NCBI GenBank assembly: GCA_000320545.1
Contig: ADNK01000741.1
Coordinates: forward strand, 1 to 64,000
Direction of reading: 5' to 3'
DNA length: 64,000 nucleotides
Source: Bigelowiella natans CCMP2755
Lineage: Eukaryota > Protista > Cercozoa
Position numbers and translations under genes: made by a program. The notes below the pieces were generated by a model, which saw nothing but the letters and a program-made list of their open reading frames with translations, was not told where the DNA came from and searched no databases. This document shows positions 1 through 64,000 of this stretch, in pieces (within the stretch, counting starts at the first letter, position 1; each line of letters opens with the position of its first letter).

Positions 1-169
1 TTCCCCCCCCCCCCCCCCCCCCCCCCTCTCTCTCTCTCTTTTCCTACCAGACGTTCCATAGCGACCATAGCTGAAGAGGGTATAGAGAAACAAGTGAGAT
101 AAGGGGGGGGGGAAGGGGGAGGGGCATTAAGGCCAACAATTACGAATAAAAGAAGAAGAAATTCACTTG

Positions 170-206
<37 letters not shown>

Positions 207-308
207 ATACACACACAGAACATAGATACTGGTAGCACAGGCACCTTCTTCAGTGTTGTTGTTGCTGCTGCTGCTGCTCTTATTAGGATTATTACTACTA
301 CTGCTACG

Positions 309-348
<40 letters not shown>

Positions 349-932
349 CCACCAGACGGGATCCTGCCAAAGAGCTCCTCTTTACAGGTCAAAGGAAGCT
401 TAGGCAGTGCTAGCTGTAGTTGTTGTTGTTGTTGTTGTTGTTGTTGTTGCATATCTGATGATGAACGACGAGAGCAGCTTGGATTGCGCGTGGCCTGTTT
501 TTTATCATTATTATTATTATCATTATTATCATCATTAATATCATTAATTTCCACGGTGGCTTGTTGGTACTTCTTCTTTTTCTTCTTTTCACCTTGCCAG
601 CGCTAGTAGCAGTAGTGTTGTTGTTGTTGTTGCTGCTGGTGCTGCAATCTTGAGAATGCGTGGCGGCCCCTAGAGTGGTGACAGCAGAGGATAAATGATC
701 ATCGCAATTCGTGGGGGAAGGAAAGCACTACTGCCTTTACTACCTGCTAGAATTGAGGCGATGACTCGGAATAGTGAAGGGATCTACCAAGAGGAGGCAG
801 GAGGAAGTAAATAAATAAAGAAAGAAATAAAGAAAGGAGGTTTATGGGAGGGGGAGAGGAGGGGGGGGGGGGTGTGGAAAGAGAAAGATGTCCATGTTCT
901 CATTTCCAATACTAATCGCCTCCCCCCCCCCC

Positions 933-976
<44 letters not shown>

Positions 977-1770
977 ATAAAACTGTACCATAAAACTACA
1001 ATACAACCTACTACCACCCCTACTACTACTACCACATATGACCTCGGGGTAGTGGAAAGGAGGATGGGGGGGATGATTTCTACCACTACTACTACTACCA
1101 CTACTACTACCATCACCATCATCACGGCAACCTCCTGTCGCGGCAGCAGCGGCCATCATCGGATTAGCTGATAAAAGCACCGATCATACTGAGATGTAAT
1201 GCTGATTCAATCTAAACCAAAGCATAATTATGCGCGATCACCATCATCTCCATCATCATCCTTTGCATGCTACTAAGACGGCAAAAGGCCTCCCCCTACC
1301 TTCCTGCATCAAAAACTTGTAAAATCGCATCAAAGTGCCGACGACGCCCAGCTGTATCATTTTGGCTCTGAGAGTCACGCCAGTGGTAGTGATTTCCGGG
1401 GCATACGACGACGACGCGCTGCTAGTAGTAGCAGTAACGAGAATATTATCCCCTGCCTCCACAAGGAAGCACAAGACCGATAAGTACTCGTCCTGCAGGA
1501 TATGGGATATAGTAGGGTCGGAGGAGTAGTAGCAGATTAGCACAAGTGTAATGGTGATGTGCTAAACTCGATAAGATATGAATGCTAGTGCTAGGACGAC
1601 TCTCTTATGCTCGCTATCAATAGATGAAGGTACATCTACGGTTGATACAGAAAAATAGATCATCAATTCAAGATTACAGAAAGTACCAGCATTGTTTTTG
1701 GTTAGTGGACTATTTTGCGGGCATCAAAGATTGAGGTTTTCGCTATGATGATTCACACGATTGCCACACA

Positions 1771-1831
<61 letters not shown>

Positions 1832-1942
1832 AGAGATCGTTCACCCTAAAACAATTGCTGCGCTTTAACAACTGAATACGCCGTATCTGATATAAGGATT
1901 TCCAAATTTTTATCATTACCAACATGATTCTCTGCTTTCCTC

Positions 1943-1973
<31 letters not shown>

Positions 1974-2761
1974 GTCGTCGTTATCGTTATCATAATCATT
2001 GAATTGGGCAACAACATTACCATCGTCCTGCCACATTCGATGAGTTTCGAGAGACCACCGTCAAAGCTGTTACCCCGCTTATTTTCGGCGGATTTGCTCT
2101 CTTTATCTTCCTCTTCTTTTATTTCTTTTCCCTCATGTTCTTTGTCGCTAGGAAGATCCTTATGTTCTTCTTCCTTTCCTTCAGCTACAATACACCTCTT
2201 CTTCCTCTTCTGCTTCTGCTTCTCCTGCTGTCTTTGGTGGAGATCATTGGTTCCATTGATCATGCCCTCGTCTCCCTCCTCAATATCATTGAGATGGTGG
2301 TAGAACACAGCTCCCAACAGGTTTGCAAAAGCGACCCGCATTGCTTTATCTGGGCACTCGGTGAGGACGCGGTAGCCCCACCCAATCGTGAGGGTGTCGC
2401 ACATCATTTCAATCAGCTCTAATCGTGCTAGACGAGAGCCTGCAATAAATACGAAGACGACGACACCCATTTCGACAGCAGGAAGGAAGAAGGTGAGGAT
2501 ATATATGACTTATTCTTCTTCTACTTCTTCTATAACTAATACTACTACTACTTATAGTAGGAGTTTCACCAGCATATGCTTCATGTAAGAACGCAAGAAA
2601 TTGCGGCAATGTTGCCCTCGGCTCGGACTCCCTTGACTGAAATAGGAACAGGTGTACTGTGCACACGCTGATAGCCCTATAGCATCAATGGTGAGAATAA
2701 TAATAAGTATAATTACTCTCAATACACACACGCACACACACACACACACACATACACATGA

Positions 2762-2813
<52 letters not shown>

Positions 2814-3825
2814 TGCTCTGAGCTTCGGATCAATCGTTTCGTTGGAGTTGATTTGCTGAGGCCTATTCCTGTCCTTTATCCGCCCCCGATTAGAGTCGCC
2901 AGAAGAAGAAGAAGAAGAAGAAGAAGTAGTGGTAGGAACTGTGTGTGTGTCGTGGCAAAGTTTCCACAGAAACTCTTGAAACGACACATCTGCAACCTAC
3001 ATAGACGAACAACAACCACGAGGATATCAACGTAACCCCACCACTCTTCCTCTTCGCATCTACTACAACCCTAACTACCTACCACCAATTCTACCACTAG
3101 TACTACTACCGCAGGATTGCCACAGCAACATCTATATTAGTCATATTAGCTATCAACAACCGTTTCTGCCAAGGCGAAAGCACTGTTGTCGCGGGCAACC
3201 TGATACATATATACATGTATATACATATAAATAAATCATCGAAGGAAGGTTGATAACTATGGAGTAATGCTGATGAGGATGACGACTCAGAGCAGCGTGT
3301 TCTAAGCTACTAACTGTACTTCATGGGCATCCATCATCGTCTTTCAAATGATATAAATACGTATATATTTTCTGTGGCATGCATGTATGCATCGTTTTGT
3401 GTTTGTAATTTAGAACTGCAGCAATTTTTACCTCGTTGCGAATGGAGGAAGGGAACACGAAGTTGCTATCCCGAATAGTGTCCTTCCTCGCCCAAGATGC
3501 TAACCTGCTGCTGCTGCTGCTTCTATTTATGCTTGCTATCGATGGCACTTCTGCTGTCTTCAAACGGGTGGTTTCTTGGTCCTCCTGCCCCCTCTTCACC
3601 GTCGTCGTGGTGACATTGCTACCACTCATCCTTGATAGAGACGATGATTGGGAGAAACTTCTCCGAAGAGATTGTTCGGTAGAAGAGTGGTGATTCCCGT
3701 CATTGCTGCCAATCTTTTCGTAGAAGAGCATGTACGCATTCTGTATAATATCAACTTCCGTCTTCACCTGAGATACACCGTTCCATAAGCACTTCTTTAT
3801 CACACTCACACACACACACAAACAC

Positions 3826-3873
<48 letters not shown>

Positions 3874-6800
3874 TGTTCGGGCCTCTTCTGGTAAGGAGTA
3901 CGTTCTCTTTCTCTCTCATGCTATTACGTACTGCTGTTACCCCTCCCCCCCCCTCCCTCTTCCTCCTCCTCCTCCTCCTCCTCCTCCTCCTCCTTTTTCA
4001 CTACTCTACTCTACTGCTGCTACCCCAAGGCAGCCATCACCACAACCACCTTTGTTAGCGTTTTTGGATCTGTCCTTAAAACGTGTTTTCTTCCACCAAA
4101 ACACATTTCCGGTATCCTTCTAGGGTCAAATCTGCAACAACGATGATCACAATGGTGACGATGATGATAATGATGATGATGATGGTGATGTGGACGCAAA
4201 ACAATGAAGATAACACTACCGAAGATAATGGAAAACGGTGGGAGATTTGTGAAGAAAGAGGAAGAGAAGAGGAAGTGGTTGGAGGTGAAGAAGACAGATA
4301 GATAGGAGTCACAAGTTATGAGCAGCAGCTCCTACGCAAACAATTAACAAAGGGAATAATTATCCATTCTCACCGAGTGATATGTTGGTCATTAAACTCA
4401 GCCCAGTTGTTGGTGCCAACTCGAATGTATCTGAAGAACACACAGGAACGAGTGGTGAGGAGGGGGGCAGACGGATGATTGGACGATAAAGCACAAAGCA
4501 AATTAACTGCGCCGGTGGTTGGTCTTTTGTTGTTGTTGCTGCTGTTGCTGTTGTGGTTGTTATTGTTGGGATTTACGAGAAGTAGTGGCCTGAGCTTGCT
4601 TGCCCTGTGTGCACGACGATGCCTGGAATCACACATAAGAAATTGAACCCTCCCTTTGAGTATGGATATTTTATTCCAGATCTGTCTCTATCCGACAATC
4701 CTACCCATCCCCCCCCTCCCCTTTAACTATCTATCACCGTCCTCATCACTTCTAGAAAACCTTTCAGGCGATATTTCCAATCATTCTTTTCTATTAGTAG
4801 CGGAGGTGCTGTAGTCGCCTCCTCTGCCTCGCCCCTTTTAGTACCTGTAAGGCGCAATAAACCATGCTTCTTCTTATCCGTGCACATATCAATTAATCAC
4901 CACCGAGATCCAGCAGATAATATTAGATTATAAAAATGAGGTAAAAATCATCTTAAAATCGTCAACATGGTGAGAGTCAAATGGTGCTTGGCCCTCCTGT
5001 TCCTTCTTCTCCTCATCATCACCGACGATGATTGGTTGATGAAAACAACATAAACTGATCATCACCCTGGTCAGAAGTCTTCCGGTCACCGTCCTGGCTA
5101 TCAGGCGACGAGATTGCTTTGCCACCGATGTTGCTGTTGTCGTTGCTTCCTTTCTGCTCTCCCTTCTTCTTCTTCTCCTCCTCCTCCTCCTCCTCCTCTT
5201 CCTCCTCTTTCTTCTCAATTGGCGGTACTCCGTGGACAGAGTATGGAAACATATCGAGCTCCTTGGGGAATTCGAAGTGCTGGTTGATCTTAACCTATGC
5301 GCGTATTGTCGTTGTATAGGCGAAGAAGAATGCGTGTGGGGGTAAAGGTGGTGTTCGTGGTTGTTGGCGTGATACTAGTTCACATCAACGATGGATGACA
5401 ACACACCTGCAACACACCTGTGATGATGGTGTCGGAAACGAAAGACATACATGCGTTGTTCAAAGTAATAGAGAATACGACGACACACAACAACAACAAC
5501 GATATCACGGGGATGTTATCTGTGAAATTATAACATGTTTGCGCGATTGCTACAGAGAAGACTAATAACAAAAGACGTGCATTTGAGAGAGGGAATTGTT
5601 AACTTCTTACCATTCTCATGGTGTCAAAATCGGTATAGAACCTCTTTAAGTGCAGCACAAGGACCTCAGGCGCAACCTGATAAAAAGGAGGGGGATCATG
5701 GAAGGAGGAGAGAGAATGATGGTTCATATTTATTCACAATAAAGGTTCTAACACATGGATAGTGATTATAATGATTGTGATACAAATAATTCTTAATAGT
5801 AAGTATCACCTACACTCTTACCGCAACCATCACATACCATACAATCGTGGGCAAGTAAGGGGTTCTTACAAAGCACTAAAGATCCGGTAATACTAATACT
5901 ACTCTACCAACCTTTATACAAGCGCGCTTGACCGCCGTGACCTTTTTCGGACAGCCTTCCATCTTGACCTTGTTGTTGGCATCTAGGATGTCACCTTTTA
6001 CGTACGAGTCTAACGATTCGTTCAGATTTGACTTGCCGCTGATGGTCAGATTCAGCACGAAGAACCTATGAAGGAGGAGGAGAAGGAGAAGAAGGAGTAT
6101 TGGCATAGGATTTAACTTATTTATGAAAGAAATCATTCGGCATGCGACGGCGGCGACGCAACAAGAGGAGAGGAAACACCACCTTTCCTCCCTCTCTGAC
6201 TCATGAATGGTCTCGAGTGAAATCGTCTGATGGCTCAGTATCCCTTGGAACACGGACTCCGGGGCTGTGCGGGGGATACAGACAGGAAAGCAAGTGTAAG
6301 AGGAGAGGGCGAGGCAAATAAAATTAAAAAGGAGCAAGAAGAGAAGAGGAAAAGAATGTGTTGTTGATTGGAGGAGCTCACCTGTATAGCTACCAGACTG
6401 CTGCTTCTTCTTCTCGGAAGGAGTAGCAGCAGCTTTCCCCCGCTCGTGTACAAGATCTAGTACGCGACTTAGGAATTCCTGGGCGTCTTGTTGCTCGCTC
6501 ATCTTTAGTAACGGTAAGGAGTTAACAATACACTGATATACTACATCAGTCTACCATCATAGGTAGCATTAGACACCGGCAATGATGCATTGTTTAAGCA
6601 CGCCAACCCACGCGTTATTCCACATGTGTACAGGCTATCATCATCATCATCATCATCATCATCATATGAAAATCAGTAATAGGCACAGTATACATTGACT
6701 GGACGTTCGCCAGGCCATGTAAAGCGCTCGCAGAACCCACGAGCATCGTACGCTTTCCTGTGGGAGTCTGTAGATATTTTGCGTCGTCGTCGTTGTCGTC

Positions 6801-6875
6801 GTCAACAATAACCAATTAGAAGATCTTGGTATCAACAGTTAATGTAATGCAGAGCGCCACGTTCATATCCGTAGC

Positions 6876-6914
<39 letters not shown>

Positions 6915-9900
6915 ATAAACAAAGGGAGAGAGGGGAAGGGGGGGGGGGGGGGGGAGTGAGAGAGAATCTCGTACCGTGTAGATGTGCAAAAACCAGGCGT
7001 AACTCCCTCAACGCTAGATCGTGTGCATGAGCAACACGAATTGATGATTCCTTCTTCTTTCTCATCGCTCCACTTCCCTCTGCTGCTGCTGCTGCTGGTG
7101 ATGGTGCCTGAACCGTATCTTCGGTATAATCATCATCATCATCATCATCATCGTCGTCGTTGTCTCCAAAGCCTGCTTTCAGCATGGAGTGACGGAATGC
7201 CTTAACGAGAAACATCTGCTGTAAAATCGCATTCATATAACAGGTTGCTCCCTGGTTCTTGAGCCCAACAAACTCCTTCCTCTTCCGGCGCCTGCCAACA
7301 TTTCCACGACCAGATCTCAATCCCACCCCCCCCCCCGACTCTACTCTTTGCCCCCAATCTCTCGGTGACGAGCCGACAGGGGGGGCTTCCCAGCATGGCA
7401 ACCGGGATAATCTTTCTAGTAATAGCGTCATAGCCTCATGTGAGCCATCGACAACTTCGCTTAGTAACATATACACCTGCCTCATCGTGGAGGTTTGCAT
7501 AGGAGGGATAGTGGTGATGCTAGAAGAGAAAAAGGGAGTCGTTATCGCACCAGCTGCACAACTCTTCTTCTTCTTCTTCTTCTCTAATAGCTTCACCTCC
7601 TTCCTATCTTCAACATTCTCCTCATAACCATGTTTGTAGTCGTTGTCTTCACCGTTGTTGTCGGCAGCGAAGATGCAGCTGTCAAAGACCTCCTTTAAAA
7701 TATTCACTCGCAGCTGCTCTGATATGATTCTTGACCTGGCGAGCAATCGCAGGGATCTCATAACAGAGACAACAGCAGCCTCTCTCTCTTTATTTATCTT
7801 GGTGCTAGTGCCTCCCGTGCCGTTTCGAATACCACGAAGGCAGCCATAAATCGTCGCTTCGTGGCGGCGAGGACGATGGTTGGGCCGATTCCTTACCTTT
7901 CGTTCTTCAACATCCTCGGTGCGTATATTACTGCTGTTGCTATGCTGTAATGATCCTACATTTGCTTTGCAGCCATTCTCGCCTAGACCGTTACCATTGC
8001 TCGACTTTAGGTCCTGCACAGGCTTGAGCCCTCGGAGTAATGCCAGCAGCCACTTCGCCAGCTTTGAGCGCGACCGTGCAACGAGGTGCTGGGGGTAGTA
8101 GCCTGGATTTCTCAGATGATCCACAGCCAGATGTGCTGCTAGTGCCAAGGCTGCTCGAAACCCAGGGTCAAGACACCATCCCAACGATGATGATGATGAT
8201 GATGATGATGACGACGACGATGATGATGGTGATGATGGTGATGAAAATGATGCGCGAGAAGAACACTGCTGAGGATGGCCATCGTTATTCTTCTCATTAT
8301 TAGTGATACTATCAACACCACCGCCGTCGTTCTCCTCACCATCCTCGTCGTCACCTAGTGCGTGGCTGGTAATCTGGAGCAAGTGGGACAAAATGGCTGC
8401 ACGTAGGCTGGAAGGATGTGTTTCTGTCTTACTCTTCTTCTGTTTCAGCTTCTCCTTCGTGTTCCCCATAGTATCCCCTCCTCCTCCTTTGGATGATGGT
8501 GATAATGATGACGATGATGTCAGAGAGTGGCTATCACCACCTTCCTTAAGATTATCATTTACAACAATTTTGTCGTAATTTTTACCGCAACTAGTAGTAG
8601 TAGCGTTCTTCTTGATCATGATGGTAGACTCCAAAACGATCGAATACAATGTCCTAGCAATGTCCTCTGCGATGTTGCTACAACTGCTGCTCCTCATCCT
8701 CCTGTTTCTATTGCCACGACCATCCCCCCTTTCTCCCACCACCTCCACTGCAGCTGCTGCTGCTGCTGCTATAGGGGCCCAACCCGGCCCCCACTCGGTG
8801 CTACTGCTACTGCTGCTGTCTCGAGGAGAAGCTGTCGTTATACCAGTGAAGAAGATCGCCTTGAGCAGCAGCGAGAGGTTCGAGTTGGGAATCAATTGTG
8901 TTGCTAAAGTAGGGGCTACACGAAGGCACCCTGCCAACAGTCTCACAGAAGCATGTGCTAGCCTAAATTTATAATAGTTGTATGATAGATGACAGCCAGC
9001 AGGTGCTATAAAAGAGAAATGCATGGGGTTAGGTAAAGGAGCCGATCTGTATCGTTTTCATAGTTGTCATCATTATTCATAAATATCTTCTTCATCGTCG
9101 TTCTGGTAGATTCATTTCTGTATCCATGCGTGACTTTGTTGTTTTTTTTTTACCGCAAGGCTGCCACAGACATCTCAGTTGAAGGAGAAGACGACAGAGC
9201 CGGTGATGATGATGATGACGTTGGTGATGATGTCGCTGTTGGGGTTATCTGGTGATCCATGCCAGCAGCCTGTGATTGGTTGTTGTTTTCAATTCAAAAT
9301 CGTCGTTGGTTATTTTATGGAAAGAGGATCACGACACAGTGAAATATCGATTTTGCTTCACTCGATTTGCTCCAATAAATCATTAAATATACACGTATCT
9401 AGGAGGTACGACTTTGAACTCTTCTTACTACCATCAAGAAATGCTATAATCTAGTGTCGTCGTCATCATCATCATCATCACCATTATCATCGTCATTGTC
9501 ATCATCACCCCAGCCCTACCTTGCCTTCGACAATGCTTGGGGCTAGCGAAAGAATTAGCTCGATAAGGGAGGGAGCCATGCTGACAAATGTACATTTAGA
9601 ACGGCGGTTCTTTAATAGAATGAAGGGTAAGTAGAGGAATGTGTTCAACAACAATACCTCCTTAGCCTACACATCTCGACGACTGGCAAGGACGAATGAG
9701 ATGAGGAAGAAGAGACGCCTGCCCCTCTGCTTTCAGATGTAAGTGGAAGGTGATATGAATCATCTTCAGAGAGGAGGGAGTGCGCGACTCGGAAGAGCGT
9801 CGCGAGAATTTCGTACAGACAGACGCGGCGATGGTTGAGTGGGGGCACGGTGGAAGGAGAGGATAGTGGCGAGGACGGGGAGACGGTAGAAGAAAGAGAG

Positions 9901-10433
9901 GAGAGGAGCACGCCAGATGCTGCAAGGGTAAGAAGGTGCCTTAGTCCGCCTTCCTTCACGAACTCTTCGACCCACCCCCTCCGCTTAAAATGTCTTAAGT
10001 CGATCATGGTGTCGCTACTAATACTATTCCGATTTGGTGGAAAGGTGTCTGAGGCTGCCATAGCCTTTAGTTTCTCCCTCGACGGCCTCCTATGAGTTGT
10101 TGCTGTCGTCGTGTACTGCTTTCCGGTGCTGGAGCTGTCCAATGGCTGCCGTTGCTGCATAGGGTGATTGGGCAAACGAAGGATACTCTCGGCGATTCTC
10201 AGAGCGTAAAGCAGCTCAAATGGGCGGTTGGGGTTGAAGATGTCTCCCCATGCTACTGTGGGGGGTGAAGAGGAAGGGAAAGCAGAAGAATTGGCTTGTT
10301 TATTGTTCTTCTTCTTCTTCGTTGCTGTGGATGGTGATGACTGAGGGAGTAAGGAGAGCACCTAAATCACGATAACAATGCAAGCTTCTTATGAGGAAGA
10401 TAGAAGGGAGAAAATTAATGCATGAATACGCAA

Positions 10434-10504
<71 letters not shown>

Positions 10505-11755
10505 GAGACGCACGCACACCCACAGTTTATGTACTATCCATCTTGTATTTCCACTGTCAGTTGTACGTCAATGTACCAGGAGGTGGCTCTCCGAGCAAGG
10601 TAAAAGCTTTAACAATCGCCACACCTACATTGATGAGGATAGCCAGATTAATGAATAATGTCCACGTTATAAAAAAAGAAAGCAAAGAAAGATGTAATTA
10701 AGAGTATTTCAGTCATTAGATGCAGTGATCTTCTTCCTCTTCTTCTTGTATGCGGATGATGATGATGACTGCTACTACAACTCCTACTACTACGACGGCG
10801 GATAAGTGGGATTGGCAAGAGAACATACTCTTGTGACTGCTAATTAATGCTGGTCGTCTTGGTAGTAGTACTACTAGTAGTAGCATTTGCAGTAGTAGAG
10901 CACCACCCACCTTTGCGCCAAAAACAGGGTCTGAGCATGGAGATGAGGGGATCTTGGTCTTCTTCTTATCAGCTTCCTCTCTCCTTGCCTCTTTTCTGCC
11001 ACTATCTTTCACTCCTCCTCCACTGCCACTACCTCCTCCTCCTCCTCCTCCTCCTCCTCCTCCTCCTCCTCTTTCTCCCCGCAGACCATCATCATCATCA
11101 TGTGGAAAATTATCACTAGATGCTGCTGCTGGTGCTGTCGGGGTGGGGCCGGAAGAGACAGCATCAGCACTTACAGTGGTAGTAGTAGTAGAAGCAGCAT
11201 TAGGAGGAGGAGGACTGGTTGTTGCCCATCTAACCATGTCAAACAAACGTTGATAGACCTCCCCTTCTAACGCTACCCGAGATAAAACATACGAGAGACG
11301 TGCTGTCTTAACCTGAGTTAGGGGAGAGAAGTAGGCGAGGAGGAGAACTGTAGTAAGAGCATGGTAGTTAAGTGGATAGAAGAAGGAGGAGGAGGAGGAG
11401 GAAGAAGAAGAGGAAGAGGAGCCTCAGAACAGAGTAGTACGTGAGCGAGGTACCAAGCTCGCCTGCTGTTTATTGGCGTTTTCGTAGTGTTCCTTGTTGT
11501 CGTGCAGTAGCAGCCCTCCTTTACCAGCACCTCCTCCCCCTCCTCCTCCTCCTCCTCCTCCAGAAAGAGTTGCTCCTACTGTGTGTGAAATCAAGGCAAC
11601 TTTGCTGAAAGAAGGAGGAAACACTATCACTATACTACTGCATAAATGCTGTTGGTCACAGGGTAGGGAGGAGGAGGCACTTGATTGTTACCATAATGCT
11701 TCTTAAATGCCACTGTTGCTGGCAGCGATACTCCTGGTTTTCCTGCTGTAGTAGC

Positions 11756-11787
<32 letters not shown>

Positions 11788-11964
11788 CCGAGACTCCCAC
11801 TGACAAAATCAAAATGATCAAGGGAAACGACCAAAATATATTCACGATTTATCAGTTGGAATTGTAGAAGATACAGGAGAGTCAATTGCTCGGCACAGAA
11901 CATCCCCGACGTATCTATCGAAGGGCAAATAACTAACGTGTTCAAACTTATCCTTCTCTCTCTT

Positions 11965-12020
<56 letters not shown>

Positions 12021-12053
12021 TCTCTCTCGGCGCATCGCTATGGCCGACTACTG

Positions 12054-12084
<31 letters not shown>

Positions 12085-13200
12085 CTGGGGATCCCCATGA
12101 TGACAGCATCATCACATGCCGATCTTGCCTCTGCAAGTAGGATATATCTTCAAGGTCGCAAGAATGCAACAGATCGCTCCTGCTGAACATGCGGTTGAGA
12201 ACGGGAGGGTTGAGCTGGGGCTGGCGAGAGAGGTAAATGACGTTGTCGGAGGTGTTGTCGTCCCCCTCATCCTCATCATCCTCCTCGTCGTCATCGGTGC
12301 TCTTCTCCATTTTCTGCATCCCGCTGTTGTTTTCTTCTCCGTTGTAGATGTTAGTGCTGCTGCTGCTGCCAGCTCCTATTATCCCTTTGCCAAAGCCACC
12401 GCTGCTGCCCTTTTTGAAGTCTATCTCCCCTAGGGTAGGGCCAGAAGCAGCACCTCCCTTGTTATTTTTCCCGGCAGCAGGCAGAGGGCGATTACCCACC
12501 ATGAGATGTAACATATCAGGATGGATGCCTAATGGCAGATCACACACTCAGCTACTCGGTGTATTATGATTTCATTGTAGTAGTAGTAGTAGTAGAAGTA
12601 GAAGAAGAAGAAGTAGGAACGGGAAAGAATGAGAGGAAGAGGAAGAAGATGATGATGGAGCAGAAAGAATGCAAGAATTCAAGGGCAGCAGCCAAAAGAA
12701 ATAGGTAGGTAGATAGGTAGGTAGGTCTTCCTGAATCCTACTATTACTAGTATTACTAGTACTAGGAATAAGAGTCTCTTCGCTAAAACGCTTGCACCCC
12801 ACCCGTACAACCACTACATGTTTGATAATGCATCCCCCCACCAACTCCTCCACCTTCTCTCTCTCCTATATGGTGAGGTCTTACACCCCTCCTCCTTCCT
12901 TCTCTTTACCTCTGCACACCCTCTGCAAATGCATCGCAATTGCTGTCCGTAGATCGGACACACGCGCACTTCGCGGCAGCCGTGTACGAAAAGAAGGAAT
13001 TCTGAGGCCGGGCACCGGCTTAACAAGGATATCTATCGTCGTATCTTCAACAAGGGGGATTTCGGATGCTGCCTCCGACAATGTATCTACGAAGCTGGCG
13101 AGCATTTCAGCGTACCTGAGCACAACAAAAACAACAACCCGAAAGGAGGTTGACGCCAATCTGTCGTCATCGTCTTCATCATCAGCAGCATGCACCGTTT
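1..13200. repeat. Dense simple-sequence repeats ((CA)n, (GA)n, (TGC)n, (TAG)n, (CAT)n, (GGA)n) in introns and exons
   Basis: Read directly; similar density at ~26.4-41 kb and ~46.5-56.3 kb. Confidence 0.95.
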
Positions 13201-16200
13201 GATTTATAGGCAGCGGATATGAACGACCAGCTTTGTGATTCTGAAGAAATACTTACCTATGTGCAGGTAGGGGTACACCTCCGGTGCTGTTGTTGCCCGT
13301 TACTGGCTTCTTCGTGGCTGCTATTTGCATTTGACGAACACATAGCTTGAGAAATTGGACCTGAATGCGCACAAGATCCAACCCCGCTCCATATCCTCCT
13401 CCTCCTGTTTTCCGTGATGATGTCTGCAGCAAGTGGCTTGATTCTGGAGTAAAGCATGTGTGGCAGGCAATAAGAAGTGCCCCAGCCCGTTTTGCTACAA
13501 CTTTACTAGGAACAAACGCGACCTATGGGAAGGAAAAGGCGGGGAGGAGGGGGGATGCGCATCATAAAGCTCAATGTAAGATAAGGTCAACTGGATATCA
13601 GAGTGCAAATAATCGCAAGCATATCCGTAATCAAGTTTCCTCTTATGCTTTTCCTCTCGTTACTCATTGTTTACCAGCTTCAGAAGGAATCGTAAGCCTT
13701 GTATTGCTGCATATTCGCTCACAACAAGCGACTTTAGCTGGCCATTTTGCCGCATCAACGTCCATGAGGAGGTGGAGCGCTTACGAATAGCATTTGGTTG
13801 GTCCACATCAACGAGTTGGATGCTACCACAGCTCGTATTGTGATGAAGAAAGAAACTCTCCGCCATCTCATAGCCAGCAACAGTGACCTATAAAATACAG
13901 AGATAGGACATAAAGGTTTGAATTACTGTTAAAGTCTGTTTGCCAGTAGCTAAATGTGGTTCAGCAAGGTGTCAGCCAAGAATGACTCCTACTCAAGTTT
14001 ATCTAATTCCTACTGCAGAGCATCTAACACACCGATATAGTGTGTTATGGCGGGCAAAATCATCAGTGTGCTCAGTGCCCACACAGTTTCTGGAAATGGT
14101 TGTGTGCTTTGCTGCAGTAAGTAGCAGTCATGATAACAACATTAGTAGTAGGAGCTTGTACTAAATCACCTCATTTGGCGAGAGCTTTAGGACCTTCTTG
14201 AGGAAGACTTGTGATTTGGTCTCACTCGACATTACACGAAAAAGCTTCGATTGGTCGGGGGACAATGAGGATGTGTTTCCACCACCACCCCATCCATGGA
14301 AGGCGCTTACAAATGATCTGCGAAGAGATGATCCACCACCACCGCTGCTAGCTGTTGATGCTTTGGAGGAGGCAGATTGCGGGAGAAGTTGGTGAGTACA
14401 AACCTGGTGTAGCCACCTGTAGCACGAGTCCCTGTCCCTCTCCGTAATAGCACTTCCTATCATCACTCTCCACAGGTTTAATGCCTGGAAAGTATCAAGC
14501 ACAAGACCGCTATTGGAGAGGATGAACTTGAGGAATTCGATCCTGATCGCCATCTCGCGGGCATGCTCTGTCTCGATATGAGAGCAGTTATTCTTTGTAT
14601 CTCCTACTGAATCTTCAAACGAAGAAGCAATAGACGCTGCTAATGACCGCTCGGACAAGGTGGAGGAAACGGAGTTGATACGTCGCAGCCCCCCCGTGGT
14701 GGTTGCTTTGGCTTCGGACGACGCCTTTCCTTCGGTTCCAGGAACAGTCGTCGTCGTCGTTGCGTCTTGGTCGTTCTGCAGCTCAGTAGCGGCTTCGAAC
14801 ATCTCTTGGATCTGTCGACGCTTTTGCTCTCTTTGGTGCTCGATTAGAGACGCCACACGGCCTATCATACAACATTTTAATAAGAATAAATAGGAAATAG
14901 CGGATCATTGAAGGCATGATGAATGGGTAGTCGCGGAAGAAAGCACACAAGCCGATACAAGTAGCAAGAATCAAACAGACAGCAGCAATCAAAGTGGCGG
15001 TCACACTATGTACGTGTACTTTTCTTGGTACTACCCTTCGTTATTGCAAGGTCATTGAGGCATGTTTCAACCAGGTTATGAGATGACTCCAAGTTCTCTA
15101 TGATGCCCCACATGGAATGGACATTGGACGCCGTGTACCATGCCCGATGGGTCTGGGGATATGTCCGGAGAATCTTTTTCAGCAGCTGGATTGAGGCAGT
15201 CACGTGCTCTCCCTGCTTCATTGACTCGATGCAATTGTCCATCAGTCGTCGCCGCTGAGAGGACCCCGGATCTTTCGCAAGGAGATCCAGCACCTTGTAT
15301 TGGGATAACAACAGTAGCAGACATAATAGCAGGTGTGAGCTAATCGCATAGTTCATTTCAAGGCAATATGAGGCTACTTACTGCTTCAGTAGCTTTTTTC
15401 CTCAATGAGAAGGGCAGTTGATAGATGCTATTCCTATCAACGCTGCCTTTTCGATTCTGTCCCCGTTGTGACTGTGGGCCATGCTTCTTTGAGTCCTTCC
15501 TCGGGATATCGTCAAACGAGTTGATGCGATGAATACCATTCTGGGATGTCGTATCGACGGTATTGGCATCACTTTTATTTGTCTCTTCCCTATGGGGATG
15601 AATAGCGTTCCAGAGTAGTGCGAGTCCATGCCAATCCGAACTACTTCTGGAGTTAGTACTCTTTCTCGCTTTTGACCCAGTCTCGTTGCTGAAGATGGCA
15701 AAGGTGACGTCCCGAACAAACAGAATCATCTGCGCGTCGTACCTAATAAACATAGAAAGAGTGTATATCGTGAAGAAGGTGCTAATCGTATAGCTGTAGG
15801 ATGAACATCGAAATGTACTCATTGTAGTAGTAAATCATAACTATCACCATCTTTGTCATCAACCCCATCATCATGGTCTTATTTGTCCACTGACCGTCCA
15901 AAAGGCTTTTGTTGGATGCGTTTGAAGAGATGCATTAAGTATGGAAGATCCAGCACTTTAATCAGCCTCCGAAATATGTCATAACATAGATGCTCCAAAC
16001 TCTCATGCTGCGAACTGGAAGCCAACAACCATAGTGCGTCGATATGCTCTTTCTGAATAGCCTTTCTTCCCGCCAGGAGCATTAGAAGGCTCTCAGATCT
16101 TCGAACGATTTCCAGGTGGGTGGACAAAGGCTCTAAGATAGTCTCTACCACTTTCATATTCTGCAAATAAATCATCGAAAGTTATCATGTATGGAGATGG

Positions 16201-18393
16201 AAGAACGAGCACAACGAACGCAGTAAAACAATGCACCAAAGGTGAGCCTAGCTTAAATCACATGCTTTCCCTTCCAACAGGGAACGGGAGAGAAATGGCA
16301 CAAAAGTGGTCATCATTTACTACTACTACTACTACTAGATGTCGACAATTGTTCCAACTATGAAGCAAAGAACGACGACACCTGTAGGTAGTCCACAAGC
16401 GCCTTAGAGGTTATCCACAAACGCATAGAAGGTGGGGGAGGACCGCTACCAGCCACATGAGTTGCTCCAAATAGGCCAAATCCTGAAGACGCTGCGGTTG
16501 TCTCATTATTGTAAGCTTCCTTTTCATTCACAGAGGTGACAAACGTTTTAATGTCGTTAATGCCAATAATGCGCCGATCCAGAAACGGAGACTTGAGCTG
16601 TCTCATAGCGAAATCTAATTGAAAGATCTCGATGGTTCGCGCCACCTAGTGGGTGAGAAGGCGAAGGTGATACGGTATTAGTGGTAAATAACGGCTGCAT
16701 CATACTAATGTTTGTCTCTTCTCAGAAGTAAGTACGTCCTACCTCTCCCCCACCAGCATGTCGGTGTGCATGTCCGAGCCAGGGTCTTATGGCAATCACT
16801 ATTGAATGCCACAGCTCTTTCTGTAGCCCTTTCAGCAATTTGTGTGACAACTTCAGCAGATAGTTGAAAGATTTTGGAGGTAACATTGTCGAGTAGGTCC
16901 GGGAAAAGTCTCCATCTAGAACCTTTAAGCAACCCTGTGGTATGCTCAGAATGGAAGCCACCTCTTGAGGGGATGCCCATGGCTGCCTTGAGTCTAGGAT
17001 GGACAGAATCGCCTCAAAACCACCTAATGATGTCGAAATACGGAGATCAATGTATATGGGACAGCAACTAAACCTGCGCACACAAAGTATCTACGTCATT
17101 CCTTCTCACAAATTCGAAATATTATTGCTTTCTGATTTCTTGACCTGCTTGGGCAAAAATGCAGATTGATTTGAGATTTGCGCTTGTCGATAATGAGGGG
17201 TTAAGCCTTGGATCTATGTATCTCCGCACCCTAAGTTCTCGTCCTGGTAATGGTTTGCCTTCATCCGAAAGCTCATACTTGGCACCTTGAACTGCTTTTT
17301 CCTCTAAGTCAGCGTAAAATGGTGCGTGAATTGACGTTGTCTCAGTCGAGTTACTTCCACGACCGCTGCTATGATGCCTAGCTTGTGGATCAGGATAAGA
17401 TCCTGGAATAAGGCAGTATGCCAATGCGTCCGTAATACTTGATGAAAGTAGCAGATGAGGGGGCTGAATACATTTTACGAACAATCCTGCCATAGGTTTT
17501 GTAGTAATGGTAATTGTCAGCAACAAATGAATAAATCATACAAATATGTTTATTCACACAAATGCCACAAAATTCACAGGGCTAGTCATAAAGGACAAAT
17601 AGTGCAACGTAATCATCCCCTCACCCACGTGCATGTGGCATGCGAGTCGATGTGTGCATGGCAATGTATAAGGCTCTCCCAATCTCTCGAAATCGCAGTG
17701 CATGTATTACGGATAGCTTCGTGGATGAACTGCACAGATTTTAATGCTACTGTGTCGAAGGCATTCTCGTCCTTCTCTAAAACTGGATATGCCACCCGTC
17801 GTCCAAGTATGGAATTGACGCACATTGGTAGAGCTACCTTAAGAAAATAACCCACCCTGTTCATGCATAGTCACAAAGTCAGCTTCTCCCCTTTCTTATG
17901 GTATGGTAGAGCAATGAAATCTCTACCTCTGGATTTCATGGGTGCGAGATTTAATTTCGTTTTCTAGTTGATTGCCTATTGACGCTTGGGTATTGGCCTC
18001 CATAATGGCGGAAGTTTCGCCTATCTTTCCTACCATAGCATCGAGCGAGTCGCTTAGTTGCTGGGCTGAGGGTTTTGCGTTCACCTACCAAAGACCATAT
18101 ATCCACAATCCTTCAAGAGAATCCCTGGGGGCGATGCGAAAGTATACTTTAAGGAAATTCTAGATATGGAAAGAATCTCGCATAGAAATTGATATTCGGG
18201 AATGCTTGGCCGATTTTTCAACAAAGATAGCAGGGGAGGTTAAGCATACCGTCAAGCATATAACGCTTGTAAACTGGTCTATCAAGCTAATGTAATTTTC
18301 CAAACTCTCCCCTTCATGATCAGCTTTGCCATTCGCCTGAATTTGTTTGCTATCCTCATCTCCCTGTCGTTCGGCTTCTTCGCCGTTGTTCAT
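1..18393 (-). CDS. Giant multi-exon ubiquitin-specific protease of the USP9X/USP24/USP34 (Fat facets-like) group; 3' end lies beyond the left edge
   Basis: Cys box FVGLKNQGATCYMNAILQQMF (~7210-7275), QQDAQEF (~6475-6495), VLHLKRF (~5640), spliced His box GIVVHTGQASSGHYFS|YIRVGTNNWAEFND (~4390-4622) and NAYMLFYEK (~3715-3740). Family-like N-terminal segments LDFAMRQLKSPFLDRRIIGINDI and HLEIVRRSESLLMLLAGRKAIQKEHIDALW, a UBL-like segment (~12500-13030), and C-terminal VLTECPDKAMRVAFANLL (~2320-2375). Checked junctions are GT-AG. Probable ATG at 18393. Confidence 0.92.
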
Positions 18394-18908
18394 CGGGCTT
18401 TCGAATCAGCCTTCGCACTTCCCTCAGACTCAGTAATTTCGAGACCTCTCCAAGGAAAGCTTGGATGGAAGGCTGAGCACAAACGGTAACAGAAAGGAGC
18501 TTCCAGAAGCAGAGTTTCGAACGAAGTCGTCCCTCCTGCTGCTTTCCAATCTCGCAGTAATGTGTGTATACTCAGTTGGAACGTAGGCTGTTTATTCCGT
18601 AGTTCTCTCAACTTCATTTGTCGTAACAGTAGATTCGTTCTTATGTTCAACTACAAATACGAGAAGTGAACCAAAACTTCTCGGACGACTCGACCAAAGC
18701 CTAACTTGAAATTTTAATCCAATTTTTTTTTTTTTAATGTGAAAAAGCTATTGTTTCTGTTTCTTTGGGTTAAGCATTAGACATGTTTTCAATGTGAATA
18801 CATCGACAAAACACATTTGATGTTGAATGCCTGCAACTTTCAAGGATGCGACTTGCAACAAATAATCTTATTCTTTAATTAATTGCTTAGTCTCATGACA
18901 ACGCCCAC

Positions 18909-20081
18909 ATGCCACGATCCACCAGACTAGTACAGAGGTTACGGCAGACCGTCCATGTCAACTTCAAGAAGGATTACGATAGACTCGTAGAAACTCTTGC
19001 AACAGCTAGGGATAGGAATACGCAAAAGGGAAAAGAGAAAAAAACTCTTGCGGTGTTGGCGTGTGTAAGCGGTGGTTCCGACTCGCGGGCTCTGCTTGAT
19101 ATCCTCAACCACGCCCGACGCTTTAAGCCAAAATTTGAATTGCATGCTGTGCACTTTAACCACAAGCTCCGAGGAGAGGAGGCAGAAGAGGATGAGCGCT
19201 TTGTGGCCAACGTAGTAGAGCAGACAGACGGCCTGGATTCGTTCATCGTGAGATCCTGGGATAACAACGATCGCAGGTCGCAGGAAGCTGCAAGGCAATG
19301 GCGTGAGTCTGAACTGCTTCAAATAGTTTCCGAAACGCTGGGAGATCGACATGTTGCGATTGCACTCGGGCACCACTCAGACGACAGCATCGAAACAATT
19401 TTAATGAAAATCCTGCGTGGCTCTAGCCTCATCTCACTTCAAGGAATATCAAAGGTAGTTGTGGATAGCAAGTCCGGCTTGGTCAAGCTTCGCCCACTTC
19501 TTGGTTTTGCAAAATCTGAGCTGATGAATTATCTCACTGATCTGGGTTTGGATTGGAGGGAGGATTCGTCTAATGTTTCATGCGACTATCAACGAAACCG
19601 AATCCGGAACCGCCTTGTCCCATTGCTGGAAGAGCTCGCAGGCTCCCCTAAAGCTTTGTCAGAAAGATTCGGGGAGTTAAGTCTACAGTCTCAATTGCTT
19701 CAAGAGTGGATAGAAAATGAAATAACGGCGGGGGACGGCAAAGAGAAGCATTTACTTAATCAGAAGTGCAAAGAATATCAATCATCATCATCGTCATTAC
19801 CATCACTAGCCTGCCCTTCACCAAATACATTCTTTCTCAACCTTGCAGAGCCTGTGCTTGTCCAGAGGGAGCGGCTTGCACGCTTTTTGTCCGATGAGAA
19901 AGGAGGAGATCCTGTGTTGGCTAGAAGTGTGAATCAAATAATGTCAAAACTTGGAGATTCGTCGTCACAGGGAAAAGTAACGAGTGTTGATCTCGGCAAA
20001 GGTTATCGGGCTTTCTGCGAGGGAAATAATGCAGTAACAGTCATTCATGAAGATGAAGAGATGATGTCCCGCAATGACTGA
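18909..20081 (+). CDS. tilS: tRNA(Ile)-lysidine synthase, intronless, probably organelle (mitochondrion) targeted
   Basis: PP-loop VSGGSDS, HFNHKLRG, EAARQWR, GHHSDDSIETILMKILRG, RPLL and EDSSN...YQRNRIR in one 390-aa ORF. The N-terminal ~20 aa are Arg-rich and lack acidic residues. Confidence 0.93.
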   Translation: MPRSTRLVQRLRQTVHVNFKKDYDRLVETLATARDRNTQKGKEKKTLAVLACVSGGSDSRALLDILNHARRFKPKFELHAVHFNHKLRGEEAEEDERFVANVVEQTDGLDSFIVRSWDNNDRRSQEAARQWRESELLQIVSETLGDRHVAIALGHHSDDSIETILMKILRGSSLISLQGISKVVVDSKSGLVKLRPLLGFAKSELMNYLTDLGLDWREDSSNVSCDYQRNRIRNRLVPLLEELAGSPKALSERFGELSLQSQLLQEWIENEITAGDGKEKHLLNQKCKEYQSSSSSLPSLACPSPNTFFLNLAEPVLVQRERLARFLSDEKGGDPVLARSVNQIMSKLGDSSSQGKVTSVDLGKGYRAFCEGNNAVTVIHEDEEMMSRND

Positions 20082-20703
20082 AATATGTGTGTCTGAAACG
20101 AGTTAGTTTCTCAATATTGTATAGATGAGCAGGATTGTGCGCTACATTTTAACATCTAAAAGCATAGAAAAGAATATTGTAGGACAAAGTTTCAAAATAC
20201 CCCGTCATTCATTTTAAAAAATCTTTTTTATTCGTCATGTTTAGAAATTTATCTTAGTCTAGAGGTCTAAAGTATCTATTTACACGTCCAGCAAGATATT
20301 CCACTGGCATGCTAGCATGGCCGGTTACGTTTGATGAGACAATTGCAGCCGCTGTATGCGTTACAGCTGCCGCTGTGGAATAACCTACGCCCGTGGACCT
20401 CATAAATCCACTTCATTTAAGCGCAATCTAAACATGAAGCCTACTTGAGCACATTATAACATGGAAACCTAAACCGCTGGTATCAAACTATGGAGCTAAA
20501 CAGCTGCTACATACTAGGTCACAGCATTTACACTAAGTGTAGTAGTTAAGTTAAATGCCTTTTAATTGCGAGCAAATCTATCTTAAGCGGCATGATGAAG
20601 CATGCTATGGCGCACAGCTACATGGCGTCCATGATTATGCTTACTTACATGCACAAACGGAGTCGCTACCGAAATACTTAGTAAAGTTGCCGTGCTGATG
20701 CGG

Positions 20704-20756
<53 letters not shown>

Positions 20757-20767
20757 TTCTCTCTCTA

Positions 20768-20807
<40 letters not shown>

Positions 20808-20996
20808 CGGTGAGGCTAATGACTTCTTTCTCTGTATTACAGAGGTGCTAAAATGGCATACTGTGACAGTGACAAGCAAATATTTTGAAAATTTGAGCGA
20901 TATTCAATTTGATCTTTGTTATAAAATAATAACTGTTACTACTTGACGTAAGACAGCATGATAAATCACAAAAAAGCCTCGTGTTTTCCCCAGTAT

Positions 20997-21135
20997 TTAG
21001 AGTTCTTCCAGGCTTCGGCGAACAAGCTTACGAATCTTTTTTTTATATTCTTTAGGATCTTTTTTCAGCATAACCTAGTAGGACAACATGATCAGAGGAA
21101 TTGACGCTAACAGGTAACTCCATCGAAACACTGTA

Positions 21136-21182
<47 letters not shown>

Positions 21183-21980
21183 GTGTGTGTGTGTGTGTGT
21201 GTATATATGTGGACGGTGTTGGCTTCTTAGCAACCGAAGCGTCGATATTTGCTGGACTTTCAAGGTTTGGATCCGACAATAGAGATACAACAGAGATCAA
21301 GATCGACTCAATTCCTATGACAGGCCTCCATTTCTCCGACATTTTTTCTTGCTGATTAAACTGATCTTCCTGAGAACGAGAGAATTTCAGTGATGTCTGG
21401 GCAGTTTCCAAACTTAAATTTGTACCTTAGCCTCGTGGAGAATTGAAATACATACCTTACCGTCAGGATGAACTGAAAAGGATGTTATTTCTGCCTTAGC
21501 CACACTGCCAGAGGGTATGAAAGTTACAATAACGCGGCTCACCGTTGGGATGCCAGAATCCCTTCGTTGTGAATTTCATCTTTGGAGGTTTTTGAGGATA
21601 GTCTACTGGAAATTCCAGGATCGCTGGGAAATATCCTCCCTCGCTTGAAAACATAGAAACGTGAGCAATGCGCGCGCGACAGCTGTGAATCGAAACAAAC
21701 TCACTAGATAGTATTCGATGGTCCCTCGATCATGACGTTCCATTTATAAATGTCTGAGAATAGGTCCATGTCAATAACACACTTAGTCCAAAGTTATTAT
21801 CAGCTAACCTGAATCATCCACAAGGCCCACTGAGAATCCATCGACTGGATTTTTCAGCAAAGCTGGAAATAACACATTTGGCACAGGTTAAACGTGTGCT
21901 CCATTTCTAAAGACGCAGATACAAATACCACCTTTCAGTTGATTTCGGAGCAAAATAGTCGAGGACTTAGACTCGGACAT
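20997..21980 (-). CDS. UBE2G1: Ubiquitin-conjugating enzyme E2, UBE2G1/Ubc7 type, 7 exons
   Basis: Spliced product MSESKSSTILLRNQLK..LLKNPVDGFSVGLVDDSDIYKWNVMIEGPSNTIYEGGYFPAILEFPVDYPQKPPKMKFTTKGFWHPNVHPDGKVCISILHEAKEDQFNQQEKMSEKWRPVIGIESILISVVSLLSDPNLESPANIDASVMLKKDPKEYKKKIRKLVRRSLEEL. It has the HPN motif, catalytic Cys and the Ubc7/Cdc34 acidic-loop insertion. All six introns are GT-AG. Confidence 0.95.
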
Positions 21981-22094
21981 CTTCTTTGCACAAAGAACAA
22001 AGGAATACTGGGAATTTCTGAAAAAGACATGTGAAAGTTAGATAGGGTTGTTCTAACCACGAGGGAGACAAACAGTACATGACGGCGTTCGACA

Positions 22095-22246
22095 ATTAGT
22101 CCTACTTATACATTGGCTTTCCCGACAATTTAGGAGTAGTTAGGGGAGCGGCTCCATTGAGCGCACGGCTATTATGGGGTAAATAACCCAGCCCTTTTAA
22201 TAGGGTTAAAAAAACGCGACCCCCCTGTAGCTGTTCAATAAGCGAT
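22095..22246 (-). ncRNA. Candidate telomerase RNA (hypothesis)
   Basis: Minus strand has UAACCCUA (22208-22201) after a U-rich linker, enclosed by a long-range helix (22226-22216 with 22152-22142). A possible compact pseudoknot (22194-22167) and a 3' stem (22135-22100) follow. Upstream TATA and USE-like motifs. No homology evidence is available. Confidence 0.3.
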
Positions 22247-22266
22247 ACCACTTTCTCTAGAACATC

Positions 22267-22311
22267 TTTTATAGTATACGACTACTACATCGATCACTAC
22301 TCTCGGGTTGT
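22267..22311 (-). promoter_or_regulatory. Possible snRNA-type promoter (USE-like ACAACCCGAGAG plus TATAAAA)
   Basis: Minus strand ACAACCCGAGAG-N26-TATAAAA, about 20 nt before ATCGCTTATTG. It could instead be the promoter of the E2 gene. Confidence 0.25.
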
Positions 22312-23099
22312 CAACATTTAAAACGCGAAGAAAGGCTCGCGTCTTCCAATACCAAGCGCGGGTGGAAAAAGTGACGATGGATGTTCGTTCTTCACTACCT
22401 TTCGGTGCACGCCGCCTACTCGGACAAGGCAGAATTTTGTGATCGATTGATGTGTTTGTTTTACGAAATTTTCAACGATGATGCCATTATTGCATCCCAA
22501 TTGTCAAGTACGACAATACATTGTCGCACTTTTATCGCAATTCGAAATGAAGCGCGCGCGAATGCATTGCGACTAAACTCATTTCGGAAGCTAGGAGTTG
22601 GATGGAACCACTTATCATAGGTCCCGATTGGATACTCGCCTGGATGTCTGAAACTAACTCAATACTTGTTATCCACGTGGTCAGGCATTATTGTGGCTGC
22701 GGTCCTGTTCGTTCTGCTTTGTAGCTACTGCTATGTGCGAGGTTACGTTGGATGCGCTTAAGTTCCATCGCTGATGAGGTAGCAGGCACACCGAAGCACA
22801 GAGACTCCTGAAACCGTGGTGACAGCAGGGATCATTCAGAATCGTATTCCCAGTGAACTGTTGGAGACCCTCAAATGCGAGATATATCGTCGTATAAATC
22901 CGATGCCGAAAATGCTTACAAAAACGCCCCTGTGCCTTCAGGATGTATCTTGTTAAAAGAGTACGTCTAACACAGGAAGCCAAGAAGTTACCACGGCTCT
23001 CGTGGCGCTCAACGGAAGGGGTAATACTGTGCTACTTGTGTTTCAGGACTGAAAAAGTCAGCACAGTACCCAGCATTTTCGCCTCGAGTGCCATGATGT

Positions 23100-25151
23100 G
23101 ATCGTTGAGGTCCCTGCGGATCTAGCCCAGATTCGACACAACATGGTGACATGATGTCACATTGCATTGTTTCTTTCATGCAGAGTCAAGGGTGACATAG
23201 TGGAACAGTTGTCAGCATGCATGCTCATGGCGAGTTCTCAATTCATTGGTGGGGACGAAACATCGTGATGGAGATTTATCCGCACAGTTGACAGACCACT
23301 CATGCTAGCATGTGCGCGCATCACATCATGTGGCATCCCGCACTGGGGGAAGAAACTCTGCGGCTGCTCCATCGTCGATGTGCAATGGCGTGCAACTACA
23401 AGCAATGCAGACTCGATCAGCGTCGTCATTGCGCGTCACCACTAACGCATCCCATCTTGTGCGATCAATTTGGTGCGCTTGAACGCAACACAATTTGATG
23501 GAGAAAACTTTTGCCGACACTTTTCCCCTCTTGCATTTGACACGCTGAGCATGCTCAAAACTTTTGCCACTTTGCTCACAGAGATCCGCGCACTGCCATG
23601 CTGCGCTCGTGCGGAGAGAATCAGACGGCTAGACGGGTGTGTTTCCACACGATGTTTGTTCGATGCGCCATGCTGGCATGGGATGTGCGCACGGATGACA
23701 TCGCAAACAATTCTTGGTGACGTCAACTAGTCAAGGTGTCAAGGCAATGGTGACTGAGGTGGGAAAACACTTGTGTGCACTCACCACGCTCTTCACACAC
23801 CTAGCTAGCTAGCTTGCACATGCTTCCGTGCAAGCTAGCAAGGCGACCACTGGAGCGTTCTGCGAGTGTCATCGTGCTTCGAAACAAGCAAGTTTCTCCA
23901 TCTTTGAATCTGATCCACCCTCGGTGCGCATCCTCGACCGAACTCTGCAACCTCTGGTCGCACCGACGCACTGTCAGACTTGCCTGCAGTGGAAGCGTGC
24001 TTTCAGTGAGGACCCATTTTGCTTTGTGTCTGTCAGGCGGTGGCTGGCTAGCTGGGTGCCTGAGCAACGATGACTTCTGCGCGATGCATCACTGGCCATC
24101 TGGGCCACTTTTTGCAACGTCCAATGCAGGAACGCGCAGTGAGTGATCACGTGCTGAGTGGAAGCGATTGTCCCACCTGGCATGGCCACCTGTGCACCAC
24201 TCAAAGTGTGCATGACGCACACGGAACACAACCGTCATGACGCTCTTCCGTCCGTGATCACGCTGTCCCATGAGCGCAGACCAGCTTTCACAGGAGTTCA
24301 CTGTTGTTGTGTTTGTGCTTGAATCGGTGACAGCTTGCGAGAGTGCTCCAACCCCGTTCGATTGTTGGTTGGTCAAACAAAGAACGGAAAACTCCTCCAG
24401 GTTGCAGGCCTCCCTTGAGCGAGCGAACGAACGAAGGGCTTGGTCAACTTCACCATCATCAGGGTGATGATGACCATTGAAAAAACTTGACCCCTTCATT
24501 GCATCCGCCTCGTGCTTCACCATCGTCTCACCACGAGCTAGCGCGCCCAGAAACCTCATCGAAAGTGGCGTGCACTCAAACCTCACCTTCCAGCCTAGGA
24601 CAGCGGCGAGTTTTGCGCAGCGTGCTCATCACAGCCAGACCACGTTGTGGACAGTGGCCACTCGACCCGAAACGTGTGCAGACACGTGACAAAACGATGG
24701 AAGGACACGCTGACGACGCGTTCAAAACGCCAAGAGCAAACTGCAACAACTTCTGACAGGTGGCAATGTGGATCTCTGTGGACCACGGCATGACTGCAAA
24801 CACTGTCGACAACACACTCCAGGAAAGGCTCTGTTGCAAAACGTTGTCCAAAACCAGGCACCTGTGTCGAGACTGATCGTCTGGCACGTTGAACGTTTGC
24901 GTCGCAGAACAATGAACAATGAACAATGATGATGAACCACATTTCCAAAATGTTGCAAGACATTTGCAAAGTGCGAAACGCAGTGCCTCGAACTAGCTTT
25001 GGTGAGGACAAAGACCAGCAAACTGGCAGGTCAGTTTTGTGAATTGGGATGATCTAGCCACATGTCATGAAGCAGAGTTGCTCTTTGAATGCAGTTCGGG
25101 TGAAATTTGGAGAAATGGAAAGCGAGTTCATCATGCGAAAAACATGTTTTT
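23100..25151. mobile_element. Degenerate repeat/TE relic; TpA-depleted island 1
   Basis: In 23445-25151 all 11 TA dinucleotides found are in CTAG. The segment 24907-25055 is homologous (inverted) to ~42970-43125. Confidence 0.75.
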
Positions 25152-25400
25152 TATGCATATCTCCTCGAGATCATACGGTGCGACTCGTCATATGTGGTTG
25201 TCGCAGTAGACATTTCATTCACCGCACCGCGAAATATTAATTAACGATGTGGCACGTGCTTGAATGGCTTCCAATCCGTTGACCCGAGGAGTAACCCTCG
25301 CATCCAGGGCTCCATGGCACAGTAAATGAGACATTGCGCTGCGATTGAACAGCATCGATGGAGATTAGTAGTGATAAGGACAAGGGAACTAAACGCCAAG

Positions 25401-27203
25401 ATGCTGGTAGTCCTTGTACCAGTCCTGAGCCTTCTGCTCTTCATTGTGGCCAGGGCCGGTCAGCGGCTAACCTCTTCACCCGGTAATGAACGACACTTTT
25501 GCTATAAAACAAGGGAAATAATGATTGTTCCATTGATTTCACCAAAGAATCGGTGCAACTTACATTCGGCTCCACGCCATCTATTTAGGTGTCCATGATT
25601 CAACTTCAAATTCCCTGTCCCTCGACACGAGATCGACCCGAAAGGACTGCTGGAGGCTATATAATCTCATTCGAAGGGATTCTCAGATACACCTTGATAA
25701 TGCCGATGGAGCTAAAATTATACAGGACACCTCGGTATAGTGAAAATAACAATTTGAAACCAATTTCAGTCATCTGCAGAAGCATTGCGGGAATACCTCA
25801 AGTTCATTCACTGGGGGAAATCTAACCATTTTCTGTTTTGATAGGGATGGGAACAGGTTTTAATGAACCCTATTGTGGTATTGAACGCAACATCCCGGTT
25901 GGGGACTTCATCATTATTGTGCAGCAATTGCACCCTGGACAAAGGGTTGCCGTCGAGGGCTTACCTGCATTACACTCTACTCAGAATATACACGCAGGTC
26001 GCTTGGTCCCTCAATATGTATACGTTTGTCAATCTTTATTCTCAGATTTTCTTTGTTATATTTACATTGTCGTTCTTTCGTTGCTGTGTAGTTGAAGGAA
26101 GTCATTCGAACGTCACGTGTTGCGTCAAATTCGGCTTGCATTCAGTCTGAGGGCTGCGACGACCCATTACAAAAATTGCTGAAAACTGACGACTTTGCAT
26201 CCAAAAGCCTACATCCAAAAATATCTCCTCAAATGAAGGCCTTGGCGATCTCTATAGCGCAATTTCTCCTTAATAAATCAACTGCTATTCCTTCCCCAGA
26301 ATTTGCAGGAAAGGAAGAGAAAATAGCTCACCACCAAGAATTAGTACATCCTGTCTCGACTTGGAGTGAACCGTTGATTAGCAAAGAGGAGGAGGAGGAG
26401 AAGAAGAAGAAGAAGAAGAAGGCTAGTGATAGACTCAATAGTGCCCTGTTTATTCCCGGTGACAATACTTTGAAGTTTGACCCTGCTGCATCATCACATC
26501 CATCCAAACTATTCCAAGTCCAGGGACGAATAGCCAAAATCAAACCACCACCTTTACCACTGCCCGCATCTATATTAACCGATGCAATGACCAAGGATTG
26601 TGACAATGGTGATAAGGCTCCTATAAGTTTGTCGCCCTCATTGGACAAAACTAATGATGTGCATACCCGTTCCCCGAGCTGCTCTCCTTCAGCCCCCCCC
26701 CCTCCCTCCCTTCCTGATTCATCAACTCCCTCTTCATTTGGCCACAACTCTAGCAATAGCAATAATAGTGCTGGTTCTATTTCATGGTATAAATGGGCTC
26801 TCGAAGATTGGATTAAGAGCAATAACTATTTTACGAACTTCACTGCAACGTTAAGAAATGCATTTCGCATGAAAGAAATGAGGAGGCAAAAACGAGAGTT
26901 TCCTGTCGAAGAAGAGCAAGAGGGTGGTGAATACCGAAGCCCTGTGGTAGATAAACCCCGAGCACCGAGAATGGATTCAGATTCAGCACACATTTCAGAA
27001 AATAGTGCACCACAAATAAAAAATGGAATGACGGAAATAGAAGGGGCACAGAAAGGTAGCATGCGCCGATAATAAATTTGTTAGAAGTAATGAGGAGGGT
27101 TTTTTCGAAGCTTAGAGAATCGTCAGATTCAAACAATATGATAGGTTCTTGTAAAAGATACAGCGTCCGACCTTGAAAATCTGATCTAGCACGAGCGCGT
27201 GCG

Positions 27204-27241
<38 letters not shown>

Positions 27242-29651
27242 CAAGCGCTCAACTTTGCCAATATCTCTCCTATTTTCGCAGAAGGTATTAATTCATCGTC
27301 GTTTCGGGAGATGGCAATTGAGGATCAGGATGGCGAAAATCTCACCGACACTCCAACGTAAACTAATTCTTCTTTATCATATCCCATTTGTCTGAGCAGA
27401 AGTGGTGCTTCATGTAATATGTGTTTCAGTCGAAGAAGTAGAAGAAGAAGAGAGGGAAAGCGACAGGAGCAAGGTAGGATTATCAATCGTCTTGACCACC
27501 ATGCAGGAGTAGAAACAGCTCACTCACAATTATAATATTCTTCTTTTTTATTCTGTTTATTCTTTTCCTGCTCTGCTTCCTCCTCCCCTCCGTTGAAGTC
27601 CTGGCAGTCTTGCTGAACGATTCGTTGCATGGGCTGGTGCGACATTTTCGTGACAAAAACAACTCCAACGTGACCATGATAGCACAATCTCCAGTTGATC
27701 CCCTGTTTGTTCAGCATGGGGGGGAGGGAGGCTCAGGAGGAGGAAACCACTTCGTTCATCTGCAAAATGTCCCCTCGTGTACCTTGCAGAACTTTGGGTT
27801 TGTCGAAACCTCCAAAACGAATGGATGGGACATTCAAGAAGGTAGAAGTAGTAGTAGAAATAGTCGTAATAATACTAATAGGCTAATGCTGGCGTGGCTA
27901 TATGTTTGTCTGCGTCTCCTCCGCCCGTCGATCAAATCAAGTGCTACTGCAACAATAACAAAGGAGCAAAACAGTCTTGAGCAGTGTTGTCATGCAAAAT
28001 CGCACCATCGTGCCATCAGCTATGTTTTGATTCCACCACTTCCCATTCCTCCCTTCTCCTGACTGTTTCGCCGGTTGGCTATTGCTCAGATCATGAAGAA
28101 GTTGCCATAAATGCAAGCCAAATCTACCTTGAGGGCGAGCTACTGACCGCCGATCCTATTCGAGACCTTTCCCAGTTATGCGAGCATATACTAAGCAGGA
28201 ACATTTACGAAGTAACAGCAGCCCTGCAAGTGCTTGCCACTCATTTTATGAAACCAGCTTCTGCCATACTTTATGCATCATACCCAGGTACCAATAGGAG
28301 TAGTAGTAGTAGTAGTATCTAGCTGTGCTAAAACGTTTTTCTCATCATTACTGAATGGGGGTAAACTAATAGTACAGGATCAATGTGTGATTATGATGAT
28401 GAGAGAACAAAGCAGGTGTAGTATGAAATATTCTTCTCTTAACAGCCCAAATATTTATTAGGTCTAGCACATGAGCTTCTGGGCTTGCTGGATTTCACCG
28501 CCCTCAGGCTAAAGCCACTGCGAAAATCCTTCGAAACTATGACATCTCCCAAAACGATGACGACGATGGACGAGGGATTAGAGGGAGGAGGAAACACTTC
28601 AGCCGAGGCTGCGGCATACGACGCTGCGATTGCATCATTGAGCAGCTTGTTTGTAACATTTGCATCCGAGCTCTATTTGGTACATGCGTTGGCACACCCA
28701 CCTTGGATCTCTTCTATCGCCTGGAGAAGGAGTACCAGCCAGCTCACGGCAGCGGCAGGGCATCATCCTCAGGAGAATACTACTACTACAACTGCTACTA
28801 CTACTGCGTGGTGCCCCAAGTTCTTACATATCGATTCTGCTGGTGGGTGCTGCCTGCAGCGAACGAACAAACAATATATGATGATGTCGCGTTTGTGCTG
28901 CTGTTGATATCCGCGCCATGGTGTCTATTCTGAACTTCGCCGCCTCTTACAGAGGGAAGGTTTCTCGATGAAATTATGTGTCACCCTGTTGTTCTTTAAA
29001 CACACCTCAAATCAGAGTAGTTTGGTAAAGCGTCCCCATGTATTGTTTGAAGACTATCACCACACAAATTATACTACTTTGAATTATTACCTAAGAAGAT
29101 TGCACTCACCTCTCTTTTGCTTATTGTTGTACGTACTAACTTAAGGGGTTCAAGTGCTTCGCTTGCTTGACCACTCCAGACATCTTCTTAATGAAGCAGT
29201 GAGAAACGAGATGAACAAATCCATGACACCATTTCGCGCATACAACAGAGTTTACAGTAGCCCTATTAAAGGTGGTTGCAGTAGGACTAGCAGCAAGAAA
29301 GTGCTTCGCAATCGTCAAGCGCAAAGGGGGTCCAAAACAGCAATAGTAGCTGCCAAGGCAGTATTAGGAGCGATAGGAAGAAAAGGAAGAAGAGGGGAGG
29401 GAGGAGGCGGAGAGGAAGTACGGACAATAACAACAAAAGGTGGTGGCAGCAGCAGCAGCAGCAGCTGTAGATCAGCAGCAGCTAAGTCAATACCCAAGTT
29501 GTCGAATTTAACTTCATCAGTAGCATCAACAGTAGCAAGAACAGCAGGAGAGGGAGGTGCTACGAGTACTAGTAGGGAAGGACCAGACACTGGACTGTGG
29601 CTCCGAAGCATCGATCGTATGCTAGAAGCCTACGTGCAGCACCACAAGATT

Positions 29652-29690
<39 letters not shown>

Positions 29691-29713
29691 GATTCCAAAA
29701 TACCCAATAGTCC

Positions 29714-29747
<34 letters not shown>

Positions 29748-31361
29748 TACAATATTCATCTCCCTGCCCTCTCGACAATCTTGCTCGACAACATGCCGAA
29801 GTACACATCCTGCGACTCCTTCAAGTGGATCCTTGACCAAAGTATGGTGGTAGTAGTGGTTTTCATAGTAGTCGTCGTACATGATTGTCGTAACGGTTGA
29901 GGAGGAGGAGGAGGGAGGAGATATTAATTTTCTGCGAGAGCGAAAGACTTTACTTTATTTTCTGATATAATAACGGACGGCGACAACACCGCTGGTATTT
30001 TATATCCTACAGGCTCATCGTGTCTCAAACGACTCGTGGTTTTCGCTGAAAGCCATCCCTCATGCTTGGACAATCTTGCGAAGCGATATAATGGTAACTA
30101 TCTTGTCACACTCCAGCACGTCGCTAGCCTCTTTCGACACAATACACGTATAGTACACTTGCATACGGCCTGCTGAGAATAAATGGGTGGGGCACAATAG
30201 AAATAAGGCCGCTGCATTAACCAGATAACATCCATGAGGGCTGATCTCTTCTTCCTTCTTTTTCTTCTTTTTCTTTCATTTGTCATTTACCTTTGTTGCT
30301 ATTATTATTTAATATTATTATTATTATTATTCAGGTGTCTACCAATACCTTGTCGTCTCGATTCACGACCTGAGCACCCTATTCCTTCATCGTATCCCTG
30401 ATGTTCTTGCACACTGCTCCGAATTGTGGAAAGAAGCGGGTTTGGTGGAGAAATACCAAAGGTGGTGGAACTAAAAGGCATATGTAAAGGCGTGATAATA
30501 GTAGTAGTGTGATTTGTTTGGTTCTCTCCTTCTGTTTCGCAGATTAAAGCATCAGATTCATTTGCTTCGAATCATGGCTGATCATGGTTATAACGATGAG
30601 CTGACGAAGTCATGGGATTTGTTTGCTACGCTGTTACCCGTTGCGATATGCGCAAGCGACAATGACTGCTTGGTGGAGGACAATTTGCAGGATGACGCCT
30701 TAGAAATTGTAAACATTCTTCACCCCCCTCCACATTTTTTTGGTGTATGGTGTTTATGACCATATTTGTCTCTAGCAGTGGTTAGAGAGTCGTCATCATT
30801 ATTATCATGATCAGCATCGTCGTTGTCGTCGTCATTGTAATTGCCATTATTATCATCATCATCATCAACAACAACAACAACAACCTCGTCATTGGATATC
30901 ATCATCAATGTCTCTGCCACCGCCATCAGGTCAAGAGCACCCTTTCGCACCATCTTTCGAGTCATTCAGCTGATTCAAGAGGCCATGTAGTCACCATAGC
31001 TGCTACTTTAATGGCAAAAGCTGATGATCCTGCAGATCGAATTCATTCTAACGGTACTGTTGGTGTTGAAAGCGGCGAAGAACCGCTTGAAGCTGTTGAA
31101 GTGACTTCAAATCCTTCTTTTACCTCTGTCGACAAAGGGAGAACAGTGCGCAAAGAGAATAATAATAATAAGAATAACAATGAAAATAATAGGGCGTGGT
31201 TTTGGTTGGACCCTCGATTAGAAGCTGGGCTGGATATACTGCATAAGGCCCTAGGTTTGTTGCAGCACGCCAACAACAACAACTTATACCTCTTATCGTT
31301 CTCCTACTCTCTTATTCATCTTTCAATGTTGTTCTCCACCACCATTCCATGTGTATTGATG

Positions 31362-31405
<44 letters not shown>

Positions 31406-34327
31406 GTAGCAGTAGCATCGAAGCGGACCATGTGTCCTTTATTCTGGACGACTCTAAAAACAGCAGCAGCAGCCTTATGACCATCGTTCTAGAGCGGACA
31501 TCTGCCGTGATCGATAGACTTCTACCGGAGAGCTCACTGGCGAGAACTGCAAACAGTGTGTACACTGCGTTGTGCGACAGCAAGTCTAGGCGGATGTCGC
31601 GCATTGAGGGGCTTCTCTTATCCCTGCACACTCTGGAGGAAAAGCATGAGAAAGCAATTCGACGGAGAAACGCATCTGCGTCCATTCACGATCAGCCTAT
31701 GGTAGTGGTAGTAGTAGTAGCAGCAGCAGCAGCAACAACAATAACAACAACACTGGGTTTCGAGTGCCAGTAGTGCCTCATCATCATACTGATGACCGAG
31801 AGGGGGGGGAGGGACAGCAAGAGGCCTATAAGCATACCACAACATCAGTGCTACTTACTGCTGCACACTACTAACAACAATCATTATTGTTAGGTTTTCG
31901 CGGTACCCACACCGTATCCTACCCCCCTCCCCACATCGCCTACACCAAAACCGACGCCAAAGCCGACACCGGAGCCAACACCGATGCCGACTACTCCCAT
32001 GCCGACGCCCATGCCAACACCCATGCCGACAGCACGGCCAACCCGTACAAATAATAATAACACAATTATGACTAATCAGCAGCCTAAATCATCTCGAAGC
32101 TATCTATCCGCTATGATAATGATCTTGTCCTCCTTTGCCGTTTTACTACATAATAATAAATAGGTAACCCCACGCCCAGGCCTACGCGATTACCCACCAC
32201 CACACCAAAACCAACACCAAAACCAACACCATATCCCACACCTCAACCCACCCATCGGACTACATCAAATCCTACAACGTCAGCATCGTCGTCATCATCA
32301 CTCACTAATGGTGCATCTGGCCGTGCTGCAGATGAACTCACAATAATTCCACCATCTGCAGCTTCAGCTTCAAATCATCCCGCAGTAGTTAATACTACTA
32401 CGCACTCTACCAGAATACCAGGCGGCCAGCAACAGGATTTTGGGGGGGGCACTGCATTCGCCGATGACAAAAATGGCGTTACGAGTAATAAACATAATTT
32501 CGGGGCACAGTTTGGTGATCATGATGATTACATGAATGACGCCGACGATGACGATGAATACGGATTACATCGTCGGATCGGAGATCGAGCGGGTGGAGAG
32601 AATGAAGAAGGAGGAGGAGAAGGAGGGAGAAGAAAGAGGGGGCCGTTTGACAACGAAGATCCTTTCGACGATCGCCCTCCACATGGCCGTCATCAAACCT
32701 TTCAGCCCTTCCAAAATGTAATACACATTGACTGAGCTGTGATGTACATCAATTTACTCTTCTACACCCTTCTTTCTGATTGCTCTCCCCTCCTTCCTAC
32801 TACAGCAGCAAAAGCACCAAGATTTTCCTCCCTGTGAGAAGAGACGGTACCAATAAGTATTGCCAGTAATTGACACCACTATGCTGGGAAAATTAGAGTT
32901 GCGCCAAGTGCTGATAATAATGTTATCATTCTTCTTCTTCTTCTTCTTCTCCCTGTCTTCTCACAAACAGCAGTAGTCGAGTGCTCCCTGGTGCTAGTAC
33001 CAGTGCTGCTGGAATCGTGGTAGGCAGCACCAACTCACAGCTAGTACCACCTGTTGCTACCACAACTACAACTACTACTACTACTACTACAACCTCGGGC
33101 CTACTACCATCATTCACCTGGCCGTCGGGTTCGTTGGAGTCCCATGCTTCTCTGGCTGCTGCAAGACTCCGTGCAAAGAGATATGGTATAGTAGATGCTG
33201 CTACCACCAAATCCACCAAAGCTGCAACCGTTCCATCGATAGTGACTGCTACGTCTTCGGCCGTGCCCAAGGTAATATCTGAGATTGACAAAAAAATAGC
33301 GATCCAACTCCTTTCCTTACTCTGCAAGTGAGTGTTGGGTTTCACCCACTTCTCCGATCTCTTCCCCTTCCTTGTCACTCCTCTTTTTCAGTTTATTTTA
33401 CTTTCCAACTGACACAAGCATTTTCTGTTTCCGGCAGCAGCAGCAACAGCGACAACGAGGTAAAGAAGATCTAAACAGCAAATTTAGAGGTAGTAGTAAG
33501 AACTTCTGGGACGGAGCAAGAGCTGCTACAGGATCATCGGGGGTATCACAGATCCTCGATGACGAAAGAGGGGACACTAACGTAGATTCTGACCAACATT
33601 CTCGCCGGCCACCAAGCGCTTTACGACGTAGAATCGTCTCGGGATTGCGAGTAAGCAGCTACAACCGACAGCAGCTGCCATATCATCAGCAGCAGCAGCA
33701 TCATAAAAGTCGGTTAGCGTACCCATACACTGCTGGTGAGTAGTAGCAGTGGTAGTAGTAGTAGTAGTAGTAGTTGTTGTTGTTGTTGTTGTTGCTGTTG
33801 TCGTGATAATAGAGGAAATGTAATCTGTACAGAATGTATCAGAGTCTATTTCTGCAAAGATGCTGATGCATAGTTTTTCCCTAGTTTCTAGGATTTACAT
33901 CTCCATCATCCCCTCCCCCACGCCTCTCACCGATTTCAAAAGCATACTGCTGCTCCCTAGATATTTATTTCACTTCTTTCTTTTCTTCTACATATAACCA
34001 AACACAGCTTTGACGCCTCCCTCCGAAGGAGAAGACTCTCAACATTTCCAGCAGCAGCACCACCCTTTCAACAACAACAACAACAACAACAACAAAAAGC
34101 ATCATTCTCGCCACGCTTCGACACCACTACATCAGCACCACCACCACCGGCATCGCCTTCCCTATCATCATCATCATCATCATCACAGCGTAGTAGCAAC
34201 AGGCATGCATGTGACATTTGAACCCGTGAGCAGCCTCCCTGTTTTGCATACCATTCATCACCGAAAGCATGACCAGGCACCAGAATATATTCGGTGGCAG
34301 ACACACAAAACCGCCATCACGACTTAA
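25401..34327 (+). CDS. Large multi-exon orphan protein with signal peptide and mucin-like Pro/Thr repeat (may be more than one gene)
   Basis: ATG at 25401 gives the hydrophobic leader MLVVLVPVLSLLLFIVARA. Long open exons at ~26092-27057, 28461-28910, 29150-29840 and 31406-31700, several with AG/GT borders. PT-repeat exons at 31893-32045 and 32164-32480. No recognisable domain. Confidence 0.5.
31903..32260 (+). repeat. Coding Pro-Thr tandem repeat (PTPKPTPKPTPEPTPMPT...) split by an intron
   Basis: Repeated CCNACN codons in two adjacent exons. Confidence 0.7.
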
Positions 34328-34720
34328 AAGATTTTAAATACTTGGAATACACACACACACACACACACGCACGCACGCACCGCATGGATACACAAGTAAC
34401 ACTATCATCGGCATATGGGTATTGGGTTTTGTGGAAATTCTTTACCCTATGAAGTGCAAATGCTAGTCGTTCGGGTTGAATTGTTGTTGTTGTTGTTATT
34501 ATTAGTGCTATTGTATTCGTCGTCTCAACCTTTTGTGTCTGCTACTAGGTGTTTGCTAGGAGTCTTCAACACCACATATTTGGTAGAATCCATATTCTCT
34601 TTTTGTCTTTTCTCTATTTTCCCTTTCGTTCGTCTGTGTGAATTTATTCATATGTTTTGTGTTGGTGTTAAGAGTACTGATTGATACCGTTGTTTCTGGT
34701 CCATCGTTTGGTGCCTTCAG

Positions 34721-36523
34721 GACGATGACACCAGCATCAAATTGAGAGACAACGCGCTGAAGGAAATCGCAAATGTGCAGCTTTCACATCATAAACATTG
34801 CATGTCTCTGCATGAATGTATATGGAATAGAGATACTGTTCTTTTTTAACATACACAATTGAGCGTGCTTGGGAGAGCGCTCAGGAATGAGAAGTTGGAT
34901 GATGTTGTAAACTTTCACGGCAGTGATCTTCTGCTACCTCGTCCTCTTTCATCCTTCCATGATAGCTGATGAATGATCATCCTGTTATCGTAGATGAATG
35001 AGCATCGATATGGATGGCTAGCTAAAGAATTGTGGCAGAGCAACCCAAATTTTATCGGCTATTTGGAACAGCAGGTTAGTTAGTTAGTTAGTTAGCTAGT
35101 TAGTTGTTAGGTTTGTTGCTGCCCGTCTGCTGCTTAAATGAATGGATGGTAGAATACTGAAGAAAAGAGGAAGTTGTACGCTATTTGAGCGGCGGCGTAA
35201 GTTTGTCGTAATAGTGCTCACACGACTTTCCTACTAATCCCATGGTTAATCTATCTCGGACAATTGTATATATTCGTGCTGACTGATCATAAATCAGATT
35301 CTTAAGGTTTCTATGCTGGATGGGAGTGAGGACAGTACATGGAGCTTGATGCCTACCGATCATATGCGCCGACAGCAGCAGTTGCAGCAGCCATTCCAGA
35401 CAAATAATAATGACATAATAAGCAGCAAGGGTGGGAAAGATTTCAATAATCATCCTCAACATCATCACGATGAGCTATTCGCCCGGACGTCTCATCGTGT
35501 CTGCAATGCTCTTACTATTTTTAAGGTAAGCAATGCGCTTGCTACCATCATGAGGATATCTTTTGCATTTGTTTCATTTGTTACAATAATTGTCTTTCGT
35601 TTCTCTCCACTTCTGGTGTGATCTTCCCTGCCCCCCCCCCCCCCCCACCCAACAACCTCAGATGCTGGCGACCTGTCCGGACATTAAAAAACACTTCAAC
35701 GAGAGTAAGAAGAAAAAGAAAAAATAGAAAAAGGGGAAAAAAAGAGATGTTAAGTTGGGGAGGGTGTCACCATCATTACCTTACTTAGTCGTGGTTGCCA
35801 TTATTTCCTTTGCAATCATCCTATCCCCCCTCCTTCTTTCCTCAAAAAAGAGCGCATAGTGGCCTGCACGAGACCGATTTTGATGGCTCCAAAAACGCTG
35901 GTAATAGTCCATAACCTAAAGGGAGGAAAAGGGCTAGATATGAGTATTCTAGGCTACTTCTGCTGGAAGATACCAATCACCATCCCCTCCTCCTTAAAAT
36001 AATAATATACAGAATTTCTGGAGTATGAAATTATCAGCTTTGGTCCTTATCGGCACGGTTCTTCGTCATTCAGATCCGGTGGAATAAACATTGATACTAG
36101 TTACATGTGAAGTGTTTTTATTGACCTTCGACTAGCCATTTTAGAGGGATTTCTTCTTCTTCTTCTTCTTCTTCATGTGGTTGCTCTCTTACGACGCCTT
36201 TCCTGCTACTACTTTGATATTTTAAATAATCTCACTCATCACTATTCACGATGGCATTTGAAAGAATTTCAGTCAGAGCAGTATTCCTCTTAAGGGAAAC
36301 AGCTGTAACTCATGATGTATCCCTCTCCCGCCCCCCCTCTCATAGGAGGACACCTACTTTCTCTTCACTGGGATAGCCAATTTCGTCCCTTTGATATTGG
36401 ATCATATCAGCACGCATGGTTGCTCCCTCTCCCTCCCTTAGCTGCGACGAGCGATTTCAACTCTTCTTGCACCAACATAAGATTCAAATACAGCAGCCTG
36501 ACAGAAAAGAATATATGTATATA

Positions 36524-36561
<38 letters not shown>

Positions 36562-37506
36562 ATATTCGTGTGTAATATGTGTGCTTATAATACATGTGTG
36601 TGGATTGTGCTTGTACGACATAAATTAGGGCTTCTGCGAACAGTAGCATTGTCTGTATTTAGCCAAGTGTTGGGAGGTAAATTGCTGATTGGTTGATGAT
36701 GAACGAAGACTATAACTGTGTGAGTATGATAATATTGCTGCTTACACGTTGCTATATCTATGCATTTCAGACAAATATGCGATGCAGTTTATCATCGCCA
36801 GCACTGAGCGGATAGAAGCTGTGTGTGTGTGCCTGGCTAAAACGTTTGATATTCTGTGGCTTCTCCCTGGGGGGGTGGGTGGGCACAATGGCAGTAGTCA
36901 TCATCATCATCGACATAATAGCAGCCCATCTGCAATTGGACCGATCAAACGAATGGTAGTAGCACTCATATGTACTACCTTCTGCTTTCACCAACTCTAT
37001 GATAAATAAAACTGCAAGATATGGATTATGATAAGTAATAGCTAGGTATTATCTTTGTTTCTTCTGCTTGATGATGAACCCTCTGATGGTTACTCTGACT
37101 TTGCAGGCGTTTGCATGCTTATTGGATGCGTATGAAAGTATCACATCTGAGGCGTTGCCGCTCGATGTCATTGCATCTGTTCGAAAGCACGTTCCAAAAA
37201 CACTTGTGGTACATACACACATACATGAGTTGGAGATAGAAATGATCGTATTATCCTAATAATTCCAATCACTATGATATCAATCCATGTGCATCCATCA
37301 CTTGTCTAGAATAGCCAAGAGATATGAACTTGTGCTCATCGATGATGTGTGTCTTAAATATTATGGTTTTTTTGAAGGGTCAAAAGCTTCTCCTCGAGCT
37401 TCTGAAGATATACCCCGAAGAGGTAGAGAGGATCCATCGCTTGTGCGAACGTTTGGGACTATCTGTATTGCACAACGATGCACTTTTCGGGCCAGTCCAA
37501 ACATAA
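34721..37506 (+). CDS. Divergent CNOT9/Rcd1/Caf40 (CCR4-NOT subunit 9)-like protein; true start slightly upstream and unresolved
   Basis: In-phase spliced segments LRDNALKEIAN, WLAKELWQSNPNFIGYLEQQI, SHRVCNALTIFKMLATCPDIKKHF, FWSMKLSALVLIGTVLRHSD, LRTVALSVFSQVL, MQFIIASTERIEAVCVCLAK and SVRKHVPKTL. These are colinear with CNOT9 motifs as recalled: RENALLELSK, LAPMLWHS, SNRVCNALALLQCVASHP, FEYLRLTSLGVIGALVK, SKTVATFILQKIL, YICQTYERFSHV, ALRQCLPDQL. Confidence 0.8.
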
Positions 37507-38330
37507 GTTTGGGTCGCCATAAACTTTAGTCAGCATAGAATTACAAGCAGTTACTGAATATTTTAGAAAATTTGCATAGTACGGCAAACCGTCCGATTTT
37601 CTGTGTTATGCTTAATGCTATGTGATTGGTCCTACTGCCAGCCAGTTATTTCATCGAAGCATCTTGCTGCTTGTTGGCAGATATGCAGTCTGCTGTGTTT
37701 AGTTACTCTCGACTATAGTCTCGCATCGTGCTACATATGTTTATTTTGTCCACTCAAATACATGCACGGCGTGCTACGCCGTACGGGTGAATGCGTGCAG
37801 CTGGATGCGAGCAAATGTGTGCACACCCATCTAGCCATTATGAGCAAAGATGTAACTACACAATTGTCCATGTAGTTCGAATAATTGGTAGTTAATCCAT
37901 TACTTGCTGTAATAAAGAATAATATATAATTATATTATATATGCTATTACTATCTAGCTATGTCTATTATTATATAAGATACATGCATTTGGATGATGAT
38001 TGAACATTTTCGACACATTCAATGTGTTCATCTCATGCTAGCATGCTAGCTAGCATGCATCGCATCGTTGCTCATTTTAGTGATTTCATCGCTAATGTTA
38101 TATATCTCTTTTGTTACGTATGTCTATCATTAACATCTAGCTAAACATGCACGTGCAATGTCAATGACAATGAAACCATCAATGCATAGTATTATCCGGT
38201 GCCACAGCTAGCTAGACAGACGACTTATAATTTGGCGTTTATCACAATGGACTACGCATCTAGCAGCATGGATGCCATCGTCTTGCATGTGTTGGATGAA
38301 TCTAAGTGTTATTATTTCGACATATGATCG

Positions 38331-38369
<39 letters not shown>

Positions 38370-38634
38370 ACACATTGCAGTTGCATCCATTTACACTCCA
38401 CAATTAGTATTGAAAGCAGCATCGCGCTCGCCCGGTCGCCGTTGCTACAAAAATACAATCCAATCATACCGCTGCAGCGATTGAATCTTGCGCTTCTTCA
38501 TTCGTATCCCTCCATATTCACATCATGCTGTGGCCAATTCAATCTACACAAGGTCATCATGCAATTGGTGATGTAGATCAGAGCTCTAATTATGTAGCTG
38601 CCGTACCTGTGCGACGCCAACATGAAACCAGCAT

Positions 38635-38852
38635 CTATATACTTGAGGCTTTAAGTCCTGCTACGTCGAGTATTGCCTCACGTGTAGGCATGCTGGGCTG
38701 TGCTCCTTTTACCTACACGCACAATCATCTCTCTCATAATGAGTAAACTGCAAATTTTGTAGCGATATTGTAATGATCTCAAGAAAGTGCTACGATAATA
38801 ATGCTGGACATATGACAAGAAGTTCAGTGAGAGGATGTTTATGTGTGTATGT

Positions 38853-38891
<39 letters not shown>

Positions 38892-39806
38892 TTTTGCTTT
38901 GGCTATTTGTAAATGCAAGATTTCCAACGTCATTAATAATCTACCTGTATGCAGAGCGATGCCGCTGCTGCAGCAAAGCTTTTGGCAAACATCAACGGAA
39001 ATGGATAAGTTTTGTATCAATGGGCTTTAGGCGATGATGGATAAACACAATGGTCAAGGGGGACAACTAATGCTGAACGACGACGAGGACGATAATGACA
39101 ATAAGAAGAACAAATAGAAGAGAAAATCTGGATGGTGAACCATACATACAACTCACCGTAATGCAGCTTTGTCATCCTTTCCTTCTGCTCTTGCCACAGC
39201 GAAGGCCCCCCGAAAGCAGTCCCCAGCTCCTACGTGAGGTAGCAGCGATGATTGTACAAGTTTTTGCATAAGCGTGAACGTCAAATAACATCTACTACAA
39301 AAAGTAATCCAGAAGCTAATGATACGAACGAAGGAGGGGAAGGAGGAAAAAGAAGGGAAGAGTCGAAAGTAGACCTGTAGTGTCCACTATTTTCTCTTTA
39401 TCCACTTCCAATACTTCCTGCTCAATCTGACCCTAAATATGACAACAATGGATTACAATGATGATGATGGCGATGATGGTTGCGATTATGTGGCTGGTAT
39501 TATATAATAGAGCGTGTAATGCTCTCCAATAATGAGAAAAATATTGACGGTTTTTTGTTAATGGAAATAGTCATTAACGGAAAGCTTGTTGATGATTGTA
39601 TTGGATCTCAGTAATTACTCTTGAACACTACAGGTATTGCTATTTGTTGCTGTTGTTATTGCCTTAGGAGAAATAAGGATCGCACCATCTTTACCCAGGG
39701 TTACAAGAATTTCCTTACAGCCTATATTAATAAGTACAAACTCACTTGTGAGAGGGCTAGCTTCCTCGTTCTCTTTTACAATCATATCGACTTACCCACA
39801 CCATAA

Positions 39807-39896
<90 letters not shown>

Positions 39897-40457
39897 TATC
39901 AACATACACCGAAAAGAAAATCACAGTTAAACTATACTAATATTGCTGCTGGTGCTGCCACAACCTTAATTAGTATACCTTTCTCTAGTAGCAACTTCGC
40001 TGCATCGATGCACTGACGACCGTGCACATATAAGCATGCATTATTCTTAGCAGAAGATTTGTTCATTACTACATTTACTTATACTATAGCTACCTGTCCT
40101 TTCGTGTCCGTTTTCATTCCTCCAGTAAGACGCGCCAACTCTGTTTCATTTAGGCTGACCAGGCTCACGCTAGAGAGTAGCTTGGAATAGTGGGGGGACA
40201 TTAGCAAGGGATATGTGAGAAGTTCAGAAAAATAAATCTATACGAGAAGAATTTTCTTGGAACTTTCTATGGACAGGAAAATTCATTCATAATACTAAAT
40301 CGATTTTTGGTTTTTCTTTGACGTGTTGAATGTGGTTGTGGCTCCTTGCCGCTGTGCCAACAGGATTCACCTCATCAGATAGTTCTCGCTCCTCCCCCCC
40401 AACATCCATCATCACTGGCACCTTCGTCTCCTTTGCACATCTATCAAATTTCATTAT

Positions 40458-40502
<45 letters not shown>

Positions 40503-41293
40503 AGAGGGAGACGGCTACGATGACGACGACGACAACGATGAAGACAACAACGAATGACAGCAATTACTTTGCTACAGCTAAATTGATTCTGTCTGGTATT
40601 TCCTGCTGAAGAAGAACAGTAGCCTGGTGATGAAGAAGAAGGGAAAGGAATAATAAATCGACAGAAACACAGGCAGCGAAAAACTACTCCTTACGTTAGA
40701 CAGAGATGTGTAGTACTCATCATAATACCGCTGATTGAATTGCAGTGACTAGCTTTGTCGGGAGTTTGTCTGGCCAGCTGTTATTCGCACCTCCGATGAT
40801 AATGATAGAGTTCTCCCCTCCCTTAAAGTAATGCAAAAACGGATATCCAAATTTTCGTAGATATGTGTAAGAGCGAGTGTTCTAACTAAATTGCAAGGTT
40901 GCTAGATTGCTTGTTGCTCGTCATATACAATGCGCACCTTTTCTAGGAATATAATTGCCTGTCCACTCGGAACCTATAGAGTCGACACAGTGGGTGTGTT
41001 TTTGATGCCAAGTTGATCGCATACACGTATTATTCGTCATTTTCACGCGTCGTCAGACGGCTGCAGCAGCTTAACACTGTAAACGGGAAGTCACTTACCC
41101 ACTGACTCAGTCATTCACTAACTTAGTAGCAACACCATAATAACTACTCATCACACGTACGTCAGCTTCAAGGCAAAGTTTTGTGTCAACATTGTTCTTT
41201 TCAAGGGACACCGAAAGAGCGCGAGCGTGTCTATTCGATCATTGTAATAATATAGTCATAAAACAATATATTTGTATCTGAAATATGAACGAG

Positions 41294-41349
<56 letters not shown>

Positions 41350-42022
41350 GATTTATTCGTGGATTTATTCCATTATGGGCATCATAGCGAAAAAGCTATC
41401 GTCGGAACTCTCCAACCACAAGTTGTTTTTCCTTAAGATACCATATCCCCTCTAAAAAATCTAGTATGAAATATATTATGATGATCCTAAATGCTGCATC
41501 GGACCCATCATTGCCAAATACGGTTGCAAGTTGTGCAAACGACGACTTTGGGGAACTTGCTTTTGCCACCGCTATCACCAATACAACGAGATGTATGCAT
41601 GTAGCAAAAATAGAATCCGAACACAAACACATCCGACAACAAATCAAATCAAATCAAATCTGGGTGTGGAGATGCTTTAAACAAACTCATTTTACGTATG
41701 GGCTACTTCATAGATAAATGAGGCCGACCTGTTGCCTGATTGGCACCCTTCCCTCCAGGTACCATAAAGCCAGTCTTATCGCTCCTTGCAGCTATCGTTT
41801 CTCCACGCTTTCGGAGTAGGAAATGTATCAAAATACGATACATTTTACGTTTACACCGTTGATTGAAAAATGACCCTCCCATTTTATTTTTTAATTTGCC
41901 ACGATCATCTTTCCTATGCATCTCGGTGGCTACACCTTAGGGAGTCGGTCAATCTCAACGATAATGTCAGCGTTAAGCGAGCCCACGACTAGAATCGAAT
42001 TGGGCACACATGCCTCACTCAT
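38635..42022 (-). CDS. RBKS: Ribokinase (PfkB family), multi-exon
   Basis: ILVVGSLNADIIVEIDRLPK, RGET, PGGKGANQA, VFGND, PSGQAIIF, GENSIIIIGGANN, SPNETELARL, VLVTLGKDGAI, GAGDCFRGAFAVA and GAQPSMPTRE appear in order across spliced exons. ATG at 42022, TAG at 38635-38637. Confidence 0.93.
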
Positions 42023-42113
42023 GGTGTTCTGGTGAGTGTTCAGCCCGTAGCAACTCAACAAATTTAATCTACACACGGGGGGGCAGCTCGGCTGCCCGTC
42101 GACAATTTTTTGT

Positions 42114-42270
<157 letters not shown>

Positions 42271-42429
42271 TCGTTGTTGTTGTTGTGCGTGTTGTTGTTT
42301 TTTTGGTGGTTGTGTGAAGTTGCATTCTTGACTTCCTAGCCAAGTGCAGTCAACGGTTGAGACAACAAGTCAAAAATTTTGGTATGTTCTGCCATACAAT
42401 TTTTGACTTTCGCAATATCCGTTATGAGA

Positions 42430-42705
42430 CAACATCCACTATGAAAATCACTTCGGTGTAACAACATAGCTGGGAAGTCAAGGGCGCGAACAGAATGACT
42501 AACTAACTAACTAACTAACATCGGTGAAAAAACACAGCTGGGAACCAACTGTGCAAATCACTTGGGAAGTCAAGGATGTGACTGGAATGACTGAACTAAC
42601 TGACCAACTTCGGTGAATGAACGCATCCACTGTGAGAATCAGGTGAGAAGTCCTGGAAGTCATGTCAAGGATGCGAATGGAACCAACTGACTGACCAACC
42701 AACAG
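42430..42705 (+). repeat. Tandem degenerate copies of a ~60-70 bp repeat (AAATCACTTCGGTGAAAAAACATAGCTGGGAAGTCA...CAGAATAACTAA)
   Basis: Three to four partial copies here, one at ~43176-43230, and two at 47704-47810. Confidence 0.85.
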
Positions 42706-43950
42706 CCCATTGCTAACAGCTGGTGCTCACTTGAGTGTTGTGAGAATTCAATTGTTCTCCAGCATCAGAGCAGCTCTCGGCCCTGCATCTCCTGCTTGCT
42801 CTTCATTTTTTGATGTCCCTGACTCTGTCAAGACCAGAGTCTTGCTCGGCGCCCCCCTCGGTTGTCCCTGACGTTGATCTTCGTGTGGACGTGGCTGTCA
42901 GGAAGTTCCTGCTCAGGATGGATGCTTTGCGTCTTCGTCACTTGGCTGCCAGTTGTGATGCATTCAACATTTGGTTCGTGCCAATTTGCACGAACCCCAC
43001 TGGTTTGCAGTCAGTCCTCACTGAAGCCAGTTCGAGGCACTGCACTTCGCACGTTGCAGGTCTTGTCACACTTTGGAAGTGCAGTTTTTCATCATTTTTC
43101 ATTGTTCATTGTTCATTGTTCATTCCTGGAACAACGAACAACGAACGTGACGATGAACTGCATTCCAAAACGTGGACAGTCAAGGGTGCGACCAGAACAA
43201 CCAACTGACCAACCTGGCAACCAACCAACGATTGCCTGTTCGTGCACTCAGCGCAGTCTGACAAAGTTCTGGCAGTCCTGGAGTCCAGCATCATCAAGCT
43301 CAAGTGAGCGAGTGAACGATGAGCAATTTCAGTGCTGGAGTCAATGATGGAAAGGATCATCGGACGTGCCAATTTGGGTCGCAGGCACGCTGGCACGCCA
43401 CCACACACGTTGGGAGGGAACGCGCTTGCTGCCGGCAGTCGTCCGATTGTGATTGTCCTTCGACAGACAACTCTGGGTTGTTGCTCATGCTAGCATGCAC
43501 GATGTGCATGTGACCTGGACGTGTGGGAAGCTGCTGGCTAGCTGCTAGGCTGGTTGCCGTTCGATGCCGCTTGTTTCAAATCGACACGTCTAGACGTGCA
43601 AGCTGGCGTGCGCACGTGTCAATGTCAATCGATCGAAACTGAGATGGCACTGCAGGAAAAGCCAACGCGCGCATGGAACCTTCATGCAGGTGACGCCCTT
43701 GCCACTCTGGTCACAAGTGCCAGAATCTAGAGAATGCTGCTCGGTGACAGTCGCCTTGTTGGTGCACTCGAAGCATAATGTGCATGCTAGCATGGCAACA
43801 CTTGACAGTTTTGTGCGTGCCAAGAATGTGCGATCAATTTGAAAGTAGAAGTCTAGGAGTGTGCATGCAGTGCGAAATGTGCCGTGAACATGCTAGCATG
43901 TCTGTGTGAGCATGAGTCTTGTCGCCACGACATCTTCGAGTGCGTGTGTT
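42520..43950. mobile_element. Degenerate repeat/TE relic; TpA-depleted island 2
   Basis: 42716-43775 has only 5 TA, all in CTAG, and none in the first ~775 bp. It shares ~150 bp with island 1. Confidence 0.75.
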
Positions 43951-44085
43951 TTCTAACAGACACACACGTACATGTCAGATGCCATCTCTATTTAGTGTTG
44001 CAGCTGTAAGCATCATGTGCCACGCACTCAGATTCGATGTTGGGTGATGCCAATCAGTATAGATGCCTTTAGTAAGCATCGGTCA

Positions 44086-44527
44086 TCAGAGTTCCATCCC
44101 CTCTTGCTTCTGATCATTCTGGATGTTCCTATTTCTATCTCCTTCACCTCCATCAATCGCAGATACACCTGTTATCTTCTCTTCTGCAGTAGCATCATCA
44201 TCCTCACTATTTTTATCTATTACACTTGTGGAATTCATCGTTGGCGTGGTGCTTTGTGCCATCTCGCGGATATGAGATACCTAAAATCATTGGATAATAG
44301 TAGTACTTGTTTTAGAGGAGATAACTAATGATCTCAAAAGATAACATCCCATTCCTGTCCCAGTTTATACCGTAACAAATTCCTCAACACCAGATTCGTC
44401 AAAACGGACCTTGTAGCATTTTAAGACATAATACTCATCATTTAAATTCGGGAATGCTTTTCAATGTTTAAAATGGTGCCAAATTGCGGATACAGGCAAA
44501 CACGCAAATACACAACACAGACACGGA

Positions 44528-44559
<32 letters not shown>

Positions 44560-46555
44560 TACTTTGTATCGCCTTGGAAGTGATGTAGCTAATCCAGTCA
44601 CTACTCCTGCCCGCCTTATATATTATAGATAGAAATGAACTCAGAAGATGAGAGGAACTCAACGAATAAAAAGGAGTGAGAATTGAAGATGTATCATATA
44701 AATTGGCACACCCACCATTGGCGGTCTGCGGATGCAAAAGCCATGCCTAAGGGGAGGAGGAAGAAAAAGAGAATTGAATTTAAGCAAGACGGCAAGAGTA
44801 AAAAGCAAAAATACGAAGTTTTTTTCCAAGATAAAATGAGCTTTTTCCCCATATACTAGACAAAGACAGGTTTGCTGGGGAGGAGGAAGCCGAGAAAAAT
44901 GTAAGCAGATGAGAATGAGAAGGTGTTAGACGTACAAGGTGCTCCTGGTCCAAGGTTTGGTCCAACTTCGTGCTCTCTCTCCGCAATTGCAACAGCAGCG
45001 TCACCCGATACCTGCGTAGAAGAACGATACTGCTTTATAAGACATCCTGGTAATTGTCAGTCTGTGATTCACGTGATGGCTGTCGCTGGATGTGAAAAAA
45101 AGAACCCTTTTAACTCTTGGCCTGCTCTATAGAATCTTGCTTCAAATAACCATCACTACTACGTATCAATTACCGTTTTCGCGAAAGTTGCCCTAGTACG
45201 CCTCCCACCCGTGTTTTTCCTATCAGATCGAGTCTGGTGATGATTGAATCAGCAATTATTGAAAGCGAGCGGCAGTATCATCATTCAATGTACCTTCATA
45301 CGCTGAATTTGGCGTCTAAAGCTGTTGAATGTGCGGTTGGAAAGACGGAGATCTGACATGTCGCCTGCGCTGTTATACTTAGGAGAGGGCATGGTGATAT
45401 GAAAAATTAGCTTTTTAGAGGTTGTTTAAATCCCAAAAAAGATATGTTTTCGATTCGAACATTTCACGATTATCTTCCATGCCACAAATGCGTGAAGGAA
45501 GGAGTGGCGTTCGAATGATGGTGGTTGATGTAATAGAGAGAACAGGTATTATTAACTTTTCTAAAGCATAAATGCGTTCATTATTTACTAGTGTTAGTGG
45601 ATGTTGCAAACTCTTTTTTAAAAATATTACATCGTTCTCAAACTCAAGGTTCATGAGTTTCTCGGCGTTGCTCTCGCCACTCGCCTCTGCGTCGTGCTTC
45701 GTCACCATTTCGCGGACCTGCTGCTCTAGCAGCGTACCTCCTCCTACCGCCGATTTATCGTTGCTACTCGATGTGTGTGTAGGACGACGATATGAGGAAC
45801 CAGAATCTTCCCACTCAGCTTCATACTCCGCTAACCTCTCGCGCATTGCTCGTCTCTGCTCCCTTTAAAAAAAGATAGTTCACGTTTCGCAGAAACCAAC
45901 AAACTATTCAAGGAAATACTGAATCATCAAGAAGAATCGGATAAATGACATTGAGAAGAAAAGTGATTAGCATGGTTTTTTTACCGGTGGTATCGAGCCA
46001 AATTTGCATCTTTCGAAACCGATATCTTAGAGAATGGGCGATGCAATTGCCGCGCCTATACAATCCAGATTATAGTGGGGAAAATGTAAAGGACTCAAAA
46101 TTTATTCAAGGTTGATTCGTCGATGCTCACAATTCCTAGATAAAAAGATAGGACAAAAGCATACCTCTTCAAGAGACAGCTCGGTATTCTCCGTCGCTGC
46201 CAGCTGTAATGCAATTGCGTGATCTTGGGCATCTTGCTCCTAGTACGGTAAAAAAATGTAATTTACTACATTAAACTGTAAATTAATACACTTATAATAC
46301 CTACATTTGACACACACGCTAATCTGCTCATAGCAACCAACCTCAATTGATAGACGCTCCGAGTTGTTATTTTGAGTATCAGCTGAGGGAAAAGCCAGGA
46401 GGTATTCAACAATCAAAATTGATTCGTATATGATAGCATTTGTTCTACAGCTATTTTCTTAGCGAATTTTTCCCAACAATATCACACGGTACACATATTA
46501 GCGGTCTCCTACATGCACGCGCACAAACACAAATATTAAAATGTAATTACATATA

Positions 46556-46606
<51 letters not shown>

Positions 46607-47259
46607 ATGTTTATATATAATTTAATATTTGTGTGTGTGTGCGTGTGTGTTTGTGTTTGTGTGCGTGTGTGTTTGTGTGCGTGTGTGTTTGTGTTTGTGT
46701 GTGTTTGTGTGTGCTGCTGAGTGGATTTATGTTACCATGATCTTCCTCATCATCATCCTGTACAGCCTCATCAGCCGGATTCGCCAAAAGCCACTCCAAT
46801 GCGGATTCTGTCCTCCTGTTACTTTAGTCAATTCTAAGATTCAGATGGTCAGCTGTTCGCCGCACGATGAGGCTAGACAACTCCCACTTTCAAGCTATCA
46901 AGCTACCACGTGGATTGATGAAATAACTTGTATAAAAATAACTCATATGCACTCACAGGCAGACGCAAATACCCAGTAGCCAAGGCTGCAGTATTAATTC
47001 GGGTCGATGAGAAGCCCATTGCCTTCAGTTCCTGCATAATGTGCGGGCTAGCAGTGGCTGGAGAAGTGTTCTTAGGATTTCCATCCCCACCTTTCTGTAT
47101 CTCAGTGGCCAGCTGTACAATATAGCATGGTTACATGAGCTAAATAATCACTTAATCCAATGTGCTCAATAACACCTGCTCTGACATAATGTTGAGAAGA
47201 CTGACATTTTGTTTTGGGGCGATTGCTCCCCACGCACGGCGGCCAGGACTCTTCGCCAT
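44086..47259 (-). CDS. Protein with RIOK3-like N-terminal motifs, a UBA domain and a C-terminal Tudor domain; no kinase domain
   Basis: Spliced MAKSPGRRAWGAIAPKQNVSLLNIMSEQLATEIQ; UBA IMQELKAMGFSSTRINTAALATG...TESALEWLL; DHAIALQL; VTKHDAEASGESNAEKLMN...AGDMSDLRLSNRTFNSFR; Tudor LGPGAPCMAFASADRQWRAGVVTGLATSLPRRYKVRFDESGVEEFVTVSHIR. TGA at 44086-44088. Confidence 0.8.
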
Positions 47260-47703
47260 TTTGTCACCCTAGGATACTGAAGAAATTCTTAAAGAATAAT
47301 CTACCATTGATGTTAAACTTTTAAGGAAGGTGAACTCAAACCTTTGAGCTTTGTGAAGATGTGCTAAATAAGATCATCGTGGAGCAGAATTGTAATAAAT
47401 ATATCTCAAAAAGGATTTAAAAAAAAAGGTTTTCCACACACGTCTTTGTAAATAATAGTAGTATAATTATACGTACACGAAATCAATCTGTCAACAAATT
47501 ATCCATTTAAAGCTGATTTTCTTTATTCGAAAGATCGTTCGAGGAACTCTCGTAGCTTCCCAGAAAATCCTGGAATTTTCCATATTTTGTGTTGTTGTTT
47601 TACCTGTAAATGAGATTGTTGTTGCATATGTTGTTTGATCTATTCATCATTGCATGCAAGGTATCCTGGCTATCATCTAGAGATCTATAACGAGAGAGAA
47701 AGA

Positions 47704-47810
47704 ACTTCGGTGAAAAAACATAGCTGGGAAGTCAGGGAAGCGAACAGAATAACTAAGAACTATAAGAAGAGAGAACGAAATCACTTCGGTGAAAAAACAT
47801 AGCTGGGAAG
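47704..47810 (+). repeat. Two TA-retaining copies of the 42.4-42.7 kb repeat
   Basis: ACTTCGGTGAAAAAACATAGCTGGGAAG occurs twice, in ordinary intergenic DNA. Confidence 0.9.
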
Positions 47811-48027
47811 AAGTCACTCCAGGAGATCACCATCATCATCGTTAATCATTTGTTGGTAAAAAAACTAGCCTCTGATGTTCTAGTATGATAAATTTGATCT
47901 TGATGATGATAGTGATTACAGACTGTAGCTCGCTGAGGATCAATCGAGACTACAGACAACAAATGCTATAAATTTATACGACATATTTCGAAGGATTTCT
48001 ACCTATTATTTTCCTCACAATTAAGAA

Positions 48028-49767
48028 ATGGTGCGCAGGCCTCTGGCCCCAGCCCTGCGCAGGCTTTCCAGCCGAAGGACACCGTCCGTACGAGCCGTAC
48101 ATCTTGCCTTCACACTCGTTGCTGTCGCTGCGATGGGGCTACTTTCAGACGGGCTGCCATCACGCCTGAACAATGCCATCCCGGGACGGAACACAAAAGC
48201 AGATGAGGTGATCATTTAGGTTATTTCTTCTGATGTTATCTTTTTTTGAAAAAGAATTCGCTTCCCTCCTCCTCTCCTAGACCCACCCTACTCAATTTCC
48301 CCCTCTTTGCTGTCCATTAATTAAAGCAGCAACCGGCAGCATCATCACCAGCATCATCACCAGCATCATCACCATCACCATCATCCCATTGGGCGCTGTT
48401 TATTGGCTCTCTCTCAAAATCGGTTACGGAGAAAGACATGCGGGCGCTGTGTGAGCGCTACGGGAAAATCAAAAGTCTCTCCATCGTGGAGGGGCCGCCG
48501 AATAAGAATAATATCGCATTCGTAAACTTTTACGACAAGGGGTACTAGCAAACGCAACAGCACAAAACACATTATGACATTGATCAATTCGTCACTGTTA
48601 TGTGCTATGCACACAGGGAAGCATGCGACGCTCAAATCGGTCTTGAGGGAGCGAGGTTTAGAGGAAGTTACCTACGCACGCGGGCTCCGAAATATTGCAA
48701 TTGCCTCAAGCCATCATTGTCATCTGATAGCAGCACAGCCAACACTACTACGAGGCCTGATTCTGCTGCTGCTGATAATGATGGCAGTGTTTCCAATAAG
48801 CATGATGCAAAGAGAGGGGGTCATGCTCTTAGTGCTGAAAGCATTCTGCGTGGTGTTAGCGGTGGAAACAACAGCTATGACGAGAAAATGCAGGCATCCA
48901 ACTACCATGCGATATTGGAAGAAGAGGTAGGAAGAGTAATTATAAGACAGGGGAAAATGGGAATATATGGAGAGATTTGCATAGGATAAGTGTTATTACA
49001 AGACAGGGAAAAGTGGGAATATATGGAGAGATAAGCATATAATAAGTGTTGTCTGAAAGTTGTCACGAGGATGCACTACATAGCCTGTTTTCTTACACTC
49101 CTTCAGCGTAAAAAATGGCGACTGAAGATGCGGGAAGTGGAAATACGAGTTCAGAACGCAGAGCGGGCAAAAGATGAAGCACGGCTTGAGCTAGAGGCGC
49201 TCCATTTAAGGTAGTGGGGGTGGTGTCACATGCCCCGTCTTTCTTCTAATTATTGAATAAGGAAAGCAAAGAGATTAGGACACATGATGCGTGTACATAA
49301 TAATATGTTGTGGATAGAATGACCGACATAATGCCATAATGCGTGTACCTAACATTTTGTCGATAGTATGACCGACCCGCGCATAGGAGGCGGTGAAATC
49401 GAAGACGATGAGATTCAAAATAGGTAGTCATTAAAGGATAAACGACGAAAAAAAGAATAAGGGGAACAAGAAGGGGGCTGCAGAAAGTAGAAGAAGAAAG
49501 ATGAAAGTGCTGAGTGAATGATGAAGATGAAATTCTCCGTAGAATCACGAGTCTTCAATATCTTAACTGCTTTTATGGGGGTCCACACCCAGGGTTTACA
49601 GAAGGATGATGCGACAATATTGATAGACATGCCTTGGGGAATAATAATAATAATAATAATAACAAGAAGAAGAAGAAGAAACAAAAAGATAGACAGATCT
49701 TTTTGCCATATATAACTCAAGAATGAATTTCTGTGGTTTCTTAAATTGATACAGCTGTCTTTGTCTG

Positions 49768-49803
<36 letters not shown>

Positions 49804-50061
49804 TCACACTCACACTCACACACTCACACACTTACACACTAACACACAATTTAAAAATAGTTTGTTTTGTAACACTGGCAAATAGAGTCGGTCATTTGTA
49901 CCGTGAGAAGGAGGAATTACGGGAGGCTGTACACCAGCTTGAGTTGGAACTGCATCGTGAAAGGGTAGTATGTATGTATGTATGTATGTATGTATGTAGA
50001 ACAACGTATGTGCAAGCGAGGACAACACTATGACATATGGCATTCAAATGTTAATCATTAA

Positions 50062-50106
<45 letters not shown>

Positions 50107-50363
50107 TAGTGCGTTTTAGTACATGTTTTAAGCGTTTTTCTTCATTCATTGTAGGGCCGTGCGACTGAGCTCCGAAATGCTACTGCGGGTACTCACCAAA
50201 GAGAAGGAAGTGACGTCATCGATGTCTTTATCTATGAAATAATTGCATATGTAGTTGATAGTGTTGCAGATGGAAAAGATGAATACATTATTTAAGAGCA
50301 GGAGTTTCTACCCCACTCGATCATTCTTTTCTAAGAAAGAAATTCGTGGACTATACGCGCATC

Positions 50364-50406
<43 letters not shown>

Positions 50407-50607
50407 TATTTATATTTATATTTATATTTATATTTATATATATAATTTAGTAATGGCAAGTTGTATATTATGAAGCAGCATGTATGCGCGTGGTTTTTGT
50501 TTGTGTGTTTGCATGTTTGTAAATTTTGGTCTTTTGGGTGAATGTTATTAATTACATCATCATTTTCTATCATCTTCTTCATCATCATCGTCATCATCAT
50601 CATTACT

Positions 50608-50642
<35 letters not shown>

Positions 50643-51560
50643 TATCATCACCATGTAAATATCAGATCAAAAAGTAGATACCGAGCTCCAATACCGTCGT
50701 ACATGTCAGAGATTGGAAAAGGTAGTTGCTGCATAAAGTAGTAGTCTTGTCTTCTTTCATATATGGAACTACCTGTTACGCACCTTACTACTTACATGTC
50801 CTCTTGGACTTTTTTCCAATAAAGATATTTCAGTGGTTTTTTATACTGATTTTAAAATAATCCTGTAGGCTGATGAAGAGCGCGATAAGGCGCTAATCGA
50901 GCTGAAAACAACTCAGACACGTAATGAATACTACATTCAATAAGTTGCTACCACTCTCTGCCACCCGTTGATTTATGCTTGAAACCTTTACTTACTACAG
51001 CTACTCCTAAACAGATAGACAACAACAAATAATCGAAATAAATAAACACTCAACTTTAATTAAATTTGATGGTGATGATGACGACAACGATAATAATGAT
51101 GGCGGTGATAACTTAAATTGACATAAATTGAAACTATATGTACCGCGGGTTTATAGTGTAGCCGTTTAACAAATTTTTCGAATCACATGCACATGTTTAG
51201 GTGTTGCAGATCTTGAGGCAAATATTTTACGTCTCGAAGAAAAACGAAGGTTGGCTGAGGAAAGGGTAAATCGTGCTACTACTGTGTATAGTTATTGATA
51301 ATAACGTGGTACATACATGATGATTTTGTTGGTGCGCGCCGTGATCAAGAAAACCACCATGATGATTATAGATTACATTATCATCAACAACTGTTTGATC
51401 AACAATTTCAACAATACAATGATAAACAACAAAAAACTGCAATTGTATTATAAATACGATGTCTACTTCCCATATTGTTTTAGGTAGTAGATATCAGGAA
51501 AAATCTGGGTGATGAGGTGGTGAAAACAAAGGTTGGATGGTTTTTTTTAAGAATACATAT

Positions 51561-51602
<42 letters not shown>

Positions 51603-52342
51603 TATTCTATACACTAGACACTAGACACTATACACATAGTGGATTATACTTGCAACCGCATATTATCCCGTGTACGTGTGTGGGGGTACATAAACAACTT
51701 TTTCGCTAGGAAAAGCTGAATGCTATGGTCTTGGAGAAAGAGAAAACTCTCACAAAACTCTCGAAATCCCTCGAGAAACTAAACGAGTCTAGGGATCATA
51801 TAGCAAATCTTACAAGATTTTCAGATAGGTAGTATCTCCACCCGTCGTTCTTTGAGCTGCTCTCTCCTCCAATATTCTAAACAATACCTACTATTATGGC
51901 CCCCCTTTGTCTTTTCGACGACATACATTTGCGTGGTGTTTCTGCTGTTTTACCCGATGGATGATGAGCGCAAATAGTAGTATATACAAGCAGTATTATC
52001 CACTAGGAGCATCGTCCTTCACACACAACGAACGAACGAAAGAAAGAACGATATATCCGGCCTATAACCGATCATCATCATCCTTTGTATTATGTCTGAT
52101 ATCATGATGATGTTTTACTGTGACGATAACGGATAATCGAATATAGTACTAGTATGTATACACACGCAGATAATGACGATATAATTAGAGTTGGTGAGGA
52201 TTTGAGAGAGCTACGGGGGAAGGAAGCACGGGCGTCTTCGCAACTGAAAGTAGAGGCTGTGGCGCACAGGGTTGTTGTTGTAGTAGTAGTAGACAGGGGT
52301 AAGATGGAAATAATACCAATAGATAGCTACTCTATATTATAA

Positions 52343-52383
<41 letters not shown>

Positions 52384-52621
52384 AATACAGAGTAAGAAAT
52401 ATAAAGATATGCAGTAACAGTACCAACTTCTTCGTATTTATTATTCTTCGAGTAAATAATGATCCCATCGGGAGAATGCGACAAATGCATGATGATGATG
52501 ATGATGATGATAATCTTTTACAGTGCTGCAGCCGCTGCTGTGAGTACTTACAACGCAATTAATAATACCACTTGACCACTGCCAATCATAATGATATGAA
52601 GTGATGAGTGCTGGAGAGTGA

Positions 52622-52660
<39 letters not shown>

Positions 52661-52675
52661 AAATAAGGTCCATCG

Positions 52676-52709
<34 letters not shown>

Positions 52710-53153
52710 GATCATCTTTTATCACTTCATGTGTACTGAGCTATTGTGTATATATCATCTCAAGACGGCGGCTGCAAGGTTGAAGAAAGAAATTCAGGAT
52801 ATACGCCGAAAACTTCAGAATGAAGCGGCTAAATCGGAGGTGCTAAATAGATAGATATTCTAGCTTTCTTTCCCATGTGAATAAAGAATACTCCACAACA
52901 ACATACATACACCCTCTTCTTCTTCCTTATGAATTCATGCGGTTATACTGTAGAAAGCAATGCAGGATGCGGACGGAGCGAAGTTAGCGGAAAAGTAAGC
53001 TGCTGTGAGATCACTCACCATTGAATATTGTTTTAAAACAACGAATGCTGAAAATGATATTTGACAATTAACATACATCTATCTATCACTTAGAAAAGCA
53101 AAAGATGATTTGCAAACCCTCAAAAAGGATGTAAGTATAGTATATAGTATATA

Positions 53154-53199
<46 letters not shown>

Positions 53200-53702
53200 T
53201 GATGTGTATATAATATTTGGAGTATTTACACTACATTTTTTATTTTATTAAGTGTATTTATTCTACATGTTTTCCCTAATTTATTGATGAATTATTAATG
53301 CCTAGTTTTTAATATTTTTAAATCTGTGTATTTGTTCGTAATCATGTTTGTCATAAATATTTTCTCTTTTTTTTTTTAAATTAAGATGGTAAAACTACGA
53401 GCCACGGCAAAAAAGGCAGAGGAGGCGCTCATTGAGATTCGCAAGGAATTTATGACTGTTCGGATACAGAAAATTGACATTTCAAAAGATGCTAACGAGT
53501 GAGTCATGAGAAGAAGAAAAGTGATATTTATTATATATTACTGTATGCATACCGGTCGGAAGTAGTAGCAGTGCCATAACAAAAATAGGCAATATGATCC
53601 TGCACACGTTGTATGACTACGCATCCGCCAAGAATAATATGCACCTGGTTATGCATGAGTACATCATATCTCTCAAGCATTATATATCGTCCTTTTCTCT
53701 CG

Positions 53703-53736
<34 letters not shown>

Positions 53737-55737
53737 GGAAGCCGCCTTGTTTCTTAACCTCTTTGCGTTGGTGTTGATCTTTGGTTGTATTATCAGACGC
53801 AAAGTAGAGCTTGAGAAGGCACAGGAACTTATTAACTCTAAGATTGAGGAAACAGCTCATCTACACGCTCTTTGTGCGGTAAGGACGAAAGAGCGCGACG
53901 AATTGCTCCATGAGGTCCAAAATTCGAGAAATTTGACCCAGGAACTACGGAAGGCACTCGCCGCTGTGCATAAGGACATGAATCATTTGCAGACTCGTGA
54001 GATAGCAACGATCAAATCCAGGAAGGATGCTGAGCGGCGTGAGTATGATGCAAACGCCAGAGCCAACAAACTTGAGGTAGTGTGTGGTTACGGATTAATA
54101 GTACCAGGAGAAACAGAAGAGAATAAGAAGTTGATTGAATAGGCACACTAACTGATAACCCTTGTCTCTCTTAATAACATTTATTTATGCACACACGTAC
54201 GAGCATCCATTCTATTAATTGGCCTCCTCCTTCTCCTCCCACTACTAACCAGCAAGAATTGAGGGATATCATGATAGAGCTTAATGTCATCTCAGGTGAG
54301 GTTGCCAACCTCACCACCACCACCAGCAGCAGCAGCTTAAATGCAGGCAATGGCAAAAGTCACTACAAAATACAGCCATCAAGGACAGTACCTAGGACAA
54401 CAATGATGACGATGGAAACAGCAGGTAATGAGAAGAGGAGTCTTACAATAGGCAGTAGCTAGCTAGCTACGTCGTCCTCTCGAAGCCTGCTAATTTTGCA
54501 AATTATTGTGTGTGTTGGGAAGGCGAAGTATGTAAAAACAATAATCACGGAAAGGAGATAGAAGTTTACAATGAAGAGGGTTGAGACTCACCTCATCATC
54601 TCAGTTAGTGTATTATTAGCGAAGACAATTACTAACCAGTTACTATCCACAATCACCATCATTATAACCAATACTCTTTTACAGGTGACGGGGAGGTTGA
54701 ATTACCACCGCTTGTAACGGAGGGAGGGGCAACAAGATCTCCAACACAACCTCGGAAGTAGTCCAACATTCTACACCCAAAGAATAATAGTCCAACAGAT
54801 AAAAGTTGATGGTGATGATGATGATGATCATGTTCTTATTTTAAATACAACAATTGTCTTAGAATTTAGCTTCTTCAAAGAGTATACCAACCATTTGAAT
54901 AATGTTCAGAATGTGCTGCCCAAAAATCTCTTCATCTTCTTTATTTGATCATTCCTCCTTCTCCTCCTCCTCCTCCTCCTCCTCCTCCTCCTCCTCCTTT
55001 TGCATTCGACACGATTCGAAAGTGCGTAGTAATGATGCTGTTTCACATGTAGTGCTTGTTCGTGAATACTGTGTGTATTTTCATTGTCATTCATTAGGTT
55101 TATGTATTCCGCCCCACCTCCCCTCCATCAACATCCTCATTACTATGACATGTACCACCTACATGCCCATCGCAACCAGCTGCCACTACAATCCCCCCCC
55201 AACAACAATCACCATCATTGCAATCAGCATCAGCATAGTCGTCGTCTTTTGCATCATCATCAGCAGCGCTTCCTTCAAGATCAGAGGCGACCCCTTTCCC
55301 CCCCTCCCTCCTCTTCATCACCACCTCCTCCTTCCCTCCTTCGTAAACAACAATCCCAAGATCCTCATCATCACCATCAACTACCCCATCGACAGCAAAG
55401 AAGAACAAATCTCATTCCACCCGCCGCAACTAACACCAACGGATATCATCAACATCATCACAACCAATATCAACATCAACACAATCAGCAAATCCAAGAG
55501 AATCATGATCCCTATAATCATCATCATCATCATCATCATCAAGATCACTTCGACGATGGTCTACAGCACCATCCAAAACACAGCATGGATCCCCTCCCCA
55601 TCCTGCCTAATCATCATCATTACCATGCATTTTACACTAGCGCTCTTCAAGAAATACAGACGTCATCGCCCCCCCTTTTGAATAATAATAGGTAAAATGA
55701 CCTACACGTTTTGAGACAGATCATCATTACATTCCGT

Positions 55738-55772
<35 letters not shown>

Positions 55773-55889
55773 CCGCTTACGCTATCTATCTCTCTATCTT
55801 GGCGGCGATCATTCATTGCCGATGCAAGTTCTATTCCTTCCACTAATACTCCCTCATTGCCTATCTGAACAATTTATTTTATCAACGCC

Positions 55890-55940
<51 letters not shown>

Positions 55941-56979
55941 TGTTACTCTTGTGTACTTTTCGTTTCAAATATTATCATCAAATCAGTGATCTAACACTAA
56001 TCGTGACCTCATGATCATCTTCATCAATAATTACAATATATGTGTTTATACCACCATCAGCAGCACGTCACGCATAGCATATACCCCTCTAATGGACTCT
56101 GAGGATGGTGAGAAAGAAGACACAAATTCATACAAACATTCCACATTCCACATTCTACATTCCACACAGTACGAACACACAAATATTCACACAATACGAC
56201 ACTCAACATTGCATAATTTAGAGGGAGTCGAAGAATGGCATATGACAAATAAACGAGAAAGGGGAAGAGGAGGAGGAGGAGGAGGATTCGCTGCGATAAT
56301 TGGAGGGGGTAGCAAAATAGAATGAAATTTTGTGAGTGACAAAAACCTCCTCTCAAGTAATAATAGACTAGATGCAGAAACCACGAGATTTAGATGCGAA
56401 TTGAGCTTGTCGATCTTTCCATGCTTGCAACTGAAATATAATCTGTATTAGGAGGGCGTTGATTGAACAACCATGGTTTCATTGACCCATGTCGTTGGAT
56501 TCCCGTTTCTGTGTCACTTTCTCTCTCCCCTCTCACTAAGATGAAGATAGAGAGAACAGTAGTGTGCAGGGGTTTGAAATATACGCGCAGTCTCTAGTCA
56601 CCAGCGTCACAAATACAAACACACATAATTAAAAGGATCCTTCCCTCCTCCCGCGACTCAAATGTCGTCTCAATGGCAACTACCACAGCAACAGCGTCCT
56701 TATAACTCCGTGCGCTCTATCAATCGCTGCTGCTGCTGCTGCAGCTTCGATTTGGCAACGTAATCTGCCGCACAATCGCGTCATAGTCATTATGATAGTC
56801 ATCATAGTCGCTCATCTATACTTGTTACAGCAACTGGTGGTAATACATTTTCATCAATTGTTTCTTCTGCTGCGGCAAGTCGTGATGGCGAAATATCTTC
56901 TGCAGTTTCCTCCTCCGCCAATGGACACTATGAGACCGTACATATCTCAACACGCACAGCTAAATCAAAATTTCATTAG
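48028..56979 (+). CDS. RRM plus long coiled-coil protein with an N-terminal hydrophobic (signal-like) leader and a His/Gln/Pro-rich tail; 3' end uncertain (54761 or ~56979)
   Basis: RRM LFIGSLSKSVTEKDMRALCERYGKIKSLSIVEGPPNKNNIAFVNFYDK|REACDAQIGLEGARFRGSYLRT (~48390-48680). Many short E/K/R/L-rich exons over 49100-54080. Phase-compatible splices lead into 55098-55692 and 56061-56108. Confidence 0.7.
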
Positions 56980-57099
56980 ATTCATATTAGACATTTGCAC
57001 TTCTAAATTTTAGCAAATCTCTCCCCTGCTGAAATGCTGTGCATCATCTCACACTCTGTGATGTGTTTTTACATCCGATTTCTTTGTCATATGAGCGCA

Positions 57100-58850
57100 T
57101 GCCATGGACACTCGTGTGTGCTGTCATGCCATGTGACATGCACTGTTTCTACACCAACAAAGAGCGTCTAGGCAAAAAAGATCATTGATGCCATCACAAA
57201 ATCATGCGAACCGTAGTTCTAGATGTGTAGAGGCAAGCAACGGTGCTAGCAGGCTTTGCGTGTTTGTTCACCGTTTCTACATTTGCGCACAGGATGCAGT
57301 CTAGCAGTGCTTGGCAGTCGATCAGCGCGCCGCATGCGGCGTTTTTATTTGCTCTTAGCAAGCTTGGTAGCTTGCGCTTGCGACAAAAAGGTCTGGGGGC
57401 GTTCCCGTCTGACTAGCTGAATGATGACCACTACGCGCTGCCCTAGCTGTGAGACGTCACACGTGCATGGTCATGTGACATGCACGCATGGCTCATGGAG
57501 TTTTGAAGAGTCAGACGAAGTAGTGCATGATGACCACGGTTGTGCAGTGGAGTGCCGACGTGCCATGTGTTCTCTGCAGTGCACAGCCCATCGCAATGCA
57601 CATGCAAAACGACGGTGCTGCGCATGCGTGCATTTTCATGCGCGCGATGAGCGTGCGCAAATGCACGAGAAGGCTCACCGAACTACTGGACTGGCTGACG
57701 CTGCACACAAGTGCTCAAATTTCAAAAAAAACATCAAAATTACCATTCTGGCGCAAATGTGCACCAAAAACAGCTGTTTCTAGGCATTTTGATGGTTTTC
57801 TTGAAATTTGAGCACTTTTTGGTGTATTCTGATGAGAATGGTTGGCATCCATCTCAAAGCGCTGATCATGACGGCTCTGAATCTGCAAAAAGTCCGAATT
57901 TGGACCAAAACTCAATGCGCTAGACCAAAAAGTGTGCGTCGATTTGGTCGATTTGCGCACTTTTTGAGCTGCGCAAAAAGTGATGCAATTTCGTCTCAAA
58001 TGGACTTTGAGACAAATGGTTGTAGCTGCATGTTCAGCTGGCGTGATGATCACGATGCGCTACTTTTTGATGCATTTGGAGCAAATGCGCGAGCTCTGCG
58101 GTGCCCCAACATTGCATGAATTTTCAAGTGTTTTCATTTTTCAAAATGCGATTTTTTGACACAAAACGTGCAGAAACGTGTGCACCGAATGCGCGCGACA
58201 TTTTTGCAGTTGAATGCATCCACCTCGGTGCGCAGGGCAAAGAATTGTGCAAAAATTCCATTGCAAACCCACGCTACACGCTGCGCTAGCGCGCCTGAAA
58301 ACTGCCATGCGCGGCTAGCGCGGCGAGGTTTTCCGCAGTTGTGAAGTGCTCAAAAATGGAAAAATCTTCAAAACTCAGGGAAACAGTGTCAGAAGCGTGC
58401 ATGACGAGTCACTTGACTGCGCTGGATGTGGGGGGCAATGTGGGCAGGGCCGCCACGCCAGGCCATAAAGCTGTTCACAGGCTTGATCGAGCCACACATA
58501 CGTCGCAGGGCGCTAGGGCGCCCCAGAGCTCAAGGGGGGCGGAAATGAGGGGTCCTGCGGCAAAGTAGGGTGCTTTTTGCGCGGCGCAGATTTCACTGAA
58601 TTTCAGAAAATAAAACGCTGTGCTTTGGCTTGGCAAAGTACGTGCGGAAATGGCTCATCAGCGCGCCAAGAGAAGCCATTACCGCAGGCCCGCTTCGCAT
58701 CGCGGCCGGTGGCGCTCGGCAGGGCCTCACTAGCTCGCAGGGCGCCTGCGATTGCCGTTGCCGGAACCTAGCCCCCCTTGCATGAGCTCTATGGCTAGGG
58801 CGCCCCGCGCTTATCATGCATGTGCAGTGTGCACACGTGCACAGCGGCTA
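57100..58850. mobile_element. Degenerate repeat/DNA-transposon-like relic; partially TpA-depleted island 3
   Basis: About 25 TA in 57100-58440, of which ~21 are CTAG or CTAC/GTAG. Internal inverted repeats. No credible ORF. Confidence 0.65.
57711..57842. repeat. Inverted repeat pair
   Basis: 57711-57740 matches the reverse complement of 57786-57815 at 28/30 positions. A weaker pair is 57742-57770 vs 57816-57842. Confidence 0.85.
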
Positions 58851-59214
58851 CTACATTTTGCATGTCGCATGCATGTGCACATTACGCGGGAGGGTCGATG
58901 ATCTTTTACATGTACCGCCCAAGCATGTAGATGTATACGCTATACATGTCAGAATCCTTTGAGTGTACACACATCGTCATCGTCAGATGAGCGTGCAATG
59001 TGCAAAATAAGTCTTGTATTGCAAGCTACAAAATGTTAGTACGATCGAGGTACCATGCACGGCTACATCATATTATTCAAGCTTCTGCTTCCACATTCGT
59101 GCTCTCATGCGATTACCAATTTGCATTGATGTTACCCACACAACTTGTCTGTAACTGCTTGTGACGTACTGAATAGCCAGCTTTATCAACAAATATTAAA
59201 TTATTTTGGTAATT

Positions 59215-62145
59215 CTACTTCTCACCACCAAACCAATCTCCTGCAGAACCCGACTTTGTCTTCTTTTTCGATTCCTTTGCCTCTCTTCTTTGTTTCGATG
59301 ACTTTTTGTCCATTTTTTTCTTGTGTTTTTGTAGGACTTTGAGGGCATCGTCTTTATTATCAGGCCGAAGACCTTCATAGGGTGAAAATCCAAAATTGTT
59401 GCATATAGAATCGTCCGCGCCCTTTGAAATTAGGTAGCTGCCCAGATCTTCGTAGTGATAATTAAATAAAAAGTGCAGTGGTGTTTGGCCTTCCATCTGA
59501 AAAGAAAACAATAGTGAATGAGATACTCACGTCAATTCCGATATACAAAATAAAATCATTATCAAGTAAGTATATGTTACGTTTTGCGCGTTGAGATTTG
59601 CTCCCCATCGTAAGCACACTTTAATCATGCGCTTGTGGCCGTTCTGGCAGGCAATATGCAGGACGGTATTTCCATGCTTGTCAACTGTATCTGGATCTGT
59701 GCCCTTGGCAAAGTCTTGTTCCACATCGGTAGACCTGTTATTTCTCGCCTTGGTAAATAGCTCTCGTTTCTTAGCCTCCTCGAACATGTCTTTCTCTGCT
59801 TGCTTGTTGAGCTCGTTGTCCTCTTGGTCTTGAAAACCACCGCCTCCCGCTGCTGGTGCCCCACCGCCTTGGTTTGCAACAACGAGAGCATTGCTGTTTC
59901 CTGCGGCAATGGCAGGGACCCCCTTCTTTCTAGCACCACCAATAGCTCCCCCTCCCCCCCCCCCTGCAGCAATGTTACTCGACATCTGAGTTTGCATCGC
60001 AAGGACTTGGTTGAAGAATGCAAGCTGATTGACAAGTATTTGATTCATACCAGCGGCCATACCACCCATGCCTCCTCCTCCTCCAGCACCCATGCCCATG
60101 TTACCCATCATACTACCATCACCTCCTCCTGCATTATTTGCCATACCTCCACTCTGACCACCAAGTGGGACCACTGTACCCGCGTTGGATGCTGGACCAG
60201 CAACCGTAAGAGCCATGCTTTTTGCGTCCCCTCCACCATTTTTTCTTGCCACTGGTGCCTGAATTGCAGGACCTCCCGTACTACCAGTGGGCACCGGCTG
60301 TCGAGATGCCTGAGCATTTGGAGCAATTTGTTGCATATGATCGACTGGCGCTGCGTGCGAAGCTGCGATTTGTTTGACATGTTTCTCTGCCCCCGGCCTC
60401 GTCATGCGCTTATCAAAGTAAAGCTTTGGCTGCAGCAATCTGAAACTTTTAGGATTATTTTGAGCGGACATCTCCTCCAAGCACCGTCTGTGCAGATCGT
60501 TAATGTCTTTGGTCCATTCTGAGAGCATCCGTACTTCCTGTTCATCAAGTGTTACCTGAGTATCCCTCGGGTGCATAAACAGTGCGTCGCCGGTATATAC
60601 GCTCTCATCGTCCTCACCAATTGCAGCTTCTACCATTTCATTAGGATACCGATTTGCAGAGACATCAACAATCTCTGGGGGTGTAATGTTTAGAGAAACT
60701 GCACTTTGAATATCTTCTCCAACGTCCTTCAATCGGCAGATTGATGGGATAAACCTTGCCGTTGCTGGTTTAATTTCGATGTACTTCGGGTACAAGGATG
60801 GCACCTCATTCCACCTCGACAGCCTCTTAAATTCTTTAAGATCAGCCTCCTCGATCTTCGAGTAGTATTCTGGAGGATTTTCTGGCGTGTACTTTCCAGT
60901 TAGCTTGTGTTGAATCTTAAAAATTACACATGAATTGCTCGGAGTAGGAAACATCAACGTGTCGCTTGTATCACGTGCTTCCTGTATGAATTCGTTTACA
61001 TTTAGCAGTTCCACAGTATCTGCAAGATCAGATTCTGCTGCACCTTCACCCGCTACATGTTTATCTTCTATCGCAAGTTTATAGTCGTAATCTTCTCTAT
61101 GCGTTCCATCGACATTCCTCTGATTCATCCTATCCATATTTAGTTTGTCTTTGGCCTCTTTCTCCTCGTCTTTGACTTGTTCTTGTTCCATTTCACGCTC
61201 AAGATTTTGAACTTTACACTCGACAGGTTCTTCCTTCCCCTCGAATGAAACAGCCCATAGTCCAGGACTGAAGGTTAGGTAGGAAAATTCAAATGGTATT
61301 AGGAATCAGATTGGTTAGGTGAAACTTACGCTATCCATTTCGAAAGAACTCCTTTCTCTTGCGGAAGCTTTTTGTCCGGAGGGATAAAAGTAACTCGATC
61401 TCCAGGAGCCCATTTAGACCCTTTCAGTGCCTTCTTCCCTTCCTTTCCATCGTCTTCCTCATTAACCTGGGTACCCTTTTCAGCCTCTTCCAATTCTGCA
61501 GGAGGCTTCTTCATGTCTGCTTGATTGATGGACGGGAGACTAACGTTTTCTTTCGGCGACATAGGTTCTTGGGGCTGAAAAAAGTATCACAGGTTCTATA
61601 TTAATGTACTATCAAAACTCACAAGCAAGTTTTTATACCTTCTCTGGACGTCCGGGAAGGGCTGGGAGAGAGGACTTTGGGGAAGTCGGACTTTGATTTT
61701 TTGTTGGGCTCGTTGGTGCATCTAGTTGTGAGTCCTCAGGGCGTGGGGGCCCTACTCGTGGCTCAACCCCACCTTGCTCTTTCAATAATTGCTCCATTGT
61801 CGGCGTATCTTTAGTAAGAAACCGATCAAGGAGAGCTCCAAGCTCATTATCTGACATGATTTGTGCTCTTGGATTTTCCTCTCTCTTCTTCGCCGTATTT
61901 CTTTTTTTCTTGCCCCGAAAATACGGTGACCTTGCATTCCGCGTATGAAGATACTGATTGAGCGGTGTGCTCATCGGAAACTTCTCGATATATTGAGAGG
62001 CTTTATTCGTGACTACATTTTGCTGCTGTATTGAAGGAAGTTCTAGGGGCTTACTTGCGCCCTGAACTGCATGGGGACTACCAGATTTTACTCCTCTATG
62101 TTTGTAGTGATTCAATAGAGTGTCAAGATTATCCTTGGCCGCCAT
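59215..62145 (-). CDS. Ankyrin-repeat protein (C-terminal ANK repeats, Gly/Met-rich linker)
   Basis: DKHGNTVLHIACQNGHKRMIKVCLRWGANLNAQN|MEGQTPLHFLF...LISKGADDSICNNFGFSPYE. Four long exons separated by short introns. Confidence 0.88.
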
Positions 62146-63007
62146 TGCTTCTTAACCCTAGTATGTGGGAACAATCACGAATCCTTTTCTTCCTTGATAT
62201 CGAATTTATTGACCTTATCTCTAAGTTTTGAATATTCGCTTTGAAGATAAGATGTTTTTTATTTCTCCTCTCCGGGTCAATCTGTGAAGTGTAGAGCGAG
62301 TATAAGGGGGGAGAGAATGAACTACTGGGACATCGCCGTTTTCACAGTAACTGACAGCTCCCAGAATATGGGGAGCATTATTCTATGTACAATCTACACT
62401 GAATTCACATGGAAAAGTAAGAAATCACAACAATTTATTATAACGACATACTTAAAAATGCCTTCTTATTTATTTTTAGCACAATTTTTGTATTTTGTTC
62501 CTTGCAATTACATCAAATTAATCTTAAAAAAGCCAGGAATTATTTAATTGCTGCAAAGAGAATTGGGGAAAAAGTCATATGTAAGATGTTTCCGGTTATA
62601 AAACATGTCCAATCTCAAAATATGTTCAATTGTCATAATAACTACTCATTATTCGCAGTAGGGAAAAAAACCTCCCGAAACTTTCCTCAAAAATCTGGAA
62701 TTCTTCTTCTCGGTGCGCATCACATAAACAAGTCTTAATTTATGTCCAGCTGAATCTATGCTATCGCGTAGAAGGTGAATAATATCTCTCTGCGACCAAC
62801 TACTTAGCGAATTTAATGATAATTATCTGGACACATAATACCGAGAATGCAAAGCTTAGTACTTAATAAACAGGAGTAAGAAGTAGTACCAGAGGAGCAC
62901 CAGTTCTCGGCATTCATTTCGTCATCACTCAAGAATACGAGCTCAGGTTCGTTACGAGGTTGTGAGGGTGGGAGAAATCGAATCTAAAACACTCTCCGTG
63001 TATATTA

Positions 63008-64000
63008 ATGCAGATGATACAGAACCAGGCTGACTTAAAGGTATACAAAGTAAATAAAATGAACCATTATTGTGTTCATAGCTTGTGTTTTAATCAGAAT
63101 GTCATATTCTCACCTGATGGGGGAGGCGAAGATCCTCTCCTTGCTTCAAATTCAAATGATTTACCATGGCATATGTCTCAGAATGATGGTTCCGGTAGTC
63201 GTTTATCTTGCTTGTAGTCTCCTTGTGATTTCAATCCACCCTTAGTTCTCTGTTCCCTCCTCACAGCTATTCAAAATTCGGGCAGTACTGGAGGGTTTGG
63301 TGGCACAATCGGAGGGAATATTGGGGGAGGGATGTATGCAGGGCAAGTAGGGGGCTCTTACTTGCACAACAGAGGATCAACTAGTTCAGGAACGGCGTTA
63401 GGGCAGCATCAATACTCTGGGGGTGGGGGGGTTGGGAGATTTGGCATGGGGATGAACGAAGGAGAAAGAGTCGTTGCAAGCCCTGTAAATTTTGAAAATG
63501 AACCCCCGCTTCTCGAAGGTCAGCTGATAACATTCTTGAAACTGTGAATCCAATAAGGGAGGATATTGAAAATGATCATTATTCTTCCACTGAATCTCTA
63601 TCTGATATTGTACTCTTTTCTTAATATTTTTCCATTGTGGAATATTGGTCCCACCCAAATAGAATTAGGAGTCAACTTTGGACATATCACACAAAAGACG
63701 TTAGCCGTGCTAATACCAACAAAGACATTAGATCATCAAATCATGGTAGGTGTCCACCGGCGAGAAGTACTCTTCAGCTCTAATAAGCTTTCATGTGACA
63801 TTAATTTCAGGCTGATACTGACATGGCAGGACCTTTGTGCTTTTGCCTTTTGCTGGGATTTTGCTTACTACTGGTACTAAATTTCGGTTAATCTGTACCC
63901 ATTTGAGAAATGACGTCGTGCGTTGGCATGTACATTGAATTTATATGTCCTGACGATATAAAAATTAAAAATTTTCGCGACAGACGGGAAAGATACATTT
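63008..64000 (+). CDS. YIP1: Yip1/YIPF5-family Golgi membrane protein, 5' part (start uncertain; continues beyond the window)
   Basis: Spliced FENEPPLLE|ELGVNFGHITQKTLAVLIP...IM|ADTDMAGPLCFCLLLGFCLLL, the Yip1 signature EPPLLEELG...DLAGP. Confidence 0.9.

Follow-up and report, generated by a model that had tools for sequence, protein, structure and literature searches.

The DNA analysed here, a single stretch of 64,000 nucleotides (the window), is eukaryotic and rich in simple repeats, and its genes are of the USP, TilS, and ankyrin types. AC repeats are abundant, as has been described for Bigelowiella natans (PMC13746701). A USP9X/USP24-type deubiquitinase gene with Pfam UCH and ARM matches occupies positions 1970 to 17526 on the reverse strand and is seemingly split into many exons, the gaps between them being rich in simple repeats. 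The TilS gene (18909 to 20081, forward strand; PF01171, E = 3e-37) is uneroded in the sense used below and has kept 5 Tyr codons. Its best matches were an MMETSP transcript (45%) and B. natans (41% identical, E = 2e-61), with the other 118 matches among those listed far behind (best E, 7e-36). A quick tree made from 34 of the 120 listed matches, with long branches and uneven composition flagged, joined the window, the MMETSP transcript, and B. natans with an SH-aLRT value of 100. The ankyrin and USP genes were uninformative on lineage, and TilS, a single gene, likely groups the window with the chlorarachniophytes; its 41% identity would point to a host different from B. natans itself.

Downstream of TilS lies island 1, whose core (23445 to 25151) has lost TA to saturation. 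The preliminary description had claimed that about 100 TA dinucleotides were expected there and that 11 were present, all within CTAG; an exact recount on the assembled sequence agreed, with 11 against 97.6 expected from base composition (observed/expected [o/e], 0.11), 11/11 in CTAG, and zero elsewhere. CA and TG are in excess (o/e, 1.46 and 1.71; mean, about 1.58), ApT is lowered (AT o/e, 0.77), and GC rises from 44% to 52%. We sorted TA into three classes: CTAG, half-sites (a 5' C or a 3' G), and plain TA. At background density, island 1 would hold 4.1 CTAG, 37.5 half-sites, and 67.1 plain TA. With the islands masked, CTAG makes up 126 of 3354 TA (3.8%), and the chance probability of 11/11 is about 2e-16, or about 1.5e-13 if the sites are counted as 9 clusters; the CTAG context was picked after the fact, and the significance survives regardless. 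Ranked across the window, the stretches free of non-CTAG TA measure 1709 bp (island 1), 1062 bp (42714 to 43776), and 313 bp. The sequence CTAGCTAGCTAG, placed earlier at about 23801, begins exactly there; this intact (CTAG)3 run (23801 to 23812) adjoins a small inverted repeat (23805 to 23842).

In a change-point fit to the edges of island 1, the density of non-CTAG TA was 57 per kb up to 23068, dropped to 10.6 per kb between 23068 and 23444 and to 0 in the core, and was back at 55 per kb beyond 25151. The left shoulder (23068 to 23444, 376 bp) was supported by a log-likelihood gain of 6.9, and a right shoulder, with a gain of 2.0, was not. About 80% of TA has been lost from the left shoulder, which keeps 4 non-CTAG sites against the roughly 57 per kb outside. 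Its survivors are ATAG, TTAT, CTAC, and CTAA plus two CTAG, so that 3 of the 4 non-CTAG sites are half-sites, in line with the earlier statement that half-protected sites dominate there. Four sites prove little alone, and the half-site effect rests on pooling three islands. The abrupt return of TA at 25152 was likewise real, and the boundary described as graded is so only on the left, where there is one intermediate step; the right edge is sharp.

Two further islands occur in the window. The core of island 2 (42716 to 43775) carries the same signature, with 5/5 TA in CTAG where background density predicts 2.5 CTAG, 23.3 half-sites, and 41.7 plain TA, and in its shoulders (42300 to 42715 and 43776 to 43990) TA is partly eroded. 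Abutting it on the left, a long (GTTGTC)n array passes into (GTT)n (42108 to 42290), for which an eroded (TTA)n run is a possible source. Within island 2 is an inverted repeat (43067 to 43174), and most differences between its arms are A/G and T/C changes at ApT. The centre of island 3 (57350 to 58460) is unsaturated and displays all three tiers, with 6 CTAG, 8 half-sites, and 2 plain TA against 2.7, 24.4, and 43.7 expected. It contains inverted repeats at 57709 to 57817 (nearly perfect 32-bp arms) and 57938 to 58005, possibly left over from a small inverted-repeat element.

Repeat copies inside and outside the islands allowed us to examine the direction of change. An uneroded copy on the forward strand (47699 to 47810; E = 1e-18), with sister copies within island 2, was used as the outgroup. 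It keeps ATAG, ATAA, and CTAA where the island 2 copies have ACAG, ATGA or ACAA, and CTGA or CCAA. In six of the eight scorable comparisons the site had changed, each time to TG or CA; the two unchanged sites were half-sites in the outermost island 2 copy, which also carries one TA absent from the uneroded copy. The alignment of the copy at 42645 was too loose for it to be counted among the eight. The half-sites at 42467 and 42500 were inherited from the uneroded copy. A TA-containing ancestor, which had been proposed as a check, is present in the window, with TG or CA in its island 2 counterparts, and comparison of the copies shows that the change at sites with a surviving uneroded copy is from TA to TG or CA.

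Conversion among the island 2 copies rises with distance inside the island. This position-dependent exposure is the part of the suggested spreading or processive mutator that held; processivity itself was not shown. The gradient would be explained equally well by processive spreading, by a soft-edged chromatin domain, or by a neighbouring piece of younger age.

Island 1 is tied to island 2 by a short repeat (24907 to 25052, forward strand, 146 bp) that has an inverted copy at 42976 to 43114 (76% over 148 columns, E = 3e-23) and a partial third copy at 43130 to 43174. Between the two full copies, two sites are reciprocal, one copy having CA where the other has TG. At one homologous site island 1 has CTAG where island 2 has CTGG, a pair from which CTAG may be read as not fully immune. 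Because no copy or coding relative was found for most of island 1, the direction of change presumed for it is carried over from island 2 and from the final 150 bp of island 1. Across the two saturated cores, 549 CA plus TG were counted, and simulated saturation of the background predicted 560.

What island 1 was before erosion was sought in several ways. A 274-codon frame with one TGA on the reverse strand (23804 to 24625) shows no sign of being a gene, and its length is unremarkable because TA loss removes TAA and most TAG stops. HMMER found 0 matches to it in 1.84 billion proteins, there were none in Pfam or among viral contigs, and a 178-amino-acid part had no usable Atlas match. Pfam searches of all six frames of the three islands returned only a weak low-complexity match, Rfam returned 0 matches on the island, and a transition-tolerant search of 12 island 1 chunks against the window recovered only the repeat at 24907 to 25052. 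A search for terminal repeats, with scoring so permissive that alignments extended from end to end, scored 107.5 in direct orientation (null maximum, 144) and 142.5 inverted (null maximum, 133, from a null that ignores the CA/TG excess); we take this neither as evidence of a terminal repeat nor as firmly negative.

Next, we examined how flanking bases affect TA loss. Rates for the three classes were fitted to eight island segments, with exposure allowed to vary from segment to segment; the islands amount to only some 4 kb, so that counts are small, and an ancestral composition had to be assumed. Given these caveats, with plain TA set to 1, half-sites were lost at 0.34 to 0.44 and CTAG at 0 to 0.05; that is, half-sites were lost some 2.5 to 3 times more slowly than plain TA and, under most baselines, CTAG at least about 20 times more slowly. 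Equal loss of all TA was rejected by the model fit. Protection of CTAG alone was also rejected, being 6 to 9 log units worse than three tiers under every baseline. A strict one-flank rule was disfavoured, since CTAA yielded both CCAA and CTGA. Against two equal flank effects that multiply, the three-tier fit gained 10.1, 7.5, 4.5, and 1.4 log units for an ancestor with 1, 2, 3, and 5 times the background CTAG, and 8.9 when the CTAG-rich stretches 37500 to 39000 and 20250 to 20700 served as baseline (upper bound on the CTAG rate, 0.04). Under most baselines, CTAG is thus better protected than two equal flank effects multiplied together would make it, a result that would not be expected from a simple preference acting on each strand.

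Taken together, these results show a regional, two-strand change of TA to TG or CA that ran to saturation with a ranked context. The claim that island 1 is a saturated mutator target is supported by the TA-bearing ancestors in the window, by TG or CA in the island copies, and by the slower loss of half-sites than of plain TA. That no mutator acted, the DNA being foreign and always TA-poor or the bases miscalled over modified DNA, would agree with the lack of an ancestor for most of island 1. We regard this as highly improbable: TA-bearing copies and reciprocal CA/TG sites exist in the window, three islands obey one context rule, exposure is graded across copies of one repeat, and the B. natans de novo mutations described below were Sanger checked (10.64898/2026.01.13.699255).

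The eight island segments hold 36 CTAG against 13.3 expected at whole-window background density, and we therefore considered whether CTAG had been gained. Two uneroded stretches, chosen by eye, have 6.0 (37500 to 39000) and 6.7 (20250 to 20700) CTAG per kb, compared with 6.4 in island 1. Because these stretches match the island density, retention suffices and no gain is needed, and a net gain was dropped as an explanation once they were found. Both are TA-rich and hold many CATG, TGCA, and CTAG words, and they possibly represent the sequence class ancestral to the islands.

CTAG might still have been partly re-made, with C-to-T decay at CCAG and CTGG (themselves fed by CCGG) creating CTAG and half-sites and the slowly lost CTAG accumulating. 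The 36 CTAG over 13.3 expected, the single CCGG in the cores, and the fact that CAG-to-TAG and CTG-to-CTA changes would give exactly the half-sites all speak for such a process. However, the equally CTAG-dense uneroded stretches, the enrichment of CCAG plus CTGG (39 versus 15), the undepleted CpG of the islands, and the inheritance of the half-sites at 42467 and 42500 from an uneroded copy all speak against it, and it would still require CTAG to resist the TA mutator. We consider re-making a rather improbable contributor.

CpG itself was counted in the cores, where 156 CG were found against 105 at background density. The excess is confined to contexts without a 5' C or a 3' G, which echoes the TA rule, and the CG o/e of 0.82 does not differ significantly from that of a CpG-neutral ancestor (0.74 ± 0.05). 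CCGG occurs once in 3878 bp (23445 to 25151, 42716 to 43775, and 57350 to 58460), and the other CG contexts lie above background. Methyl-CpG decay was rejected as the process, since CpG is not depleted in the cores and only CCGG is rare.

We then looked for similar erosion elsewhere. The motif expected from an eroded (AACT)n run retrieved 108 metagenome and 13 viral loci; 11 of the 121 passed a fixed erosion rule, CTAG making up 11 of the 112 TA that survive there, and the 13 viral loci showed no real erosion. Three loci (L015, L022, and L063) were pooled, after L066 (99% identical to L015) and seven loci with 500 to 750 eroded bases were dropped. Their survivors were 6 CTAG, 31 half-sites, and 16 plain TA (o/e, 0.19, 0.16, and 0.06), a set in which the search motif inflates the CTAA count. 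Under the same rule, the window kept 17 CTAG, 14 half-sites, and 7 plain TA (o/e, 1.03, 0.14, and 0.05), and the CTAG share of survivors was 6/53 in the pooled loci versus 17/38 in the window (Fisher p = 5e-4).

The pooled loci resemble the window in a TA o/e of about 0.1, in the CA/TG excess, and in the over-representation of half-sites among survivors. They differ in that their CTAG is eroded (0.19 versus 1.03) and their CpG is low (0.32 to 0.57, versus 0.73 to 1.03 in the window). Their AT o/e is 0.93 in L015 and L022 and 0.49 in the repeat-dominated L063. The half-site bias is thus common to both sets, and full sparing of CTAG is seen only in the window. L015, which carries a copia-like remnant, has a weak retroviral SH3 match below the Pfam cutoff, and L022, which carries a DDE transposase remnant, has a DDE transposase match above it. 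A repeat of 310 to 350 bp, about 80 to 83% identical, is common to L015/L066, L022, and L063. The pattern of the short repeat that links islands 1 and 2 gave 0 matches in metagenome contigs, and none of 8 eroded loci compared with the window matched it.

These comparisons bear on whether the same mutator, with only a mild flank preference, was kept off CTAG by a shield over the whole word, such as a DNA mark (methylation, for example) or a bound protein. A shield would account for protection that is more than multiplicative under most baselines, and also for eroded transposon contigs that share the half-site bias and not the CTAG sparing (0.19 versus 1.03). Yet a non-additive enzyme preference yields identical counts, and no chlorarachniophyte CTAG modification was found in the literature searched, including the text of PMC9998398. 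In addition, the CTAG/CTGG pair and a CTGG-CTAG-CTGG run in island 1 (24044 to 24055) suggest slow loss rather than a block. On this balance a shield is on the unlikely side, and an intrinsic preference of the mutator is the reading that we carry forward.

The cores also differ from expectation at ApT. AT o/e is 0.78 in the two saturated cores and 0.96 in the unsaturated island 3. None of 300 eroded random sequences (0.98 ± 0.06) and none of 93 overlapping eroded blocks of the window (minimum, 0.86) had a value as low as that of the cores. One repeat site reads AT, GT, and AC across three copies. When island 1 is aligned with the copy at 43130, there are 7 mismatches, 5 of them at ApT and 2 at a former TA; 4 of those 5 ApT mismatches are ATG/ACG, which could be CpG decay in the two other copies, yet island CpG is undepleted. 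These observations suggest that, in the two saturated islands, ApT is also targeted, though less strongly than TA.

A process of this kind is already known. Mutations arising de novo in two virus-derived regions of B. natans were reported to be A:T to G:C in 230 of 231 cases, all at TpA, at a rate raised about 1,000-fold in some lines only, and 124 TA-poor clusters were described genome-wide (10.64898/2026.01.13.699255). An ADAT2-like deaminase was proposed there from prediction only (10.64898/2026.01.13.699255). TpA hypermutation is described only by this preprint in the literature that we searched. The window resembles the B. natans hypermutation (Mettrop et al.), as far as the preprint's text describes it, in the change of TpA to TpG or CpA, in its regional character, and in the sparing of surrounding genes. 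The composition is of the B. natans type, TA-poor and CA/TG-rich (TA 0.11, CA 1.46, TG 1.71), and it is regionally restricted, with 55 to 57 non-CTAG TA per kb on both sides of island 1. With its shoulder, island 1 spans 2.1 kb, which is below the preprint's working cluster definition of at least 3 consecutive 1-kb windows (10.64898/2026.01.13.699255); this is a threshold of size and not of mechanism.

Other features set the two apart. The patches in the window are 1 to 2 kb long and have no recognisable viral or transposon gene, whereas the B. natans regions are virus derived. TpA is the sole target seen in the preprint, whose text reports no ApT, whereas ApT is lowered in the window cores; the 378-day B. 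natans experiment would likely miss a slow second target such as ApT. The preprint's main text contains none of the words CTAG, context, trinucleotide, and tetranucleotide, and its Table S2 could hold flanks (10.64898/2026.01.13.699255). Supplements aside, CTAG sparing in TpA erasure was not found in the literature searched.

RIP in ascomycetes, as described, is also regional, acts by dinucleotide-specific transitions on both strands, and can saturate, but it makes TA out of CA and TG and so runs opposite to the process in the window. Fungal RIP was rejected, since TpA falls to 0.11 and GC climbs from 44% to 52%, contrary to C:G to T:A change. As for a RIP-like trigger by homology, a 110-bp copy, albeit a short one, lies 5 kb from island 2 and is uneroded; that this copy (47699 to 47810) stays uneroded suggests that repetition alone may be insufficient for erosion.

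We consider it probable that a region-targeted host mutator of the B. natans kind drove A:T to G:C change at TA until good substrates were gone. A silenced chromatin domain would recruit the mutator activity, and an adenine deaminase would make inosine, which is read as G, so that deamination on one strand would give TG and on the other CA. The candidate deaminase would prefer a 5' T, take a 3' T as second choice, and disfavour C two bases upstream and G downstream. CTAG would be the last TA word left because it is self-complementary and both of its adenines lie in the worst context. TadA/ADAT-type adenine deaminases, in the work cited here, convert A to G on DNA with a neighbour preference, as the mutator is presumed to do. 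The TadA-derived editor 7.10 prefers a preceding T (10.1101/2020.07.05.186544), and in another benchmark ABE8e editors showed a GCA rather than a TA motif (PMC11702641). The published texts searched contained no report of CTAG avoidance by such deaminases.

The lesion could instead lie on thymine, with an enzyme oxidising T in TA steps of silenced DNA and leaving the same TG/CA scar. The oxidised product would mispair with G. Because TA and AT are both symmetric, every count fits a T lesion equally, and sequence cannot separate it from an adenine lesion. If the enzyme acted on double-stranded DNA, it could also recognise the palindrome CTAG as a whole. The preprint's proposal of an ADAT2-like deaminase, itself a prediction, points the other way (10.64898/2026.01.13.699255), and we judge the thymine route unlikely.

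With the process already known, what is new here is the three-tier code with CTAG exempt and ApT as a second target, both drawn from only some 4 kb of island sequence. A saturated island amounts to a completed substrate screen, and the code and the ApT preference therefore form a fingerprint that any candidate enzyme must reproduce. The mutations listed for the B. natans experiment could be used to check what the code predicts. The islands extend the process to small patches lacking recognisable viral genes and, if the TilS grouping holds, to a second and distant chlorarachniophyte, and CTAG sparing sets it apart from TA erasure in which CTAG erodes. Only tentatively do we propose that chlorarachniophytes possess a DNA-editing defence with the code plain TA > C-TA/TA-G > ApT and the CTAG palindrome exempt, unlike the TA erasure of other protists. 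If so, the exemption would mean either an A:T-to-G:C editor that reads double-stranded DNA, unlike TadA and ADAR, or a CTAG-specific protective mark, and TA erasure would have arisen, or been tuned, more than once in eukaryotes. An enzyme that naturally edits A to G in chromosomal DNA would be relevant to genome defence and to base editing.

Two minor observations concern words around CTAG and in the islands. At the single bases flanking CTAG, A was found at 5 of 72 half-sites in the islands versus 73 of 276 outside, and G at 41 of 72 versus 83 of 276. The 12-bp palindrome CATGCTAGCATG occurs six times in the window (20308, 23301, 38034, 43486, 43783, and 43889), and four of the copies belong to islands or their shoulders, the other two to uneroded sequence.
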